Source of the DNA: Candidatus Poribacteria bacterium
GTDB taxonomy: Bacteria; Poribacteria; WGA-4E; PCPOR2b
Reading direction: 5' to 3'
Assembly (NCBI GenBank): GCA_965208325.1
Contig: OZ242326.1
Coordinates: 1,824,001-1,888,000 of the forward strand
Length of the DNA: 64,000 bases
The notes under the pieces were generated by a model. That model did not search any database and was not told where the DNA came from. It worked only from the letters and a program-made list of their open reading frames with translations. A program made the position numbers and the translations under genes. Shown piece after piece: positions 1 through 64,000 of this stretch; the first letter of the stretch is position 1, and every line of letters starts with the position of its first letter.

Positions 1-1
1 A

Positions 2-1438
2 GGCATCGACGATGCGGATGAAATATACCCCGCCGCTGCCAAAGCCATCTTCGCCATTACGGAAGAAATAGGCCGCAATCGCGCCGGAACCCATCCGCGA
101 TTGAACCGAAAACTCGACCTCGTTATTCGGCATCAGCCGCTCGGCGATGCAATTCGCACGGTGGTCAAAGAAGGCGGATTCAAACTTGAGCTCATTGACG
201 GCAGCCTCGAAGATGCCGGAGATTTACTGAATTTGACAGACCTTCGGGTGACGTATCTAGACTTGCGCAATGCCACAGTGATTCAAGCCCTTGATTGGCT
301 GCTCGCGCCGTACCATCTGACGTGGGAAATGAAAGGCGCAGACACCATTACCGTCGGCACATCGCGGCGCCTACATGCCGCCTCCGCATGGGGATACGAA
401 ATTGCCCATCTCGCAATACCTTCGGAAACTGAATTCAAGAAATTCAAGTCCGAGGAAGACGTTGAGAACGCGCTAAGCGATTTCCTTCAAGGAGTCAGAA
501 TTGTCATCGACCAGAAGGACGATTCGGGACTCAATCCGGGGTCCGCGGTGTTGATTGACACGTCGCGATTGCTCGTCTACGGCGAGCCGCACATTCACGC
601 GAAAGTAAAGATGTTGCTCGAAGCGTTGCGCGACAATCAACTAGACATCGCGGCAACCGCGGGGCGCAACCTGTCAAAGAAGGAGCGCACATCACTGAAA
701 GCCCTGCAGCAACTAACGGCGAAACGTTGGGAAATGGGGGCTAAGGATCGAGAAGAAGCGGCGGCAAAAGGCGCGCGTGAGCACGTCGAAAGCAGCATGG
801 TCGACACGCCTTGGCAGTTGCTTGCTGAAGCGGTTCGGGGTAGTGTTGACCTTGAGGCACTCACTCTTCTCCAACCGGCTTGGGACAACCCGCATCTCGG
901 AGAAATAGATTCGAAACTTTTGGTCCGCGCTGCTTGGTGCATTGGCATGGCAGCGATAGCAATTCCCGACGATGCTGAACTGACAACTCTTGCCGATAAA
1001 GCCCTATCCACGGTGAAAGCGAAAAAAGTGTTGAACCCAAACCACATCGATGACTCCTCCGGTCTCACGCCTCTATACGCAGCGTTGTTGCTTCAAGACG
1101 GTGACGCTCAAAACAAGCAGGTTGGTAATGCTGTCAAGTCTCTAGCGATGATGAGCCAAAGGTCCTGGGATGGGACGACGCGCCTCATCGCAAAAGGTTG
1201 GCTTAGCACTTCGCCGGAAGTAGATCGCAAGTTATCGAATGCCATTTCAGCGCATGAAATTGAGGGCGACGATAATGTTCTTTTGACTAGCCTGCTAGCC
1301 AAACGCCGCGGCGGCGGGTTGTGGCAGACCTTCCGCGAGGAGATGCCATCCATCGTTGGAAAACAGCGGTTGAACGGTCATTTAGTGGTTCTCGTCAATC
1401 GGCTTGAGTCAGGGCCGCTGGCGTTTAACTCGAAATGA
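2..1438 (+). CDS. Hypothetical protein, 5'-truncated by window edge; STN/secretin-N-like segment
   Basis: Frame is open from position 2 through the track ORF 101..1438. 'PLGDAIRTVVKEGGFKLEL...ATVIQALDWLLAPYHLTWEM' resembles STN-type domains. Confidence 0.6.
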   Translation, partial: GIDDADEIYPAAAKAIFAITEEIGRNRAGTHPRLNRKLDLVIRHQPLGDAIRTVVKEGGFKLELIDGSLEDAGDLLNLTDLRVTYLDLRNATVIQALDWLLAPYHLTWEMKGADTITVGTSRRLHAASAWGYEIAHLAIPSETEFKKFKSEEDVENALSDFLQGVRIVIDQKDDSGLNPGSAVLIDTSRLLVYGEPHIHAKVKMLLEALRDNQLDIAATAGRNLSKKERTSLKALQQLTAKRWEMGAKDREEAAAKGAREHVESSMVDTPWQLLAEAVRGSVDLEALTLLQPAWDNPHLGEIDSKLLVRAAWCIGMAAIAIPDDAELTTLADKALSTVKAKKVLNPNHIDDSSGLTPLYAALLLQDGDAQNKQVGNAVKSLAMMSQRSWDGTTRLIAKGWLSTSPEVDRKLSNAISAHEIEGDDNVLLTSLLAKRRGGGLWQTFREEMPSIVGKQRLNGHLVVLVNRLESGPLAFNSK

Positions 1439-1529
1439 CCGGAGTATTAGATTTGACTGGTTCTGAATTTCGAAAATTTAGCACTCACATAGGATGGCAC
1501 CCTTGAAGTGTGAGCGCTCAATGCCAATG

Positions 1530-1566
1530 GAAAAGCCCTGCTGGAGAATTCAACAGGGCTTTTTCT
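1530..1566. terminator. Intrinsic-terminator-like hairpin, possibly bidirectional
   Basis: AAAAGCCCTG-N13-CAGGGCTTTTT, about 90 nt after the 1438 stop. Confidence 0.6.
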
Positions 1567-1621
1567 AATGCATTGCGAATTTTAACCCAGCATCACCGTT
1601 CTCACATCAAGAGGGCATGCC

Positions 1622-2071
1622 ATGAAAATGACCCGCTTCCAAATTCCTCAACAAATCTTGTGGTTCGCCGCAATACTCAGCCTGACGCACTGTCTCGGTT
1701 GCCTGAACGTCATTGATAAAATCCTCGACAGCGGCGACGAAACATCAAACGGAGACAGCGTTGATGATAGCTGGATTATAACCGATATGTCAGTTAGAAA
1801 GGTTTCGGTGCTAATCGCCGAGAGCCAACCCGTCCAAGTTACGGTTGAGGTCGTTGGGTACCTGCCGGACGGTTGTACCACACGCCATGAGACGCATCAA
1901 TCAAGAGAAGGAAACACTGTTACCATTCAGATGACGATGAAACGCAGCAAGGATAGAATATGCACGAAGGTTGTGACAGACGTTCGAGAGCAGATTTATA
2001 TCGGGACTTTTGCGCCCGGCGATTACCTGGTCACCGTTAACGGTGTGAAAAAGAAATTTCGCGTTGATTAA
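1622..2071 (+). CDS. Secreted or lipoprotein hypothetical protein with a small beta domain
   Basis: Hydrophobic N-terminus ending CLGC, GAGGG RBS, two Cys (DGC...RIC) in the mature domain. Confidence 0.7.
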   Translation: MKMTRFQIPQQILWFAAILSLTHCLGCLNVIDKILDSGDETSNGDSVDDSWIITDMSVRKVSVLIAESQPVQVTVEVVGYLPDGCTTRHETHQSREGNTVTIQMTMKRSKDRICTKVVTDVREQIYIGTFAPGDYLVTVNGVKKKFRVD

Positions 2072-2102
2072 CCTTACGCCTTCCCGGCTCTAAGAATCTT
2101 CC

Positions 2103-4970
2103 CTAAAACAACGTCCGAAATAGAAACTTGATGTTACGCCCCGGCTCAGGCATGACCGATTTGATTCTCGAAAGGTGTTGGCGATATTCGGAGTCGAGGA
2201 GGTTTTCGATTGCGAACACCGCTTGATGTTGGAGCCCCCAAATCGAAAATAAATACTGGCAGCCCAAATCATAGGCGATGTATCCGTCGGTAGGCTCCTC
2301 AAATTCGCCTAACCGATGCTGCGAATTCGCGAATCTTGCCGTCAAATGGAGGTTCAACGGCTCAGTCACGTATCGGAGCGCTATTTTCCCGTTGAGGGGC
2401 GGCATCCGTTCAATGGGCAGTTCACTATCTTTTAAAGTCCCTCTGACGTAACTCGTGCGCACTTGCGCGTGCACTCGCGGCACAATCTCGGCGTCAACGG
2501 TCAACTCGGCGCCGTCAAGGACGGCATCCAGTCCGCGGTATTGGTAAATCCACAACCAGCCCGCGGCACCGCTGCCCCATTCCTTTTCACCGGTGTTTGC
2601 CGGAATCAGGTAACCGTAAATCTGGTTGCTGAAAATTGCTAGATTCAGTTTTAGCCGATTCCCCTTATAGCGCAGAAACGCCTCTGTTCCCCAGCCGTTC
2701 TCGGTGCCGAGTTCAGAGTTGCCGATTTCGTAGGAGTAGGCTGCCAGGTGAGGGCCATCCGAGAAAAGTTCCTCAATTCCTGGAGCGCGGAAGGTTTTCA
2801 TCATCGTTGCGCCCGCCTTCAAACCGCCGGTCCAATGGTAGATGCTAGACACGGCGCCTGACACGCCTCCGAAGTTTCGGCGACGGACTATTCCCGCCGC
2901 GGTCACTGTTCCCGTCGTGAATGGTTCAACTCGCTTGAAGTCGTAGCGAACCGCACCTTGCAGCGTGAAATCGCTAACTTTCTTCTGATTGAAGTAGAAG
3001 CCTGCGATAGACATTTCCCGCGCGTGCGGCGTCCAGTAGAATCCGCCGGTTGAATGATCGCGATATTCGCTCCACACTCCGGTTATGGCGTCATCAGACA
3101 GATGAGCCAGCGCGGACACATTGGTGGTCAACGCAATAAATTCGACGCCGAGCGTCTTGTTGGATTCAAACTCTTGATGTTGATATCGCGTGTGAGTTGA
3201 ATGAATTTTCAACTTCTCAAAGAACGAGCCATTGATTGAATACTCAAAGTTACCTTCATACCGTTGTCGATCGAGTTCGATATTGACTCCGGAGATGTGT
3301 CCTTCCGGCGATCCGGGGATACCGTAATCTGATCGGTTTCGCCCACCCGAAATACCAAGGTGCCCCCAATTCTTGACCACGGAAGCGCCGCTTGAAAAAT
3401 TGGTGTTTGATAGTGAGGTGTTCTCCAAGATACCAACGGGAGTGCGCGTATCGTCGGCATAGCGGCGATTCCATGCCAATCGCCACGCAAGGTCCCCGAT
3501 TGGAATCGTCAATCCTGTTGTCGCGGTAATTCCAGAATTGACAGATTCGCCCTGAAACTTGAGGTCTACGGAAGGGTGATGAGGCAAAGTCCGCGGGACG
3601 GTTTCGCGTTTGACATCTACGACGCCGCCGAGCGTGTTTGAACCGTAGATAAGCGATGCGGGTCCGCGGATGACCTTGATATTTTTTGCGGTGCTCGGAT
3701 CTATCACGACCGCATGGTCGGCTGCGGACGCCGATTTATCGCCGGTGCGCTCGCCATCCTCAAGAATGAGCAATCGGTCACCGCCCATACCCCGGATGAC
3801 CGGTCGCGCCACGGCGCGCCCCATCGACCGCTGTGCGACACTCACCTCATCGCGGAGTGCATCGGCGATGGTTATTCCCATCTTCGCATCCAGCTGTTCC
3901 TCTGAGAGTACGAGGCTAGTAGTTATTTCAAGCTGAGCGAGGACATCATCGTCAGGCGTGACCAAAATCTCTTGCAGTTGTACCACGCTGCCGTCCATCG
4001 AAACGGTTAATGCCGGTAGATTCGGTGCGAGTCTCGCGAAAAACCCGTGCCTGCGCCCATCCGCCGAATCATAGTGTCCGACGATAGACCCGTCCTGATT
4101 GATATTCCAGCCCTCCGTGCTAATGCTGTTCGGAACCGTAAATTCCTGCAGTCCGTCGCGGAACGTTCCGACATAGGTACGTGTGACACCATCCGCCGGT
4201 TTGGCCCGGGAAACGACAACCGTTGCATCGTTGATACCGTGCACAAAATAGAATTCCAGTCTTTCGGCATGTGAAATGTCGAGCGATACAAACGTGCCTT
4301 TCGGGGTACGAATGTATGGATGAAACAAGCCATCAGCGTCTACGTAGCTTCCCACCATACCACCGCTCGCGTTCACGAAATCGGCGTATGTTTCTGACGC
4401 CCCGGGGAACTCAATTACTTCGTCTCCCGAGAATCCGCGGCGAATCCCGGAAGCATCTATATAATTACCCGTCAGTGCCCCGGTCGTATCACTAATACCG
4501 TAAATCTCCGTTTGGACCGCACCTGGAAAATCGTATTGCCGCAACACGCCATTTTCCAAGATTACACCGTGGTACAGACCATCGCTATTCTGGTAGTGGC
4601 CTGCAGCTATCCCTGTGTTACCGAGTGCATAAAAATAGGTGTTCAGCGAGTCGGGGAAATCGTGCGTTAAAAATTCACCGTCAATTAGCGTAAAGCCGAT
4701 TATTTTTTCACCATCAGCGCTTTTTGTGTTGCCCGCGAAATCGCCGCGGTCGCTACTCGCAGTCAACTCTAAAAACTCCACACCGGGAACATCAATCGTC
4801 TCGACAGTATAGTTGGTGCCGCCGATTGCAACAACGGGATTATCGCCGTCCTGCGCATCAGTGCTTTTTAAGAAAAATGAATTGAGGTACATTATCAATA
4901 CAAACGTGCAATACCAAGTTGCATTCGGAGGTGTTGTTTTCATCATGCGAAACGTCCTCTTCAGTTTCAT
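2103..4970 (-). CDS. TonB-dependent receptor (ZnuD-like) with N-terminal HAF-like beta-propeller extension
   Basis: Plug motifs RPVIRGMGGDRLLILEDG and GPASLIYGSNTLGGVV; ELFSDGPH; barrel end NLLDSEY...PGRN...LF; N-terminal repeats like 'GIND..vvG.Y.d.dG..HGF'. Confidence 0.9.
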   Translation of the reverse strand: MKLKRTFRMMKTTPPNATWYCTFVLIMYLNSFFLKSTDAQDGDNPVVAIGGTNYTVETIDVPGVEFLELTASSDRGDFAGNTKSADGEKIIGFTLIDGEFLTHDFPDSLNTYFYALGNTGIAAGHYQNSDGLYHGVILENGVLRQYDFPGAVQTEIYGISDTTGALTGNYIDASGIRRGFSGDEVIEFPGASETYADFVNASGGMVGSYVDADGLFHPYIRTPKGTFVSLDISHAERLEFYFVHGINDATVVVSRAKPADGVTRTYVGTFRDGLQEFTVPNSISTEGWNINQDGSIVGHYDSADGRRHGFFARLAPNLPALTVSMDGSVVQLQEILVTPDDDVLAQLEITTSLVLSEEQLDAKMGITIADALRDEVSVAQRSMGRAVARPVIRGMGGDRLLILEDGERTGDKSASAADHAVVIDPSTAKNIKVIRGPASLIYGSNTLGGVVDVKRETVPRTLPHHPSVDLKFQGESVNSGITATTGLTIPIGDLAWRLAWNRRYADDTRTPVGILENTSLSNTNFSSGASVVKNWGHLGISGGRNRSDYGIPGSPEGHISGVNIELDRQRYEGNFEYSINGSFFEKLKIHSTHTRYQHQEFESNKTLGVEFIALTTNVSALAHLSDDAITGVWSEYRDHSTGGFYWTPHAREMSIAGFYFNQKKVSDFTLQGAVRYDFKRVEPFTTGTVTAAGIVRRRNFGGVSGAVSSIYHWTGGLKAGATMMKTFRAPGIEELFSDGPHLAAYSYEIGNSELGTENGWGTEAFLRYKGNRLKLNLAIFSNQIYGYLIPANTGEKEWGSGAAGWLWIYQYRGLDAVLDGAELTVDAEIVPRVHAQVRTSYVRGTLKDSELPIERMPPLNGKIALRYVTEPLNLHLTARFANSQHRLGEFEEPTDGYIAYDLGCQYLFSIWGLQHQAVFAIENLLDSEYRQHLSRIKSVMPEPGRNIKFLFRTLF

Positions 4971-5085
4971 TTTTTTAATTCTCGTTGGTTGCCAGTGAAC
5001 TTATCCCCATTGTTTAGACTGTCATCAACGGAAATTTAGGTGTAATGGCTACCCAATCCGGCTACGCTTCAACACCATCGAAATT

Positions 5086-5202
5086 AGGATTTGCACGAAG
5101 GTTGTGACCGAAATTCGAGAACAGATTTTTATCGGGACTTTTGCTAACGGTAATTACCTTGCAATCGTTAACGATTTGAAAACGAAGTTCAGCGTTTACT
5201 AA
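5086..5202 (+). pseudogene. 3' remnant of the 1622..2071 gene
   Basis: Translates RICTKVVTEIREQIFIGTFANGNYLAIVNDLKTKFSVY* versus RICTKVVTDVREQIYIGTFAPGDYLVTVNGVKKKFRVD*; no start or 5' part. Confidence 0.85.
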
Positions 5203-5232
5203 TTTTACACCGTCTCGCTCTATTTGTCCTTC

Positions 5233-7851
5233 CTAAAACAACGTCCGATATAGAATCTTGACGTTACGCCCCGGCTCCGGCATCACCGATTTGATTCTAG
5301 AAAGGTGTTGACGGAATTCAGTATTGAATATATTCTCGACAGTGGCTACAAATTGATGTTGAAGTTGCCACATTGAGAACACTACCTGCAAGCCGGCGTC
5401 GTAGACGAGGTACCCGTCTGTCTTTTCTTCAAATTCGCCTAGCCGCTGCTGGTCGTCCGAATACCGCGCTGTCAAATGCAAATTTAACGGTAGGGTAACG
5501 TAGCGCAATGCCACTCGTCCGTTGAGCGGCGGGATGCGTTCGAGCGGCAACCCGCTTGCCGCCAAAGACCCTTTGACGTAACTCATGTGCGACTCTACAT
5601 GAATTCGCGGGAAAATTTCGGCGTCAATACTGATTTCGGCACCGTCGAGGATAGCGTCTTGCCCCTGGTATTGATATATCCACAGCCACCCTGCTGCGCC
5701 GCTACCCCATTCCTTTTCCCCGGTTTGGGTCGGGCTCAGATAGCCGTAAATCTGGTTGCGAAAAACGGCGAGATTGAACTTCATACGGTTGCCTGAATAG
5801 CGCAGAAATGCTTCCGTACCGAAGCCATCCTCCGAACCGAGTTCAGCGTTGCCGATTTCATATGAAAATACCGCGAGATGCGGACCGTCGGAAAAGAGTT
5901 CTTCAATTCCGGGCGTGCGGAATGTTCTCATGAACGTGGCGCCCAACCCAAGGTTTTCGTTCCATTGATAGATGCTTGAGACTGCGCCTGACGCGCCTCC
6001 GAAGTCGCGCTGCTGTACCTTTCCTGCACGTATTTCGACACCTTCAACAAACGGCTCAACCCTTTTCGCGTCGTAACGAAGCGCTGCCTGTAGTGTGAAG
6101 TGGTTGTATCGCTTCTGTTTGAAGAAGAACCCCGCCAAAGATATCTCCCGGGTGTGAGGTGTCCAGTAAAACCCACCCGTCGCATGGTCGCGATACTCGC
6201 TCCAAATTCCTGCAACTGCATCGCCGCGCAAGTGCAGCAGTGCGGTTGTGTTGTATGTCAATACACCGAACTCCACGCCGAGCGTGTTGTTGGATTCATA
6301 CTCTTGGTGTTGATAGCGCGCGTAGGTCGAGTGCAGCTTAATTTTTTCGAGAAACGATCCCTCAAACGCGTATTCCAGATTGCCCTCATACCGTTGGCGA
6401 TCGAGGTCAATGGTAACACCTTGGATGTGGCCTTCGGGCGAGCCGGGGATTCCATAGTCTGAACGGTAGCGGCCGCCGGAAATCCCGATGTGCCCCCAAT
6501 CCTTTACCACTGAAGCACCGGTTGAAAAATTGGTGTTTGATAACGACGTGTTTTCCAAAGTACCGACAGGTGTTTGAATATCGCCGGCGCGGCGGCGGTT
6601 CAGCTCCAACCGCCACGCGAGGTTACCGACCGGAATCGTTACTCCTGTTGTTCCGGTCAGCCCTGAGTTTACCGATTCACTCTGAAACGTGAAGTTCATC
6701 GTCGGCTGGTTGGGGAGAGTTTGCGGGATGGTCTCGCGCTTGACGTTGACTACGCCGCCGAGTGTGCTTGAACCGTAAAGCAGCGACGCTGGACCACGCG
6801 TGATCTCAATCTTTGCCGCGGTAGTTGGGTCAATCGCAACGGCATGGTCAGCAGAGGATGCCGATTTATCGCCTGAGCGCCCGCCGTCTTCGAGGATGAG
6901 CAGACGGTTACCGCCCATTCCCCGGACAACCGGCCGTGCTGCCGATCGCCCCATCGTGCGCTGGGCGATTCCTAGCTCTCCACTAAGGGTCTCGGCAATA
7001 GTTGCGCCCATTTGTTGATTTAGCTTCTGATCAGAGAGTTTGAAATCGGTTGTTTTCTCAAACCGAGCGAGTTCGTCATCGTCAGCCGTGACAATGATTT
7101 CACCGAGCTGGACCGTGCTAGGTTTTAATTTTACATCCAGCCTTATCGGATCCGCATTGACAGCAATTTTCTGATTTAATGTCTCATAACCAACGCACAT
7201 GAATTGCATTCCATGTGTCCCCAACACAATTTGACCAAACTGAAACAGCCCAGTTTCATCAGTTCGCGATTGGATAGTCTTCCCCGCGGCAACAAGGGTA
7301 ACCTCGACGTCCGAGATTGGATTTTTCGTCTCAGCGTCAATCACTTGTCCTGAAACGGAAACGGTGCGGGGCGCGGACAATCCGTCTACATTATGCGTCA
7401 AGAGAATGGCAAAAAGAGAGAACGTAAAAAGTTTAATTGGAGTTATTTCTTTGACCTTGTTCGACAATTTGCAGAGTTGACACATACGGCAGAGATGGCG
7501 ATTGATGAGGTGAACAACTGCTAGCAGAAGTCCGCCCATAGCTATGAAGATTACTTCGCTCCCCTCTGATGCGTGAAACCGTGCAATGTAGATGAGTGTT
7601 AATGCACCACCGAGCATTAGAAACACTCGCCATTTTCGGTGGTGCCGATAGCCCCACGTGAAACTGCCGACAGCAACTCCCACTGCGCCGACAACCAACG
7701 CCAACTCCGCTGACTCGCTGAGAATAAACCCAAGCCCAACCAGAGGCAATACGGTCATCAAGAGCGGGGCTGCCATACAGTGGACGGCACACGCAAACGA
7801 CAAGCATGCGCCTACATTGTCCACGACTGTGTGATTCAGATATCTGTTCAA
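5233..7851 (-). CDS. MerC domain fused in frame to a TonB-dependent receptor (carboxypeptidase-regulatory-like domain + ZnuD-like plug/barrel)
   Basis: aa 1-~128 are nearly identical to stand-alone MerC 29993..30391. Then a signal-peptide-like segment, VSGQVIDAETKNPI...TDETGLF domain, and a plug/barrel paralogous to 2103..4970. Confidence 0.88.
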   Translation of the reverse strand: MNRYLNHTVVDNVGACLSFACAVHCMAAPLLMTVLPLVGLGFILSESAELALVVGAVGVAVGSFTWGYRHHRKWRVFLMLGGALTLIYIARFHASEGSEVIFIAMGGLLLAVVHLINRHLCRMCQLCKLSNKVKEITPIKLFTFSLFAILLTHNVDGLSAPRTVSVSGQVIDAETKNPISDVEVTLVAAGKTIQSRTDETGLFQFGQIVLGTHGMQFMCVGYETLNQKIAVNADPIRLDVKLKPSTVQLGEIIVTADDDELARFEKTTDFKLSDQKLNQQMGATIAETLSGELGIAQRTMGRSAARPVVRGMGGNRLLILEDGGRSGDKSASSADHAVAIDPTTAAKIEITRGPASLLYGSSTLGGVVNVKRETIPQTLPNQPTMNFTFQSESVNSGLTGTTGVTIPVGNLAWRLELNRRRAGDIQTPVGTLENTSLSNTNFSTGASVVKDWGHIGISGGRYRSDYGIPGSPEGHIQGVTIDLDRQRYEGNLEYAFEGSFLEKIKLHSTYARYQHQEYESNNTLGVEFGVLTYNTTALLHLRGDAVAGIWSEYRDHATGGFYWTPHTREISLAGFFFKQKRYNHFTLQAALRYDAKRVEPFVEGVEIRAGKVQQRDFGGASGAVSSIYQWNENLGLGATFMRTFRTPGIEELFSDGPHLAVFSYEIGNAELGSEDGFGTEAFLRYSGNRMKFNLAVFRNQIYGYLSPTQTGEKEWGSGAAGWLWIYQYQGQDAILDGAEISIDAEIFPRIHVESHMSYVKGSLAASGLPLERIPPLNGRVALRYVTLPLNLHLTARYSDDQQRLGEFEEKTDGYLVYDAGLQVVFSMWQLQHQFVATVENIFNTEFRQHLSRIKSVMPEPGRNVKILYRTLF

Positions 7852-7894
7852 TTATTGGCTCCTAACGTCATACGTTACTTTTACCGGTTTCCGC

Positions 7895-7955
7895 TTTGCC
7901 GGTCCGGCATGCCAAATCCGAATTAATCGCTAGATTTGGCACGCTGACAGGCAAA
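7895..7955. other. Long intergenic stem-loop between lipoprotein gene and merC (also 30435..30495)
   Basis: TTTGCCGGTCCGGCATGCCAAATC-loop-GATTTGGCACGCTGACAGGCAAA; no long U-tract, so more likely a stabilising or processing hairpin. Confidence 0.55.
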
Positions 7956-7968
7956 CTTATGTCTTCGG

Positions 7969-8601
7969 TTACGGCGTAACCGTTACGGGAATCAAGAGCG
8001 CCGCCGTGAAATCGGGATGGTCGCCGTGCATGAGTTGGAGCTTGATTTGCGTTTGACCGGCTTTAAGCCCTTTTACCTCAAAGGTGAATTGCTCGGCAAG
8101 CTCATCGCCGTGTTCATCGTGTTCCTCATGCTCATCATGTTCCTCATGCTCATCGTCATCGTCATGCTCATCGTCATCGTCGTGATCATCATGCTCATCG
8201 TGTTCGTCGTGATCGTCGTGGTAAAGGTGTACCTCAATGATTGATGAATCATATCCGCTGAGCGCTAAAGCAAACACCTCTTCCTCGCCATGTTCGTGGT
8301 CGTGGTCGTCTTCCTCTTCCGGATTCTCAGGAAAAAATTCATGGCTGTCGTGGTCAAGGAACGCGGTCAGAACGTCGAGTTCCTCTCCGACTTTGAGCGT
8401 GATACCTCCCGAATGCTCCCCTTCAAATTGACGGTATATCTCGTTCCCGTCAACCTTGAGGACAAAACCGTCTGCATCGGCGTGAAAGGGTTCATCGTCA
8501 TGGCCATTGTCGACAATAGGATTGTCGTCTTCACCGCAAGCAGCGAAAAGTGCAACAGATATGAGTAACAACAACGTAAAACGTAAAACAGGTGTAAACA
8601 T
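7969..8601 (-). CDS. His/Asp/Glu-rich metal-binding lipoprotein, copy 1
   Basis: ATG 8601 after GGAGGA RBS (track start 8637 is probably too long); lipobox LFAAC; HDDHDEHDEH tract; C-terminal LMHGDHPDF. Confidence 0.85.
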   Translation of the reverse strand: MFTPVLRFTLLLLISVALFAACGEDDNPIVDNGHDDEPFHADADGFVLKVDGNEIYRQFEGEHSGGITLKVGEELDVLTAFLDHDSHEFFPENPEEEDDHDHEHGEEEVFALALSGYDSSIIEVHLYHDDHDEHDEHDDHDDDDEHDDDDEHEEHDEHEEHDEHGDELAEQFTFEVKGLKAGQTQIKLQLMHGDHPDFTAALLIPVTVTP

Positions 8602-8760
8602 AATTTCCTCCAGACATAGATAGACTGTATTTCCCAAGCATCACGACTGATGAAACAGTGAAAAATAGGCAGACTACTGCCGAGACTATACACAAGTCAG
8701 CCGGGAAAGACAGATAAAGATTTGGTCAATAAAGACAGCGATATGAGATAAATGAGCAGT

Positions 8761-9066
8761 TTAAACGGGGATAGTCGGCGGGGCGCGACTCCGGACGCAT
8801 TTGTCAAGAATCGTAGAAATGAAAGGTAAGGTGATTGGTCGGCGAATTGAGATGCAGATGTCGAGATTGGTGACATCAACGGGGGTGAGTTCGATACCGA
8901 CGTGGTTGGCATTGAAGAAACAGGCGGAGCAGTGTTCTGAACAGCAATCAACATGCTCATGGTCGTGCGCAAGCGAGATAAGGTTTACCGTTATCAGGTA
9001 ATAGACGATTCCAATCGCTATTGCCCAGGCCACGCTGTTTGGGTGGATTCTAATCTTCTGCAACAC
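8761..9066 (-). CDS. DUF2946/CruR-like leader peptide (TM, HxH, CxxC, C-terminal RAPP), copy 1
   Basis: Hydrophobic N-terminus, AHDHEHVDCCSEHCSAC, ends RSRAPPTIPV*; GAGGTGAGGA RBS. Confidence 0.8.
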   Translation of the reverse strand: MLQKIRIHPNSVAWAIAIGIVYYLITVNLISLAHDHEHVDCCSEHCSACFFNANHVGIELTPVDVTNLDICISIRRPITLPFISTILDKCVRSRAPPTIPV

Positions 9067-9112
9067 TCCTCACCTCATTCATACGTACGAAAATTCGCCA
9101 ACACAGGACAGT

Positions 9113-9141
9113 ATATTAGCACAACCGATCGGTTTTGTCCA
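9113..9141 (-). promoter_or_regulatory. Putative sigma70 promoter with palindromic spacer, copy 1
   Basis: TGGACA-17-TAATAT on minus strand; AACCGATCGGTT palindrome at 9123-9134; conserved in copy 2. Confidence 0.55.
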
Positions 9142-9321
9142 ATTTTTCTGTTTCAAAAAATCGAACCCAGTGGGTATGACCGCCAATTCATCGCACTGAT
9201 TGAGCTAATGATATTGTTGATTCACCCGTCATCGGTAGTAAAGTTTAGATTAAAAGATTTCTATCCAGTCTCTCCTAAAATGCTGTACTATTTCCAATTT
9301 GGATTTGGCTTGCGCGTTGGC

Positions 9322-10611
9322 TCATTGGGGCTGTCTTTCGACCCCGATGGTGTGGACAATCAGGTTAACGCCCCATTCTAGCCACCTTTCATTCTCGGAA
9401 TTTTCTCCCCATTTTAATCCAATTCCAGCGGCGTCGTAGAACACGGCGGTTCGTCCATTGAGCCTAAGCGCATAAAATTCGCCGCGCTTTTTGACGACAC
9501 GCGGCGCCCCTTTCTTAAATTCAAAAAAGCTGCGGCAGACGGCATCCTTTCGATTTATCGGCACGAAATGTGCTTTCTGACCGACAATCTTCCAAACCTC
9601 GAATCGAATGGAGTTTGCCACGGGACCTTCAGTCCCCCATGCGGTGGATATGTCCGAAAAAAGGAGCGTTCCGCCGCTCTGCAGGTAGGTTCGCAGGTTC
9701 GCGCGCTCCGTTTCGGAGAAGGTAAACGCATCTCTGGCTGCGATGTAGACTAGCGGAATGCGGTGAATATCGGGCGAAGCAAGCGGCATCGTCTCAGGCA
9801 AAAGTTGCGTCCGTACCTTCGTCCATCTATTCATCGCATACACCAAGCGATTCAAAGCTTGGGCACGAATGGCATCTGCCGCGTCCTCGTATTGGACAAC
9901 GACGATATTGTAATACCCTGTAATCGCACGTCCGGAACCGCGTACCTCCACCTGAGCCGTGTTTCCCGCGTTACTTTGAATTTTGTCAAGGATGCCGGCG
10001 GCACGGCTTGGCGCAATTACCTTTCCCTCAGAAGCCATTCGTCCATCTATCGGCGAACTGCTCACTGACAAGTTGGGTTGGGAAACCGCATCCGCACTTA
10101 GCTCAACGTTCGTTTGGAATTCGGTCTCCGCCACCGGATTCAAGCTTACCCGAGCGGGGGAGTGCACGACTGTTGCTGATTGCGTTGCCAGGGGTCCCGT
10201 GCGAATCGGCACCGCAGCGACACGCCGGTTAATTGGATTCTTTCGATCCATGTCAACCGCGGCAATCTGCCGGTGCGGCCGTTTTCGGCGTTTGAGCGGC
10301 GATGGGTTCGGCAACGACACAACCGCCACTTGTATGGCAGACTCCGCAACTGGGTGCGGAGTAGGCAACATCGCCACCCATAAAAGGATAAAGGCGTTCA
10401 GCACAAGTGATAACAGCCAAGCTGTTGCGGCAATTCTCCGCCGACGGGCGACTGTAGGTAAGCGCGGCGCGGCTAACACTTCCTTTTTGCGTCCGGCAGT
10501 GAACTTGGGGCGTGACGGGAGCGATTCGGAATATTGGCGTACCTTACGGCGTCTACGCTTTGCCCTAGTGTAATTCAAGCGAGCAATTTGCCGATAACGT
10601 GAGTGATTCAT
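9322..10611 (-). CDS. Membrane-anchored DUF4159 domain protein
   Basis: Basic N-terminus, single TM, Pro/Ser-rich linker, C-terminal 'PLVYIAARDAFTFSETERANLRTYLQSGGTLLFSD...WGVNLIVH'. Confidence 0.75.
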   Translation of the reverse strand: MNHSRYRQIARLNYTRAKRRRRKVRQYSESLPSRPKFTAGRKKEVLAAPRLPTVARRRRIAATAWLLSLVLNAFILLWVAMLPTPHPVAESAIQVAVVSLPNPSPLKRRKRPHRQIAAVDMDRKNPINRRVAAVPIRTGPLATQSATVVHSPARVSLNPVAETEFQTNVELSADAVSQPNLSVSSSPIDGRMASEGKVIAPSRAAGILDKIQSNAGNTAQVEVRGSGRAITGYYNIVVVQYEDAADAIRAQALNRLVYAMNRWTKVRTQLLPETMPLASPDIHRIPLVYIAARDAFTFSETERANLRTYLQSGGTLLFSDISTAWGTEGPVANSIRFEVWKIVGQKAHFVPINRKDAVCRSFFEFKKGAPRVVKKRGEFYALRLNGRTAVFYDAAGIGLKWGENSENERWLEWGVNLIVHTIGVERQPQ

Positions 10612-10875
10612 AAGTTAAATCCAAAGACGCTTCTGTTTTTCGGTTCCCTGCCGTGAGTACCGCGTTTAACATGCTAGGAACGGTTGTAATGTTCCGCCGC
10701 CAGGTGGGTACTCGCGTCCCGAGTATTGGGTGCAAGGACATCGCCTTTGTAAACATCGTCAAGACTTTTCCGGTGCTGTATAATCCTGTTCCCTGAGAAA
10801 CGGATTGAAAAATCAATCCGTTTTCACGCTTCAGATTCTGATTGTGTCCATGTAGACGGCGAACAGAACAAGACA

Positions 10876-13800
10876 CTATTTTTCGCTTGCGTACGCGCGA
10901 TAATCCTCGGTGCGGAATATTGTCCACAGTTCTGTAGACAGATCATAACGACACACACCAGCAGAAAACGTACCTACCCACACGTATTTGCCGTCCAGGC
11001 TAATGCTGCGGATGTTGTTGTCGGATAAGCCATTATCAATGTTGAATCTATCCCACCGTTCTTCGGCGCGGTTGTATCGGCTGAGTCCTTCGCCAGCGGT
11101 GCCAACCCAGACGTATTTTTCGCCTGCAGTGATTGTACTGATGTCGTTTCCGATGAGTCCGTCTAACACTGTTAGCGTTCCCCACCGCCCTTGCGGCGCA
11201 TTGTACCGGAATACGCCTTGTCTCGTGCCGACCCACATGTTTTCGGGGTCAGAAGCCAGTGCAGTGATTTCGGCATTCTTAAGATATGAAGGCACTTCAA
11301 ACGTGTTCGCCGGCGCCAGTCGTTGAGAATCTATTTCAAAAACTTTCAATCCGATTTCCCGTCCAAGCCAGAGTTGATTGTTTAGAAACGCCATCGCGGT
11401 GCAGCCTACAATCCCTAAATCTTCGGGCGTGGTTTCTAAGCTTTCAGTCAATCCAGCCCCGGTCTGCACGCGTGTATGTTCAACGATTTGAGCGTTCGTT
11501 ATCAAAAGCCAAGAGTCCGCTTTCCGGTCATAAATTGCGATTTGGTTGTCGCTGAGCACCCAAACCTTACTGTCTCGCGGCTGAATATGGCGCACCCACG
11601 GGAGAAGTGGGTGGATTTCCCTAGCCGCATTTGCGGCTTTATCGTAGATGATGACGCCCGCGTCCGTGCCAAGCCAGAGCTGGCCGAGGACGGGGGCGAT
11701 TGCTCGCACGGTCGGCATCGGCGGGAATTCGACGTTTACTGTTATGAGCGGCGACGGCACAGTCGGGTCGCCGGGTTGCGGGGTTCTGCCTTCAACTATT
11801 CGTTGAATGATTGCAATCGCCTCCTCGCGCGCGACATCTGGATGGTAATCAACGTAAACCTTGCGCGTCCGGGCGGGATTGTTAGCTTGCAAAGCGGATT
11901 CAACCGCCCGTGCATTTTCATCTACACGCCGTTGTAAATTGGCAAACTCCTCATTTTCGGCGTCATCAAGTGGAAAACCTAAATTCGCAATTCGCCAAGA
12001 GTGCGAGATCTTGTCGTATTTGGCTAAACCGAGACGAGTACCCACCCACAGAAAATCGCCATCCGACGCAACGGCTTTGATGTTGTTGCTAATCAAAGCC
12101 GAGGCATTTGATTCGATGTCTTCGAGGGCTTCCGAATAGGTTGTCCAATCGCCCTTAACCCAGTGATGCCGCGCTAATCCGGCATTCGTACCGAACCAGA
12201 TTTCATCTCCGTCAATCGCGACGACCTGTACGTGGTTGGAGGGGAGCCCATGCGCCTCGGTGAAATCGCTGGACAGGTCAGTGATCTGATTGTAAAGCGT
12301 TATGCCGTCGGAGGTGCCAATCCAGTGATATTTCTCCATTGAACCGATGCTTTTGGCGTCGTTGGCAGCGAGGCCATCCGCCTGAGAATACGGCGTCATG
12401 GATTCGACCTCCTTGTCGTACATGGTGACGCCGCCCGGCGTGGCGAGGAAGATGTACTTCTCTTCGACATTTATTGAGGTGACGATGTTGTTGATCAAGC
12501 CGTCGTCGGTGGTGTAGACCGCCCACTGACTCTCATCGGGCATGTATTTCGCCGCTCCCTGATTTGTGCCGAACCAGACGTAATCCCCATCAACCGCGAC
12601 CGACCAAACAACATCATCGGGAAGCCCGTCTTTTTTTGTCAACGTTTGCCAGGTCCCCGCCTTGGTGTCGAATCGAGAGACACCGCTCTGTGTGGTTATC
12701 CACACGCTGTTTCCGTCTCGCGCGAGCGCGTTTACGCGATTATCGCAAAGCCCATCGGCAGTGGTTAGGGATGTCCACCTATCTAAGACCCAGTTGTATC
12801 GGCTGACACCGCCGTGCGTTCCGACCCACAGTTCGTTTTCCAACAGCAACAGACTCGACACGTAATTGTGTTGAAGCCCATCTCGATTTGTATAGTTGAG
12901 CCAAGTATCCGCCGTTTTATCGTACCGGCTGATTCCCCGCGGCGTGCCGAAAAAAGCGTAATCATCGTTGATGACGATGGCGCGAATATCTTTGGCGACA
13001 AGCACTTCTTCATGACCGCGCTCGCGGCTTGGGGCGTATGCCCACCACGAATCGTTGGGCTTGTTGTACCGGTAGATACCGCCATCCGTCGCAACCCAGA
13101 CGTATTCATGCGACGGGTGAATATCATGAATGCGTACTGTTGAAAGACCCGGCGCATCATCGTCCGTGAACTCCCGTGTTTGCCCGGATGCCAAGTCGTA
13201 CCGTATCAGATTTCGCCAACCACCGCCCCAAATTTCCCTGTCGTCCAGGGCGACGACATCAATACTCGCTTCGCGGCCGATTTCCAGCTTTTGCCAGTTT
13301 TCACCTGATTTATCGTCGTGTAGATAAACGCCTGTTTCAGTGGCGACACAGGTGGTACCGCCGGATTGATCTAAAGCCAGAATAGGCATGCCTTCAAAGG
13401 CATGCGTGGTGCGCCATTTCTGCGCCGATTTTTCGTACCGAGACAGCCCACTACCTGTGCCAACCCAGAGGTATTGCGAACCCGCGGCGAGGTCTGTGAT
13501 TTTGTCATTGGCTAACCCTAACCGACTTGAGAACGCGGTCCACTCTTGCGTCGAATTGTCGTATCGGTTTAAGCCGCGTGTGGTGCCGACCCAAATCGAC
13601 TTACCATCAACCCGGATTTTCGTAATTTCATCGGCAACCAATCCACTTTTCGCCGCGCGAAAGTAATCCCACGTTTTGTTGAATTTTTCGAACCGCGAAA
13701 TTCCACGGTCGCTGCCTATCCATACGTAGTTGCCCACGACATCAAGACAGGAGATAGCCCCGGCGCCCAAGCCATCTTCGTTAGTATAGGATTTCCACCG

Positions 13801-15225
13801 TTCGGTTTTTGGATTAAACCGACTTATTGCTTTCTGAGTCACCAGCCAAACGCCGTCGGTGTCCTCACCAACTGCCAGCACATACGCGGAGGGAAGCGCT
13901 TTCTCTTTACGGTACGTTTTCCACCGGCCGGAAACCGAGTGAAACTGTGAAAGTCCGTGTATAGTTCCAATCCAGATGGTGTTTCCCTTGATCGCGAGAG
14001 AATTAATTTCGTTTGATGCCAATCCCATATCTTGATGGAACCACTGCATGGTTCCGAGTTTTGTGTCGAAATTGAGGAGTCCGTTTCCCGTCGCCATCCA
14101 GACTCGGCCCGCCGAGATTGCCAGGGCTGCAATTTGATTCGGTATCAACTCCTGGGTATCACGATTCTGTACGGCGTTCGACGGGACGAAGACCTCCCAG
14201 CCGAGCGTTTTCCATGTGTCGACCTCCCGTTTGTTGAAAGCACGCATAGCGCGTTCATACTCCGAATCGGCAGCGCGCGCCTGAGCCCGCGTTGGATTCC
14301 GCGAAAATTGCCGATTTCTTGCCCGCACGGAGGCCGAGAAATGTTGCGGTTCTTTCAGTTTGCTATAGGCTTTATCCTCATTGGCGAGGTCGGTGGTGTT
14401 CATAAATTTCTTGCTGATAGTGCGGACAAGCCCCGATTTCGTCGCAATATAGACACTATCGCCATTCGCTTCAATGTCCGTAATTGAATCGCCCAGAATG
14501 TCCATAATCGAATTAGGCACTATCTCCCGGCCGGGGCGCGGGACCGAGCGATTGCCGCCCCGGGTGCTCACCCAAAAGGCACTCTGTTTGGTGAAATACT
14601 CCCACTTATCATACTTAACGTTATATCTCGATAGTCCGCCGGGGGTTCCCAGCCACACGTACTTTGAATCGTGATGAATCGCTGTTACGGACGGAGTTTT
14701 AATTCCCAAAAAGTCTGTGTATGAACGCCACCGATTCTTCTTCAATTGAAACGCACTCGCCCCCTTTTCAGTGCCCACCCAGATCCAGTCGCCGCGCGCT
14801 GAAATACACCGAATCTTGTTTGCAACCAGCCCGTCCTTGACGGTATAGCTTCTCCATTCGTCTCGGTTCATGTCAAAAACCGATAGCCCGGAATCTGTCC
14901 CGAACCACACGCGCCCGGACGGCTTTCGATCGAACACGCCCTGCTTCCACTCGATAGCGATGCAATTCACCTTATTGCTGACGAGCCCATCCTTCGTTGT
15001 GAAATAATCCCATGTTTTCGCGTCAAAATTGTACCTGCTGACGCCGGCACCGGTTGAAAGCCACAGATAATCACCGCCAATCTCGACCCCGCGCACATCC
15101 TCGCCAATTAACACCTCGCCCATCTCGTCTTCATCGGACTCTGTCTCCGGCACGTCCATGGTGAACAGTAGGCTCAACAAAATAAACATTTTGCATACAC
15201 ATTTGATTGACCTCGGAAAAGTCAT
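10876..15225 (-). CDS. Large secreted multi-beta-propeller protein (two-component regulator propeller-type repeats)
   Basis: Signal peptide; more than 25 repeats of 'W..yT..DGL..N.v..i..dgd.vWvGT..Glsry'; no kinase domain. Confidence 0.85.
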   Translation of the reverse strand: MTFPRSIKCVCKMFILLSLLFTMDVPETESDEDEMGEVLIGEDVRGVEIGGDYLWLSTGAGVSRYNFDAKTWDYFTTKDGLVSNKVNCIAIEWKQGVFDRKPSGRVWFGTDSGLSVFDMNRDEWRSYTVKDGLVANKIRCISARGDWIWVGTEKGASAFQLKKNRWRSYTDFLGIKTPSVTAIHHDSKYVWLGTPGGLSRYNVKYDKWEYFTKQSAFWVSTRGGNRSVPRPGREIVPNSIMDILGDSITDIEANGDSVYIATKSGLVRTISKKFMNTTDLANEDKAYSKLKEPQHFSASVRARNRQFSRNPTRAQARAADSEYERAMRAFNKREVDTWKTLGWEVFVPSNAVQNRDTQELIPNQIAALAISAGRVWMATGNGLLNFDTKLGTMQWFHQDMGLASNEINSLAIKGNTIWIGTIHGLSQFHSVSGRWKTYRKEKALPSAYVLAVGEDTDGVWLVTQKAISRFNPKTERWKSYTNEDGLGAGAISCLDVVGNYVWIGSDRGISRFEKFNKTWDYFRAAKSGLVADEITKIRVDGKSIWVGTTRGLNRYDNSTQEWTAFSSRLGLANDKITDLAAGSQYLWVGTGSGLSRYEKSAQKWRTTHAFEGMPILALDQSGGTTCVATETGVYLHDDKSGENWQKLEIGREASIDVVALDDREIWGGGWRNLIRYDLASGQTREFTDDDAPGLSTVRIHDIHPSHEYVWVATDGGIYRYNKPNDSWWAYAPSRERGHEEVLVAKDIRAIVINDDYAFFGTPRGISRYDKTADTWLNYTNRDGLQHNYVSSLLLLENELWVGTHGGVSRYNWVLDRWTSLTTADGLCDNRVNALARDGNSVWITTQSGVSRFDTKAGTWQTLTKKDGLPDDVVWSVAVDGDYVWFGTNQGAAKYMPDESQWAVYTTDDGLINNIVTSINVEEKYIFLATPGGVTMYDKEVESMTPYSQADGLAANDAKSIGSMEKYHWIGTSDGITLYNQITDLSSDFTEAHGLPSNHVQVVAIDGDEIWFGTNAGLARHHWVKGDWTTYSEALEDIESNASALISNNIKAVASDGDFLWVGTRLGLAKYDKISHSWRIANLGFPLDDAENEEFANLQRRVDENARAVESALQANNPARTRKVYVDYHPDVAREEAIAIIQRIVEGRTPQPGDPTVPSPLITVNVEFPPMPTVRAIAPVLGQLWLGTDAGVIIYDKAANAAREIHPLLPWVRHIQPRDSKVWVLSDNQIAIYDRKADSWLLITNAQIVEHTRVQTGAGLTESLETTPEDLGIVGCTAMAFLNNQLWLGREIGLKVFEIDSQRLAPANTFEVPSYLKNAEITALASDPENMWVGTRQGVFRYNAPQGRWGTLTVLDGLIGNDISTITAGEKYVWVGTAGEGLSRYNRAEERWDRFNIDNGLSDNNIRSISLDGKYVWVGTFSAGVCRYDLSTELWTIFRTEDYRAYASEK

Positions 15226-15961
15226 GTATGTCTCCCGTATTCGTTATTGGATCGTATTCGCTTATGGATAGATTAAGTTATTTGCCGACAGCCGGAACAT
15301 GCGCACAAGCCTGTGCGGGTTTAATTGACCAGCCCTCATCCGGATAACCGAATTAGACCGTAAACCCATCATACCACCATACGCTCCGGTTTTAGACGTT
15401 CGCCGGATACTGAGCAATAGTGATGCCAATATCATTCTCAAAGCTAACCGAAGCGATATTGAACGCGGGATTTATGCGGCCGGTGTGCAAGAATCAAGGG
15501 TTAGACTACACGACGAAGTTCACCGCGGAACGGCTCAACCACAAGAACAAGCGTAATATCAAGGGCAGCCGTGCTACCCCGTCACTGCAAAGATCTTTGA
15601 TTCGCCCTCGAATTTGGCAAGATGCAATTAAGAAATGTAGACAAGGTTTTACCGGAAGCGGGCGGTATTAGTGTGGTATAAATTAGGCACATCTGTTTTA
15701 TTGCCGATACACCTAATATTAGTTTACGAACCCTATCTACAGAACGGCTACCCGGAATCTCCCGACCTATAGATTACACTTTGCTACCGACTGTGGCATG
15801 GCCGTTTGTCTTCGAGGACAGTTCGCCTGAATTACGGCAACTGCGTAAGAGGATACCTGAAAAAGAACATCTCGACGTATTAAATTAGAACGGATTTAGG
15901 CGGCAATGTCAAGTTAAAAGCAGGATTTACCTATAATCGTAATCGAAGGGCACCGTGCATA

Positions 15962-18900
15962 CTACCTTCGTTTTTCGACAACGTAGTAAAGCACTGGTAG
16001 GACGAGCAGCGTCAAGAGCGTTGCGGTTATCATGCCGCCGCTGATGACGATTGCGAGCGGCTTCTGAAGTTCTGCGCCTGAACCGTGGGCGAGCGCAAGC
16101 GGCAGCATTCCTAACCCGGTGGTCAAGGCTGTCATCAACACTGGGCTGATGCGTTCTCCGGCGCCTTTCAACACGGCGTCGTACAGCGAGATGCCTTCCG
16201 CACGAAGGCTGTTTATGTGCGTCACCAATATAATGCCATTTCGCACAGCGATGCCGAACAGGAGGATGAATCCCACCATAGATGGAATACTCAAAACGCC
16301 GCCAGTGAGAAAAACGCTGATGACGCCGCCGATTAACGCGAGCGGCAGGTTCAGCATCACCAACAATGAAAGCCGCATTGAACCCGTCGCAAGATACAAC
16401 AGGATACAGATGCCGACGAGGACAAAGCCGGTTTGAACCAGAATCCGTTTTTGCGCCGCTTGTTGGCTTTCAAACTGTCCGCCGTAGGTGAGGAAATACG
16501 CTTCGGGCAGGTTAATATTTTCGTTAATCTCCCGTTGAGCTTGAGCAATAAAGTTGCCTAAGTCTCGATTTTGAACGTTACACTGAATTACAATCCGCCG
16601 AGATACGTTTTCTCGGTTGATGGTATTCGGCCCGAACCCGTATCCGACATCGGCAACCTGTTTTAACTGAACGAAAGTTCCGGCAGGCGTTCTTAGTTTT
16701 AAGTCTCCGACAGATTCAATAGTGTTGACAAGCGTCGGGTCAATTCGAATCACGAGCGCATACTGCCGTTGCCCTTGAATGACTTGACTCACCGCTTCGC
16801 CTTTGAACGCTGTCTCTGCGAAATGCGTCACATCTTCAACGCGTAAGCCGTAGCGAGCTGCTTCACGCCGCTTGACCTTGATTTGGAGTTGCTCGACTTG
16901 CGCCTGTTGCTCCACCCACAGGTCCACCACGCCGGGAATTTCCGCGATAACCGACCGAATCTCTTCGGCCTTTTGCCTGAGGGTGTTTAGATTTGGCCCA
17001 AACAGTTTCAACGCTACTTGTGCGTTTACACCCGACAGGAGGTGGTCAAGGCGATGCTGAATGGGTTGACCAATGGAGACGTGCACACCGGGGAAATTTT
17101 CCGCGGATAGCAAAGAACGCACTTCGGCAAGTAGTTCCTCACGAGTTTTATCTCTCTCATCGGGGGGAATAAAGTTCACTACCATTTCGTGGGTATCCAC
17201 GCTGTGAGCATGTTCATCGGTTTCTGCCCTCCCGGTACGGCTGCTGACGCTTGTCACTTCCGGAAGCGTCAGGAGTCTGGATTCCATCTCACGACCGATG
17301 CGCGTGGATTCTCCCAACGAAGTTCCCGGCGGCGAGTGGACCGCCACAGAAAAGGTTGCTTCATCCATAACCGGAAGGAATTCGCGGCCCAAGCGGGGTA
17401 TCGACATTATAGTCAAGGTAATCAGCAACAACGCCAACGCAACAACAAGCCACCGCAGCCTCATGACCCAAGAGAGAACAGGTCGATATGCCAGTTTAAT
17501 CCATACAACCACGGGGCTTTCCTTCGCGGCCGGAATTCCTGATTGGGATTCATTTTGCGAACGCCGCATTCGGAAACGTGTCAACAGCAGGTCACTTAGT
17601 ACGGGAACCACGGTTAGCGCGACGAGCAGCGATGCCGCCATTGAAATGACCACCGCCCAACCAAGGGGGCGGAACATACTGCCCTCCATACCGCTCAAGT
17701 TGAAAAGCGGTACGAAAACGAGGATGATAATCAGCGTCGCGAAGACAATTGATGACCGAATCTCATTACTTGCGCGTGTTACAACCTGCGTCGGCGTCTC
17801 GCCGTTTGCTTCGCCCCGGGCGCGGCGCCGGAAGTGCTCCTGCAATCGGCGGTAGATGTTTTCGACGTAGACAATGGCGTCGTCAACTACCATACCAACA
17901 GCGATCGCCAAGCCAGCGAGCGTCATGATATTGAGAGTACCACCCTGAGAAATCAGGGCAATGACAGCTATGATTAGAGAGAGCGGAATGGCTGTCAGTG
18001 TAATTAAGGCGGTGCGAATGTTGAATAGAAAGATAGCCAAGATTATAACGACGAGAATTGCGCCGTCACGCAACGCATCTTTAACAGTATCTACGGCGCG
18101 CCGTATCAGATCGGCTTGCGCATACTCGATTTTAACCTCAACGCCTTCCGGCAGCGACCTTTCCAGCGATTTTAGGACGGAAACAACTTTGTCGTTAAGG
18201 TTTAACGTATTGATCCCCGGTTGCTTAACCACCTTGCCCAAAACCGTCTCTTTCGCATTGCGGCTCCCTGCGCCGCGGCGTATTTCTGGCAGTTCGCCTA
18301 TCTTCAACCTCCCGATATCTTTGACCAGAATCGGCGTGCTGTGCCCCCGCACATCAATGACAACGTTTTCGATGTCGGCAACTGTAGAGATACGCCCCAA
18401 CCCGCGAATCATCAACTCGCGCGTATCCTTGATGAGAAATCCGCCCGCTGAGTTTTCGTTGCTTTTCGCAAGGGCATCTGCAACATCTTCCAGCGAAAGA
18501 TTATAGTTTACCAACTGGGCAGGATTAACGAAGACTTGGTATTGCTTCACGTAGCCGCCAATGTTAATTACATTTGCGATACCGCCCTGGGACTGGAGTT
18601 GATAGCGGATGACCCAATCTGCGAGATCCCGCATTTCCATTTCGTCAAATTCCCCGGTTTCATCAACAACAGCGTACTCTAAGATTTCGCCCAAAAGGGA
18701 GGAAGTCGGCAAGATAATCGGCGCATCCACGCCGTGAGGTAGATTCGGGGCAACGAGTTGAAGCCGTTCAGAGACCATTTGCCGCGCCAGAAAAATATCC
18801 ATTCCCCAATCAAATTCAACGAATACCAGCGACAGGCCAACGGCGGAGGAAGACCGAACTCGCGAGACATACGGTGCACCGTTCATCGCACTTTCGATTG

Positions 18901-19102
18901 GTAACGTGACTAAGGTTTCCATCTCCTCAGGAGACCAGCCGTGCGCCTCGGTAAGAATAGTAATGCGGGGCGGATTGATGTCGGGATAGACATCAATCGG
19001 CGCCGAACGGAATACCCGAAAGCCGATGACAACTATCACAATGGTACACGCGATTGTTAGGAGTCTATTTCTGAGCGAAATTTCCGTGATTTTCGACCAC
19101 AT
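15962..19102 (-). CDS. czcA: Heavy-metal efflux RND permease (CzcA/CusA family)
   Basis: 1046 aa; PIDVYPDI, GMVVDDAIVYVENIYRRL, GIAVRNGI, ERISPVLMTAL. Confidence 0.95.
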   Translation of the reverse strand: MWSKITEISLRNRLLTIACTIVIVVIGFRVFRSAPIDVYPDINPPRITILTEAHGWSPEEMETLVTLPIESAMNGAPYVSRVRSSSAVGLSLVFVEFDWGMDIFLARQMVSERLQLVAPNLPHGVDAPIILPTSSLLGEILEYAVVDETGEFDEMEMRDLADWVIRYQLQSQGGIANVINIGGYVKQYQVFVNPAQLVNYNLSLEDVADALAKSNENSAGGFLIKDTRELMIRGLGRISTVADIENVVIDVRGHSTPILVKDIGRLKIGELPEIRRGAGSRNAKETVLGKVVKQPGINTLNLNDKVVSVLKSLERSLPEGVEVKIEYAQADLIRRAVDTVKDALRDGAILVVIILAIFLFNIRTALITLTAIPLSLIIAVIALISQGGTLNIMTLAGLAIAVGMVVDDAIVYVENIYRRLQEHFRRRARGEANGETPTQVVTRASNEIRSSIVFATLIIILVFVPLFNLSGMEGSMFRPLGWAVVISMAASLLVALTVVPVLSDLLLTRFRMRRSQNESQSGIPAAKESPVVVWIKLAYRPVLSWVMRLRWLVVALALLLITLTIMSIPRLGREFLPVMDEATFSVAVHSPPGTSLGESTRIGREMESRLLTLPEVTSVSSRTGRAETDEHAHSVDTHEMVVNFIPPDERDKTREELLAEVRSLLSAENFPGVHVSIGQPIQHRLDHLLSGVNAQVALKLFGPNLNTLRQKAEEIRSVIAEIPGVVDLWVEQQAQVEQLQIKVKRREAARYGLRVEDVTHFAETAFKGEAVSQVIQGQRQYALVIRIDPTLVNTIESVGDLKLRTPAGTFVQLKQVADVGYGFGPNTINRENVSRRIVIQCNVQNRDLGNFIAQAQREINENINLPEAYFLTYGGQFESQQAAQKRILVQTGFVLVGICILLYLATGSMRLSLLVMLNLPLALIGGVISVFLTGGVLSIPSMVGFILLFGIAVRNGIILVTHINSLRAEGISLYDAVLKGAGERISPVLMTALTTGLGMLPLALAHGSGAELQKPLAIVISGGMITATLLTLLVLPVLYYVVEKRR

Positions 19103-19123
19103 TTATTTGCCTCCTTGGTGCAC

Positions 19124-21151
19124 CTAATGAGAGTGCCCCGCGTGCGAATGACCCCCTTCGGTAACCTTTACGTTTGCGCGTAACAACTGGTGCTGTCCGT
19201 GAATTACCACGCGCTCGCCCGCGGACAGACCGTCCTTTATCTCAATATACCGGTCATCGGCGGCACCTGCCGCGATTTCACGCTTCGTGTAAGTGGATCC
19301 GTGTTCGACGAAAACAAACCGGCTCCCAGCCTCTTCAATCACCGCATTCAACGGAACGCTCAAAACCGGCGCCGCTTTTTCGAGGACGATTGTCTGTTCT
19401 GCGAACATCCCCGGCTTGAGCTGATGGGCCGGATTTGCCACCTCCGCCCAAAATTGGACGGTGCGTTTATCGGGATCCATTTCATCTGAAATGTGGGAGA
19501 TTTTACCGGTGAAAGTCGTATCGGGATACGCCGGTACGCGAATGCGTACCAAGCGGCCCGTCTGGAAATTTTCCTGAATGACTGCGAGCGCGCTTTCATA
19601 CGCGTCGCCTTCAACCCAGACGATGTCGGTGTCCAGTATTGAGAAGAGTATATCACTTTTTTCAACCGTGGCGCCGAGTGTCACGTGTTGGTTGACGATT
19701 TGTCCAGAAGCCGGCGCCTTGACGTAGAAAGTTGGTGATGGCTGACCGGTTTGCGCAATCTTTTCAATTTCGGCGGGTGTGAGTCCGGACACTTGAAGTT
19801 TTTGGCGAATTTTGTTCAAAGTGATTACAGCACTGCGCAGTTCATCTTCAATGTTAAGCATTCCTTCCAATGCTTCCGAACTGGCTACGAAGGCGAGGTA
19901 AATTTCAATCAATTCCTCAGCGGATAATTCGTCGAAAGACACAATTGAACCGGTTTCAGCCAGAGTGTCAAGAAGTGATTCACGCAAGCCTGCAGCCAGT
20001 GCGCGCTGTTTGTTTGCCGCAACCTTGATAGCCGCAATGTTGTACGCCGCAATGGCATCAACCAACTCCGCCCCTGCCTCACTGAGCATGGCGAATTTAC
20101 CAAGCAAGAATTCGCCATCACGCTCCGCCTTCAAATCTGAGTCTAATGTTTCTAAATTTAGCAGCGAAAGGATTGGGGTTTCTCCTCCGTCCATAAGGAT
20201 ATTTTCCAGTGACTGCCCGCTGAATCCGAGGATTTGGAATTGCCGCTTCGCGTCTGCCAGTTCAATTTTCCCTTTCCGGTATTCTGCCTGCTGCGCCACC
20301 AAGTCCTTTTGCGCCGAGATACGCTTTTCCGCAAGGGTTTCTGTCCTGTTGAGTGTAGCCTTTAGCAATCTGAGTTCAACGTCCGCTTTGACTAATCTGA
20401 AACGCATCTGTTCCAACACGGAGGTGGTCTTCGCTACAGCAAGAACATTTCGTTTATCAACTGCAGTTTTCATCTGTTTCAACTCGGATAGCGATTCCAA
20501 GTAATCAATTTGTCGAGTTTGCAATTCGCGGCGAATCTGCTTGGCGAAAACTTCCGTCAATCTCCCTAATTCATCGACTAAAGATTTCTGTTGAGCCTCC
20601 GCTTCAATGAGTTCAATCTGCACCATCTGCAGGTCAAGGCTTTCTAATTCAACTAATACATCCCCCTTCTTTAGTGAGTCACCGAGACTAAAATGGATGC
20701 GCTTTACAATCCCGCCGATTCTAGGTGTGATAACGCTCCGCCTACCGGGGTGAGCGATTACATTGCCGGAAACGTGTACACCCTTCTCAATTGTGCGGAC
20801 ATCAGTCTCGGCTGTTTTCAAACCGATGTTGGCTTTTGCTTTATCGGTAAGGGTCACCGTGTTTTCTTGGCTGTGCGCATGACCTGCGTGTTCGCTGTGA
20901 GGGTGTCCATGCGTGGGAGTGGCATGTTCATCGTGGGAGTGGCCGTGATCGTCTTTTGCATGTGAGTGATTCGCGTGTTCGCCGTGCGAGTGACCATGAT
21001 TTGACGTGTTGTGCGTGTGATCCCCACTTCCCTCATGGACACCTTCACCTTGCGCCCAAATAAATGTTCTAGCGGCATTAAATGAAACCAAACATCCTGT
21101 CACGATACCAGTGATTGCCACAATTCGTGCGAGACGAGAGCTACGCAGCAT
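19124..21151 (-). CDS. czcB: RND periplasmic adaptor (CzcB/CusB family), His-rich termini, elongated helical region
   Basis: PRIGGIVKRIHFSLGDSLKKGDVLVELES, APASGQIV...GATV, NPAHQLKPGMF; lies between czcC and czcA. Confidence 0.9.
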   Translation of the reverse strand: MLRSSRLARIVAITGIVTGCLVSFNAARTFIWAQGEGVHEGSGDHTHNTSNHGHSHGEHANHSHAKDDHGHSHDEHATPTHGHPHSEHAGHAHSQENTVTLTDKAKANIGLKTAETDVRTIEKGVHVSGNVIAHPGRRSVITPRIGGIVKRIHFSLGDSLKKGDVLVELESLDLQMVQIELIEAEAQQKSLVDELGRLTEVFAKQIRRELQTRQIDYLESLSELKQMKTAVDKRNVLAVAKTTSVLEQMRFRLVKADVELRLLKATLNRTETLAEKRISAQKDLVAQQAEYRKGKIELADAKRQFQILGFSGQSLENILMDGGETPILSLLNLETLDSDLKAERDGEFLLGKFAMLSEAGAELVDAIAAYNIAAIKVAANKQRALAAGLRESLLDTLAETGSIVSFDELSAEELIEIYLAFVASSEALEGMLNIEDELRSAVITLNKIRQKLQVSGLTPAEIEKIAQTGQPSPTFYVKAPASGQIVNQHVTLGATVEKSDILFSILDTDIVWVEGDAYESALAVIQENFQTGRLVRIRVPAYPDTTFTGKISHISDEMDPDKRTVQFWAEVANPAHQLKPGMFAEQTIVLEKAAPVLSVPLNAVIEEAGSRFVFVEHGSTYTKREIAAGAADDRYIEIKDGLSAGERVVIHGQHQLLRANVKVTEGGHSHAGHSH

Positions 21152-21237
21152 TTTCTTTCTCCTTGTCCTTTTTGGATAAAAAAATCCTTCAATATTGACT
21201 CACAAGATGATCGGCGGCCGGCACAGTCTGTATTCTG

Positions 21238-22518
21238 TCAGCCTCCTATGCTGTTCGACTGTTGAAACATTTCTACGGAAATTCCGATTGCGGCTTCAAG
21301 TTCTATCAACGCCTTGTGGAACGCCGCCAGCGCGTCGAGGTGCGCGAACCGAATCTTGATAAACTCATTCTGAATTAGTATAACCTCTAAAATCCCGGTT
21401 TGACCTAATTCGTACGCGGCGCGCGTCAGTTTAAGATTTTCATTTAGCAAATCCAACATATCGCCTTCATAAAACTTGAGTTTTTTTTGCGCAGCCTTCA
21501 AAGAAATGAATGCCCCCATCACCTCGCGGGTAATTTGCCGTTCTTTGTTACTAATTTCGATGGCGTTGACCCCCTGTTCGGCTTTTACAACATCAATCTT
21601 GGCACGATTTCGGTCAAAAACCGGCAATTGAAATGAAAACTTTACACCGAATGCCCGCTCATCTGGGCTGCGCTGAGCTATACCTGCTATATTCAGGACG
21701 GGGATATTTGCAGATTTTGCCAGGCGAAGTTCCCTGTCAGTCAACTGCGCGTTTAATCGGAGCGACTTTAGGTCGCCTCGATTTGCCAGAGCGCGAGCCG
21801 TTAATGCGTCGAGTGTCAGGCTTTGAAGCTGGTTCAGCGGCATCTTTTCTGACAAACTCACGACTGCGATAGGTACTGCTTCAAGTGAGGCGCCCATCAG
21901 ATTGTTGATTTCAAGTTGTGCGAGCTGCAATTCGCCCTCTAATGCAGCCGCGCCGCGCAGCGCCGCTTGCAATTGAACCCTCGCCAGATTTAGCTGTGTT
22001 ACCGAAATGTCTCCTGTTTCAAATTGAACCTGAGCGATGTTACGCATGCGTTCGTAGTGCTGAATGACTGCTTCGGTCAGTTTTAGTTTCTCTTGGACAA
22101 GCGCCAAATCGTAAAAACCGAGTTTCACCGACGTAGTAAGCAACCGGGATGCATCTGCGAGCTCAGCATTCACCTTTTCAAGTAAAATATTTGCGATTCG
22201 TTTCCGGTGTCCGTGCTGCCCACCGAGTTCAAAGGGTTTTGATAGTTCAAATACCTGATCACCATCTATCCCCCCAACAAACTCGGTTTCCAGTTCAGGG
22301 TTGCCGAGCAACGCAATGCCATCAATTCGGGCACGGGCGACCTTGAGTCTCTCACGAATCGCGCTAAGTTCCGGGTTGTCACGCAGCGCCGTCTGGATTG
22401 CAGTATCAAGCGCAATTTTGCCTTCCCCCTCCGAAAAGGCAGCTGGAATTTTCACGGTGCTTAATATGAATAGGTACATGCTCACCATTATGAGAATGCG
22501 GCTAGGTGTGGTTTTCAT
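21238..22518 (-). CDS. czcC: Outer-membrane efflux protein (CzcC/TolC family)
   Basis: Signal peptide, ALRDNPEL, FELGGQ...R, LPVFDRNR, YELGQTGILEV. Confidence 0.9.
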   Translation of the reverse strand: MKTTPSRILIMVSMYLFILSTVKIPAAFSEGEGKIALDTAIQTALRDNPELSAIRERLKVARARIDGIALLGNPELETEFVGGIDGDQVFELSKPFELGGQHGHRKRIANILLEKVNAELADASRLLTTSVKLGFYDLALVQEKLKLTEAVIQHYERMRNIAQVQFETGDISVTQLNLARVQLQAALRGAAALEGELQLAQLEINNLMGASLEAVPIAVVSLSEKMPLNQLQSLTLDALTARALANRGDLKSLRLNAQLTDRELRLAKSANIPVLNIAGIAQRSPDERAFGVKFSFQLPVFDRNRAKIDVVKAEQGVNAIEISNKERQITREVMGAFISLKAAQKKLKFYEGDMLDLLNENLKLTRAAYELGQTGILEVILIQNEFIKIRFAHLDALAAFHKALIELEAAIGISVEMFQQSNSIGG

Positions 22519-22735
22519 GCGTGATGTTCTCCTCCAAGTGGAATGGACAGATAGACCTATATTTTATTCCGTACGTTTGGGGCTGTCAACCGCTGCGGGA
22601 TTCTACTGAACGCCGCTGTTGCGCCTACATACAGAACGACGCACGGTTGAATAAGGCTCATCAAGGCAGCCCACCGCACAATTTGTGATTAAGCCAGAAG
22701 CGATGAAACCTGCGGGTAGATTTTATGAAATAAGT

Positions 22736-23167
22736 TCAAATGAGGAGGGTTGAAATACGAAGGGATACTAGTGTTGAATTGATTAACGCCGGTGCGTGGA
22801 AAGACGGCGTGCAGATTGGAATAGTAGGGAAAGGCGGTTGAGATGCCGTTAGACCGACAGCGGAAACCGCGTGGAGAGATTGCATGTCTTTGGCGGGAAT
22901 GACATGTGGGTGTTTGTCTAAGGGGAAAAAGATGGCGAGATCGACACATGAATCACAGTGGTAAGTTTCCGATGCCGCTTCAGCGTGCATAACATCTTCT
23001 TCCGAGTCAAAAGGGTGGTTGTCGGTACACCGCCCGTTAGCACCCACTTCAAGTTCGACGTGATCGTCCGAACCGATACACAGCACATAGTTGGACAGCG
23101 ACACCGGTGTGGCAACGATATAAAGAAGTAACCAAATCAGAGGGATGGGCGTGCCCTTCTTAAACAT
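22736..23167 (-). CDS. Cys/His-containing hypothetical protein leading czcCBA (possible leader peptide)
   Basis: Hydrophobic N-terminus, LCIGSDDHVELE, HCDSCVD, ends SLRISTLLI*; GGAG RBS. Confidence 0.65.
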   Translation of the reverse strand: MFKKGTPIPLIWLLLYIVATPVSLSNYVLCIGSDDHVELEVGANGRCTDNHPFDSEEDVMHAEAASETYHCDSCVDLAIFFPLDKHPHVIPAKDMQSLHAVSAVGLTASQPPFPTIPICTPSFHAPALINSTLVSLRISTLLI

Positions 23168-23568
23168 AAGAAAAAGACTCCATTCTGGTTGACTTGGTAA
23201 ATGGCTAAAGATTCAGTGATACTCATTTCGACGGCGGTTGTTGAAGGCGCGGCTGGACGCACAGGTCGTGTTTATCTTGAATTATAGATCGATGTCGTCA
23301 TTGGTCAAGAACAACAAGTACACAGGGCTCGGAATGAAATCTCTAAATCCCGCTTGTGTGCATTTTCATGGATTTCCGCTCGTTTCAATGTAAACGTTAC
23401 ATGAGCAACGGTGTTGAACACAGCTGTAACGGATCGCGGATTGGCGCTGATGGCCACATGACAACCCACTCCCGATGGAGGTTGACAGGTTAGTAAAAAA
23501 TTTGGAATACTCGTGGTTTTGAAGGCTACGAATACAAGCAGTTCCGGTTTTTATGTTCACAATTAAAG

Positions 23569-24876
23569 TTAGCATCTTTGTAAGCGTTCAAAGAGCTTAA
23601 GCTGCCGATCCAAACACTCAGCTTGAGGGAAATATTGTGGTTCGTAATTTCGGGTTTCGTTCCATGTAGCATAAACACAGTATTCAAAAAGCTCTTTTTT
23701 GCTATTGCGTTTCCTAACGACCTTGCTACCAATATTCGTGAATCCAAGAGATCTCAAAGAATCCTCAAGTAGCTTCTCCGTATGAACTTGCACACCGTAG
23801 AAGCTAGAGTTTCCCACAATGTATGCCAAAACTGCGCCTTTCTTCAGGCTTTTTCGCAAATTCTGTAGATGCAGGTGCATGTCATGGAAATATTTCCAAA
23901 CATAATTTGCCATTAGTAAGGCATTCTTTTTTTTCGTTTCCAAAATTTGGCAAACAACAATGTCCAATGATTTCGGGAGTTCACGTTCTTTTGATGTCCA
24001 ATCTTGAAGCCTGCTAGTTGCAACACCCCAGGTTCCGCCAATTGCCTTCCAATCCAATTCACCCGCTTCCCTAGCGGAGTCAAGAAACTTCGTCCAGTAC
24101 ATGTACGGGCGAAGTTCACGAATATAACTTATGCGGTTGGGATATGGCGGAGATGTGATAACGTATGAATATCTCACATTATTGATTGATACTGGCGCCC
24201 GTGAATCCTCAAAATGCACAGACGCAGAACCAGATATTTCATCACCAGCACTTTCGATGATTGATTTTGATATTTTTCCATACAATGCCCCAATTTGCTC
24301 AATTTTATAAGTCACTACTTCATTTTGAAACGACATGGAAACATGGTTGAATGCCGCCGAAGATGTTTCAATTATTAAGCGACAAAATGCAATCCACGCC
24401 AAATTAGCAACATGGTTTTCTTTCGGTTCTCCAAACTGATTAACAAGCGCCTCACGAAATGCAGCAAGCGCTGACAAAGTATGGCCGCACCACCACCGCG
24501 TAATATTATGTATTTCGGGTATCCAGTTGTCTCCGTTCGCAATCTTTTTGCAATCGGCAAGGACTTTAATGTTTTCTAATTTCAGCCATTCCAACTCAGC
24601 ACTTGAGTAGTTCCGGCATTTGGCATTTCCAAACCAAATGAGAAATGGGTTTATATCAAGACAATGTGCAGATAGCCCATGTTCCGCAGCGACCAATCCG
24701 CTTGTAGCTGTCCCAGAAAAAGGATCGAGAATAAACGCATCCTCGGGGACACTATCAATAATCTCCTTTACTAGCTTGACCGAATAAGCGGGCGTCAAAC
24801 GTAGCCACCCATGCCTGCCGAGTTTATTGTTGTATTTGAATGTATAGTCTGACCGTTGCTGAAATCTCTCGTTCAT
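23569..24876 (-). CDS. Type II amino-DNA methyltransferase (likely N4-cytosine, alpha motif order)
   Basis: Motif I LDPFSGTAT precedes motif IV ITSPPY; ATGA overlap with upstream gene. Confidence 0.9.
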   Translation of the reverse strand: MNERFQQRSDYTFKYNNKLGRHGWLRLTPAYSVKLVKEIIDSVPEDAFILDPFSGTATSGLVAAEHGLSAHCLDINPFLIWFGNAKCRNYSSAELEWLKLENIKVLADCKKIANGDNWIPEIHNITRWWCGHTLSALAAFREALVNQFGEPKENHVANLAWIAFCRLIIETSSAAFNHVSMSFQNEVVTYKIEQIGALYGKISKSIIESAGDEISGSASVHFEDSRAPVSINNVRYSYVITSPPYPNRISYIRELRPYMYWTKFLDSAREAGELDWKAIGGTWGVATSRLQDWTSKERELPKSLDIVVCQILETKKKNALLMANYVWKYFHDMHLHLQNLRKSLKKGAVLAYIVGNSSFYGVQVHTEKLLEDSLRSLGFTNIGSKVVRKRNSKKELFEYCVYATWNETRNYEPQYFPQAECLDRQLKLFERLQRC

Positions 24877-25676
24877 TTCTCAGCATTCCGTAGTGTGTCT
24901 AATACATCATGTATTTCTTTCTTGATTCTCGTTGTGTGATGTTTGAAGAAACCCGCTAAGTCGTACGTTAAAACTTGTTCACAGAATGCATACAAGGATA
25001 CGTTATTGTTTCCGCAAGTCGTACCGATGAGAATCCCGCAACGATTGTTACGGTATCTTAAAACGATATCAGCGTCAATTTGAGAAGAAAAAACTGCAAA
25101 CACAGGTAAGTAATTGTTTGCCCATGCGACTGTAGCGTTGTCAATGTCCGCATTTTGACGTTTAGAATCTTTGCTCTTGTAGCCCTGTCGAACTTCAAAA
25201 ACAATTCCGCTAGTGGGTTCGGAAACTTCACCCAATTCCGAGCAATACCGCTCTGTCCACTGCTTAACGTTGGTCAGTACCCGTTTATTTTGGATCTCTG
25301 AAAGTTCTAATCTGCCATCTAGAGATAACTTCTTCAATTTCCCGGAAGGTGTTTTGGCAGTGTACGACCATGTGGCGAACTCAGCATTTTTGTAACCAGT
25401 CGTATCCACCAGCACTGCGCGAAATAACCGTTCGCAGCCAATCCCAATCTGGCGGTACACAGAAGTCATCCCACCCGCAAGGCGGTGGGCGGCATACATA
25501 AGATCGGTATCAAGGCCGGTCCATGAATAGAAAGGATCTGAACTGTAAAGTGTCTTGAACTCGTTCAGAGAAAATCCTTCTTCTTTGTTCGCATGACCGA
25601 ATTTTGGTCGGTATCGTTTGCACCTCTGAATTGGGTCCAAAAATGTATCAAGGTATCGTCCTTCGTCTCTCGTCAC
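24873..25676 (-). CDS. Putative type II restriction endonuclease
   Basis: Coupled to the MTase; PD-(D/E)xK-like 'LSLDGRL...VFEVRQGYKSKDSKRQ'; low GC. Confidence 0.7.
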   Translation of the reverse strand: MTRDEGRYLDTFLDPIQRCKRYRPKFGHANKEEGFSLNEFKTLYSSDPFYSWTGLDTDLMYAAHRLAGGMTSVYRQIGIGCERLFRAVLVDTTGYKNAEFATWSYTAKTPSGKLKKLSLDGRLELSEIQNKRVLTNVKQWTERYCSELGEVSEPTSGIVFEVRQGYKSKDSKRQNADIDNATVAWANNYLPVFAVFSSQIDADIVLRYRNNRCGILIGTTCGNNNVSLYAFCEQVLTYDLAGFFKHHTTRIKKEIHDVLDTLRNAEK

Positions 25677-26185
25677 ATCATCCTCAATGCGAGTTTTTGT
25701 ATTCGTTTAACTGACATAGCTAACTGCAGAATAGGGAAAACCTGTTTGAAACTTGTTCAATCGCTTTAATCCTAAAGCCAATTCCGAGCTAATTCATAAT
25801 GACCGTAGTCAATTCCAACACCAATTCGCCGATTAATGTGCACCTCGACTACGTAGGCCATTAAATTCTCCTGTAAACAGATCGGGTTGACAAGTGTCTC
25901 CATTGATTATATACACACCTACTTCCTCAAATAAAGGCGCGACTCTGAAATGAGTGTGTCTATCCAATTCTGAAATTTGCATACCAGGCAGTTTCCCAAT
26001 CTGGTTACAGTTGAACCCATTAAAGGGTTTAGCGGGTTGCTTCATCCCTGAATATATTACATCAGATTTACCCCCGGTTGTCAATGATTCCTTCTGCACA
26101 TGCACAATTCCGCCTTACGAAATCAATCCTCACTTCAAACTCCTTCAAGACGTCCGTATCGTAGCACACAATGAATTAGGCGACT

Positions 26186-26959
26186 TTAGGATTTACGAAG
26201 TTTGAGTGAATCTGCTTTTAAACGATCGAGCTCAAGATGGTAGATGCCGACAAGTATATCGCCCTCAAACTTTTGCCCAACACGAAAGGTGCCGCGAAGC
26301 GAAATTGGCACATCTTGATAACTGCGGATTTTCTTTTTTTGCGGAACCTCTACATACACCCATTCGTTAAGGAGCGGGATTGCGCCGAAACAGCATGCCA
26401 TTTGGTCTTTGAGCAACACGAAAGTTCGAACGTTATCGAATTCACCTTCAAGCGGCAACATGAACCCTTCAATCTCAATTTTCGACCCGTTCAACGCTCT
26501 GATTTGCGGCGGAATTTCTTCGTCTAGGTTCAGCGCGGAGACGTATTCCGGATCGTCCAATCTAGCCCAGTTCGGCTCCCTGATTCGAAAGCTAGTGAGG
26601 GTGTCAAAGGTCAGTGATTCATAATCGCCCGTGCGCTTGCCGCTCCGTTGACTTTCAACTCTTGGCGGCTGGGAGTCCGGCACCGCGCCCGGCTGTAAAT
26701 CCACGCTGATCTCCGGTGTGGTGTTCACCTCCTCGCGCGGATTGGCATCGCCAGATTCTGCGACCGCCAGCGGGGCACCCTGCACCTCAAAACGTCCAGC
26801 GTTCGACGCTGATTGCTCGCTTACCTTCCTAAGGGCGCGAATCGGATGTGGTTCCGGTAACATTTGAGAAAGACCGAGCGCCAGCGCAACAACAACTACA
26901 CTCGTAATTGCAAAAGGAAGCCAAGAGCTTCGTCGTTTCTCCGTTTTAAGCTGCTTCAT
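26186..26959 (-). CDS. DUF3299 domain protein (ZrgD-like OB fold)
   Basis: LNGSKIEIEGFMLPLE...FVLLKDQMACCFGAIPLLNEWVYV; N-terminal TM. Confidence 0.8.
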   Translation of the reverse strand: MKQLKTEKRRSSWLPFAITSVVVVALALGLSQMLPEPHPIRALRKVSEQSASNAGRFEVQGAPLAVAESGDANPREEVNTTPEISVDLQPGAVPDSQPPRVESQRSGKRTGDYESLTFDTLTSFRIREPNWARLDDPEYVSALNLDEEIPPQIRALNGSKIEIEGFMLPLEGEFDNVRTFVLLKDQMACCFGAIPLLNEWVYVEVPQKKKIRSYQDVPISLRGTFRVGQKFEGDILVGIYHLELDRLKADSLKLRKS

Positions 26960-26975
26960 CGCATTCGCCTCCTAA

Positions 26976-27509
26976 CTAATGGTGATGATGTTCACCGTGC
27001 CCACCCTCGTTGCCTTCGGGAAAATCAAAATCAACGTCAGTGAAGTGCTGCCCCTTCACCGAAATTGACGTGATTTGCGCGTGAAAATCCGTCACGCCCT
27101 TGAGCACGTCGGATTGTCCCTCATATTGAGAGGTATCACCTTCGGTTTCTCCTGTTAAAACGTTTGCAGCGGCTTTGAGTTGCAAAGTAATTGACTGCCC
27201 AGATTTCAACCGATTTAATTTGAGTTCGATGGTGTTCTGCGTGAGGCGCACCGGTTTTTCCGCCTCGCTATCTAGGACATAACCAGTGAGTTTTCCGGTT
27301 GATTCTTCCAGCACAAATTCGAGGTGCGCGAACTCTTTGCCCAACACCACGAGTGCTCCACCGTGCGGCGCCGTATGATGATGGTCGGCGTGTGTTCCAT
27401 GTGTCTCACTCTGATTACCGTGGTGAGCGTCTTTTTTCTCACAACCGAATTGGACAAATGCAATTGTAAAAATTGTCATCAATGTCACGATGGTTTTTTG
27501 GAATTTCAT
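26976..27509 (-). CDS. His-rich metal-binding lipoprotein
   Basis: Lipobox QFGC; HADHHHTAPHGGALV...AHLEFV; C-terminal GHGEHHH. Confidence 0.8.
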   Translation of the reverse strand: MKFQKTIVTLMTIFTIAFVQFGCEKKDAHHGNQSETHGTHADHHHTAPHGGALVVLGKEFAHLEFVLEESTGKLTGYVLDSEAEKPVRLTQNTIELKLNRLKSGQSITLQLKAAANVLTGETEGDTSQYEGQSDVLKGVTDFHAQITSISVKGQHFTDVDFDFPEGNEGGHGEHHHH

Positions 27510-27632
27510 GATGGTTTTTCCTACTCCAAATTTGAGTTAATGGAAACGTCAAATTCTTCGTTATGATTCAGACGTTCCCACACGTTTATGTGGTATCCTT
27601 AGCATATGGATATGCGTCCAAAGGTGAACTCA

Positions 27633-27767
27633 ATGATTAAGGACTCGCCCATGGTTGAAGAAATTCGCCGCATCAGGTGTGCCCTTTCGGCGCAATTTGA
27701 CCGTGATGTGGATAAATATATTTACTACTTGACAAAGGGAACAACGGGGCAAACGGACCTCGTGTAA
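27633..27767 (+). CDS. Small 44-aa protein resembling 'DPIVEEVRRIR' partners of PIN toxins (orphan; absent from ORF track)
   Basis: AAGGTGA RBS; MIKDSPMVEEIRRIRCALSAQFDRDVDKYIYYL... Confidence 0.45.
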   Translation: MIKDSPMVEEIRRIRCALSAQFDRDVDKYIYYLTKGTTGQTDLV

Positions 27768-27945
27768 CTACGGCCGGAATCCCCACCGAATGAGACACAA
27801 GACACGTACGATAAGGGTTAGCTAATTGGCGTTATCGTCATTTGGGTTCATATTTGCACAAGGAGAGATTGACTGATTGATAATCAAGGCTAGGAAGCCT
27901 CTCCCACAAACCAATGCGTAAATGTATAATTTTTAGTTGCAATGC

Positions 27946-29199
27946 CTATAAGTTTGCCGCAACATCCGTCCGATACGCTTTGACGGCGGGCAAAACGCCC
28001 GCAACTGCCCCTAAGATTATAACACAAACTGGTGCGATGATAAACGCAGGATGAAAACTTAACAGGTCCAATACGATTCCGGTTTGTGCACGAACAATCG
28101 CCGACGCTGCCGTGAAGATTATTCCGTAAACGATGAAACCAATGACGACGCCCATTGCGGCGATAGATGCGGCTTCCAACACGATTACGGAAAAAACCGT
28201 TTTCCGACGCGCACCGAGCGACCGCAAAATGGCGAACTCACGCCGCCGTTCGTTAATCGAATTATACACGCTTGCGAGAATTGAGCCTGCCGCCACCACA
28301 ACGACAAGATAGGAAACCAGCGCCAAAATTTGATTCATCCAACCAATTTTATCAAACAGTCTCGCCATCACCGCGCCTATCGGCCATGCGAGAGTTGCCG
28401 CCTTACCCTGTTTATTTATTGTGGCGTCCATCATGAAGCCAATCTGCGGATTGCGAAACTTCAGCATAACGGCACTGACCTCTTTGTGCTCGTCGGGAAT
28501 CTCTCGTCCTGGTTCAGCCACATAATCCTCCCCACTTCCGCGCAACACATGCCCCTCCATCCGGTAAATCCCTTCAATCGGAATCCAGATGACGCGGTCA
28601 GACGGAGAATTGGTCGGTTTAAGCACACCGACGACGGTATATTGCTCGTCATGCCGCATCGACTCATCAAATACTAATCCGTGATAGGGGTTAAAGTTAT
28701 CGCCTACCTTCAAGCCTAACTTATCCGCGGTGTAGCTGCCCAAAACCGCTTCTTGCCGAGCCGGATTGAAAAAACGTCCGCCGCCTTGAGTTTGAAACCG
28801 AACGCCATCACGGTACTCAAACTCTGTGAATAACGTCCGCGTCGTGCCGACGATGCGGAATCCGTGATAGTTGTCTCCGAGTGCGTAAGGCACGGCGAGT
28901 TCGACGCGAGGGTCGTCTCTCATCGCCTGATACATCGCCCATGGTATATTGCCGGGTGAGGTTTCGAGATGAAAGACAGTGTTCAATACCAGTTGCAGCG
29001 GACTGCCGCGCGCACCGAGAACCGCATCAAAGCCGATCTGACCGCCCGTGAATGCGGCTACAGATTGCGCCTTGATGCCGATGACTGCCATGACGAGTCC
29101 GGTTCCGAGCGCTATCGACAGCGCAGCGATAAGCGTCGATAGGGCGTGTTGCCGCAGGCTGCGTCGAACGATGAATAACAAACTCATGCGCTTTTTCAT
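27946..29199 (-). CDS. ABC transporter permease, FtsX/MacB type (ZrgC-like)
   Basis: VLGARGSPLQLVLNTVFHL, SINERRREFAILRSLGA, LPAVKAYRTDVA. Confidence 0.9.
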   Translation of the reverse strand: MKKRMSLLFIVRRSLRQHALSTLIAALSIALGTGLVMAVIGIKAQSVAAFTGGQIGFDAVLGARGSPLQLVLNTVFHLETSPGNIPWAMYQAMRDDPRVELAVPYALGDNYHGFRIVGTTRTLFTEFEYRDGVRFQTQGGGRFFNPARQEAVLGSYTADKLGLKVGDNFNPYHGLVFDESMRHDEQYTVVGVLKPTNSPSDRVIWIPIEGIYRMEGHVLRGSGEDYVAEPGREIPDEHKEVSAVMLKFRNPQIGFMMDATINKQGKAATLAWPIGAVMARLFDKIGWMNQILALVSYLVVVVAAGSILASVYNSINERRREFAILRSLGARRKTVFSVIVLEAASIAAMGVVIGFIVYGIIFTAASAIVRAQTGIVLDLLSFHPAFIIAPVCVIILGAVAGVLPAVKAYRTDVAANL

Positions 29200-29317
29200 T
29201 TTTCCACGTGAATATTGTGCCGCAGGATTTTCAGTACGGTGTCACATGTTCGTGCTCAATGCGGGATTCGGATATGCACACTCGCCGGCTGATGCGGCGG
29301 GCGCATTTTTTATGCGA

Positions 29318-29980
29318 TCACGCACGATTCACATGTGCGAAATCTGTTGCCTTCTCAAACTGCTCCAATATTCCGACATCGTGGCTAACGGTGAGCAACG
29401 CGGCGTTGTTTTCATGGCAAATCTCGCGGATAAGCGCTATCGCTTCGTTAGCGCGGTGATAATCCAGATTTCCAGTCGGTTCGTCGGCAAGCACCAAGCG
29501 CGGACGGTTGGCGATAGCTCGGGCAACCGCAACACGCTGCTGTTGCCCGACGGATAATTGCGACGGCGGATATCCCATTCGATCGCCCAATCCGACCCGT
29601 TCAAGCAGGTGTTGGGCGAACTCTACATCAACGCCCTTCCCAAACATCATGCCGAGCACGACATTTTCCAATGCGGTGTAACCGTGGAGCAGATTGAAGG
29701 TCTGGAAGATGTAGCCTATATGGCTGGCGCGCAGTGAATCCCGCCCAGACTCGGAGAGGCCAGTCATCTCCTCACCATTAATGACGATCTGTCCGCTATC
29801 GGCGTGCAGAATTCCAGCGACAAGATTAAGAAACGTGGTTTTACCCGTGCCGCTGCTTCCCTTGAGCGCCGTCTGCGAACCTGCCTCCAGCTCGAAATGA
29901 GGCACATCAACGACCCGAGTCTGCGTGCCTTCAGGCGAGCAATAGGCTTTTTCGAGATTAGCGACTGTCAAGAGCGGCAT
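29318..29980 (-). CDS. ABC transporter ATP-binding protein (ZrgB/LolD-like)
   Basis: Walker [27 protein letters not shown]. Confidence 0.95.
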   Translation of the reverse strand: MPLLTVANLEKAYCSPEGTQTRVVDVPHFELEAGSQTALKGSSGTGKTTFLNLVAGILHADSGQIVINGEEMTGLSESGRDSLRASHIGYIFQTFNLLHGYTALENVVLGMMFGKGVDVEFAQHLLERVGLGDRMGYPPSQLSVGQQQRVAVARAIANRPRLVLADEPTGNLDYHRANEAIALIREICHENNAALLTVSHDVGILEQFEKATDFAHVNRA

Positions 29981-29992
29981 AACACACCGTGA

Positions 29993-30391
29993 TTAGTTGT
30001 TCGACGTTTCGCAGTGTTGACACATACGGCAGAGGCGGCGATTGATGAGGTGAACAACTGCTAGCAGAAGTCCGCCCATAGCCATGAAGATTACTTCGCT
30101 CCCCTCTGATGCGTGAAACCGTGCAATGTAGATGAGTGTTAATGCACCACCGAGCATCAGAAACACTCGCCATTTTCGGTGGTTTCTATAGCCCCATGTG
30201 AAACTGCCTACAGCAACTCCCACTGCGCCGAATACCAGCGTCAACTCCGCTGACTCGCTGAGAATAAACCCAAGCCCAACCAGCGGCAATACGGTCATCA
30301 AGAGCGGGGCTGCCATACAGTGGACGGCACACGCAAACGACAAGCATGCGCCTACATTGTCCACGACTGTGTGATTCAGATATCTGTTCAA
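29993..30391 (-). CDS. merC: MerC-family inner-membrane protein
   Basis: D.vGaclSfaCAVHC..P; four TM segments; GYRNHR; HLINRRLC. Confidence 0.8.
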   Translation of the reverse strand: MNRYLNHTVVDNVGACLSFACAVHCMAAPLLMTVLPLVGLGFILSESAELTLVFGAVGVAVGSFTWGYRNHRKWRVFLMLGGALTLIYIARFHASEGSEVIFMAMGGLLLAVVHLINRRLCRMCQHCETSNN

Positions 30392-30508
30392 TTATTGGCT
30401 CCTAACGTCATACGTTACTTTTACCGGTTTCCGCTTTGCCGGTCCGGCATGCCAAATCCGAATTAATCGCTAGATTTGGCACGCTGACAGGCAAACTTAT
30501 GTCTTCGG

Positions 30509-31150
30509 TTACGGCGTAACCGTTACGGGAATCAAGAGCGCCGCCGTGAAATCGGGATGGTCGCCGTGCATGAGTTGGAGCTTGATTTGCGTTTGACCGG
30601 CTTTAAGCCCCGCCACCTCAAAGGTGAATTGCTCGGCAAGCTCATCGCCGTGTTCATCGTGTTCCTCATGCTCATCGTCATCGTCGTGATCATCGCCCTC
30701 ATCGTGATCGTCATCATCGTCGTGATCGTCATCGTGTTCATCATGCTCACCGTGATCGTCGTGGTAAAGGTGTACCTCAATGATTGATGAATCATATCCG
30801 CTGAGCGCTAAAGCAAACACCTCTTCCTCGCCATGTTCGTGGTCGTGGTCGTGGTCGTCTTCCTCTTCCGGATTCTCAGGAAAAAATTCATGGCTGTCGT
30901 GGTCAAGGAACGCGGTCAGAACGTCGAGTTCCTCTCCGACTTTGAGCGTGATACCTCCCGTATGCGCCCCCTCAAATTGACGGTATATCTCGTTCCCGTC
31001 AACCTTGAGCACAAAACCGTCTGCATCGGCGTGAAATGGTTCATCGTCATGGCCATTGTCGACAATAGGATTGTCGTCTTCACCGCACGCGGCGAACAGT
31101 GCAACAGATACAAGTAACAACAACGTAAAACGTAAAACAGGCCTAAACAT
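30509..31150 (-). CDS. His/Asp/Glu-rich metal-binding lipoprotein, copy 2
   Basis: Paralog of 7969..8601; lipobox LFAAC; ATG 31150 after GGAGGA. Confidence 0.85.
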   Translation of the reverse strand: MFRPVLRFTLLLLVSVALFAACGEDDNPIVDNGHDDEPFHADADGFVLKVDGNEIYRQFEGAHTGGITLKVGEELDVLTAFLDHDSHEFFPENPEEEDDHDHDHEHGEEEVFALALSGYDSSIIEVHLYHDDHGEHDEHDDDHDDDDDHDEGDDHDDDDEHEEHDEHGDELAEQFTFEVAGLKAGQTQIKLQLMHGDHPDFTAALLIPVTVTP

Positions 31151-31308
31151 TATTTCCTCCAGATATAGATAGACTGTATTTCCCAAGCATCAAGACTGAC
31201 GAAACAACGTAAAACAAGCAGACTACTGCCGAGACTGTATAAAACTCAGCCGGGAAAGACAGATAAAGATTTGGTCAAAAAAACAGAGATATGAGATTAT
31301 TGAGCAAC

Positions 31309-31611
31309 TTAAACGGGGATAGTCGGCGGGGCACGACTCCGGACGCCCTTGTCAAGAATCGCAGAAATGAAAGATACGGTGATAGGTTGTTGAATTGAGA
31401 TGCAGGCAGCAAGATTGGTGACGTCAACGGCGTTGAGTTCAATACCGACGTGGTTGGCATTGAAAAAGCAGGCAGAGCAGTGTTCTGAATTGACATCAAC
31501 ATGCTCATGGTCGTGTACAAGTGCAACAAGGTTAACCGTTATCAGATAATAAACGATTCCAATCAATACCCCCCAGCGAATGGGAGTAAAATGGATTTTA
31601 ACCTTTTGCAA
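31309..31611 (-). CDS. DUF2946/CruR-like leader peptide, copy 2
   Basis: HDHEHVDVNSEHCSAC...RSRAPPTIPV*; AGGAG RBS before TTG. Confidence 0.8.
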   Translation of the reverse strand: MQKVKIHFTPIRWGVLIGIVYYLITVNLVALVHDHEHVDVNSEHCSACFFNANHVGIELNAVDVTNLAACISIQQPITVSFISAILDKGVRSRAPPTIPV

Positions 31612-31660
31612 GACTCCTTACCTCATTCAAACGTTCAAAAATTCGCCAACACAGCATTGT

Positions 31661-31689
31661 ATTTTAGCACAACCAATTGGCTTTGTCCA
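31661..31689 (-). promoter_or_regulatory. Putative sigma70 promoter, copy 2
   Basis: TGGACA-17-TAAAAT on minus strand; spacer palindrome CCAATTGG. Confidence 0.55.
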
Positions 31690-31864
31690 ATTTTTTTGAT
31701 TCAAAATCGACAGGAATGGGTATCAAACCAAATCCATCGTACTGCCGCTAGGCACCTTGACAAAACTGGTAATAATCGTTTATTCTAAACTACAGCGAGG
31801 CCTTGGAATGTAATGGACCGAAACTGATTTCATTCATGATGACAAGAAAGGACTGTAATCCAGA

Positions 31865-32551
31865 ATGGATAGATTCTTCGCTGTTTTGATGGTTGTTTGC
31901 ATTGTGACTTTTACAAGTATTTCAGATTACGCGGTAAGCGATGAAGGTGAAGCATCAGCCGAAAAATGCCACGTCCCCGGGTGGTTCCGAGTCGATACGG
32001 ATAGTTTAGGTACGCATTTCCTGATTGGGGCTACACATTGTGTCGGCAGTGTTTCGATTGAGTCGAATATATTCATTGATGATACACTCGGTGAGTTTGA
32101 CCTCGGTGTTTCCATACCCGCTGTTAAGGGCGACAGTTTCAGCCTTACCGTGCTGCCCATGCTTGGACTTGGGTTTGATTATAAGGCGCCGGATGGCCCC
32201 TCCGCAATTTTCCCGCACCTGTTTGTTTTCATGCCCGCAGGTAAGATATTTCTCAAATCGTGGTCGATTGGGTCATTCTATTCTGTGTTCGATGAGAAAA
32301 GGAGCAACGAATTCTACACCCGCAATTATGCCACCTATTCCCTGAACAGGACGGTTGCGGTCGGACCCCAGGTTGAAGCCGTGTTAGGGCTTGGGGATGA
32401 CGGGAAACTCATTAGCCTGATTCTCGGCGCGCGAATCAACATCGGCTACGGCGAAAATAACACGCTCGGCATACTTTATGGGTACGACACCAAAAAAACG
32501 GAAGAGCAATCAGGGTTGACAGGAAGGTTGAGTTTTACACGCAGATGGTAG
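31865..32551 (+). CDS. Putative outer-membrane beta-barrel protein
   Basis: Signal peptide, alternating amphipathic strands, terminal aromatic residue (LSFTRRW). Confidence 0.6.
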   Translation: MDRFFAVLMVVCIVTFTSISDYAVSDEGEASAEKCHVPGWFRVDTDSLGTHFLIGATHCVGSVSIESNIFIDDTLGEFDLGVSIPAVKGDSFSLTVLPMLGLGFDYKAPDGPSAIFPHLFVFMPAGKIFLKSWSIGSFYSVFDEKRSNEFYTRNYATYSLNRTVAVGPQVEAVLGLGDDGKLISLILGARINIGYGENNTLGILYGYDTKKTEEQSGLTGRLSFTRRW

Positions 32552-32605
32552 CAACATGTCGTCTCCGGTAGATATTTTCATGCGTGAACGCGCGTAAACG
32601 ACTAC

Positions 32606-33220
32606 CTACTGCAGCAGGAGCATAATTTCCTTGCGCCGGTCACGGCGCAGTGCATAGTCGTAAGGCGTATCGCCCTTGGCGGTCTTGATGGTTTTGTCGG
32701 CAGCAGCACCAAGTAACATCTTGATTACTTCTATATCGGCAGCTACAGCCGCAATGTGAAGTGGAGTTTCTCCCCAAACTGTGCTGAAGAAATCCATCTC
32801 TGTGCGACCGCCGACTTTGGTTTGCCGATTAACATCGCCGCCCCGTTGAATTAGGAGTTTCAATGTTTCAGGCTGATTTCGGAGAGCGGCTTTGTGCAGC
32901 GCAGTTTCCCCGCCGGCAGGGAGTTGCAAATTTACATCCGCCCCCGCATCAATTAGAAAAGACGCGAATTCCACATCGCCCCTAACCGTTGCGCTCATAA
33001 GCAGCGTCATTTCACTGAATCTATCGTGATTGATTTTACCGCCATAACCGAGCAGCCATTTGCATATATCCTTGTGACCTCTGAAATACGCCCAAAAAAA
33101 TGGTGGAAGGTCGCTGTGGTTCACGTCTGCGCCCTGTTGCACTAGCCGGCGGACGTCGTTGAATTTGCCGTTCTTTGCTGCTTCGATCAGCGCTTCGTTG
33201 ATTCCCATTTCCTGTTCCAT
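32606..33220 (-). CDS. Ankyrin repeat protein
   Basis: GETALHKAA, GETPLHIAA, GDTPYDYA, GADVN repeats. Confidence 0.92.
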   Translation of the reverse strand: MEQEMGINEALIEAAKNGKFNDVRRLVQQGADVNHSDLPPFFWAYFRGHKDICKWLLGYGGKINHDRFSEMTLLMSATVRGDVEFASFLIDAGADVNLQLPAGGETALHKAALRNQPETLKLLIQRGGDVNRQTKVGGRTEMDFFSTVWGETPLHIAAVAADIEVIKMLLGAAADKTIKTAKGDTPYDYALRRDRRKEIMLLLQ

Positions 33221-33298
33221 GATAATTTTCTATTATTTTTATTAATAGTCAATTCCACTTATATTTGCTTATGTTTCGGTCGGTGCGGCTGCCGGCAA

Positions 33299-33763
33299 TC
33301 ACCTATCAGCAACAATCCATCCACCATCTATCAGCCCAATGCTGGCGCAACTAGGCCCGCCTTCGTCATCTGTACCCATATACCTCGCCATGAGCACTTT
33401 ATTCGGATTTTTGTACACCTCTTTCACCATTTGCCAAGTCACTTCCTGTTGGACATTGAATTTTGGATAGCCGGATGAAATCCAGATTTTTGCCCGTCGG
33501 CTCCATTCACAGTCCGCCTGACCCGCCGATTGGCCAATATTGATGTAGAAGAACCGCTTCGAGGGAGTTCCCCGTGCGAATGGCCCTGTGAAGTTAGGTA
33601 AACCCGTATTGCGCTGCGGTTTTACAATTGCCTCAAAATCGAACGCGATATCTTCGCCTGTTGATTGGGTAACCGAAACCAATTTTCCGTTGTTTTCCAG
33701 CGAGAAATTGACTCCGGCTGGCGGGCTCACTACGACGATGCGCATCGGGATGTTGTGTTCCAT
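33299..33763 (-). CDS. DUF5990-like protein
   Basis: PNFTGPFARGTPSKRFFYINIGQSAGQ...WSRRAKI...GGPSCAS. Confidence 0.7.
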   Translation of the reverse strand: MEHNIPMRIVVVSPPAGVNFSLENNGKLVSVTQSTGEDIAFDFEAIVKPQRNTGLPNFTGPFARGTPSKRFFYINIGQSAGQADCEWSRRAKIWISSGYPKFNVQQEVTWQMVKEVYKNPNKVLMARYMGTDDEGGPSCASIGLIDGGWIVADR

Positions 33764-34008
33764 AATTTAATCCTCGCCATTCATTTTAAGTTTTCAGCTT
33801 AGCTAGCGTCATGTCTGTAAGACGTATTCTATCATAACCATGGATTTCAGGACAACACGCTTGAGTCTGGTCTGTGTTTTGAGTTGAATTGAGTGTGCTT
33901 TTCGCTTGACAGAAACAAGGAGCTGTGATAAATTGAGTTTATCATCTCAACGTAGAATAAACCATTTTTTGCGGCACCCCTATAAATCTATCGGTTACGG
34001 AGGGGGAC

Positions 34009-34659
34009 ATGGGAAAAGAAAAGGATTTAGAAAAAAATAAGGAATCCGTCATTTCGCGGCGGGGTTTCTTGAAGGGTATGGGTACCGGAGCGGTTGCGGC
34101 GACGGTTGCACCGACGGCGCTCGTTAGTGCTGAGAAATCGGCGGACGCCAAGATGGGCGATGCGATTACCCGCGCCAAAATCAAGCTCCATGTCAACAAC
34201 GAAACGCATGAGGTTGAAGTTGAACCTCGTACAACGCTGTTGAGTGTGCTTCGGGATGGGATCGATACCAGCGGCAAACGTATTGATTTGACTGGTGCCA
34301 AGTCCATCTGCGACCGCGGAGAGTGCGGGGGTTGTACAGTTCAGGTAGACGGGAAGCCAATCTACTCCTGTATGATGCTCGCAATTGATGCCGCGGGGAA
34401 ACAGATTACGACGGTCGAAGGGCTTGCGAACGGCGATCAGTTGCACCCGGTGCAGGAAGCGTTTGTTCAACACGACGCCCTGATGTGCGGCTTCTGTACA
34501 CCCGGATTCGTTGTGGCGTCAAAATCGTTGCTAGATGAAAACCCGGCGCCTACGCTTGAAGAAATTAAGGGCGGGTTGTCCGGCAACATTTGCCGATGCG
34601 GCACGTATCCGTTTATCTTTGAGGCAGTGAAAACGGCTTCGGGCAAGATGGGAGGTTAG
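34009..34659 (+). CDS. Xanthine dehydrogenase-family 2Fe-2S subunit with Tat signal (PaoA/YagT-like)
   Basis: SRRGFLK; CDRGECGGC...C; MCGFCTPG...CRC. Confidence 0.92.
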   Translation: MGKEKDLEKNKESVISRRGFLKGMGTGAVAATVAPTALVSAEKSADAKMGDAITRAKIKLHVNNETHEVEVEPRTTLLSVLRDGIDTSGKRIDLTGAKSICDRGECGGCTVQVDGKPIYSCMMLAIDAAGKQITTVEGLANGDQLHPVQEAFVQHDALMCGFCTPGFVVASKSLLDENPAPTLEEIKGGLSGNICRCGTYPFIFEAVKTASGKMGG

Positions 34660-34663
34660 ACGA

Positions 34664-36790
34664 ATGGCATCGTGGGGAGAAGCACACGAAACACGCCTGA
34701 TTGGAAAACGCATCCCCCGTTTGTCAGGCGCGGACAAAGTCTCGGGGAAAGCGAAATACACGTTCGACATTAACCGGCCTGGGATGCTTTACGGCCGTAT
34801 TCTGCGCTCTCGCGTTGCACATGCTACGATTACGGCAATAGATCTCAGCGGTGCGGAATCGTTATCCGGTGTCAAAGCCGTCATTCCGCTGATTGAACCC
34901 GGCAAACGCTTGCGACACGAAGGACAGGAAATTGCCGCAGTGGCCGCGATCACTGACGACATTGCGAAGGATGCGGTACGGTTAATTCAGTACGACTTTG
35001 AAGAACTGCCCTTTGTGGTTGATGTCGAAGAAGCCATGGATGAAAGTGCGCCGCAAATTCGAGACGATTGGCACCGGAATCAGAGTCAACCAGGTATTGA
35101 TGAGCGCGGCAACCTTGAAGCCGGCTTTGCCGAGGCGGCCGTGGAAGTAGAGGCGACTTATAGCGCACCCGTTCAAACGCATGTTTGTCTGGAAACCCAT
35201 GGGCACGTTGCGGAATGGGACGGAGACAATTTGACGGTTTGGGCTTCGACACAGGCGGTATTTGGGACACGCCGAGATTTTGCCCAACACTTTAAAATTC
35301 CTGAAGACAAGGTCCGCATCATCACTGAACACATGGGGGGCGGTTTCGGAAGTAAGTTTAGCCCCGGTGTCGAAGGACGCGCGGCGGCAGAACTTTCGCG
35401 AAAAGCTGGTGCGCCTGTGAAGTTGATGCTAACGCGTAAAGATGAGCATCTGGTCGCTGGAAATCGGCCGTCAATGACGCAGCGCGTGCGGGCGGGCGCG
35501 ACAAACGACGGCCGTTTAATCGCTTACGACCTGCGGGGCTATGGCACCGGCGGAATCAGCGGCGGCGCTAGTTTCACGGGTCCTTATGTTTATGAGGTGC
35601 CGAATTATCGGACCGAGAAGATTGCTGTTGCCATCAACGCAGGAAGTGAACGCGCAATGCGCGCGCCGGGACACCCTCAAGGCGAATTTGCGATGGATTC
35701 GCTGATGGATGAACTCGCCGAAAAACTGGGCATGGATCCACTAGAATTCCGCCGAATCAACGACCCTAGCGAGATTCGCCAAGCGGAATACACACTCGGC
35801 GCCAAAGAAATCGGCTGGCACCGACGCAACGAAGTCCCCGGTACAGGGAAAGGCGTCAAGAAACGCGGCATCGGCATGGGAAGCGGACTCTGGGGCGGCG
35901 GCGGACACGCCGGAACACAAGCACGTGTGACAATCCACGCTGACGGTACGGTCGAAGCGGTTACCGGTACCCAAGATCTCGGCACCGGCATCCGAACAGT
36001 CATTGCGATAATCGTAGCGGAGGAATTCGGTCTACAACCGCAAGACATCAGTGTGAAAATCGGGGACAGCGGACCAGGACTGCCGTCTGGCGGCAGCGGC
36101 GGCAGCACTACAACACCTTCTGTTGCCCCGGTGGTGAAGACTGCGGCAACAGCAGCCAAGCAGAACCTCTTCAAACGGATTGCACCGCAGTTTGAAACCC
36201 AACCAGAAGACCTGCGCGCTGCAGACGGCAAGGTATACGCCGCCTCGGATCCAACGATGAGCGTGTCGTGGAAAGGCGCCGCGGGCCATCTCGGTATGGA
36301 GACGATTACCGGGAACGGCGCCTGGCATGACGGCCTCAGCGAACCGGGGGCTGCCGGAACTCAATTTGCGGAAGTCGAGGTGGACACGGAAACCGGTGAA
36401 GTGAAAGTCATCAAGATCGCAGCAATACAGGACTGCGGCCTGGTGATGAACCGTTTAACCTGCGAAAGCCAAATCAACGGCGGCGTTATCATGGGATTGG
36501 GTTATGCCCTGCTTGAGAACCGCATCATGGATCCGCTGACAGGCTATATGATTAATCCGAACCTTGAGGATTACAAGGTTGTAGGGGCTATGGAGGTTCC
36601 CGAAATTAAGTCTGTTGCTTTCGATACCGACCGGAAAGTGACAGGTGTCGGCGAACCTGCAACCATCCCGACTGCGGGCGCGATTGCTAACGCAGTTTAT
36701 AACGCAATCGGTGTCCGGATTCGCGACCTCCCAATCACGGCCGATAAGATACTCAACGCGCTTGCCGAGAATGCAGCAGCGTCCGGATGA
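34664..36790 (+). CDS. Xanthine dehydrogenase-family molybdopterin-binding subunit (PaoC/YagR-like)
   Basis: GGGFGSK, MRAPG, QDLGTG, QINGGVIMGLG, GVGEP. Confidence 0.92.
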   Translation: MASWGEAHETRLIGKRIPRLSGADKVSGKAKYTFDINRPGMLYGRILRSRVAHATITAIDLSGAESLSGVKAVIPLIEPGKRLRHEGQEIAAVAAITDDIAKDAVRLIQYDFEELPFVVDVEEAMDESAPQIRDDWHRNQSQPGIDERGNLEAGFAEAAVEVEATYSAPVQTHVCLETHGHVAEWDGDNLTVWASTQAVFGTRRDFAQHFKIPEDKVRIITEHMGGGFGSKFSPGVEGRAAAELSRKAGAPVKLMLTRKDEHLVAGNRPSMTQRVRAGATNDGRLIAYDLRGYGTGGISGGASFTGPYVYEVPNYRTEKIAVAINAGSERAMRAPGHPQGEFAMDSLMDELAEKLGMDPLEFRRINDPSEIRQAEYTLGAKEIGWHRRNEVPGTGKGVKKRGIGMGSGLWGGGGHAGTQARVTIHADGTVEAVTGTQDLGTGIRTVIAIIVAEEFGLQPQDISVKIGDSGPGLPSGGSGGSTTTPSVAPVVKTAATAAKQNLFKRIAPQFETQPEDLRAADGKVYAASDPTMSVSWKGAAGHLGMETITGNGAWHDGLSEPGAAGTQFAEVEVDTETGEVKVIKIAAIQDCGLVMNRLTCESQINGGVIMGLGYALLENRIMDPLTGYMINPNLEDYKVVGAMEVPEIKSVAFDTDRKVTGVGEPATIPTAGAIANAVYNAIGVRIRDLPITADKILNALAENAAASG

Positions 36791-36838
36791 ATCTATTCAT
36801 CTTCAAACTACGCATGGAACGAATGAGGAGAAAGTGAT

Positions 36839-37813
36839 ATGGAAAATTTTGCTTACGTCAATGCAACAAACGTCGAACAAGCCTCCTCCTTGTTGAGCGG
36901 CGAATGGGGCGAAACGATGGTCATTGCAGGCGGAACGGATCTTCTCGGTGAGCTCAAGGAGTACATTGAAACGCCTGCGAAGGTTGTCAACCTCAAAACC
37001 ATCCCCGGTTTGGATGAGATTAATGCCGATGCTGCGGGATTGACAATCGGCGCGTTGGCAACAGTAGGAGATATTGCCGCACACCCTACAATCCAAGAGC
37101 ACTACACCGTCCTCGCGGAAGCCGCCGCCTCGGTTGCATCGCCGCAGATTCGCAACGTTGGCACGCTTGGCGGCAATCTGTGCCAGCGCCCGCGTTGCTG
37201 GTATTACCGCAACCCAGAGATAATCTGCCTGAAGAAGGGCGGCGACATGTGTTACGCGGTCGAAGGATTGAGCAAGTACCACGCAATTTTTGGCGGCGGA
37301 CCGGTGTATATTGTTCATCCTTCTGATACAGCACCGGCGTTAATCGCTCTTGGCGCCTCCGTGAAGATTATTGGCCCCGAGGGCGAAAAGACGATGCCGC
37401 TGGAGGAATTTTTCATTTTGCCGGATATCAACCCCCAACGTGAAAACGTGCTTGAACCGAACGAAGTCGTAGCGGAGATTCATGTTCCAAAACCGCCGGC
37501 GAATACGAAGAGTTTCTATATCAAAGCCCGCGAAAGGGGATCATTCGACTTTGCGTTGTCGAGCGTCGCTGCCGCGTTAGAGATGAACGGTTCAACCTGC
37601 CGGGCGGCGAGCATCGTGCTCGGCGGCGTCGCACCAATCCCGTGGCGATCGAAGGAGGCAGAAGCCGCACTGAACGGCGTGCGTATCACGGAAGCGGTTG
37701 CAAAGCGCGCAGGGAGTGAAGCCGTCAAGCATGCCGAACCGCTGAACGACAACGGGTATAAGGTTGCATTAACCCAAAATCTCGTCAGCCGTGCAGTAAT
37801 GAAGGCGTCTTAG
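36839..37813 (+). CDS. Xanthine dehydrogenase-family FAD-binding subunit (PaoB/YagS-like)
   Basis: IAGGTDL, ASPQIRNVGTLGGNL, HPSD, LGGVAPIPWR. Confidence 0.92.
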   Translation: MENFAYVNATNVEQASSLLSGEWGETMVIAGGTDLLGELKEYIETPAKVVNLKTIPGLDEINADAAGLTIGALATVGDIAAHPTIQEHYTVLAEAAASVASPQIRNVGTLGGNLCQRPRCWYYRNPEIICLKKGGDMCYAVEGLSKYHAIFGGGPVYIVHPSDTAPALIALGASVKIIGPEGEKTMPLEEFFILPDINPQRENVLEPNEVVAEIHVPKPPANTKSFYIKARERGSFDFALSSVAAALEMNGSTCRAASIVLGGVAPIPWRSKEAEAALNGVRITEAVAKRAGSEAVKHAEPLNDNGYKVALTQNLVSRAVMKAS

Positions 37814-37830
37814 GGAATAGGAGAGCAGAC

Positions 37831-38070
37831 ATGGAAAAGGCAAAAGATTTGTCCATCTTGAATCGACCGATATGCCAAAATCTACGCACAAAAGCGCTTT
37901 ATGTGGCCGGCGGGAGTTTGCAGAATCTTGTTGAAACCAACCCTTACTCGCAATATTGGTGCAACTGCACAATGGCAGCGGTTGGTCCCGATGATAAATT
38001 CGTTTCACCGGAGGGATGCAGCCGTTCTCGAAGGTGTTTCGAGCCGATTGGCGGCGAGATTGTTGCGTAA
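37831..38070 (+). CDS. Small Cys-rich hypothetical protein
   Basis: AGGAG RBS; CQNLRTK...YWCNCT...GPDD...C...RCFE; 17 nt after the FAD subunit. Confidence 0.65.
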   Translation: MEKAKDLSILNRPICQNLRTKALYVAGGSLQNLVETNPYSQYWCNCTMAAVGPDDKFVSPEGCSRSRRCFEPIGGEIVA

Positions 38071-38211
38071 TTGACTCGATCCGAACGTACGCAAGTCAAG
38101 AGAGTTAGTTAGTTTCATACGCGGAACGCTGGCACGTGCGGTTTCTGTGAATCCTGACATCCTACGTTTAACCCCCATTCGAACGAATTCCGTATCACAC
38201 TTCGCGTCACC

Positions 38212-38673
38212 ATGACATTTCTTCCGGCACTGATACAGTGGCTGCACGTCGCGTCTGTCGTGCTAATGATTGGCGGTTTTTTCTTCCTTCGTGTCGTGCT
38301 TATCCCCGCTTCCCGCAGCCTCCCGAATAGCCACCAACCAAAACTCATGGCAGCGGCGCTGCGCCGATTCAGCGTTGTCGTCTGGATTGCTCTTGTAACT
38401 ATATTGGCGTCAGGGATTTATAACTTTGTCTCATTCCTGAGATCCGCGAACGCAACAACTGCGGCGGGCATATCTCCTGACTTTTCATATTATATTCTCG
38501 TCCTCGGCATCAAGCTATTTATCGTTTTTCTAATTTTTACGCTTGGCATCGTCCTCACGTTTCCGTACCCGGTTTTTGAACCTTTCCAAAAACGCCCCTC
38601 GCCGTGGATCAACCTGACAATGATATTGGGGCTAATCGTGATTTTTTTGTCCGCGCTGCTGCGGAGGTTGTAG
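38212..38673 (+). CDS. CopD-like four-TM membrane protein
   Basis: WLHVASVVLMIGGFFF...RRFS...SGIYN...KL. Confidence 0.65.
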   Translation: MTFLPALIQWLHVASVVLMIGGFFFLRVVLIPASRSLPNSHQPKLMAAALRRFSVVVWIALVTILASGIYNFVSFLRSANATTAAGISPDFSYYILVLGIKLFIVFLIFTLGIVLTFPYPVFEPFQKRPSPWINLTMILGLIVIFLSALLRRL

Positions 38674-38800
38674 GAGATTTGGAAATCGGGTGATCCAAAT
38701 TACCTTTGCAAAGCGAAGATCTCACGCCGTGTAAACCATTTTTATGTCGTGAACTAATAATGCATTCAGAACCGGGATTGGGGAAGGAGTTATTCTGACA

Positions 38801-40060
38801 ATGGATGTTACAACAATAGAACTGCCGTACGGGCGTTCATCGGTGAGTGTTGATGCGCCGGCCGAGAATATTCTCGGTATCTACAGGCCGGAAACGGACG
38901 GAGGGGTCCCGGACGAGGATGTGCTTTTGCGCGAAGCGTTGGAGAAACCTGTCCGTTCTCCGCGTTTGCGCGACTTGGTTCGACCTGGGCAAAAGATAGC
39001 GATTGTGACCAGCGACCTGACGCGTCCGTGTCCGTCCGAGCGGCTGCTGCCGCTAATCCTTGATGAACTGGCGGCAAGCGGGATCCCCGATGCGGATGTG
39101 ACTGTGGTCATCGCGCTTGGGTTGCATCGACCGATGACAGCGGAGGAATTGGAGGTTACAGTTGGTACAGATGTATACCGCCGTGTCACGGTAATCAACC
39201 ACGATCCCAGAGACACGGTCCGATTAGGCGTTACCGCTGCCGGTACGCCCGTCGAGATTTTTCGGCCTGTTGTTGAATCCGATGTACGCATCTGCTTAGG
39301 CAACGTTGAGCTGCATTATTTCGTGGGCTATTCCGGCGGCGCGAAAGCGATTCTGCCCGGATGCGCTTCGGACGCGACGATTACAGCCAACCACGCCATG
39401 ATGGTACGCGCCGAGGCGTGCGCCGGCCGATTGGAAGGCAACCCGGTGCGCGGCGACATTGAGGAAGGGGTTGCCATGGTGGGTGTCGACTTTATATTTA
39501 ACGTGGTGTTGGACGGCAATCACCGCATAATCGGCGCAGTGGCAGGCGACGTAACCGCCGCTCATCGACACGGGTGCGAGATTGCGGCGCAACGCAGCAC
39601 GGTTGCAATTCCCAAACAGGCGGACATTGTATTGGTAGGCGCGGGGGGATACCCTAGCGACGTGAACCTGTATCAAGCGCAAAAGGCGTTGGACAACGCA
39701 CAATACTCCGTCCGCGATGGCGGGGTCATCGTTATGTCAGCCGAGTGCAGTGAGGGCTTCGGCAATCAGACCTTCGAGACTTGGATGACGAACGCCAACT
39801 CTCCCGAAGAGGTGTTAGACAGAATTCAGCAAAAATTCGTGATAGGCGGACATAAAGCGGCTGCGATTGCGGCGGTGCTGCGGCGAGCGACGGTTTATCT
39901 GGTCTCAGCCCTATCGCCCAAGCCGGTACGAAATTGCGGTTTAGTGCCATTTGCTAATCTGCGCGAAGCAATGCAAGCGGCGTTTGATGAGGCGGGAAAG
40001 CGATCCGACATCATTGTGATGCCGAACGGCGGTTCAATTCTTCCGGTTGCGGGGAATTGA
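38801..40060 (+). CDS. larA: Nickel-dependent lactate racemase family protein
   Basis: SDLTRP, ALGLHR, HYFVGYSGGAKAILPG, NH, NLYQAQKAL, GGHKA. Confidence 0.88.
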   Translation: MDVTTIELPYGRSSVSVDAPAENILGIYRPETDGGVPDEDVLLREALEKPVRSPRLRDLVRPGQKIAIVTSDLTRPCPSERLLPLILDELAASGIPDADVTVVIALGLHRPMTAEELEVTVGTDVYRRVTVINHDPRDTVRLGVTAAGTPVEIFRPVVESDVRICLGNVELHYFVGYSGGAKAILPGCASDATITANHAMMVRAEACAGRLEGNPVRGDIEEGVAMVGVDFIFNVVLDGNHRIIGAVAGDVTAAHRHGCEIAAQRSTVAIPKQADIVLVGAGGYPSDVNLYQAQKALDNAQYSVRDGGVIVMSAECSEGFGNQTFETWMTNANSPEEVLDRIQQKFVIGGHKAAAIAAVLRRATVYLVSALSPKPVRNCGLVPFANLREAMQAAFDEAGKRSDIIVMPNGGSILPVAGN

Positions 40061-40574
40061 GAGGGCGTGGCATCAGTAAAGGTGGGCTGTCAACCCTCCT
40101 AGACCCGCTTTGTTAAGCTTGCTAATACCCACACCTTAATGAGGGTGTTAGAAACAGCGCGCAACGCAACCTATAAGAACTAGGAAGAACTAAAAAAACT
40201 ATCGCCTTCCCTATTCGATGAGTTAAAACTCTTTGGTAAGGCTTACTATTGCCCACAAGTCCGTAAAGTCGGATGGTGTACGGGTTTTCTCACCTCATTC
40301 TTGACGTAACCATGCCGTGAAGCTCCCGTGGGAAGAGCTTCCTAGCCCTGATTATCGGGACAAGGATGTCCCTCCCACAGTTTACACTATACCGAATTGA
40401 ACAATCGTTCTTAGCCGCAACATGGACTGCGTCTAACTCCAAAGATTTGTGGGTAAGTGTAATCATGGTAAGGAGGAGAATGATTATTCTAACGAATCGA
40501 CAATCGGGAGAAGGAATTTCCTCCCACAGCGCGGCTCCGTGCGGATTCGAATGGTTATCGGATGGTGCTAGCGG

Positions 40575-41342
40575 TTAATCGTCGTGAGATTCGTCTTTGG
40601 CGGGTGATACAGCGTCTTGGCTTTCGAAAAATTCCTTTGCCGTTTGATGAATCCGATTCAAATCTGACCGTGACGGACGATGGCGGGCAAACTGAACCAT
40701 GTCACATGTGCGGAGGATTTCGCCGACGTGGTCGGCAACACTATCCGTCAAATCGTGGGGCAGACCTGCGAGGATTTGCCCGGTGTCTACGATTTTGATT
40801 TGATATTTTTCGCTGATATACCGCTTGGTCGTCATGGCGATTGATTCGTAATATTGTGGAATGTCACCTTCATCGCGCAGCCGCAAGGCTTGTTCCAACG
40901 CGTTCAATGCTGCGCCCTCAAGCGTAATTGAATGGGTCTCAGTTTCTAAAGGAATGACTTCTTCTGCAGGTTTGATTTCAGACCGATTGACATTCGCCCT
41001 GGGCGTCATAAGAGGCATTCTGTCGTTTAAAATTTGATTATCTTCAGTGGATTCATGGCGGCGGAATAGGCGAGGCAGGTTCGATCTATTTTGGCGGAGC
41101 AAAGCATAGGTGCAGAGGACAACCCCCACCACAAGCAATGCCGGAATAATTATTGAGACGACCGTAATTACGAGGTCAAAGAAACTCGCCTGGTTTTCAT
41201 TCAGCGTTACGCTTTGAGAAAATCCAGTTGAGGCAAGCAAAGGAAGCGTTATTGATAGTAATATTGCGAGTGTTGTCGGTATCACATCTCTCCAACAATT
41301 GAATTGCCGCGGTATTGGGATACGGCAGCGGCATGCACCCAA
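40575..41342 (-). CDS. Hypothetical membrane protein (start possibly GTG 41285)
   Basis: Signal/TM segments; helical C-terminus 'KRYISEKYQI...LRTCDMVQFARHRP'. Confidence 0.65.
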   Translation of the reverse strand: MGACRCRIPIPRQFNCWRDVIPTTLAILLSITLPLLASTGFSQSVTLNENQASFFDLVITVVSIIIPALLVVGVVLCTYALLRQNRSNLPRLFRRHESTEDNQILNDRMPLMTPRANVNRSEIKPAEEVIPLETETHSITLEGAALNALEQALRLRDEGDIPQYYESIAMTTKRYISEKYQIKIVDTGQILAGLPHDLTDSVADHVGEILRTCDMVQFARHRPSRSDLNRIHQTAKEFFESQDAVSPAKDESHDD

Positions 41343-41346
41343 TGGT

Positions 41347-42774
41347 TTAGCCAGCGCTCAAGCCGTATTCCTTAATTTTTCTGAAGATAGTTCGCTTTGA
41401 AACGCCCAATATCTGTGCTGCCTTGGCTTTATTATTCTCCACATGTTTGAGCGTGGCTCGAATTGATTCCTTCTCAATCTCCGCCAGCGACAGTCCAACC
41501 TCAAGATCGAGATGAGATTCGGTAAGTTCGCTTTGCGCCGCATCAAGAGCGGTTGGCGCAGAAAAAATAAATTGCGAGCTTTCGCCGGCTGCTTTTAATG
41601 TGTGTTCGGGGAGATCTTCGAGATTTAGCTCCGACCGATTAGACATAACGACCATTCCTTCAATACAGTTTCTCAACTCACGCACATTTCCGGGCCAGTC
41701 ATGATTTATTAAGGTTCGCAGGGCACGGGAGGTTATGTTCTTAACCGCCTTTCGATTTTCTCTACTGAACTCCTCAATAAAAACCTTGACTAACAGCGGA
41801 ATGTCCTCTCTCCTTTCACGAAGCGGCGGCAAGGCGATCTGAATTACGTTTAGCCTATCATAGAGATCTGCCAAAAATTCTCCATTCTCTACGGCGTCCT
41901 CAAGATCGCGGTTTGTTGCGGAGACGATGCGAACATCGACCTGGACGGGTTCATTGCCACCTACTCTCTCAAACGTTCTTTCCTCAAGTACGCGGAGCAA
42001 CCGCGATTGATTGGATAGGCTTAACTTGCCGACTTCATCAAGGAATAGGGTGCCGCCGTGCGCGGTCTCAAACCGGCCTTTGCGCATGCGGTGAGCACCA
42101 GTAAATGCGCCGCGTTCATGTCCAAACAGCTCTGATTCAGCTAGCCCCTCAGCCAAGGCGGCGCAATTGAAAACGACGAGTTGCCCGGGCCGCAGACTGC
42201 GATGATGGATGGCGCGGGCAACGAGTTCTTTTCCGGTACCGCGCTCACCGCGAATCATGACGGTCGCTTTTGTCGGAGCAACTTGCGAGATGATTTGCCG
42301 AACTTCTTGCATCCCCGCTGAGTGCCCTGTTAATTGGAGCGGTCCCACTCTGTTGTCAATCTGGGACTGCAATCGGCGGTTTTCGAGGGTGAGGCGGCGG
42401 GTCTCAAGTATTTTGTGTAGAAATGCTTTTAGGTGTACGGGCCTGAGCGGTTTTGGAAGGAAAAAGCTGGATTTGTGGTGAAGTGTGGCTTTGATGCCGG
42501 TGTCGGTTTCCAATACATTTGCCGCTGTTGTGAAAATGACGCCAACGTCCGGGTTTTTGCCATAAGCGGCTTCGAGGAGTTTTAAGCCGTCAATCCGGTC
42601 TGCTTTAAGCGGAGCGATTAGGACATCAATTTCTAGGCGTTGAATGCGATCTAGGGCCGCGTATTGATTGTCGGTGACATGCACCTGCAAGCCTTCGCCT
42701 TCAAGTGCGTGACAAATGGTTTCGCATTGTCTTCGGTCAGAATCAACAACGAGGGTAGTCGTCTTGCTGTTCAT
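41347..42774 (-). CDS. Sigma54-dependent transcriptional regulator (NtrC/AtoC family) with atypical receiver
   Basis: GERGTGKE, ESELFGHERGAFTGA, LFLDE, WPGNVREL, Fis HTH; expected phosphoacceptor Asp appears replaced ('DVLIAPL'). Confidence 0.92.
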   Translation of the reverse strand: MNSKTTTLVVDSDRRQCETICHALEGEGLQVHVTDNQYAALDRIQRLEIDVLIAPLKADRIDGLKLLEAAYGKNPDVGVIFTTAANVLETDTGIKATLHHKSSFFLPKPLRPVHLKAFLHKILETRRLTLENRRLQSQIDNRVGPLQLTGHSAGMQEVRQIISQVAPTKATVMIRGERGTGKELVARAIHHRSLRPGQLVVFNCAALAEGLAESELFGHERGAFTGAHRMRKGRFETAHGGTLFLDEVGKLSLSNQSRLLRVLEERTFERVGGNEPVQVDVRIVSATNRDLEDAVENGEFLADLYDRLNVIQIALPPLRERREDIPLLVKVFIEEFSRENRKAVKNITSRALRTLINHDWPGNVRELRNCIEGMVVMSNRSELNLEDLPEHTLKAAGESSQFIFSAPTALDAAQSELTESHLDLEVGLSLAEIEKESIRATLKHVENNKAKAAQILGVSKRTIFRKIKEYGLSAG

Positions 42775-42862
42775 TTTACTCGCTCAATTTTTTTCGGCCC
42801 GTTGAATGATTTCCGCAATGTAAGACGTGAGTATTCACATGTGTTACGTTGGGGTACTAAAC

Positions 42863-42935
42863 ACCTGTCGCCCCGCTGGGGCTTTTGATATGGGGCAAAT
42901 CGACTTTTCTATACACCTGCCGCGCCTCCGGGGCT
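42863..42935. repeat. Dispersed doublet of CGCCCC.C.GGGGCT hairpins
   Basis: Homologous to 47686-47757; the same hairpin recurs in the arrays at 47.7-49 kb and 54.16 kb. Confidence 0.75.
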
Positions 42936-43135
42936 AAATGCTGTTAGAGATTTATGTATAACGGTGATTTGCTCCTCTCCTTTTGAACGGAATCGCCGCG
43001 ATTGGGGTTTCGCAAGTTCACAGTTAGAACATTTTGCGTTGACGGGACAAGTTCACTTTTTCATCATTTACGGTAGCGTATTTGCCTAAATTCGGACAGA
43101 AAATGATACCTTATTCCCAAAACTTCGTCAAGCGG

Positions 43136-43173
43136 AAAACAGGCGGATGACGACGATTTGCCGCCTGTGTTTT
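43136..43173 (-). terminator. Putative intrinsic terminator after rluD
   Basis: CAGGCGG...CCGCCTG stem followed by TTTT on minus strand, directly after the stop. Confidence 0.45.
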
Positions 43174-43174
43174 A

Positions 43175-44149
43175 TCATGTTCTCAGTGCATCCACAACCC
43201 GCTGCATATCGATTGGCATCGGCGCCGAAAACGTCAATTTCTCGCCGGATTCAGGGTGGTTAAAGCCAAGTGTTCGCGCGTGCAAGGCTTGGCGATTGAG
43301 CTTCGCAAACGCCTCCGCCAATGCGGGCGAATGAGCGTTATACAATGCACGGCGCCGCCCTCCGCCATAGACGGCATCTCCCGCAACCGGAAGACCGATG
43401 TGGCTGAGATGCACGCGGATTTGGTGAAGGCGCCCGGTCTCCAAATTCAACTGAATGAGGGAAAATTTGCCATAAATTTCCAGGGCACGATAGTGGGTAA
43501 CGGCATGACGACCCGACTCCACCGATACGGTCATTTTTCGCGGATCTCTGCGACTGCGGCGGATTGGTGCGTTTATTGTGCCAGACTCCGATTTTGGAAC
43601 GCCGCAAGCCACAGCGAGATACTCCCGTACGGTGGAATGGGCTTCAAATTGCGCCGATAGATGACGATGCGCGTGATCGGTCTTCGCGGCAACGAGCACC
43701 CCCGATGTATTCTTATCGAGCCGATGTACGATACCGGGCCGTTCCGCGCCGCCAATTTGAGACAGAACGCCGCAGTGTGCAAGCAAGGCATTGACAAGCG
43801 TTCCGGTGTTGACGCGGCCGGCAGGGTGAACAAGCATGTCCGCGGGTTTGTTCACGACGATAAGGACGGAATCTTCGTACAGAATATCGAGCGGTATGTG
43901 ATTGGGTTGGATAGACTCCATCACGGAGCCATTTGGAATGGTGAGGGAGATTTGATCGCCTGCTCGAAGTTTATGACCAGGCTTGGCAACTTTGCCGTTG
44001 ACTGTGACGGCGCCACCGCGGACTAATTTTTGTATAGCTGACCGGGACAACTGATTTGGCTGGCCAGGAACATGCTGCTCGTCTACAAACCGATCTAGCC
44101 GGAAATTTTCGTGTTCTGTTTCAACGAGATAGTTGTAGATACGTGACAT
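43175..44149 (-). CDS. rluD: 23S rRNA pseudouridine synthase RluD family
   Basis: S4 domain (RLDRFV...LSRSAIQKL), VNKPADMLVHP, GIVHRLDKNTSG, TGRLHQIRVH. Confidence 0.93.
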   Translation of the reverse strand: MSRIYNYLVETEHENFRLDRFVDEQHVPGQPNQLSRSAIQKLVRGGAVTVNGKVAKPGHKLRAGDQISLTIPNGSVMESIQPNHIPLDILYEDSVLIVVNKPADMLVHPAGRVNTGTLVNALLAHCGVLSQIGGAERPGIVHRLDKNTSGVLVAAKTDHAHRHLSAQFEAHSTVREYLAVACGVPKSESGTINAPIRRSRRDPRKMTVSVESGRHAVTHYRALEIYGKFSLIQLNLETGRLHQIRVHLSHIGLPVAGDAVYGGGRRRALYNAHSPALAEAFAKLNRQALHARTLGFNHPESGEKLTFSAPMPIDMQRVVDALRT

Positions 44150-44197
44150 ATCAAAGAGGGATTCGCCTACTGTAACCGATCTTCACGCTCTTACGAA

Positions 44198-45403
44198 TTA
44201 TTGAACTTTCCGCGAGATAGCATGGCGTTTCATCTTCTTTTTATAAACCGGAGATATGGCACGCATTTGCTCGACAATGGCGGGCACTTTTTCGACGACT
44301 TCCTCGATTTCGCCCTGGGTGTTATCTTTACCGAGCGAGAATCGAACTGTGCCCTGCGCCAACTGCGGCGAGATACCGAGCGCCGCCAGCACATGCGACG
44401 GTTCCATCGATCCAGAGGTACAGGCGGAACCGGTCGACACACAGATGCCTTCCATATCCAACCTCAGAATCAGGCTCTCCCCTTCGACGAATTCAAACGA
44501 AATGTTTAGGGTTCCCGGCAGGCAGTATTCCGGATGACTGTTCTCGTAGATATTAGTTAGGCGTTCATGGAGCCCAGTGCGCAGCTTGTTAGTTAGCCGG
44601 TTGAGATGTTGGCTATAGGATTCGCGGTGTTTTTTCGCCAATGCGGCGGCTGCGCCCATACCGACGATTGCGGGGACATTTTCTGAGCCTGCGCGGCGGT
44701 TGCGCTCATGCGTCCCGCCGTGAATGAGGTTTTCCAAACGGGTGCCGCGCCGAGTATATAAGGCGCCGATGCCTTTGGGACCGTAAAATTTGTGCGCGGA
44801 GAGGGTGAGCAGGTTCACGCCTAACTCTTGGACATTGAGCGGAAGTTTGCCAACGGACTGTACGGCGTCGGTGTGAACGGGGATGCCGTGCGACCCAGCG
44901 ATTTCGCAAACGTCTTCAATCGGTTGAATTGTTCCGTTTTCATTGTTCGCATGCATAATCGAAACCAAAATTGTGGTGTCACGGATTGCCTCGGAGAGAT
45001 TCTCGATTTGAATTCGCCCGTACCGGTCAACCGGCAGGTAGGACACTTCAAACCCGTGCTTTTCAAGGTGTTGACACGTATGGAGCACGGCGTGATGTTC
45101 AACTGAGGAGGTGATAATGTGGTTTTTGCCGTACCGATGTTTTTGGAACTCGGCGACGCCTTTGACGGCGTAGTTGTCCGCTTCGGTGCCGCAACTGGTG
45201 AAAACGATTTCGCTCGGACTTTTTGCACCAATTAAATCCGCGACGTGTTCACGCGCGGTATCGATTGCGTTGCGCGCCTCGCGCCCATAAGCGTGGATGC
45301 TTGAGCCGTTCCCGAAGTGCTCCATCATGTAGGGCATCATGGCTTCCCGCACTTCAGAATGGAGCGGGGTTGTTGCATTATGGTCTAAGTAGATGCGTTG
45401 CAT
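44198..45403 (-). CDS. iscS: Cysteine desulfurase IscS/NifS
   Basis: YLDHNATTP, HTDAVQ, SAHKFYGPKG, STGSACTS, PSHVL. Confidence 0.95.
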   Translation of the reverse strand: MQRIYLDHNATTPLHSEVREAMMPYMMEHFGNGSSIHAYGREARNAIDTAREHVADLIGAKSPSEIVFTSCGTEADNYAVKGVAEFQKHRYGKNHIITSSVEHHAVLHTCQHLEKHGFEVSYLPVDRYGRIQIENLSEAIRDTTILVSIMHANNENGTIQPIEDVCEIAGSHGIPVHTDAVQSVGKLPLNVQELGVNLLTLSAHKFYGPKGIGALYTRRGTRLENLIHGGTHERNRRAGSENVPAIVGMGAAAALAKKHRESYSQHLNRLTNKLRTGLHERLTNIYENSHPEYCLPGTLNISFEFVEGESLILRLDMEGICVSTGSACTSGSMEPSHVLAALGISPQLAQGTVRFSLGKDNTQGEIEEVVEKVPAIVEQMRAISPVYKKKMKRHAISRKVQ

Positions 45404-45736
45404 GAATTTTCCTTGAAAACCAGTTTCCGGTACAATTTTCGCCGCGAATCGCCGTTTTTTTCATCAAAAGAGACACGTAAAACACCCTAAGCGGACATTT
45501 ACAAGCATGTGATTAAAGTGCGCGAAAACCGCGCGTGCATATCGTAGCTAATGGCGATCTAAGCCAGTGCCAGCGCAGGTTTGCCGGATAAGTGTACATA
45601 CCGCAGCGAGCGCTTAAAAATGTTAATTTTGGCACAAAATTTCCTAAAAAAGCGGACAGCCAGCGTGATTTTTTGATTTCAGTTAATTTTGCCAGCGGCG
45701 TGTAAAAAAGCTTTCCCCTTCACACCCGACTGTCAT

Positions 45737-47557
45737 TTAATCGGATCGAGCGGTTATTTGATCTTGGACGAGGGCGATGAACTGCTGCACGGGCATGTCA
45801 TTTTGACGAGAGCCGTCGCGTTTTCGAAGCGAAACGGTGCCGCCGTCGACTTCCCGGTCCCCGACTACGAGCATGTAAGGCACTTTCATCAACTGGGCTT
45901 GGCGAATCTTCGCATTCATGCGTTCGCTACTCAAATCCGCCTTCGCACGGAGACCTGCGTCATTTAACTGTTCGGCCAACTTTTGTGCGTAGCCGTTATG
46001 ATTGTCGTTGATTGGAATCACGCGAGCGTGCTCCGGAGAAAGCCAGACCGGGAATCGGCCAGCATAATGTTCGATTAAGAAACCGATAAAACGTTCGTGG
46101 GTACCGAGCGGCGCGCGGTGGAGGCAGATTGGTACTTCAGGATTCCCTTCACTGTTTATAAAACGCAAACCAAAGCGTTCAGGTTGGGCGAAATCGACCT
46201 GATTGGTAGCAAGCGTGAATTCGCGGCCGATGGTGCTCCAGATTTGTACGTCAATCTTGGGACCGTAGAAGGCGGCTTCATCGGTGACCTCGACAAAGGG
46301 CACCTCGCCGTTTTTCATGGCGTTTCGCACCATTTCCTCGGTTTTCAGCCACATCCGTTCATTATCGACATATTTTTTGCCGAGACCGCTTTTGTGGTGT
46401 GTGCTGAACCGCATAATATATTTTTCGATGCCGAACAGCCGAAAATATTCGAGGTAGAGGTCAACGACCCGCAGAAATTCATCTTCAAACTGTTCTTCCG
46501 AGCAATAGATGTGGGCATCGTTCATCTGCATGGATCGGACGCGCATCAGACCGAAGAGTTCGCCGCTTTTTTCAAAGCGATAGCAGGTGCCGTATTCGGC
46601 GAGCCGAAGCGGCAGATTGCGATAGCTGCGGGGGCTGCTGGCGAAGATTTTGTGGTGGAAAGGGCAGTTCATGGGTTTAACGAAATAACGGACTCCTTCC
46701 AACTCCATTGGTGGATACATGCTCTCCGTGTAGTGCGCCAAGTGACCGCTGCGCTCAAAAAGCGCATCCTTTGCCAAGTGAGGGGTGCGGACGCGGTCGT
46801 AACCGGCTCTGAGTTCAAATTCTTTTGCGAGTTTTTCCAGTTCTTCGATAATGATTCCGCCGTTCGGCAACCACAGCGGCAGACCGGGACCTACCTCTTC
46901 ATCGAAAATGAAAATCTCCAATTCCTTTCCGAGTTTGCGGTGGTCGCGCTTTTTAGCTTCTTCAAGCCGTTGCAGGTGCTGTTTAAGTTCTTCTTTTGTG
47001 CGCCAAGCCGTCCCATAGATGCGTTGAAGCATGGGTTTATTCTCGTCGCCGCGCCAGTATGCGCCGGCAGTGTTTAACAGCTTGAAGGCGTCGGGGCGGA
47101 TGTGTTTTGTATCTTCGACGTGGGGGCCTCGGCAGAGATCTTCGAAGGTATCATGACGGTATGTGCTAATGACGGGAACATCCTCGGTTGCGGCGCCGTA
47201 TTCATCCGTACCGCCCTGTACGAGTCCGTCAATTAACTCTAACTTATAGGGTTCGTTCTTGAACAGTGTTCGCGCCTCATCAACGCTGACTTCGCGATAG
47301 GTGAATCTGTGGTTGCCCGCGATGATTTGCCGCATACGTTTTTCGATTTTTTTTAGGCTTTCGGTTGAAAATGCAACCGGATTGCCGTCGTCGTCCGTTC
47401 CCAAATCGAAGTCGTAGTAAAATCCGTTTTCAATGGGAGGTCCAATTGCGAGTTTAGCGTTCGGGTAGAACTCGGTTACGGCTTGGGCCATAACATGGGC
47501 GGCGCTATGCCGGGTTTTATAAAGTATGTCCTGCTCGAGCTCATCTGATTTTAACAT
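45737..47557 (-). CDS. thrS: Threonine--tRNA ligase (likely start ATG 47557)
   Basis: RHSAAHVMAQA, DLCRGPH, RDHRKLG, KPMNCPFH, AFYGPKID, ERFIGFLIEHY. Confidence 0.97.
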   Translation of the reverse strand: MLKSDELEQDILYKTRHSAAHVMAQAVTEFYPNAKLAIGPPIENGFYYDFDLGTDDDGNPVAFSTESLKKIEKRMRQIIAGNHRFTYREVSVDEARTLFKNEPYKLELIDGLVQGGTDEYGAATEDVPVISTYRHDTFEDLCRGPHVEDTKHIRPDAFKLLNTAGAYWRGDENKPMLQRIYGTAWRTKEELKQHLQRLEEAKKRDHRKLGKELEIFIFDEEVGPGLPLWLPNGGIIIEELEKLAKEFELRAGYDRVRTPHLAKDALFERSGHLAHYTESMYPPMELEGVRYFVKPMNCPFHHKIFASSPRSYRNLPLRLAEYGTCYRFEKSGELFGLMRVRSMQMNDAHIYCSEEQFEDEFLRVVDLYLEYFRLFGIEKYIMRFSTHHKSGLGKKYVDNERMWLKTEEMVRNAMKNGEVPFVEVTDEAAFYGPKIDVQIWSTIGREFTLATNQVDFAQPERFGLRFINSEGNPEVPICLHRAPLGTHERFIGFLIEHYAGRFPVWLSPEHARVIPINDNHNGYAQKLAEQLNDAGLRAKADLSSERMNAKIRQAQLMKVPYMLVVGDREVDGGTVSLRKRDGSRQNDMPVQQFIALVQDQITARSD

Positions 47558-47730
47558 TATTTTTCCTACGGGAACGGCGTGTTGTTTTAAGAACGTGATT
47601 GAAAAAAATGATGGTGAATTGACGTTTTTATATGCCAGCCGCGCGCGGGGAGAGATGATCCGCATACAAGCTGGCGTGGACTATTACCTGTCGCCCCGCT
47701 GGGGCTTTTGATGTGGGTAAATCGAATTTT

Positions 47731-49100
47731 CTATATACCTTTCGCCCCTCCGGGGCTTTCGGTTATGGCTAATAGTGCGGCGATGAGGGCAACCACAAGG
47801 GTTGCCCTTACAGAAAATGAATCCGATGTAAGGGATGGCGCTATAACCGTTGGATCTTCTAGTGCACGGGATTTGCTATCGCCTTGGTTTTTAGATCGGT
47901 TTGCCCTATTCAGTGGCTAGATTCCACGAAATACCTCACTCCAGCGTTGAGCGCGGCAAGATGCCGCGCCTACGGGGGGCGGTGGCACACGCGCGGCAAG
48001 ATGCCGCGCCTACGGGGGGCGGTGGCACACGCGCGGCAAGATGCCGCGCCTACGGAGGATGGTGAGGTACGATACGCTATATACCTTTCGCCCCACCGGG
48101 GCTTTCGGTTATGGCTAATAGTGCGGCGATGAGGGCAACCACAAGGGTTACCCCTACAGGGAATGAATCCGATGTAAGGGCTGGCGCTATAACCGTTGGA
48201 TCTTCTAGTGCACGGGATTTGCTATCGCCTTGGTTTTTAGATCGGTTTGTCCTATTCTGTGGCTAGATTCCACGAAATACCTCACTCCAGCGTTCAGCGC
48301 GGCAAGATGCCGCGCCTACGGGGGGCGGGGGCACACGCGCGGCAAGATGCCGCGCCTACGGGGGGCGGGGGCACACGCGCGGCAAGATGCCGCGCCTACG
48401 GAGGATGGTGAGGTACGATACGCTATACACCTGTCGCCCCGCCGGGGCTTTGGGTTATGGCTAAAAGTGCGACGATGAGGGCAACCACAAGGGTTACCCC
48501 TACAGAAAATGAATCCGATGTAAGGGCTGGCGCTATAACCGTTGGATCTTCTAGTGCACGGGATTTGCTATCGCCTTGGTTTTTAGATCGGTTTGTCCTA
48601 TTCTGTGGCTAGATTCCACGAAATACCTCACTCCAGCGTTCAGCGCGGCAAGATGCCGCGCCTACGGGGGGCGGTGGCGCACGCGGGGCAAGATGCCGCG
48701 CCTACGGAGGATGGTGAGGTACGATACGCTATACACCTGTCGCCCCGCCGGGGCTTTGGCTTATGGTTAATAGTACGACGATGAGGGCAACCACAAGGGT
48801 TACCCCTACAGAAAATGAATCCGATGTAAGGGATGGCGCTATAACCGTTGGATCTTCTAGTGCACGGGATTTGCTATCGCCTTGGTTTTTAGATCGGTTT
48901 GTCCTATGCAGTGGCTAGATTCCACGAAATACGTCACTCCAGCGTTCAGCGCGGCAAGATGCCGCGCCTACGGGGGGCGGTGGCGCACACGGGGCAAGAT
49001 GCCCCGAATACAAGGCGGCGTGCCTCACGCGGGGATAGTCAACCCCCATAAAAGGCGGCGCGGCGCACTCGGGGCAAGATGTCCCGCCTACAAGGCACCG
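47731..49100. repeat. Tandem array of composite REP-like units (starts 47731, 48077, 48423, 48729)
   Basis: Periods 346, 346 and 306 bp. Each unit has three hairpin types, a conserved spacer and 2-3 copies of a 40-bp GCGCGGCAAGATGCCGCGCCTAC subunit. Confidence 0.95.
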
Positions 49101-50047
49101 CCGGGGTTAAGTTCTATTTCCAGTCGATCTAAGCAATATTCCCAGTATTTGACGGCGTATTTTTGAACTTCCTCGGGTTGTCCCAAGCTATTGAGATAGT
49201 GTCCAATCCATGCAAGCAATTTACCGCGCATTTCCTTCTTGACGGCATGAACCTCCGGATCATAAGCGATATCGTCAAAAGTGTCCCAGTCTTCAGGTGT
49301 GAGTTGAAAATCAATCTCACGATACAAAATTAAGTTTACCATCAATGCCTGCGTAATTTGCCGAGGCAGGTCGTCACTAATTTGGAAGAGCAAATCGGGT
49401 GCTAAAACCTTTTCCTGCGGAAGCGCTTGGAAATAGCACAGTCGAAGGTCGAAATTGTCCAACTGCCGATTGGCGACCGCGATTTCCTCAAGGTTTGTTA
49501 TGGGATGCGGCATCGAAATGTGATCCAGCACGACTTGGGCAGCGTCAATGACCAGCTTCCGCCCAGAAATAGATTCCAGAAATTCGCGTTCCCAATCGTT
49601 GAAAACGGGGATTTCTTTCGGAGCGATATTCAGCGGCATGGGCTGCTCCAGAACCCTGAGTATTGCGGCTTCAAGCGTGTTTTGGGCACGCGCCACCAGC
49701 CCATCAACGAGCGTATTTCCGATTTGAAAAAATTTTATTGTGCGATTCTTATTCAGCAAAAGGACGGATTTTTCCAAATCGCCCTTGCTGCCGTACTCCA
49801 GCCCTATGCTTGTTAGCGCGAATGCCTCCTGAATATGTTTTCGAATGGCTGTAGACGATGCGAAATCCTCTGCTTTAATCGTAATCAGCTTGTGAGAGAG
49901 TACCGCGGTATCCTCGTGGATTTCGTCTATTCTCTCAGGTGTTATTTCACCAGTCTTCTGCCCGATTGCGAGTGTTTGCGCGAAAAACAGTCGATTGTCA
50001 TATTGAATCAGGGCATCGGTTTCAGGTATTTTTATGTTCTTCGTCAT
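49088..50047 (-). CDS. Hypothetical protein resembling the C-terminal half of DUF6178
   Basis: TSIGLEYGSKGDLEKSVLLL...IKFFQIGNTL. Confidence 0.6.
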   Translation of the reverse strand: MTKNIKIPETDALIQYDNRLFFAQTLAIGQKTGEITPERIDEIHEDTAVLSHKLITIKAEDFASSTAIRKHIQEAFALTSIGLEYGSKGDLEKSVLLLNKNRTIKFFQIGNTLVDGLVARAQNTLEAAILRVLEQPMPLNIAPKEIPVFNDWEREFLESISGRKLVIDAAQVVLDHISMPHPITNLEEIAVANRQLDNFDLRLCYFQALPQEKVLAPDLLFQISDDLPRQITQALMVNLILYREIDFQLTPEDWDTFDDIAYDPEVHAVKKEMRGKLLAWIGHYLNSLGQPEEVQKYAVKYWEYCLDRLEIELNPGGAL

Positions 50048-50915
50048 CTTCTATACTAGATTTCTCAGATGTTTCGTCCGAATTGCCGCCTTCAAGATTC
50101 AGATTATCGAGATCGACCTTTTCAAAAACTTCCTCCTCCGTAATATGGATGCCGGCCGCGGTATCGCGCGCTTGAACACGTTCGTCGCGCTGCTCCTTAA
50201 CTTGGTCAAGGACTCGATCGGGTTCTAGACCTAATTTTTCTCGATCTGCCGTCCGCGCCTCCAGCGTAAAGATTTCATTCAAAAGACTTGTGAACAGATC
50301 TTCATCCGCTTCCCAAATTGCTGTTACGATGTCTCTTGTCCGCTCATCGGCATACACGATTTCTTTTGATGTGGGATCGATTAGACCTGCTTCAATAAAC
50401 AGGGCTTTGTAGCTAGTTTTAACTTTAACCCGATCGTGCAGCATGTTGGCAATTAACCTGACATCCACGCGAGCGAGCAAATATCCGAGTTCATCCCGGT
50501 CACATTCCGACAATTCATAAAGCCAGAGGTTGAGTGATTTATCATCGAGTTTGCCGTTCCGCCATAATGTCAAATCCATTAGTTCTTCAAACTGTTCTGG
50601 CGAGAGGCATTGTAACATAATCGATGCCAATCCCGTGCCGATTGTCCTGTCCAATATTTGCAGCACATCTTGTGTTGGGGAATTTTGGACAAGTTCGGTA
50701 CAATCTTCCGCGAGGTAATACAGTTCTTCCCGATCCCGGGCGTTCCGCGTGGACGAGATAATTTCTAGCTGCTGCCCTGTTGAATAGCTTTGAAACAGCG
50801 CCTCCGCCGCCTGCGTGGGCATTGCCAACAGTTTTTCGGCTTCTTGCGATGAATCAACGAGTTTGTTTTGGGTCACGTAGTTCTCCCTATGGCATGCAGA
50901 AAAAAACGCGCACAT
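50022..50915 (-). CDS. Hypothetical protein resembling the N-terminal half of DUF6178 (start may be GTG ~50876)
   Basis: ELVQNSPTQDVL...LSPEQFEELMDLTLWRNGKLD...WLYEL. Confidence 0.6.
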   Translation of the reverse strand: MCAFFSACHRENYVTQNKLVDSSQEAEKLLAMPTQAAEALFQSYSTGQQLEIISSTRNARDREELYYLAEDCTELVQNSPTQDVLQILDRTIGTGLASIMLQCLSPEQFEELMDLTLWRNGKLDDKSLNLWLYELSECDRDELGYLLARVDVRLIANMLHDRVKVKTSYKALFIEAGLIDPTSKEIVYADERTRDIVTAIWEADEDLFTSLLNEIFTLEARTADREKLGLEPDRVLDQVKEQRDERVQARDTAAGIHITEEEVFEKVDLDNLNLEGGNSDETSEKSSIEDDEEHKNT

Positions 50916-51013
50916 TTACAAATGCGATTCGGACATCGCTCATACAGCAAAAACGCGATAAATTCTAACTTGTAAAGCGCGCAATGTCAAGGTATGATTC
51001 ACGGCGATTTGTG

Positions 51014-51042
51014 TTGACCGGCAAAAATGCGCATGATAAAAT
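51014..51042 (+). promoter_or_regulatory. Putative sigma70 promoter of the DUF2617-speE operon
   Basis: TTGACC-17-TAAAAT with TG extended -10. Confidence 0.5.
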
Positions 51043-51141
51043 CGAACGCCAAAATATTATGTAGCCGTATGATGTGCAAAGCTAATATTCACCACGGCGC
51101 ACTTCTATTCCGCGAGATAAAATGACGCTGGAAAATCTTCC

Positions 51142-51681
51142 ATGACACGGTATCAGAATCAGTCAATGTCCGAACTAAATTTTTATCTCTTGGAAACAGA
51201 AAATCTGCCCGACGGCATAGAAGTGCTGCAACATAAACGTTTTCACCAATCAGACTATCAACTAGATTTGCGTGTGGTGAGTACGAGCCACGCCCTATCA
51301 ATCAGCACGCCGTTTGCCGCAATAACCGAGATAGTGGCGTGTTCAACGATTGACAACATGCAAAGGGCTATGGTTTGTGGTAAACGGCTGCATGAATCCG
51401 GCGGCGAGGTGTTTAGCTGCACGAATTTGCGGTATACGATTGATTGGGAGATACAACGGTACACACCCGGCGATTTTTTGCAGCGGTGCCGGCAGTTAAA
51501 TTCGCAGAAGAAGGCGGGGATTTACTATGAATTTCCACGGGAATCAGCCGGTTTTGAAGTCCCTGCCATAACGCTCATCGAGTGTGACTGCCAAGAGAAG
51601 CGCATTTGGGCGCAAACCTGCCATACTTATCCGAACGAATTCGGGGTGGTTACGACGCAAACACAGATTGAAATGACATGA
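51142..51681 (+). CDS. DUF2617-like protein
   Basis: LRVVSTSH...EIVAC...FP...AITLI...TCHTYPNE...TTQTQI; ATGA overlap with speE. Confidence 0.7.
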   Translation: MTRYQNQSMSELNFYLLETENLPDGIEVLQHKRFHQSDYQLDLRVVSTSHALSISTPFAAITEIVACSTIDNMQRAMVCGKRLHESGGEVFSCTNLRYTIDWEIQRYTPGDFLQRCRQLNSQKKAGIYYEFPRESAGFEVPAITLIECDCQEKRIWAQTCHTYPNEFGVVTTQTQIEMT

Positions 51682-53222
51682 ACACCAACCCTTCCGATCC
51701 GAACCTTCAATCTGTGAAGTCTCGAAGCGTTATCCTGTTGCTTTCTACCTCAATCATCGCCATTTGCGCGCTTGTTTATGAGTTAGGCATCGGGAGCTTA
51801 TCGTCCTACCTGCGCGGCAACAGTGTCTACCAGTTTTCGATTACCATCGGGCTGTTCATGACGGCCTTAGGCATTGGATCCTACCTCTCCAAATACTTTA
51901 CCCAACGACTCATGACGGCGTTTATTTCGGTTGAGTTGGCAATCGGATTCATCGGCGGTTTTTCGTGTCCGCTTCTCTTTGCGGCGTACAGCTTTAAACT
52001 TTTCTACGCGCCGATGATGTGGGGTTTGATTATACTGATTGGCACTCTCACGGGGCTGGAACTTCCGCTATTGACACGAATTTTCCGCGAATACACGCCG
52101 CTGCGGATTGCACTAGCGAACGTCTTGACCTTTGACTACTTGGGCGGATTGATTGGCGCCCTAGCTTTCCCGTTGCTGCTGCTGCCGGTGGTCGGTATTT
52201 TTGATATTTCTATGGTAATGGGGTTGGCTAATCTTGCCGTTGTGTTCGTCAACCTAGTTTTGTTTCGACGTGAAATCCGACATCTGAAGTTAATCTGGTT
52301 TATAAGCGTATTGACGGCGATCGGGTTAGCGGCCGGGTTGATAGTCAGCAATCCAGTCGGCGGTTATCTTGAGCAGCGCATCTATGCGGATAAAATCATC
52401 CTATCGAAAGCGTCCAAATATCAGCGGATTGTGCTAACACGTTGGAGAGATGATATCCGCCTTTTCATCAACGGACGGCTGCAATTCAGCGCGATGGACG
52501 AACACCGCTATCATGAAGCCCTTGTTCATCCTGCGGCTTCGCTTATTTCGCCGCGGTCAGAGATACTTGTACTCGGCGGCGGCGACGGGCTTGCGGTACG
52601 AGAGATTTTGAAATACAGCGATGTGAATGCTGTAACGGTGGTTGACATTGATCCGATGATTACGAATCTGGCGCGCACGGACAGTATATTCCGCCAACTG
52701 AACCGGGATGCCCTCCACAATCCGAAGGTGCAGGTGATAAACCGGGATGCCAAGCAGTTTCTTCAGACGACGGATAAGCGGTACAACCTTATTGTCATCG
52801 ATTTGCCGGATCCGGATGATGAAGGGTTGGTATCGCTTTACTCAAGGGAGTTCTACGAACTTGTGAAACGCCGACTTACTCGAGACGGGTTGGCTGTCAC
52901 GCAGAGTTCTTCGCCTTTCTTCGCGCGGCAAGCGTTTTGGTGTATACATCAGACGATTGAATCGGCGGGGTTGCATGCGATTCCTTACCATGTCTATGTA
53001 CCAAGTTTTGGCGAGTGGGGATTCAATATGTTCGCTGCATGGCGTCCGAATCCGGACGAAATCAGCATAACGGTACCGACGCGATTTCTCTCGGAGGCAT
53101 CAATTGCCGCCGTGTTTACGTTTGACAAAGACATGCAGGAGATCGAGACGAAAATTAATACACTCTTGGCGCCGATTTTGATGCGCTATCACCGGTCAGG
53201 CTGGAAATCTTGGGGGCTGTGA
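51678..53222 (+). CDS. speE: Polyamine aminopropyltransferase with N-terminal membrane domain
   Basis: LQFSAMDEHRYHEALVHP, LVLGGGDGLAVRE, DLPDP, VPSFGEWGF. Confidence 0.92.
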   Translation: MNTNPSDPNLQSVKSRSVILLLSTSIIAICALVYELGIGSLSSYLRGNSVYQFSITIGLFMTALGIGSYLSKYFTQRLMTAFISVELAIGFIGGFSCPLLFAAYSFKLFYAPMMWGLIILIGTLTGLELPLLTRIFREYTPLRIALANVLTFDYLGGLIGALAFPLLLLPVVGIFDISMVMGLANLAVVFVNLVLFRREIRHLKLIWFISVLTAIGLAAGLIVSNPVGGYLEQRIYADKIILSKASKYQRIVLTRWRDDIRLFINGRLQFSAMDEHRYHEALVHPAASLISPRSEILVLGGGDGLAVREILKYSDVNAVTVVDIDPMITNLARTDSIFRQLNRDALHNPKVQVINRDAKQFLQTTDKRYNLIVIDLPDPDDEGLVSLYSREFYELVKRRLTRDGLAVTQSSSPFFARQAFWCIHQTIESAGLHAIPYHVYVPSFGEWGFNMFAAWRPNPDEISITVPTRFLSEASIAAVFTFDKDMQEIETKINTLLAPILMRYHRSGWKSWGL

Positions 53223-53335
53223 TAATGAGTGACAGCGGCGTTATGCGGGGTTGTGAATGGGGTAATCGCGGTATGGCTTCGCCCTAAACTTTAAGGTTTC
53301 GATTCCGTCATAATCAGTATTGGGTTGACCTGAGC

Positions 53336-54178
53336 GATAAGGGCAACCACAAGGGGTGCGCCTACAGAAAATGAATCCGATGTAAGGGATGGCGCTATAA
53401 CCGTTGGATCTTCTAGTGCACGGGATTTGCTATCGCCTTGGTTATTAGATCGGTTTGTCCTATTCAGTTGAGCGCGGCAAGATGCCGCGCCTACGGAGGA
53501 TGGTGGCATACGCGCGGAAAGATGCCGCGCCTACGGAGGATGGTGGCATACGCGCGGAAAGATGCCGCGCCTACGGGGGTGGCGGCACACACGCGGCAAG
53601 ATGCCGCGCCTACGGAGGATGGTGGCATACGCGCGGAAAGATGCCGCGCCTACGGGGGATGGCGGCACACGCGCCGCAAGATGCCGCGCCTACGGGGGAT
53701 GGTGGCATACGCGCGGAAAGATGCCGCGCCTACGGGGGGGCGGTGGCACACGCGCGGAAAGATGCCGCGCCTACGGGGGAGGCGGCACACGCGCGGAAAG
53801 ATGCCGCGCCTACGGAGGTGGCGGCACACGCGCGGCAAGATGCCGCGCCTACGGGGGTGGCGGCACACGCGCGGCAAGATGCCGCGCCTACGGGGGGCGG
53901 TGGCACACGCGCGGCAAGATGCCGCACCTACGGGGGGCGGTGGCATACGCGCGGAAAGATGCCGCGCCTACGGGGGTGGCGGCACACACGCGGCAAGATG
54001 CCGCGCCTACGGGGGATGGTGGCATACGCGCGGCAAGATGCCGCGCCTACGGGGGTGGCGGCACACGCGAGGCAAGATGCCGCGCCTACGGAGGGCGGTG
54101 GCACACGCGCGGCAAGATGCCGCGCCTACGGAGGAGGTGAGGTACGATACGCTATACACCTGTCGCCCCTCCGGGGCT
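53336..54178. repeat. Fifth composite unit with 17 tandem 39-41-bp REP-like subunits (53472-54131)
   Basis: Core GCGCGG(C/A)AAGATGCCGCGCCTAC counted 17 times; flanks match the 47.7-kb units. Confidence 0.95.
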
Positions 54179-54331
54179 TAATGATTTCGAGTTTCTATGA
54201 TATCTATATACACGGGAAAATAATTTTTGAAGTTATGATCGAAGATCCCCGCAGGGGTTTTGCTAAAGACTACCGGTGTTGAAAAATGTGAAATTTCAAA
54301 CAGGTTCGTAATAAATATTCAGGAGGTGAGA

Positions 54332-55720
54332 ATGACTCGATACAACATGTGTTTAGTTATTATTTGTGCAGTGTTAATTTGCCCGCTCGTTGGTGTCTTG
54401 GATACCACCGCGGAAATTCAGGATGAACAAGAAGCCGATCCGCCGGAGCCGCTTACACTTGAACAGTGTATTCAGCTTGCTGTTGAAGAGTCGTCTGACA
54501 TGAGAAACGCGGCGATAGATTCGGCACTTCAGGAACTCCGCATAAAGAACGCGCGAGCGCTCTATTACCCAGAACTTTTCCTAAATGGACGTTATCTAGT
54601 TTCGGACCGCTCAAATCAGATATTTGACCAGCGCCTGCTTGGCGGCGATCAGGAGGGTTCCGTGTCTATTGGGCACAACTATGATGCCGGCGTCACGGCG
54701 CGGTATACGTTATGGGATCATGGTCAGAGAAGGGCAAATTTCGCGCGGGCGAAGGAGAGCCTGAACGTGACCGAGCGGCGGAACCGCCGGATAAAGCAGA
54801 ATCTGATTTTTGATGTGACACAGGCATACTATAATGTGCTAAAAACACAAGCGTTGGTCAAGGTTGATAAAGAGGTTTTGGCGCGTTCGAGGGAGAACCG
54901 CGAGCGTGTTGAGGACTTTGTCAAGGCGGGCGTTCAGATTGAAGCGGATATTGCGACGGCACAAGTCAGGGAGGCGAACGACGAATTAAACTTACTGAAC
55001 GACGAAAACGAACTCGAGATTGCGATGGCAAATCTACCGCGGATTATGGGGTTGGATCCGGGCACACTCATCACGGTGGCGGAGGACACAACGTATCAGT
55101 TGTACCGCGAAAACGGGAAGGTCGAATTGATTGAAATTTCGCTTCAGGAAGCTATTGAGCGAGCCAATGAGAATCGCCCCGAATTTGGGGAGGCAAAATC
55201 CAGAATTAAACAGCTTGAATCAGATTTGGTATTGGCAAAGTTGGGCCGATGGCCGCGGCTAAACGCAGAGTCGAGTTATGAACTCTCCATTGATGATTCG
55301 GTTGATGAATCCAGGAATTTCAATGATTTTCAGAATTGGAACATTACCGCGACGCTGAATTTTCCCATATTTGACGGCGGGGTCACAAAACGCCGCACGC
55401 AAGAAGCTACACTGACACTTGAGCAGGAACGTGAGACTGCCGGAGACCTTGAACGGTCTATCGCATTAGAGGTTCGCCAAGCCTACCTCAGCCTGAAGCG
55501 GGCGGAACGGGCGTTGGAAATTACCGACACGCAGGTGCGAAACGCTGAGTTAAGCCTCGAAGTGACGCGAGGACGGTATGAACAGGAACTTGCCATCTTG
55601 TTGGAACTGCTCGACGCACAGACTGAATTTGCGGGCGCCTTGACGAATCAGGTTCGCGCCTTTTACGACTATAAAATTGCGCAAGCGGCGCTGCAGCGCG
55701 CTATGGGCATTCTCGGATGA
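54332..55720 (+). CDS. TolC-family outer-membrane protein
   Basis: AGGAGGTG RBS before ATG 54332; LTLEQCIQLA, FDVTQAYYNVL, FPIFDGG, LELLDAQ. Confidence 0.9.
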   Translation: MTRYNMCLVIICAVLICPLVGVLDTTAEIQDEQEADPPEPLTLEQCIQLAVEESSDMRNAAIDSALQELRIKNARALYYPELFLNGRYLVSDRSNQIFDQRLLGGDQEGSVSIGHNYDAGVTARYTLWDHGQRRANFARAKESLNVTERRNRRIKQNLIFDVTQAYYNVLKTQALVKVDKEVLARSRENRERVEDFVKAGVQIEADIATAQVREANDELNLLNDENELEIAMANLPRIMGLDPGTLITVAEDTTYQLYRENGKVELIEISLQEAIERANENRPEFGEAKSRIKQLESDLVLAKLGRWPRLNAESSYELSIDDSVDESRNFNDFQNWNITATLNFPIFDGGVTKRRTQEATLTLEQERETAGDLERSIALEVRQAYLSLKRAERALEITDTQVRNAELSLEVTRGRYEQELAILLELLDAQTEFAGALTNQVRAFYDYKIAQAALQRAMGILG

Positions 55721-55802
55721 AAATGTCAGGAACGGGGTTCAATAAACCACAGCTCGACGTTCAAAACTTACGAACGCAAATTACAATCCAAGGGGTAGCC
55801 AA

Positions 55803-56483
55803 TTGTTAATTGATGTCCGCAATTTAAAGAAGATATACGCAATCGGAAAAGTTGAAGTTCACGCCCTGCGCGGCGTTTCGTTTACTGTTGAATCCGGCGA
55901 GTTTATCGCTATCATGGGGCCGTCTGGTTCCGGGAAATCCACACTGATGGATATTCTCGGCTGCCTCGCAAAGCCGACGGAAGGCGAGTATTATCTTGAG
56001 GCGCAAGAGGTCGGCAAGCTATCGGATAATCATCTTGCGGAGATTCGCAACCGAAAAGTCGGTTTTGTGTTTCAATCGTTCAATCTACTGCCGCGGACGA
56101 CAGCGTTACACAATGTCGAGTTGCCGCTTATCTACAGCGGTGTGGGGCGTAGAGAGCGGAAGCGGAGAGCTTTTGAAGCGTTGGAAGCTGTTGGATTGGC
56201 GGACCGCGTCAACCACAAATCCAATGAACTGTCCGGCGGGCAGATTCAGCGCGTTGCAATTGCGCGCGCACTGGTCAATAATCCGTCAATTACCTTTGCC
56301 GATGAGCCGACGGGGAATTTGGACACGAAGTCAAGTGCAGAGCTTATGTCAATCTTCGAGGAGTTGAACCAAGGCGGCAACACGATTATCATGGTGACGC
56401 ACGAGGCGGAACTTGCTGCCCATGCGCGGCGAATTCTCCACATTCGCGACGGTATGATTGAACGAGACGCGCGGCGAGGGTGA
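55803..56483 (+). CDS. ABC transporter ATP-binding protein (MacB/LolD-like)
   Basis: [33 protein letters not shown]. Confidence 0.95.
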
Positions 56484-56754
56484 ATGAAGGAGGGTAAAGA
56501 ACCCCGCGGAGAAGCAAGGGTGGAAGGATGGAAGAGTAAAAACACTGCGGTTGCGTTGGTTGGCGGCCGCGAGGGGATTAATGCTAAAGACTTTAGGAAT
56601 ACCATCGCCCTCCCTATTCGGTCGGTTGATTAATTTACGCGAGAAACAACCTACAAAAACTATCGCCTTCCCTATTCGGTCAGTTGATCCTCCTTGGCAA
56701 GGAGGGGGACAAATGCTAACTTGTCCTTGGGAAGGAAGAGGGGAAGAAAACACC

Positions 56755-57351
56755 GTCTGAACTGTGTTTTGGGGGATTGAATGATGGGGTGGGATTGTCC
56801 GAACTGTGATGCGTGGGATTAAATGATGGGCTATGATTGTCTGAACTGTGATTTATTTGATTAAATGGTGGGGTGTGATTGTCTGAACTGTGATTCGTGT
56901 GATTAAATGATAGACTATGATTAAAGAAGAGCACAAGTTTTCGGAATTGACTGGGAAGGTGATTGGATTCGCGATGAAAGTTCATTCAGCGTTGGGAAAC
57001 GGATTTCAGGAAGTTATCTATCAGCGGGCATTAGAAATTGAAATGGCAAACGCAGGCGTAATTTTCAGCCGCGAGCACGAGATGCCAATCTACTATAATG
57101 GGGAGCAAATTGGCGCTCGAAGGGTTGATTTCTTAGTAGAATCCGTTGTCTGTGTGGAATTGAAGGCAATCATGCAACTGGAAGATATCCATTTGGCGCA
57201 GGCGATAAATTATTTGGAGGCATACGATTTGGAGGTTGGGTTACTTATTAACTTTGGTGCAAGAAGTCTTCAGTTTAAAAGGGTAACCAATGAGAATTTT
57301 AAGCAGAGAAATCTAGGTAATCCTAAAATTGCATGAATCACGGTTAAGACA
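56755..57351 (+). mobile_element. Repeat-bounded GxxExxY element A (4 x 42-bp left repeats, gene, inverted right end)
   Basis: Units at 56755, 56797, 56839, 56881 begin GTC(T/C)GAACTGTG; inverted AATCACGGTTAAGACA at 57336-57351; mobility is inferred. Confidence 0.6.
56917..57336 (+). CDS. GxxExxY protein (PD-(D/E)xK nuclease fold)
   Basis: VHSALGNGFQEVIYQRAL, RVDFLVE...ELKA, AQAINYL, GLLINFG. Confidence 0.93.
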   Translation: MIKEEHKFSELTGKVIGFAMKVHSALGNGFQEVIYQRALEIEMANAGVIFSREHEMPIYYNGEQIGARRVDFLVESVVCVELKAIMQLEDIHLAQAINYLEAYDLEVGLLINFGARSLQFKRVTNENFKQRNLGNPKIA

Positions 57352-57359
57352 TATTTGCT

Positions 57360-57670
57360 GTCTGAACTGTGATTCGTGTGATTAAATGATGGGCCATGAT
57401 TGTCTGAACTGTGATTTATGTGATTAAATGATGGGCTGGGATTGTCTGAACTGTGATTTATGTGATTAAATGATGGGCTATGATTAAAGAATAGCATGAG
57501 TATTCGGAGTTGACTGGGAAGGTGATTGGATGTACCATAACAGTTCGTTCGGGCGTGAACAGGAGAGGCCTATATGCTTTAGAGAGCAACAATACGGCGC
57601 GCAAAGAAACGATAATTTCAAGCAAAGAAATAGAAGGAAGTTTAATATTCTATAAATCACGGTTAAGACA
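57360..57670 (+). mobile_element. Internally deleted GxxExxY element B
   Basis: 3 x 42-bp units (57360, 57402, 57444); decayed gene start ATGATTAAAGAATAG...GGGAAGGTGATTGG; right end 57655-57670. Confidence 0.65.
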
Positions 57671-57673
57671 ACG

Positions 57674-60262
57674 ATGGCACTGAAGAAATCACAAATTTAC
57701 GCGTCGCTTTGGCAGAGTTGCGACGAGTTGCGCGGCGGCATGGATTCCTCCCAATACAAGGATTATATCCTGACGCTGCTGTTTATGAAGTATGTCTCGG
57801 ACAAGTACGCCGACGATAGTTACGCTCTGGTTGATATTCCTGACGGAGGCGGCTTCGAGGACATGGCGAAGCTAGGCGGCGACAAGGAGATTGGCGACAA
57901 AATCAACAAGATTATCGGAAGGTTTGCGGAGGCAAACGAACTCAAAGGGGTCGTCGATCAGGCGGATTTCAACGACGCGAGCAAACTTGGCGCCGGCAAA
58001 GAGATGCAGGACCGGTTATCCAAGCTGGTCGCTATATTCGATGCGCTCGACTTTCGTGCCAACCGTGCCGAGGGAGACGATTTGCTCGGAGACGCATATG
58101 AGTACCTCATGCGCCACTTCGCCACCGAGTCTGGCAAAAGCAAGGGACAGTTCTACACTCCCGCCGAGGTATCCCGCATCATGGCGAAGGTAATCGGAAT
58201 TGGGCCGGACACCCGGCAGAACCACACCATCTACGATCCGGCTTGCGGCTCAGGTTCGTTGCTGCTGAAAGCCGCAGACGAGGCGCCAAACGAAATTAGC
58301 ATTTATGGTCAGGAAAAGGACATCGCTACCTACGCGCTTGTGCGAATGAACATGTTTCTGCACGGCAATCCGACTGCGGTCATCTGGCAAGGAAACACGC
58401 TGTCTACCCCGCACTTCAAAAATCAAAACAGCGGCTTAAAGACCTTCGATTTCGCCGTCGCTAATCCGCCCTTCTCCGACAAAGCCTGGAACACCGGCTT
58501 CAATCCAGCGCACGACGAGTTTCGTCGCTTCGAGTATGGGGTTCCGCCCGCCAGAAACGGCGATTACGCCTTTCTGCTGCACTTCATTACCTCGCTCAAC
58601 AGCAGAGGCAAAGGCGCAATTATTCTGCCTCATGGCGTACTGTTTCGCGGCAACAAGGAGGCGGATATCCGAAGGAAGCTTATTCAACAAGGATTCATTA
58701 AAGGAATCATCGGTTTGCCCGCCAATCTTTTCTACGGCACCGGCATCCCCGCCTGCATTCTGGTCATCGACAAGGAGAACGCCCACGCACGTACCGGCAT
58801 TTTCATGATTGACGCCAGCAAGGGTTTCATTAAGGACGGCAACAAGAACCGACTCCGCGCCCAGGATATCCACAAGGTTGTGGATGTCTTCAATACGCAG
58901 ACTGAGCTTGAGGGCTACTCCCGGATGGTGCCGGTATCCGAGATTTCGGCCCCTACCAGCGATTACAACCTCAATATCCCGCGTTACATTGACGCCAGCG
59001 AGCCGGAAGATTTGCACGACCTTGACGCCCATCTGAACGGCGGCATCCCAGACACGGACATAGATGCGCTTAATACTTATTGGTCGGTATTTCCTTCGCT
59101 TCGTCCAGAACTGTTTAAGGCTAACGGGAGGCAAGGCTACAGCGACCCTAAAGTGGCGACGCAGCAGGTAAAAGCCACTATCCTCAATCATAGTGAGTTT
59201 GCCGCGTTCAAACTACGTGCGAGAATCATCTTCAACACTTGGTGGGATGCCCACGAACCGATTCTGCTAGGTGTCAATGCCGACACTATTCCCAAGAGAG
59301 TCGTCGACCGGTTATCGCAAGATCTCCTCGCCCAATTCAACAAACTTCCACTCCTTGATCGGTATGATGTGTACCAGGGACTAATGGACTATTGGGAAGA
59401 CGTCATGCAGGACGATGTATATCTGGTCGTAGCAGACGGCTGGTTGGCAGGACGAACCCTAAGGCAAACCTACGACAAGGAATTGCCGGATTTCACGAGA
59501 AAGAAAGGACAAAAAACTGTTAAGTACGTTGGTGAACTAATTCCAGCGTCTTTAGTGATTAGCAGATTTTTTTATGATGAAAAGAAGAAACTAGAGCGAC
59601 TTGAGGCCGAAATTGAAGTGTTGACGCAACGAAAGGAAGAATTTGAAGAAGAACACGGAGATGGCGAAGGGGCACTGGTTGGTCTTGAAGGTAGCAATGG
59701 GAATATAACTAAAGGCAATGTCACCAAACGAATGAAGGAACATCACGAAAACCTTTTGAAGGTATACCCAGATAAAACATCTAAACACACGCAAATTAAA
59801 TCGGTAAAGATCAAAGATCTGAGTAATAGAGAATGGATTGAGAAAATCAGAAACAAAGAAATTTTATCTAAGGAATCAAATAATTCTTATACTCATGATG
59901 CTGAAGGAATACTTGAGGAATTAGACGTGCTTTACGACTATCTCGAACTCCTAACAGTAGAAGCGAGACAAAAGAAGCTACACAAGTGTACACTTAATAA
60001 CCTACATACCGCGGTTATAGCAAAGTATGATAATCTGACCGAGGCAGAAATCAAAATACTTGTAGTTAAGGACAAATGGTTTACAGGAATCCAGGGAGTG
60101 ATCGAAGGCGAGGTTGAACGACTGACACAGCAACTTACCGGTCGTGTGAATGAGTTAGAGGAGCGGTATGCGCAGGCATTGCCAGAATTGGATTGCAAGG
60201 TACAAGCGTTCGCCATGAAAGTTGCAGCGCATTTACGAATGATGGGGATTGATTGGGCATGA
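57674..60262 (+). CDS. hsdM: Type I R-M methyltransferase subunit with long C-terminal extension
   Basis: LWQSCDELRG, GQFYTP, DPACGSG, ANPPF, PHGVLFRG, YNLNIPRY. Confidence 0.95.
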   Translation: MALKKSQIYASLWQSCDELRGGMDSSQYKDYILTLLFMKYVSDKYADDSYALVDIPDGGGFEDMAKLGGDKEIGDKINKIIGRFAEANELKGVVDQADFNDASKLGAGKEMQDRLSKLVAIFDALDFRANRAEGDDLLGDAYEYLMRHFATESGKSKGQFYTPAEVSRIMAKVIGIGPDTRQNHTIYDPACGSGSLLLKAADEAPNEISIYGQEKDIATYALVRMNMFLHGNPTAVIWQGNTLSTPHFKNQNSGLKTFDFAVANPPFSDKAWNTGFNPAHDEFRRFEYGVPPARNGDYAFLLHFITSLNSRGKGAIILPHGVLFRGNKEADIRRKLIQQGFIKGIIGLPANLFYGTGIPACILVIDKENAHARTGIFMIDASKGFIKDGNKNRLRAQDIHKVVDVFNTQTELEGYSRMVPVSEISAPTSDYNLNIPRYIDASEPEDLHDLDAHLNGGIPDTDIDALNTYWSVFPSLRPELFKANGRQGYSDPKVATQQVKATILNHSEFAAFKLRARIIFNTWWDAHEPILLGVNADTIPKRVVDRLSQDLLAQFNKLPLLDRYDVYQGLMDYWEDVMQDDVYLVVADGWLAGRTLRQTYDKELPDFTRKKGQKTVKYVGELIPASLVISRFFYDEKKKLERLEAEIEVLTQRKEEFEEEHGDGEGALVGLEGSNGNITKGNVTKRMKEHHENLLKVYPDKTSKHTQIKSVKIKDLSNREWIEKIRNKEILSKESNNSYTHDAEGILEELDVLYDYLELLTVEARQKKLHKCTLNNLHTAVIAKYDNLTEAEIKILVVKDKWFTGIQGVIEGEVERLTQQLTGRVNELEERYAQALPELDCKVQAFAMKVAAHLRMMGIDWA

Positions 60263-61524
60263 ACACGGCAAAGACACTATCGCCAATACCACATCTACAA
60301 AGGTTTAGCGGTGATTGGCAAATGAAGCGACTTCAGGAAATTTCAGATATTAATCCCCAGAACGTTTTAAGTAACACAAATCCAGACTACAAATTCAACT
60401 ACATTTCGCTTGAGCATGTAGATAAGGGAAGTTTGCTGGGTTATTCCGAAGAAGTCTTTCGCACAGCTCCCTCAAGGGCACAGCGCATCCTTCAACATGG
60501 TGACGTACTCATGTCAACAGTCAGGCCAAACCTTATGGCACATCTCTTTTTTCACGACCAAGTACCGAATGCCGTTTGTTCCACAGGCTTCGCCGTCCTT
60601 CGTGCAAAATGCAACCTATCCGCCCCTTATTTTCTATTTGTCCAATTATTTAGCCAAAGCGTGAATGATCAGATTACAAAAATCATTGCCGGATCGAATT
60701 ACCCAGCTATCAATAGCCGTGACATCATATTTATTGAGATTCCTTGCCCCCCTCAAATATGCGAACAGCACGCGATTGCCAAGGTACTGTCGGATGTGAA
60801 CGGTTTGATTGGGGCGTTGGATGCACTCATTGCGAAAAAGCGGGCAATCAAACAAGCAACCATGCAGCAACTCCTCACCGGTAAGGCACGCCTGCCGGGG
60901 TTTAGTGGGGAGTGGGAGGCAAGACAGTTGAGAGAGCTTGGTACCTTCAAAAAAGGCCGCGGGATAAAGCGAGATGAAATATCTTACGAAGGGCTGCCAT
61001 GTATCCGCTATGGAGAACTATACACACGATACCAAGACTATATCTTGAAGTTAGCATCTCGTATACCACCTACTGTTGCTGCAACTGCGTTGCCTATCAG
61101 GACTGGAGATCTCCTATTTGCGGGGTCAGGTGAAACCGCAGAAGAAATTGGGCGCTGCGCGGCGTATGTCGGCAAAGAAAAAGCGTACGCCGGTGGAGAC
61201 ATCATCGTATTGACAGCATCAGGACAGAATTCGATTTATCTTGGTCATCTAATGAACCATCCAATTGTGTCTGTGCAGAAAACTCGTATGGGTCAGGGCG
61301 ACGCTGTCGTTCATATCAGTACCAATAATTTGGCTCAAATTCAGATAAAACTCCCGCCTATTGCAGAACAAAACACCATCGCCACTGTACTCTCCGACAT
61401 GGACGCCGAAATTGTCGCGTTGGAGGAGCGTCGGGACAAGACCCGTGCCATCAAGCGGGGAATGATGCAGCAGCTTCTTACGGGGCGGGTACGGTTGGTG
61501 AAATCTGGTGCGGGTACGGTCTGA
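60259..61524 (+). CDS. hsdS: Type I R-M specificity subunit
   Basis: Two TRDs with conserved EQ.AIA.VLSD...K...MQQLLTG repeats; ATGA overlap with hsdM stop. Confidence 0.95.
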   Translation: MNTAKTLSPIPHLQRFSGDWQMKRLQEISDINPQNVLSNTNPDYKFNYISLEHVDKGSLLGYSEEVFRTAPSRAQRILQHGDVLMSTVRPNLMAHLFFHDQVPNAVCSTGFAVLRAKCNLSAPYFLFVQLFSQSVNDQITKIIAGSNYPAINSRDIIFIEIPCPPQICEQHAIAKVLSDVNGLIGALDALIAKKRAIKQATMQQLLTGKARLPGFSGEWEARQLRELGTFKKGRGIKRDEISYEGLPCIRYGELYTRYQDYILKLASRIPPTVAATALPIRTGDLLFAGSGETAEEIGRCAAYVGKEKAYAGGDIIVLTASGQNSIYLGHLMNHPIVSVQKTRMGQGDAVVHISTNNLAQIQIKLPPIAEQNTIATVLSDMDAEIVALEERRDKTRAIKRGMMQQLLTGRVRLVKSGAGTV

Positions 61525-61694
61525 GCTGTGATTCGTGTGATTAAATGATGGGCTATGATTAAAGAAGGGAATAAGTTTTCTGAGGTGACTGGGAAGGTGA
61601 TTGGCTGTGCCGAGACGGTGTATTCGGCAAACCGCCATTCACACAATCTTCAATCGATAAAATCGTGACAAATCCTTAAATCACGGTTCAGACA
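61519..61694 (+). mobile_element. Internally deleted GxxExxY element C
   Basis: One 42-bp unit (contains the hsdS TGA), MIKEGNKFSEVTGKVIGCA fragment, right end AATCACGGTTCAGACA at 61679-61694. Confidence 0.65.
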
Positions 61695-61749
61695 ATGTTA
61701 GATTTCGCCACTAAACTAGCTCCGCCATTTCGAATTAAAAGGACTGCCC

Positions 61750-61842
61750 TGCGGCATTAACCGGGGGATTATGCAGTAACTTCTCACGGGGCGGCTGCGG
61801 TTGATGAAGCCCAACCCAGCTCGGGAGCGATTGGAGAATTGA
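61750..61842 (+). pseudogene. Decayed hsdS 3' end
   Basis: Reads CGINRGIMQ*LLTGRLRLMKP versus RAIKRGMMQQLLTGRVRLVKS of hsdS. Confidence 0.75.
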
Positions 61843-62049
61843 ATACTAAGCGGTCCTATGTATGAAGATATAAAACTAAAATACACATTTACAATCGACT
61901 CCGTTTTTAATACCTCCTGCCAAGGAATTAAGAGCTATCTTATAGATAGACCTCGAATCCCCATAACCAAATGTACCCGTCGACTAAAAAACGCCTACTA
62001 AAGAATCCTTAAGGACAACACGAGCGTTTCTTAAAGCGTTAGGAAGTGT

Positions 62050-62523
62050 ATGAATATTACATTTTCGGATCAGGAAATTGAAGCGTTGATACAGGAACGC
62101 AAAGTTTTACCCAATAACTGGTATGGGCAATTCTCCACAAAAAGGAAGCGTCGTCACAAGGAACGACATCTAGATGTGATTGGTGAAGCGGAGAATGAAT
62201 TTCACGTCATAATCAGGGAAAACCAAGTTAATCAGTTAGACTTTTCAGTCATTTTAGCGGTTCGTATTCCCGAATCAAGCAGAAGTTTCCGCCTTCGTCG
62301 CTACAACGGCGGGAGCCACGAACATACCAACCAGATTGAAAAAGTAAGGTTTCACGGCTTCCACATTCATTACGCGACAGAACAATATCAGCAGAAGGGA
62401 CTAGCAGAGGACTTGTATGCAGAACCAACAAACCGCTATACTGACGTTAATGGCGCCCTTCAGTGTCTGATTGTCGACGCAAATTTCGAAGAATCGAATG
62501 AGTTGCAGGGCACTCTATTTTAG
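62050..62523 (+). CDS. DUF6978-like protein
   Basis: LRRYNGGSHEHTN...GFHIHYATE. Confidence 0.6.
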   Translation: MNITFSDQEIEALIQERKVLPNNWYGQFSTKRKRRHKERHLDVIGEAENEFHVIIRENQVNQLDFSVILAVRIPESSRSFRLRRYNGGSHEHTNQIEKVRFHGFHIHYATEQYQQKGLAEDLYAEPTNRYTDVNGALQCLIVDANFEESNELQGTLF

Positions 62524-62535
62524 GAGGCGTAAGCA

Positions 62536-63306
62536 ATGTCCATCAATACCATAGAACAAGACTTCATGGCTAAGGTCTCGGCAGAGGTTCGACTTTCAGC
62601 CGAGGACAGCGAGCGTTTCCGTGTGTTTACCCCTTTCATGTTTGAGGACGGCGATCACTTCGTCATTGTCCTGAAAAAAGACGGTAATCGGTGGATACTC
62701 ACCGACGAAGCACATACCTTCATGCACCTCACCTACGACATTGATGAAAAGCTGCTTCATCGTGGTACGCGCCGGGAGATTATTTCTAAAGCGCTCTCCA
62801 TGTTCGAGGTGGAGGACCGCAATGGCGAGCTAATACTTGAAATACAAGATGGGTGTTACGGCGAGGCCCTTTTTTCCTTTGCTCAGGCAATTCTCAAGAT
62901 AGCCGACGTGTCGTACTTGACAAGAGAAAGAGTACAATCTACGTTTATGGAAGATTTTCACGCGTTGTTGCATGAAAAAGTGCCAAAACAGCGCATGAGT
63001 TTCAACTGGTGTCCTCGAGAATATGATACTAATGGAATATATGCGGTAGATTGTCGAATCAACGGAATGCCTGAACCGCTCTTCGTTTACGCCCTCCATA
63101 GTAACACTAGGGTCAGAGACGCCATAATTGCACTGCAACGGTTCAAGGCGTGGGAGATGCCATTTCAACCGCTGGGCATTTTTGAGGATAGGGAGAAAAA
63201 CACTCGCAAGGTATTGGCATGTTTCGACGCGGTGTGCGAAAAGCAGTTTCACAAGTTTTACGAAAACCAAGAAGAGATTGGAGTTTATCTAAGTCAGTAC
63301 ATCTGA
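62536..63306 (+). CDS. DUF1828 domain protein with C-terminal nuclease-like fold
   Basis: AGGAGG RBS; VFTPFMFEDGDHFVIVLKK...WILTDEAHTFMHL; YAVDCRING. Confidence 0.75.
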   Translation: MSINTIEQDFMAKVSAEVRLSAEDSERFRVFTPFMFEDGDHFVIVLKKDGNRWILTDEAHTFMHLTYDIDEKLLHRGTRREIISKALSMFEVEDRNGELILEIQDGCYGEALFSFAQAILKIADVSYLTRERVQSTFMEDFHALLHEKVPKQRMSFNWCPREYDTNGIYAVDCRINGMPEPLFVYALHSNTRVRDAIIALQRFKAWEMPFQPLGIFEDREKNTRKVLACFDAVCEKQFHKFYENQEEIGVYLSQYI

Positions 63307-63355
63307 GGATTCCCCGATCAACAGCAACATGGTGGAACCGGTTTGAAGGAGATTC

Positions 63356-64000
63356 ATGATTGAGAAGCGGTTAAGAAACCTCTGGGGCCAGTTACAAAGT
63401 AAGAAACCGCATCTGCCGCATTTTCTGTCAGAAATAAGCTTGGATGGTATCCGTGGATTTAGTGATTTAAGGGTGCGATTCGATTACCCAGTGAGCGTAA
63501 TTGCCGGAGGAAACGCTACGGGCAAGTCAACGGTACTCTTTACGGCTGCGTGTGCCTATAAGGTGACAGGCGCCGGTGTTAAAGATTTCGTGCCCTCCTC
63601 TTTATTCCCGGATTACCACCCCAAGGTCGGCGGACGCAAAGACATGCGGCAGACGGTCACGATGGATTTCTATTACCAAACACCTGACGGAATTGCTTCC
63701 ATGCGGTGGCGGCGCGGCAAAGGCTGGAATCGGAGTTATTTTGGCCGCAAAAACGCCAGTCAGCCCGAGCGGCAGGTCTATCTCAGAACGCTCAGCAATC
63801 TGAGTAATCCGTCAGAGGTACGCGGCGTTCTCAACATGTCGCGCCTGAAGACCAAACCTGAAGAGACTCCCTTGACGGCACTAGAGATTGAATTTGCCCA
63901 TCAGATGCTTCCTTTCAGATATTCTGAGGTGGTAAATTTGTCCAGCGGCAAGAAAAATCTCCTCTTTGCCTCGCAAGAAGGCGGGGCGGCTTACTCCGAG
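63356..64000 (+). CDS. ABC/AAA_21 (OLD-like) ATPase, 3'-truncated by window edge; absent from ORF track
   Basis: AAGGAG RBS; 215 open codons MIEKRLRNLW...; GIRGF..LRVRFDYPVSVIAGGNATGKST (Walker A). Confidence 0.85.
   Translation, partial: MIEKRLRNLWGQLQSKKPHLPHFLSEISLDGIRGFSDLRVRFDYPVSVIAGGNATGKSTVLFTAACAYKVTGAGVKDFVPSSLFPDYHPKVGGRKDMRQTVTMDFYYQTPDGIASMRWRRGKGWNRSYFGRKNASQPERQVYLRTLSNLSNPSEVRGVLNMSRLKTKPEETPLTALEIEFAHQMLPFRYSEVVNLSSGKKNLLFASQEGGAAYSE

Follow-up and report, generated by a model that had tools for sequence, protein, structure and literature searches.

An in-frame MerC–TonB receptor fusion in a sponge-symbiotic Poribacterium, probably one gene for two membranes

Outer-membrane β-barrels are taught as separate precursors that carry N-terminal signal peptides and are exported after translation. 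A joint precursor has reportedly been described by Thony-Meyer and colleagues (around 1989-1991) in FbcH, the cytochrome b/c1 precursor of Bradyrhizobium japonicum, in which one open reading frame (ORF) holds an internal signal peptide and undergoes a signal-peptidase-type cut. MerC, from work on the Tn21 protein, is said to possess four transmembrane helices with both termini in the cytoplasm. Our literature search returned no paper that treats a fusion of MerC to a receptor or a TonB receptor with an internal signal peptide; the internal BamD signal treated in PMC13067283 is unrelated. The Pseudomonas aeruginosa PA4063-PA4066 genes and the Vibrio cholerae Zrg cluster comprise, according to PMC11481552 and PMC8561739, a split MacB-type transporter, a His-rich periplasmic protein and a DUF3299 protein, and the direction of transport is, by PMC11481552, debated even for PA4063-PA4066.

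The window, the whole 64,000-nucleotide stretch analysed here, belongs to the genome of a Candidatus Poribacteria sponge symbiont (G000). Its fused ORF begins with TTG and stays open throughout 872 codons, which together with the order of the Pfam domains (Table 1) confirms the original prediction of an in-frame fusion of MerC to a TonB receptor. The MerC family (PF03203) matches aa 11-118 at 74.5 bits, where the cut-off is 27.6, and the match spans positions 1-107 of the 108 in the profile; a genome-wide scan with the MerC profile gave 79.5 bits. A Cys/His motif lies in helix 1. Relatives conserve the CxxCxxC tail in their stand-alone MerC, and the junction type of G007 and P0006 has lost it. 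The receptor ends in ...LYRTLF, with an aromatic last residue; such a residue and a TonB box ahead of the plug are traits of TonB-dependent receptors, and GEIIVTA resembles the box consensus. The receptor's signal peptide is not N-terminal in the fused ORF, occupying aa 133-160 behind 132 MerC residues. For the N-terminal repeats of the second receptor, assignment to a named repeat family was dropped, with no match in Pfam or NCBIfam.

Table 1. Coordinates of features in the window.
Feature	Positions	Strand	Remarks
Fused ORF: MerC, tail, internal signal peptide, TonB-dependent receptor	5233..7851	-	872 codons plus stop; open frame
Shine-Dalgarno-like AGGAG	7859..7863	-	8 nt upstream of TTG start; identical ahead of stand-alone MerC
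MerC-homologous part, aa 1-132	7456..7851	-	four hydrophobic segments; loop 2 and tail basic, loops 1 and 3 acidic
Cys-x2-Cys-x2-Cys motif CRMCQLC, aa 121-127	7471..7491	-	predicted cytoplasmic tail
Junction SNKVK, aa 130-134	7450..7464	-	homology to stand-alone MerC ends where that copy has its stop codon
Internal signal peptide, aa 133-160	7372..7455	-	n-part, core, c-part
CarbopepD_reg_2 domain, aa 166-254	7090..7356	-	Pfam; first domain of mature receptor
TonB-box-like GEIIVTA, aa 250-256	7084..7104	-	resembles the TonB-box consensus
Plug domain, aa 272-367	6751..7038	-	Pfam, 59.5 bits, above cut-off
TonB-dependent receptor β-barrel (Pfam aa 441-823), to C-terminal Phe 872	5236..6531	-	22-strand barrel profile, 95.9 bits, above cut-off
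Second TonB receptor, 955 aa	2103..4970	-	69% identical across plug and barrel; different N-terminal domain of about 330 aa
His/Asp-rich protein, lipoprotein-like signal (MFTPVL...LFAAC)	7969..8601	-	ATG preceded by GGAGGAAATT; upstream gene of module
101-aa one-TM protein with HDHEHVDCCSEHCSAC motif	8761..9066	-	first gene of module; no family match
Stand-alone MerC, 132 aa	29993..30391	-	93% identical to fused MerC part
Duplicate His/Asp-rich and HxxH protein genes	30509..31611	-	upstream of stand-alone MerC
ABC ATPase	29318..29980	-	after stand-alone MerC; ABC_tran
MacB_PCD/FtsX permease	27946..29199	-	after stand-alone MerC
His-rich 177-aa protein	26976..27509	-	after stand-alone MerC; no family match
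DUF3299 protein	26186..26959	-	after stand-alone MerC

The fused and stand-alone MerC loci align over ~1.6 kb at high identity, through the HxxH protein, the His/Asp-rich protein and MerC. Their DNA identity stops at TCGAACAA, just ahead of the former stop codon, bearing out the earlier claim that homology ends where the MerC stop used to be. Both sequence ends contrasted in that claim were verified, the stand-alone copy closing with ...CETSNN and a stop (TCG AAC AAC TAA) and the fused copy reading ...CKLSNKVK (TCG AAC AAG GTC).

The segment following the junction, noted originally as basic and hydrophobic and signal-like, proved to share homology with the signal peptides found at the N-terminus of orthologs that are not fused, such as MKRLIFCLFTILLTHNVDGVSLS followed by RPVSVSGQV in G003 and MVQSFRQDRNEITQTRLLIFSLFAILLTHNVDGVSQS in G005. 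It consists of a basic n-part (7432-7455), a 12-residue core LFTFSLFAILLT (7396-7431) and the c-part HNVDGLSA (7372-7395). A V/A-x-G/A site is present in all sequences of genus g1, and the residues at the putative -3 to -1 positions read V-D-G, A-D-A or S-F-A, the site being placed by the -3/-1 rule. Proline at +1 blocks signal peptidase I; the most obvious site, after LSA, has Pro in this position, so the cut must be set between VDG and L. By the same rule we take the cut to fall after G157 (nt 7381-7383).

Positive charge is concentrated in loop 2 (four K/R) and the tail (five K/R) of MerC, and loops 1 and 3 are acidic. Elsewhere the MerC C-terminus is fused to cytoplasmic ABC ATPase domains (P0016, P0021) or to a CDF transporter (P0092). 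Charges and fusions together fit a predicted topology of four helices with both termini inside, placing the MerC C-terminus in the cytoplasm. Genes for signal peptidase I, BamA and TonB are all present.

The best NCBIfam match of both window receptors is the ZnuD model NF038289 (190.7 and 184.5 bits); these scores lie far under the cut-off of 950 bits, so neither receptor is an equivalog. The zinc-type assignment is tentative, being drawn from these below-cut-off matches and the gene neighbourhood. None of the neighbours examined is a mer gene, and this context suggests that these MerC-like proteins are tied to zinc-type metal acquisition, not mercury resistance.

Our best reading, to which we assign a probability of roughly 60%, is a single precursor whose translation begins at the MerC start codon and which signal peptidase I then cuts. 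The four MerC helices would enter the inner membrane with both ends cytoplasmic, and the receptor's original signal peptide, now internal, would span the membrane in-to-out and send the 710 residues of the receptor into Sec-dependent export. Signal peptidase I would then cut after the short c-region, most likely between VDG and LSAPR, so that BAM could assemble the freed TonB-dependent receptor in its normal mature form while MerC, now with five helices, stays behind in the inner membrane. Both products would serve a zinc-type metal acquisition cluster in which a ZnuD-like receptor stands beside His-rich periplasmic proteins and a split ABC system of the MacB type with DUF3299. The fusion itself arose when deletions in the operon took out the start codon of the receptor together with the genes that had separated it from MerC. 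Among the three options named by the original prediction, this polyprotein fits best with topology, signal homology, selection and the start-free junction of G007; we infer membrane topology, export, cleavage, 1:1 stoichiometry and substrate from the sequence.

The search for MerC fused to a TonB receptor in relatives, suggested at the outset, was successful. All five database relatives found to carry the MerC part in a long protein are fusions. Four span the full length of 864-872 aa; the remaining one, P0006 (786 aa, on a 4.4-kb contig), begins within MerC and lacks a precomputed MerC Pfam label. The fused gene also occurs in G007 (864 aa) and G002 (876 aa). A phylum scan places the fusion in 3 of 176 Poribacteria species genomes, and a scan of genome contigs found it at one of 15 loci (G007 only). 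The best 150 of 2257 MerC relatives, drawn from 1.84 billion representatives, are all ≤394 aa long, the three longest being fusions to ABC ATPases or a CDF and not to receptors; since fused receptors may hide in receptor clusters, this list of 150 is no proof of absence.

The reading frame is intact over three junction lengths (872, 864 and 865/876 aa). Comparison of the loci shows that deletions within a zinc-type operon produced the fusion on at least two independent occasions, once in genus g1 and once in genus g3. The MerC of G002 is nearest to the stand-alone copies of genus g7 (dS 0.37 versus 1.1-1.6 to g1), its receptor falls outside the clade of g1 receptors in a quick tree, and its junction differs too. 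Of the recent accidental fusion proposed as another option, the deletion inside the operon therefore stands, but several species from two genera retain the fusion, so it is not a one-genome accident.

Pairwise substitution rates indicate that both halves of the fused gene are under purifying selection. For the MerC part, dN/dS is 0.19 between G000 and G007, 0.15-0.18 between the fused copy of G002 and stand-alone MerC of genus g7, and 0.20 for the A-versus-B pair of G007, for which neutrality of the A copy would predict about 0.5 or higher; the stand-alone MerC pair gives 0.14. The receptor part ranges from 0.11 to 0.17. The fused and stand-alone MerC of G000 differ by a dS of 0.107, and gene conversion between the two copies of this genome could carry over the selection signal.

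These rates bear directly on the possibility, which we consider unlikely, that the MerC part is a tolerated leader supplying promoter, ribosome-binding site, start codon and membrane targeting, the fusion being neutral and MerC function either irrelevant or provided by the stand-alone copy. In relatives the same receptor signal peptide stands in frame with an ATPase fragment (G006) or half of the His-rich protein (G024), is joined to the start of that same protein in most g7 genomes, and follows an intergenic ATG in G005. Because the signal peptide has been grafted onto such other upstream ORFs, the MerC fusion may be tolerated rather than adaptive, perhaps just one tolerated outcome at a deletion-prone locus. 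The rarity of the fusion and the retention of a stand-alone MerC beside the fused copy in G000 and G007 agree with this, and the loss of the CxxCxxC tail in G007 and P0006 is a hint that full function may not be required of the fused MerC. Against it, the fused MerC evolves at a dN/dS of 0.15-0.20, like stand-alone copies and including the G007 A-versus-B pair, and the fused copy is the sole MerC of G002, whose ABC module has none.

Improbable as well is separate translation, with the receptor made mainly from an internal start (TTG codon 129 or ATG codon 123; ATG in P0002) and the fusion a minor product. The in-frame TTG129 would yield MSNKVKEITPIKLFTFSLFAILLTHNVDGLSA, a normal-looking signal peptide, and P0002 has Met at this position, so the internal start proposed originally is possible only in some members. 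However, no Shine-Dalgarno-like motif precedes the internal TTG, whereas MerC and the His-rich gene do have one; P0003 has Ser at that position; and G007 lacks any ATG, GTG or TTG between MerC helix 4 and the hydrophobic core. The frame runs without a stop from MerC into the receptor in G000, G007 and G002, and no start is common to all fusions. With the MerC stop codon gone, every ribosome starting at MerC must make the fusion. No promoter-like site was found inside MerC on this strand, a weak test; the promoter/terminator scan gave 6 matches against 7.3 expected, not above chance.

We give still less credence to a dead-end product, left uncleaved in the inner membrane with its barrel unassembled, encoded by a decaying gene while the downstream paralog does the work. 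A second receptor gene with its own start does lie directly downstream, and neighbouring genes are decaying in the relatives G005 and G006. The receptor part is nonetheless intact in all six fused sequences, with a dN/dS of 0.11 at dS 0.27 between G000 and G007, the core has the length of a signal peptide, and the small -3/-1 residues are conserved.

An assembly or sequencing error, through a lost stop codon or a frameshift, is ruled out by contigs from all four runs (three studies) that bridge position 7457 gap-free and by fused proteins from independent assemblies; nothing was found in its favour. The junction thus passed the check in sequencing data called for originally, with neither indel nor frameshift; the bridging contigs differ by 0, 0, 53 and 48 bases, two of them representing strains about 6-8% diverged, and each run also holds a further contig that branches at 7457 into locus-B sequence.

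A precursor cut by signal peptidase I would have consequences beyond this locus. A conserved, selected gene places a whole TonB receptor behind four predicted inner-membrane helices and, in G007 at least, no ATG, GTG or TTG start offers an alternative translation of the receptor; one gene probably gives two proteins for two membranes. If cleavage occurs as proposed, signal peptidase I would release barrels from natural bacterial proteins by cutting at signals that lie inside them, co-translational targeting of the membrane-protein type would be tolerated by barrel precursors, and the inner- and outer-membrane steps in the uptake of a nutrient could be coupled through gene fusion. More tentatively, and with more doubt than confidence on our part, nature could make barrels as C-terminal extensions of polytopic inner-membrane proteins, targeted co-translationally and released by signal peptidase I at an internal signal peptide; in this lineage selection would twice have favoured joining MerC and the receptor, as the inner- and outer-membrane parts of one metal-uptake route, into a single gene for obligate 1:1 synthesis at the same membrane site. 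The locus family offers a natural experiment, with the same signal peptide behind at least five different upstream sequences.

Compared with PA4063-PA4066 and Zrg, the window likewise holds a separate ATPase, a MacB_PCD/FtsX permease, a His-rich protein and a DUF3299 protein (PMC11481552), whereas neither MerC nor a fused receptor is reported with those clusters in that source. ZnuD-type receptors (NF038289) are the best model for the fused receptor and share a metal-type gene context, but the fused receptor has an N-terminal CarbopepD_reg domain. The mer-operon MerC (PF03203), which transports Hg(II), shares the family match, the four hydrophobic helices and the Cys/His motif in helix 1; here and elsewhere, by contrast, the family keeps company with zinc-type parts, namely a ZnuD-like receptor, AztA-like ATPase fusions and a CDF fusion.

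The unfused operon of genus g7 (e.g. G022) has the same genes with order and strand preserved, with 64-68% identity in MerC, 71-75% in the receptor, and a homologous receptor signal peptide. It runs HxxH, His-rich, MerC, ABC ATPase, FtsX/MacB permease, His-rich, two DUF3299, HxxH and TonB receptor. There, MerC stops at 132-141 codons and the receptor follows about 5.5 kb downstream with its own start; in the fused copy the intervening genes are gone and MerC runs into the receptor signal peptide. FbcH reportedly shares the architecture, with one bacterial ORF in which a polytopic inner-membrane protein precedes an internal signal peptide and another exported protein. Both FbcH products reportedly stay at the inner membrane in one complex, whereas the second product here, after the predicted cleavage, would be an outer-membrane β-barrel delivered via periplasmic chaperones and BAM.

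The open reading frame (ORF) of the fused gene, with AGGAG at 7859-7863 standing 8 nt 5' of its start, joins MerC, a four-helix inner-membrane protein, to an outer-membrane receptor of the TonB-dependent kind. Three short elements separate the two parts: a basic tail, the junction and a signal-peptide-like stretch. The MerC part is 93% identical to the stand-alone MerC of a second module (locus B; the module with the fusion is locus A), whose end, CETSNN-TAA, corresponds to CKLSNK-GTC in the fused copy. Loci A and B have ~1.6 kb in common, encoding a 101-aa HxxH protein, a His/Asp-rich lipoprotein-like protein and MerC, and their identity ends at TCGAACAA, one codon ahead of the former stop. 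The ORF, its domains, the junction and the comparison of the two loci therefore show the original prediction, an in-frame MerC-receptor fusion with homology ending at the former stop, to be exact. The segmental duplication (~7460-9100 and ~29996-31650) comprises the HxxH protein, His/Asp-rich protein and MerC genes, with His/Asp tracts of unequal length in the two copies.

Features of the fused gene and its surroundings (nucleotide positions in the window; aa, residues of the fused ORF)
Feature	Position	Strand	Remarks
Fused MerC-receptor ORF	5233..7851	-	872 open codons; TTG start
MerC domain	aa 11-118		Pfam; 74.5 bits vs cut-off 27.6
Basic tail with CRMCQLC	aa 121-127		
Junction SNKVK	aa 130-134		
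Signal-peptide-like stretch	aa 134-160		KEITPIK-LFTFSLFAILLT-HNVDGLSA
CarbopepD_reg_2	aa 166-254		Pfam
Plug	aa 272-367		Pfam
TonB-dependent receptor barrel	aa 441-823		Pfam
Second TonB receptor	2103..4970	-	955 aa; directly downstream of fused gene
HxxH 101-aa protein	8761..9066 and 31309..31611	-	first gene of each module
Stand-alone MerC	29993..30391	-	132 aa
Restriction-modification-like genes	23569..25676	-	directly after locus B

The second receptor is 69% identical to the fused receptor in its plug and barrel and pairs with the fused receptor of G002, a genome of another genus, in a quick tree with long branches. At its N-terminus, a ~330-aa repeat domain with no Pfam or NCBIfam match replaces CarbopepD_reg. 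The HxxH protein, which combines a single hydrophobic helix with a motif dense in His and Cys (HDHEHVDCCSEHCSAC), has no family match and is kept across the family at 43-84% identity. Besides those in the window, there are restriction-modification-like genes in G002 (L068 6860-11709), where they separate the metal cluster's ATPase gene from its permease gene; both sets carry methylase motifs of the SPPY type.

On independent sequence data, contigs of all four public runs examined (three studies) bridge position 7457 without a gap. Two bridging contigs match the window exactly, and the other two show 48 differences in about 610 bases and 53 in about 830; every run also has another contig that departs at 7457 to follow the stand-alone locus. 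An assembly artefact at the junction is ruled out by these gap-free contigs together with fused database relatives. The genome holding the window (G000) is one 4.7-Mb contig. Within MerC, run X6 has one contig, at about half depth, in which an A inserted behind 7655 is compensated by the loss of 1 base at 7660; the pair probably reflects variation between strains or paralogs.

Relatives bear out the fusion: all five long proteins matching the MerC part are fused, four at full length (864-872 aa) with 60-90% identity across the first 165 residues, and the fifth (P0006) a 786-aa entry on a 4.4-kb contig that starts within MerC. Across 29 species genomes of the family, only three have MerC within a long frame, namely G000 (872 aa), G007 of the same genus, g1 (864 aa), and G002 (876 aa); in 16 others MerC stands alone (135-147 aa). 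Across 176 genomes of the phylum, it occurs in 105 and is fused in the same three. Among the best 150 of 2257 MerC relatives from 1.84 billion representative proteins, none exceeds 394 aa, and the three longest join MerC to an ABC ATPase (P0016 and P0021; best NCBIfam model AztA, under cut-off) or a CDF transporter (P0092). In a literature search, neither a MerC-receptor fusion nor a TonB receptor with an internal signal peptide turned up.

These C-terminal fusions, to AztA-like zinc ABC ATPase domains and a CDF cation-efflux transporter, tie MerC to zinc-type transport and a cytoplasmic C-terminus. ZnuD is the best NCBIfam model for both window receptors, at 190.7 and 184.5 bits, far under its 950-bit cut-off, and no mer genes were found among the neighbours examined. 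In its domain set, locus B matches the Zur-regulated PA4063-PA4066/Zrg clusters (PMC11481552): DUF3299 is found together with a split MacB-type transporter and a periplasmic protein rich in His. The receptor model, domain set and MerC fusions therefore suggest a zinc-type divalent-metal role for the cluster.

In genus g7, the gene order is HxxH, His-rich, MerC, ABC ATPase, MacB_PCD/FtsX permease, His-rich 177, two DUF3299 genes, HxxH and receptor, the last ~5.5 kb downstream of MerC and 71-75% identical to the fused receptor. The module is duplicated in G000: locus B retains MerC, ATPase, permease, His-rich 177 and DUF3299, and locus A has lost all genes between MerC and the receptor. G006, also of g1, retains an intermediate state, its MerC carrying an internal deletion and a stop, followed by ATPase codons 22-66 (with the Walker A motif) in frame with the receptor signal peptide. 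The G007 junction retains CGA ATT GTT, matching the ATPase-derived CGC ATT GTT of G006, and only GTC of such a triplet run is left in G000. In G005 (g1), a clean ~2-kb deletion has placed the receptor behind an intergenic ATG. A quick-search receptor tree gives (G005,(G006,(G000,G007))), with supports of 99, 80 and 100. The two G000 MerC copies, at dS 0.107 to each other and 0.26-0.35 to their G007 counterparts, point to gene conversion, which accounts for homology extending as far as the stop codon. The G002 MerC has its nearest matches among the stand-alone copies of g7 (88% aa identity, dS 0.37) and lies far from g1 copies (dS 1.3-1.6 to fused, 1.1-1.4 to stand-alone), its receptor falls outside the 96%-supported clade of g1, g7 and G003a receptors (quick search, long branches), and its junction joins MerC, ending CKTS, to a signal peptide of g7 type from its residue 2 onward (KWLWCFLF...); deletion has therefore produced the fusion at least twice. 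The cluster is decaying in G005 (L021/L071), with MerC frameshifted and ATPase and permease truncated, and in G006 (L022/L070), where the in-frame MerC deletion removes helices 2-3 and the query used found no permease.

Both halves of the fused gene are constrained. For MerC, dN/dS is 0.19 between the G000 and G007 fused parts, 0.20 between the G007 fused part and its own stand-alone copy, 0.15-0.18 between the G002 fused part and g7 stand-alone copies, and 0.14 for the stand-alone pair; the receptor part gives 0.11-0.17. G002 has no MerC besides the fused one, and its ABC module lacks MerC. The fusion is confirmed as real, conserved and selected.

Judged from sequence, the likeliest product, with a probability of about 0.6, would be a two-membrane precursor cut at the internal signal peptide. 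Any ribosome that initiates at MerC must yield the fusion, since the MerC part lacks a stop codon. Between MerC helix 4 and the hydrophobic core, ATG, GTG and TTG are all absent in G007; the TTG/ATG of the G000 and P0002 interval lacks a Shine-Dalgarno motif and is missing from P0003. The hydrophobic segment is predicted to be the native signal peptide of the receptor: orthologs without the fusion start MKRLIFCLFTILLTHNVDGVSLS|RPVSVSGQV (G003, where a Shine-Dalgarno-like AGAGG is present) or MVQSFRQDRNEITQTRLLIFSLFAILLTHNVDGVSQS (G005), and the 12-residue core has the length of a signal peptide, not of a membrane anchor. Five residues past the core stands V/A-D-G/A in all g1 sequences and S-F-A in the others, which we take to be signal peptidase I sites by the -3/-1 rule. 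Pro at +1 blocks cleavage by this enzyme and follows LSA in G000, so the likely cut would fall between VDG and L. Loop 2 and the tail of MerC carry 4 and 5 K/R, respectively, and loops 1 and 3 are acidic. The MerC C-terminus should be cytoplasmic, the orientation that natural MerC-ATPase fusions require, in which case the next segment would pass through the membrane in the in-to-out direction required of a signal peptide. Genes for signal peptidase I, BamA and TonB are present in G000, as are 13 Plug-domain matches.

The MerC join may nonetheless be a tolerated outcome, not an adaptation for 1:1 synthesis. The CxxCxxC tail of MerC is missing from the G007/P0006 junction type, and the locus is strikingly deletion-prone, one signal peptide being joined in frame to several upstream pieces: an ABC ATPase fragment carrying Walker A in G006 (L026/L070); the His-rich protein's N-terminal half, in which Tyr replaces the lipobox Cys, in an 837-aa frame of G024 (L036); the beginning of the His-rich gene, with its ribosome-binding site, ATG and 16 codons, in most g7 genomes (e.g. 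G022, L069); and an intergenic ATG after the 2-kb deletion in G005 (L027/L071). Such varied joins indicate a receptor signal peptide that would function in many upstream contexts, and the MerC join may be merely one of them. For a precursor of the proposed kind, the closest known precedent is Bradyrhizobium FbcH, a cytochrome b/c1 precursor that contains an internal signal peptide.

Follow-up and report, generated by a model that had tools for sequence, protein, structure and literature searches.

The window analysed here, a 64,000-nucleotide stretch of DNA from a Candidatus Poribacteria bacterium (GCA_965208325.1, OZ242326.1:1824001-1888000), carries in two copies a leader ORF that is real, under selection and widely conserved. 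We lean towards reading each copy as a cis-acting ribosome-arrest peptide of the CruR kind, which would switch its uptake operon off when a metal, most likely Zn2+, suffices. We infer from sequence the arrest, its release by metal, the identity of that metal, the sign of the regulation and the role of Rho. The two ORFs and the parts of their products are the following, with residues numbered from the TTG start of copy 1:

8761..9063, minus strand, leader ORF of copy 1, 100 residues from a conserved TTG
8968..9036, minus strand, predicted transmembrane helix, codons 10-32 (AlphaFold2, block pLDDT 81-84)
8902..8967, minus strand, candidate metal site H33-x-H35-E-H37, C45-x-x-C48 and H54
8788..8919, minus strand, CxxC-to-RAPP linker of 44 codons, fixed in length, variable in sequence, predicted to be disordered
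8776..8787, minus strand, codons of R93-A-P-P96, the predicted arrest point
31309..31611, minus strand, leader ORF of copy 2, 100 residues
31324..31335, minus strand, RAPP codons of copy 2

In both copies, the ORF listing and direct reading place the leader ORF and the spacer behind it on the minus strand. The TTG start of copy 1 is common to all five aligned orthologues and paralogues, and an in-frame GTG at 9066 gives an alternative product of 101 residues (8761..9066). An earlier sequence-only reading had described an ORF of about 100 residues with a transmembrane segment, HDHEH, CxxC and a terminal RSRAPPTIPV, motifs said to be invariant between two copies that had diverged elsewhere; both statements are confirmed, the ORF lying on the minus strand. 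The two proteins share 75% identity, with the transmembrane helix, HDHEH (H33-D-H-E-H37), CSAC (C45-S-A-C48), H54, and RAPP with its tail being identical. Their segments follow the same order, namely a short basic N-terminus, the hydrophobic helix, HDHEH, CSAC, FFNANH, a variable stretch, and V-R-S-R-A-P-P-T-I-P-V-stop, which leaves the four residues TIPV between RAPP and the stop codon. K3 and R5 precede helix 10-32 and an acidic, His-containing stretch follows it, and from this charge distribution only we infer the orientation of the AlphaFold2-predicted helix. The only other structure predicted by AlphaFold2 is a short helix at residues 46-54, and the linker scores below pLDDT 50 at residues 58-64, 66-68 and 70-91. 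The leaders are held in a 1.7 kb duplication (7457..9158 versus 29997..31706, 91% nucleotide identity) that covers, besides the leader, the promoter region, the spacer and the genes for a His/Asp-rich lipoprotein and a MerC-like protein. The leader is its most diverged section, while the downstream genes are ~96% identical.

RAPP alone does not exceed chance: the window translated in six frames contains it 7 times, and 30 shuffles contain it 3.8 times on average (maximum 11). What sets the leader beyond chance is purifying selection, taken together with the retention of its motifs across the family and a nearly fixed distance from CxxC to RAPP. Among five leaders (the two window copies and three from other Poribacteria genomes), dN/dS lies between 0.14 and 0.44 in 10 of 10 pairs. 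The relatives include 9 close ones and 11 cluster representatives at 50% identity, and a profile search (E<=1e-3) brings the family to at least 149 proteins; none of the 120 family entries listed bears a precomputed Pfam domain. Among the family proteins retrieved, CxxC is kept in 125/125 and RAPP in 124/125, motif counts that are partly circular as the family profile favours motif-bearing sequences, a bias that does not extend to the constancy of length. Across 126 sequences, H33, H35, C45, C48 and H54 are each either invariant or conserved at 90% or more. The spacing between CxxC and RAPP is 44 residues in 90 proteins, 45 in 32, 42 in one and 46 in one (n=124), which makes 122/124 at 44 or 45. 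Its standard deviation is 0.5 residue, compared with 2.8 for the HxH-CxxC distance, 6.2 for the tail after RAPP and 9.4 for the N-terminus. The linker is also the least conserved segment of the protein, and a stretch of fixed length, free in sequence, unstructured and ending in RAPP is what one would expect of a ruler through the ribosomal tunnel. After RAPP, 4 residues remain in 21 proteins, 10-11 in 80 and other numbers in 23 (n=124). Against plasmids, tblastn gave no match for the family protein P0083 nor for the DUF3299 protein encoded further downstream of the copy 2 leader, and the sole match of the window leader (a Burkholderia replicon, E = 0.1) is spurious, being in the wrong frame. 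A candidate member, P0126, a 143-residue ORF with a transmembrane segment and HCxxC ahead of an RND operon, was rejected, with only a 5-residue motif aligning to the profile.

The closest described device is CruR (Bp2923), the copper-responsive upstream regulator of bfrG in Bordetella pertussis, which like the leaders exhibits a CxxC motif and a C-proximal RAPP, and which has an N-terminal export or transmembrane segment to which the predicted helix of the leaders would correspond. Roy et al. 2022 (PMC9426467) define CruR and the DUF2946 proteins by CxxC and by a RAPP lying 3 residues from the C-terminus. The CxxC-RAPP spacing of CruR is 45 residues, kept within 1-2, an export signal is found in >95% of DUF2946 members, and their genes head operons, often with a TonB-dependent transporter, and are followed by long intergenic regions (PMC9426467). 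The same study reports that CxxC and RAPP are both required in CruR and gives 162 bp for the cruR-bfrG intergenic region. The corresponding values are 44-45 residues in the leader family and 159/158 nt in the window, and CruR and the window leaders have in common the first position in a TonB-receptor operon, a C>G skew inside the ORF and predicted disorder. The leader family differs from CruR by an additional invariant HxH(E)H and by a His six residues after CxxC. The distance from RAPP to the end also differs, with 3 residues in CruR, 4 in the window clade and 10-11 in the main clade. Moreover, the genes downstream are of zinc type for the window leaders, which belong to the phylum Poribacteria, and of copper type for CruR, and the window spacer is U-rich with ~40% G+C; the intergenic region behind cruR, in contrast, has been described as rich in G+C and as probably structured.

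The sequence-only reading had called the leader a CruR analogue, to be checked against the DUF2946 profile. The analogy stands on motifs, spacing, operon position and intergenic length; the profile does not join them, as the window proteins return no Pfam or NCBIfam match even at E<=10. Across the family, PF11162 is matched by 80/126 members at E<=1 (best 4.8e-5), and a detailed scan reports 14/27 relatives at 15.1-22.5 bits, all under the gathering cut-off of 23.7. All 14 matches are collinear, beginning in the His/Cys region and ending at profile position 117/117; in P0083 this position was verified to be RAPP. The nearest named clusters in a protein-language-model Atlas, to be taken as leads only, are DUF2946 and DUF2607. 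Since the relatives match PF11162 below threshold and the window proteins are devoid of any match, we read the leader family as a His-rich branch in its own right within the CruR kind of device, not as a Pfam-level member.

CruR arrests the ribosome in vitro, where toeprinting shows the P and A sites occupied by its two Pro codons (PMC12992588), and RAPP arrests have been explained structurally (PMC10951233). By analogy with CruR, the leader is predicted to arrest with P95 in the P site and P96 in the A site. The arrest peptides ApdA and ApdP (RAPP/RGPP) likewise combine a C-proximal RAPP with a localisation signal and a related downstream gene (PMC12992588). RAPP uORFs ahead of TonB receptors, the 'TonB-related' class, and ahead of copper genes have been reported across phyla (Fujiwara et al. 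2025, PMC12992588); the TonB-class uORFs possess signal sequences, and the accessible portion of that paper describes neither a His-rich family nor a fixed CxxC ruler. CutF, a DUF2946-like protein encoded before cutO in Rhodobacter capsulatus, is also small and exported, has a Cys motif and, C-terminally, a proline stall motif, and makes the expression of the gene behind it depend on metal, as proposed for the window leaders. However, its motifs are CxxxC and an EF-P-sensitive PPP, and it stalls in the presence of copper, turning the detoxifying oxidase on via a melted stem-loop over the Shine-Dalgarno (SD) sequence. Because the window RAPP precedes uptake genes, the opposite sign is expected here.

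The nucleic acid elements around the leaders are the following:

9113..9141, minus strand, promoter-like site of operon 1, TGGACA-17-TAATAT, with a TG before the -10
31661..31689, minus strand, promoter-like site of operon 2, TGGACA-17-TAAAAT
8602..8760, minus strand, spacer of copy 1, 159 nt to the next ATG, U-rich
31151..31308, minus strand, spacer of copy 2, 158 nt, with a hairpin at 31230..31217
8764..8943, minus strand, C-rich and G-poor half of the ORF (nt 121-300), candidate Rho loading region
8625..8713, minus strand, two-helix RNA element, with an outer stem pairing 8713..8700 with 8639..8625 and an inner hairpin at 8681..8668 followed by a U run

The promoter-like site of operon 1 is the sole one in 8400..9400 and is conserved in five aligned loci, an imperfect palindrome (9138..9121) lies between its hexamers, and no internal promoter was found in the copy 1 spacer. 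About 160 nt of pyrimidine-rich mRNA had been announced between the leader and the next start: the length (159/158 nt) and the pyrimidine content (60-61%) agree, and the composition is that of a U-rich RNA (40% U, 19-21% C, 19% G). The proposal that this spacer acts as the rut site is rejected because its C/G ratio is about one (0.94-1.13), that is, it is not C-rich. The skew is found upstream, in the ORF itself, where (C-G)/180 over nt 121-300 reaches 0.20 in copy 1, the 99.6th percentile of the window (98.7th for the other copy), and the 78-nt C>G maxima fall at the 99.9th percentile for copy 1 and the 99.3rd for copy 2. For CruR, coarse mapping has likewise put the rut site within the cruR gene, in a C>G region (PMC9426467).

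The spacer is more conserved than synonymous sites, with a Jukes-Cantor (JC) distance of 0.13-0.21 versus a leader dS of 0.38-0.63. It is no more stable than its shuffles (z -0.85 and +0.81), and folds of single spacer sequences are mutually inconsistent. In the two-helix element, 94% of cells are paired across 6 sequences, compared with 32-55% with slid partners. Its inner 5-bp hairpin is kept 6/6, with 30/30 cells paired, four wobble-compatible changes and one compensatory change. Covariation is thus minimal, the count of 1 compensatory pair being reached by 143/500 shuffles in a structure derived from the same sequences. The inner hairpin and the U run form a possible pause or termination point. 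An Rfam search of 7800..9400 at E<=1 returned only a chance miRNA match on the opposite strand, and therefore no known riboswitch.

Assembled from these elements, the proposed mechanism would run as follows. Transcription would start from the sigma-70-like promoter ~45 nt upstream of the leader, and the leader would be translated from its weak TTG start, its N-terminal helix leaving the ribosome and engaging the membrane. Peptide-bond formation would then be blocked at Pro95/Pro96 of the invariant S-R-A-P-P, with the His-x-His...Cys-x-x-Cys...His cluster 42-63 residues from the peptidyl-transferase centre, just past the exit tunnel. Without metal, the arrest would persist, the stalled ribosome shielding the 3' end of the C-rich ORF half and queued ribosomes the remainder. 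Rho would thereby be excluded, and RNA polymerase would pass through the spacer (159 nt) and go on to transcribe the genes for the lipoprotein, MerC, TonB receptor or ABC transporter. Metal, when present, would be bound by the cluster, which would compact, and the pull exerted on the 44-residue ruler would free the arrest. The ribosome would terminate four codons further on, baring the rut-like RNA, and transcription would end within the spacer, the conserved hairpin and U run perhaps serving as the pause site. A precedent for metal-driven release exists in the Zn2+-dependent folding of a 29-residue zinc finger, which relieves SecM arrest with a linker of 24-26 residues (PMC4571824). The ruler of the leaders is longer than the SecM linkers, which would place folding just outside the tunnel or in the translocon.

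The same arrest and the same sensor could instead have a translational output, as in SecM-secA or CutF-cutO, the stalled ribosome unmasking the SD of the lipoprotein gene without any part for Rho. We regard this as rather unlikely; the consensus fold suggests it weakly, and constrained folds do not support it. In the consensus fold, UCCGGA (codons 90-92, within the footprint of the RAPP-stalled ribosome) pairs with UCUGGA of the lipoprotein SD; this pairing is kept 5/5, a G-U pair becoming A-U in the related Poribacteria locus L003, the SD is mostly paired in ensemble folds, and CutF itself is reported to act by SD unmasking (bioRxiv 10.1101/2025.02.05.636593). However, the masking helix comprises only 6 bp over ~180 nt, one of its arms is a palindromic hexamer, both arms are conserved for other reasons, and no pair is changed on both sides. 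Furthermore, when a ribosome is forced onto RAPP in the folds, the SD is not freed in any of the five sequences, and the minimum-free-energy (MFE) partners of the SD vary from one sequence to another.

Rho-dependent control by the leaders, as preferred here, would bear on two sets of downstream genes:

7969..8601, minus strand, His/Asp/Glu-rich lipoprotein with lipobox LFAAC, the first gene under the proposed regulation
5233..7851, minus strand, MerC-like membrane protein and ZnuD-like TonB-dependent receptor in a single reading frame
2103..4970, minus strand, second ZnuD-like TonB-dependent receptor
26186..31150, minus strand, operon 2 genes, which include the six below
30509..31150, minus strand, His-rich lipoprotein of operon 2
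29993..30391, minus strand, MerC-like protein of operon 2
29318..29980, minus strand, LolD/MacB-type ABC ATPase of operon 2
27946..29199, minus strand, FtsX/MacB_PCD permease of operon 2
26976..27509, minus strand, second His-rich lipoprotein of operon 2, 177 residues
26186..26959, minus strand, DUF3299 protein of operon 2

The lipoprotein of operon 1 is preceded by an SD, GGAGG, at 8607..8611; it has 575 homologues, none of them annotated, and its AlphaFold2 model is a beta-sandwich (mean pLDDT 76.6). Pfam analysis of the reading frame 5233..7851 reports MerC (1.2e-20), Plug and TonB barrel domains. In operon 2, the DUF3299 protein weakly matches PDB entry 4hsp_A, a 150-residue hypothetical protein (E 9.3e-4), and the 177-residue His-rich protein has no informative PDB match.

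The organisation of operon 2 resembles that of the Vibrio zrgD-A-C-B-E operon, a Zur-regulated zinc importer in which ZrgE is a DUF3299 protein and ZrgB/C are the ABC parts (PMC9817125). The His-rich periplasmic protein ZrgA binds zinc, and the first gene encodes ZrgD (DUF2607/PF10795) (PMC9817125, PMC9820375). A His-rich protein of periplasmic type, a MacB-type ATPase with its permease and a DUF3299 protein are found in operon 2 as in zrg, and PA4063-66 combines, like zrg and operon 2, a MacB-type ABC transporter with DUF3299. The leader occupies the position of ZrgD, which like it counts ~100 residues, has one transmembrane helix and heads the operon. DUF2607 clusters stand among the nearest named Atlas neighbours of the leader (score 0.94, 172/256 features, a lead only), PF10795 matches neither of the window proteins at E<=10, and the families listed for 126 relatives (25 of 38) do not include it. 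As a homologue of ZrgA/PA4063, the lipoprotein was rejected: Pfam gives no ZrgA match, PDB sequence matches are confined to low complexity, and fold comparison yields weak Ig-like S-layer matches (TM ~0.3), with no ZrgA/PA4063 among the matches listed. The parallel with zrg is therefore one of organisation only. A wider and more doubtful proposal is that the leader family and, by position, zrgD/DUF2607 are zinc-sensing nascent-chain switches, in which a Cys2His2-3 knuckle at 44-45 residues from RAPP would fold upon Zn2+ binding, pull the chain and release the ribosome; this we put forward tentatively.

Alternatively, the 100-residue protein may be an uptake subunit or chaperone devoid of any cis role, such as the single-pass membrane metallochaperone assumed for zrgD, with RAPP as a mere C-terminal motif or harmless pause, which we hold to be unlikely. 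The automatic name of the nearest Atlas cluster, 'ABC-type zinc uptake system zinc chaperone', points that way, and the His/Cys cluster would be periplasmic if the helix inserts N-in. The residues after RAPP are also moderately conserved (V 60%, F 60% and S 70% among 29 non-redundant sequences of the main clade), a hint that the full-length product may matter. However, the distance of 44-45 residues is fixed in a segment that is the least conserved and predicted to be disordered, which fits a tunnel ruler and not a fold. The long conserved spacer and the weak TTG start suit a leader, and single zrgD knockouts show no growth phenotype (PMC9820375).

For the metal of the proposed arrest switch, the sequence-only reading had favoured Zn, Ni or Co on account of the downstream genes. 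A non-copper metal is indeed plausible from these genes; sequence does not separate Zn from Ni/Co, and gene content is on the side of Zn. Zinc is our best guess, drawn from gene association: in NCBIfam both receptors match ZnuD best, at 190.7 bits for the first and 184.5 bits for the second, scores that lie far under the cut-off of 950. The ligand set H33, H35, C45, C48 and H54 (Cys2His2-3) suits Zn2+. That the same mechanism senses copper, as CruR does, or Ni/Co has little probability: CxxC is the Cu-sensing motif of CruR and also binds Cu(I), His-rich stretches bind Cu(II), Ni and Co too, MerC-type transporters are not Zn-specific and both receptors score on a TonB-copper model, but this score of 53-55 bits compares with 185-191 for ZnuD, the ABC and DUF3299 set matches the Zur-regulated zrg/PA4063-66 type, no copper-chaperone gene (PCuAC, YcnI, CopC, PepSY) was seen in either operon, and it is the added invariant His residues that give the Cys2His2-3 ligand set.

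Among the open-access papers and bioRxiv preprints listed that mention DUF2946 or DUF2607, none describes a zinc-linked RAPP leader in its title or the start of its abstract, and no paper in these collections was found to mention the RAPP motif together with zinc. The main text of PMC12992588 contains 0 occurrences of 'zinc', and a Caulobacter Zur paper does no more than list DUF2946 genes in a table. Roy et al. (PMC9426467) note that riboswitches for Cu or Zn are not known and that CruR was the first uORF to sense a transition metal. If the leaders are tuned to zinc, the CxxC-ruler-RAPP device would be a general, retunable metal sensor, the CruR-type switch would extend to another metal and another phylum, zinc uptake would have a regulatory layer besides Zur, and a widespread unannotated family (at least 149 clusters), possibly together with zrgD, would gain a testable function. 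Should the tentative proposal of zinc-sensing nascent-chain switches be true, no post-transcriptional zinc sensor of this kind would have preceded them; they would work alongside Zur or in its place, and would be the natural equivalent of an engineered force sensor, ADR1a-SecM. The fixed ruler of 44-45 residues in the leader family also offers a natural system in which to study the release of a RAPP arrest by ligand-driven folding at the tunnel exit.

A scan of a genome collection reports four further loci (L001-L004), all in Poribacteria. The order leader, spacer, lipoprotein is common to both window copies (W1 and W2) and to L001, L002 and L003. L001 and L002 are 24 kb from each other in a single genome; L001 is syntenic with window copy 1 and L002 with copy 2, and the two-operon arrangement is therefore older than the divergence of these genomes. 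In another genome, a homologue of the leader and one of the lipoprotein bear adjacent locus tags on the same contig. The hit lists for the leader and the lipoprotein have six 'longest contig' lengths in common on comparison by eye, three of which concern main-clade leaders. Lastly, L003 is a chimera of the two operons, and L004 contains IS-like genes between the leader and the receptor.

The lipoprotein N-terminal region and the MerC parts of the duplication (7457..8601 and 29997..31150) are ~96% identical between the two copies in the window. For the MerC part, identity is 95.8% between these copies, compared with ~89% to the MerC orthologue in the related Poribacteria loci L001 and L002. The leaders, the putative RAPP ribosome-arrest ORFs, have diverged and are mosaic. 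Taken together, these patterns suggest gene conversion between the two window operons. Another related locus, L003, arose by recombination between the two paralogous operons, since its operon-1 receptor carries a fused fragment of the operon-2 ABC ATPase (7412..9739). In L004 (6300..10375), IS-like and methyltransferase-like genes keep the leader and the receptor apart.

In copy 1, MerC and the first TonB receptor share an uninterrupted reading frame:

5233..7851, minus strand: MerC-like inner-membrane protein and ZnuD-like TonB receptor in a single open frame of 872 residues

The arrangement is likewise in one frame in L001 (7246..9840, 864 residues), with a junction that differs from that of the window and no canonical start codon near it. 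The signal-peptide-like segment of the receptor comes after the last MerC helix. In copy 2, MerC is separate and unfused. The frame could encode a genuine fusion protein whose internal signal is cleavable, or an unusual start could be in use. The second TonB receptor (2103..4970, minus strand), 72% identical to the first at the DNA level across 1.9 kb, possesses a ~330-residue N-terminal extension ahead of its plug domain (residues 353-450).

Each leader promoter contains an imperfect palindrome:

9121..9138, and near 31669..31686 in copy 2, minus strand: ACAA-N10-TTGT, between the -35 and -10 elements

Its central bases vary symmetrically between the copies (CCGATCGG vs CCAATTGG). The palindrome may serve as an operator to which a metal-responsive repressor binds. 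If so, it would add a layer of transcriptional control at the leader promoter.

Another small ORF heads an RND pump operon:

22736..23167, minus strand: 143-residue ORF with an N-terminal hydrophobic helix and an HCDSC motif
15962..22518, minus strand: outer-membrane factor, CusB-like adaptor and RND pump operon, downstream of this ORF

This ORF is devoid of RAPP, a Pfam search did not return any match, and its alignment with the leader family is limited to the five-residue motif. It may represent a different type of small metal-related upstream ORF.

Lastly, a 40-nt unit that contains a GC-rich hairpin forms a tandem array at 53472..54139 (16.9 copies, 90% matches) and is also found within a 346-nt repeat farther upstream (47731..49096).

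Follow-up and report, generated by a model that had tools for sequence, protein, structure and literature searches.

A gene of the GxxExxY nuclease family lies just upstream of a type I restriction-modification operon in a genome of Candidatus Poribacteria, and repeats similar to those flanking it, with remnants of the same gene, bracket hsdM-hsdS in this operon. Do the gene and its repeats constitute a mobile element, and did this element deliver the restriction genes? The original prediction proposed the former, as a pair of autonomous and non-autonomous (MITE-like) elements, and raised a shuffling of defence genes as a possibility. The window considered here is a stretch of 64,000 nucleotides, G000:C1:1824001-1888000, from a genome represented by a single contig of 4.7 Mb. 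The features of the locus, in window coordinates, are as follows.

56484..56754, no strand assigned: intergenic mosaic of other dispersed repeats between the ABC-ATPase gene and element A; its modules recur genome-wide
56755..56922, plus: left array of A with four 42-bp units, at which a 12.2-kb island has its left boundary
56917..57336, plus: intact GxxExxY gene, 139 aa, with its ATG within the last unit of A
57327..57351, plus: right arm of A, an inverted counterpart of the left unit for some 25 nt
57352..57358, plus: 7-nt spacer between A and B; similar spacers separate tandem copies in G003, G036 and G053
57360..57670, plus: element B, three left units, gene remnant and right end; stops 3 nt before hsdM
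57674..60262, plus: hsdM, type I methyltransferase, 862 aa
60259..61524, plus: hsdS, specificity subunit; the last codon and the stop come from the left unit of C
61519..61694, plus: element C, one left unit, deleted gene and right end
61695..61724, plus: right flank of C, 30 nt, matching G001 at 25/30 positions and the flank of an element at a non-restriction site in G045 at 18/30 (G001 against G045, 21/30)
61748..61808, plus: second, decayed hsdS 3' end, from the long duplication around C
62050..63306, plus: DUF6978 and DUF1828 genes (PADLOC PDC-M24B match), island cargo
63356..64000, plus: AAA ATPase gene running past the window, followed by hsdR and a 244-aa gene before the right array

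Structure of the element and its protein

Elements A, B and C have common 42-bp left units and an inverted 16-bp end. The eight units start at 56755, 56797, 56839 and 56881 (A), 57360, 57402 and 57444 (B) and 61519 (C), and are identical to their own consensus in 34-41 of 42 bases. A 9-nt GATT period is seen in the sequence of the unit and is mirrored in the right arm; comparison of the arms gives inverted ends with a 16-nt core and an imperfect extension to about 25 nt. The right ends have the form AATCACGGTT(A/C)AGACA, with last positions 57351 (A), 57670 (B) and 61694 (C). Element A is thus a unit of roughly 470 bp, one GxxExxY gene between inverted arms of 9-nt-period repeats. A 30-nt arm pattern has 56 matches in the genome and none for the reversed control, which is not chance.

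Most of the predicted architecture is confirmed: four, three and one left units with the start codon at 56917 in the last unit of A, the inverted right end common to all three elements, an intact gene in A whose product exceeds the GxxExxY profile cut-offs, the end of B 3 nt before hsdM, and the start of C within the end of hsdS, whose TGA stop (61522-61524) lies inside the first unit of C. It was also stated that B and C keep only about 20-25 decayed 5' codons. They are indeed deleted copies, but "only" does not hold: both are internal-deletion derivatives that keep both gene ends, including 3' sequence, and B, with two internal deletions, keeps a middle piece as well (77% identity to the G001 gene over 66 nt).

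In profile searches the product of the intact gene scores 133.3 bits with TIGR04256 (GxxExxY, cut-off 35) and 128.1 bits with PF13366. The predicted structure (pLDDT 88) has a PD-(D/E)xK fold and keeps residues E32, D71, E81-x-K83 and Q95-xxx-Y99; in an alignment of 88 sequences E32, D71 and K83 are invariant and E81 is near-invariant. The best fold matches are Cas4 SSO0001 (Z 7.9, rmsd 3.4 over 104 residues) and BpuSI (Z 7.7, rmsd 3.0 over 95), and none reaches Z 8. No transposase family was found in Pfam and NCBIfam scans or among the 50 fold matches listed, no GIY-YIG domain was present in the domain scan or the fold matches, no sequence relative was found in the PDB, and an Atlas search yielded no usable match. 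A table in PMC3424549 gives the function of GxxExxY/PDDEXK_3 as unknown.

The restriction operon and its filled and empty sites

The operon is a complete type I operon consisting of hsdM, hsdS, the DUF6978 and DUF1828 genes, the AAA ATPase gene, hsdR and the 244-aa gene, and the frames of hsdM, hsdS and hsdR are open. Both target-recognition regions of hsdS differ from their G001 and G003 counterparts. In hsdM, the 3' third (window 59400-60262) has a GC content of 41%, as against 53% in the 5' part, and is unlike that of congeners, so this hsdM is a mosaic.

The last gene of the operon is followed by 1.6 more left units (G000:C1:1892855-1892922), which form the right boundary of the island; the 12,168 bp between the direct left-unit arrays are the whole defence island. 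In G002, where the flanking genes are 92% identical, these genes adjoin, with one degenerate unit between them (34/42 to the consensus). Integration into an orphan arm and excision leaving one would both give this, and the G002 site could mark a past excision instead of a target. In G001 and G003 the island lies elsewhere in this region, at a site some 20 kb farther along in G000 coordinates, where G000 and G002 carry orphan arms; the G001 island has no arm at its right end. It is likely that orphan left units, lying in repeat mosaics, are recombination points, with arrays of them bounding the whole island. The suggestion that the repeats may shuffle defence genes is supported in so far as they bound defence DNA whose position differs between relatives, but not in the form of an hsdM-hsdS cassette delivered by B and C.

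The latter conclusion follows from the states of the two junctions. The orthologous operon of G001 has full-length frames at both positions, an intact element at B and, at C, a copy with changes at two conserved positions. In G003, three copies precede hsdM, two of which are separated by a 56-nt stub of hsdM. No copy follows hsdS; this site is empty, and the hsdS end of G003 matches the stub behind C in G001. Empty sites, which had been sought, are also found more widely, as the GxxExxY gene is missing from both junctions in all 17 homologous hsdM-hsdS loci, which come from 15 other relatives, and 4 of these element-free operons have gene-less arms of a related subtype nearby. Relatives that lack the element have the same gene order in the operon, and hsdM-hsdS stays with hsdR. 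Since the 17 loci are element-free and G003 is filled at B and empty at C, B and C have been gained or lost separately, and the operon predates the insertions.

Thus the delivery of hsdM-hsdS as a single B-C cassette is not supported, in view of the conserved gene order and of G003, although hsdM-hsdS does lie between two element copies in both G000 and G001. A clean cassette is further disfavoured because a stub and the rest of the operon lie behind C. In another family (G045, G051, G042), the element occurs at the chromosomal site of G001, with no intact restriction operon and with a right flank like that after C; this leaves room for an hsdM-hsdS cassette in one historical step. In G054 (L125:7200-7440) there is a second hsdS 3' stub, resembling the stub behind C, and after it a CAGGATT-type arm that has no GxxExxY gene.

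Contigs from a run of another study (X5) contain A with 0/507 and B with 1/290 differences, the two lying on unitigs joined by a 30-nt overlap only. The neighbouring genes differ by 4-9% (ABC gene 60/1629, hsdM 79/896, hsdR 195/2098), and hsdS is not covered at 90%. As the dead copy B is better conserved than the adjacent genes, the comparison points to a recent transfer of the A-B block. An assembly artefact was rejected, as A and B are present in these independent contigs. Run X6 has one weak joint (depth 3.7) leading from the right end of A straight to hsdM. No circle junction occurs among the contig joints listed, and contigs drop rare forms; no RNA data set containing the locus was among those listed.

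Homologues and dispersed arms

The nearest homologues have 57-81% identity and come from Bacteroidota, Chloroflexota, Verrucomicrobiota, Cyanobacteria and others. Among the loci with enough flank, both arms are present in 62 of 76 from genomes and 42 of 60 from metagenomes, as against 3/266 and 6/266 control windows, with a matrix seeded in part from homologue loci. The co-occurrence of the repeat with GxxExxY genes, which had been proposed as a check, is therefore observed in several phyla. The 16-nt ends are sharp, symmetrical and kept across phyla with unrelated flanks, and tandem copies and pseudogenes of the element are frequent.

By hand count, with 154 neighbours scanned and two of the loci identical, 39 of 80 loci have a Pfam domain of restriction-modification systems in the ORF closest to the element; the other 41 homologues have no restriction-domain neighbour. 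The arms fit into operons: the left arm contains the end of the upstream ORF in 52 of 95 cases, and the downstream ORF begins at most 11 nt from the right end in 50 of 108. Other genes found at the same junctions in homologue loci are RhuM, Fic, KilA-N, Bro-N and DUF1016.

In the G000 genome the left unit gives 89 nhmmer hits. Copies beyond the locus do exist: at E<=0.001 there are 64 of them, none within a long ORF, and these dispersed copies are one-ended. There are only six convergent arm pairs within 700 nt, all within A, B and C, which are the only two-ended copies in the genome. The numbers of arms (56 in G000, 2 in G001, 27 in G002, 7 in G003 and 113 in G057) do not follow the presence of the gene. 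Indeed, G001 has two GxxExxY genes and 2 arms, while in G057, a 93% complete genome, no GxxExxY gene was found despite the 113 arms, 10 of 10 sampled ones being one-ended. It is thus probable that orphan arms are multiplied along with the repeat mosaics around them, and not by the GxxExxY gene. REP-like modules occur near 55 of the 64 dispersed arms, as against 18%, in a test that is circular, the motifs having been taken from the same contexts.

Taken with the empty sites and the near-identical A-B block in a diverged strain, the arms found across phyla demonstrate that the element is a real, widespread small mobile unit favouring restriction-gene junctions and not, as the prediction had already held, a local accident. 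Local duplication alone was rejected because of the dispersed copies, the copies in congeners and the arms in other phyla. A phage or plasmid vehicle was likewise rejected, with one locus in viral contigs, 8 of 72,556 plasmid records and one weak PHROG.

A quick protein tree is mostly unresolved (10 of 85 branches strong) and mixes the phyla. The restriction label requires 20 changes on it, of which only 3 are forced; for these reasons no donor was drawn from the tree.

Several further observations were made in these genomes. The G000 genome has two GxxExxY genes and three type I hsdM genes, two of which touch a GxxExxY gene. The second GxxExxY gene (L012, G000:C1:1114585-1115130) directly follows another hsdM, has CAGGATT-type arms of a related subtype, and is followed by a gene-less hairpin copy. 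Two Y1 transposase matches (PF01797, G000:C1:1955941 and 3321944) may drive the repeat mosaics. In the window, positions 47640-49100 and 53330-54180 contain long REP-like tandem arrays of a 39-40-bp GC-rich repeat (GCAAGATGCCGCGCCTAC core) with higher-order units of 306-346 bp. Two diverged copies of a block lie about 22.5 kb apart (window ~7450-9160 and 30000-31710); a 9-nt repeat in these blocks would encode a His-rich tract on the minus strand.

Among the homologues, one to three tandem elements occur just upstream of an 1,100-aa gene in G053, G036 and G039 (L234:7412-8560, L133:8311-9375, L134:7177-7650), with spacers of 7-8 nt copied from the left flank; G002 has another arm subtype at a locus like these. 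An element copy in G003 (L112, C1 ~3954400-3956000) encloses a DUF1761 fragment and two short ORFs, presumably resembling a nucleotidyltransferase-HEPN pair, a possible capture of cargo between the arms. Loci L076 and L078, from records labelled Saprospiraceae and Gracilibacteria, are the same in the element and flanks, which would mean recent transfer or a binning error.

Mode of spread and related systems

Pairs of insertion sequences and MITEs have terminal inverted repeats, intact and deleted copies, a DDE transposase, a short target duplication of fixed length and dispersed two-ended copies. The element has inverted ends and both intact and deleted copies, but no fixed short duplication and no dispersed two-ended copies, and no DDE transposase was recognised in the domain scans or among the fold matches listed. 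One explanation would nevertheless be cut-and-paste movement, in which the nuclease mobilises gene-less two-ended copies and, by means of B and C, an hsdM-hsdS composite cassette. The ends are true inverted repeats, and two full-length direct copies enclose hsdM-hsdS in G001, the left one with the native left flank and the right one with the native right flank, as expected if a circle had integrated into a resident copy. However, the target duplications that had been sought are not seen: in 104 loci duplications of 1-9 nt stay at the permutation level. In addition, the three two-ended copies of the genome are all at this locus, the sampled arms of G057 are one-ended, G003 is filled at B without C in an operon whose order is that of element-free relatives, and there is no transposase fold among the matches listed. 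We consider this explanation very unlikely, and the MITE-like pairing of autonomous and non-autonomous copies is not supported, as the arm number does not follow the presence of the gene either.

Long duplications, on the other hand, do occur. Direct repeats of 18-98 nt within 6 nt of both ends are present in 9 of 104 distinct loci, 95 having none, and a duplication score of at least 30 is reached in 11/104 loci as against 11/481 control windows. The duplicated sequence is either the beginning of the gene downstream or the end of the one upstream; at C, the variable direct duplication, longer than about 20-30 nt, is present in G000 and G001 and the allele is empty in G003. Across eight coding cases, 20 of the differences between copies are synonymous and 16 non-synonymous, which departs from the decay of a perfect duplication at p=0.007; these cases were picked after seeing the data, with four short-frame cases and two duplicates omitted, and one of them (C of G001) gives 19 of the 36 differences. 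The enrichment in synonymous changes suggests recombination between alleles, and would fit two working alleles having recombined.

We therefore tend towards a selfish unit that would spread by recombination between homologous restriction operons, with one junction, at the element end, predicted to be cut by the nuclease; the evidence from sequence comparison leaves this reading about evenly poised. The element has settled at the stop/start junctions of a type I operon. A donor segment, comprising the element and the adjoining gene end, would enter a recipient allele either as a small circle, through a single crossover, or in linear form, joined by homology at one end and illegitimately at the other, and would leave behind a stub of the recipient's gene end. 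One junction would be fixed at the element end, where GxxExxY is predicted to cut. As the donor segment carries ends of restriction genes, the preference for restriction operons would follow. B and C would be older copies that decayed here; A is an intact tandem copy. Arrays of left units bound the island, which occupies different arm-marked sites in congeners. The nuclease may take part in the spread, possibly by starting recombination.

In a stronger and rather unlikely version, the element would be homing-like, of an undescribed type and specialised on restriction operons, and GxxExxY would be its end-cutting enzyme, cutting at its own arm and dragging an hsd gene end, or a whole new hsdS, into the recipient allele, the orphan arms being landing pads for the relocation or loss of entire defence islands. 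To our knowledge, no such arms accompany the Rpn/YhgA-like proteins or the homing nuclease I-Ssp6803I, which resides in an intron. The Rpn/YhgA-like PD-(D/E)xK proteins (PMC5350276, PMC10400941) are reported to belong to the same fold family and to be tied to horizontal transfer or homing, and I-Ssp6803I (PMC3424549) shares this fold family with GxxExxY and has a homing link; in both cases the likeness is by fold and not by sequence match.

Every footprint could be explained by host recombination. The unit might be a passive passenger, with GxxExxY an accessory (defence or regulatory) nuclease, the arms operator or packaging sites, movement due to RecA-dependent and illegitimate recombination of the host, and selection keeping the insertions that spare hsd. 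The adjacency to restriction genes in 39/80 loci and the accessory genes at the same junctions agree with this; so do the long target duplications known for restriction genes without a mobility gene (PMC2853133) and integration with one homologous end, a known host route (PMC3240628). No PADLOC model matched, and this explanation needs none. However, ends so sharp and symmetrical, kept in unrelated flanks, argue against a passenger, and tandem copies and pseudogenes are so frequent that a selfish unit is a better fit than a beneficial gene. The passenger explanation is possible but doubtful.

Where restriction-modification genes insert with long target duplication (Furuta et al. 2010, PMC2853133), the duplications are, as here, variable, long, imperfect and direct, there is no recombinase gene, and parts of operons are flanked by inverted repeats. 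However, the inserted unit there is the restriction system itself, whereas here a nuclease cassette with fixed inverted ends enters restriction genes, and one junction coincides with the element end. The supplementary tables of that paper, on restriction genes flanked by inverted repeats, may hold such elements.

A closely similar design is that of the GIY-YIG nuclease Ssn with its NTS/SRM repeats (Chenal et al. 2025, PMC11893778): a small single-domain nuclease gene with the cognate repeat on both sides and dispersed, in an IS-like layout without proven transposition. The element differs from it in having a PD-(D/E)xK nuclease, in 9-nt-period arrays inverted around the gene instead of self-hairpins, and in its strong preference for restriction-gene junctions. 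By analogy, GxxExxY could be a repeat-specific single-strand nuclease that trims or restricts incoming arm-bearing DNA, with the dispersed arms as targets and mobility as a side effect. The NTS-ssnA-NTS arrangement with many dispersed copies (PMC11893778) and the presence of Cas4 and RecB-like single-strand nucleases among the nearest folds agree with this. However, a single arm is not a palindrome, the nuclease superfamily is another one, and the wobble pairs between the arms of 106 homologues have no strand bias (124 G.T against 111 A.C, p=0.22), so this role seems highly improbable. Selection for an RNA or single-strand hairpin, as in intervening sequences, was rejected on the same count, although element A does fold arm to arm with G.U pairs (z -2.28).

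The REP/REPIN repeats with RAYT, as described by Bertels and Rainey 2011 (PMC3116915), are likewise dispersed extragenic repeats tied to one gene, and the likeness extends to the two Y1 matches of the G000 genome and to orphan arms in REP-like mosaics. However, the element has no HUH tyrosine enzyme, the PF01797 matches lie elsewhere, and the orphan arms are singlets and not inverted doublets. On this comparison the element works like a gene-plus-repeat module of the Ssn or RAYT type, while belonging with neither MITEs, REPINs nor Ssn. No paper on GxxExxY-associated repeats was found in the literature covered, the main texts of freely accessible papers.

The GxxExxY family is very common and has no known function; the 16-nt end with its 9-nt-period GATT boxes is now a defined candidate substrate for it, so that binding and cleavage by GxxExxY become directly testable. 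At this locus, filled, decayed and empty states can be compared within a single genus. If GxxExxY promotes exchange of alleles at hsd junctions, it would provide a route to change restriction specificity and to move defence islands with neither an integrase nor a transposase.
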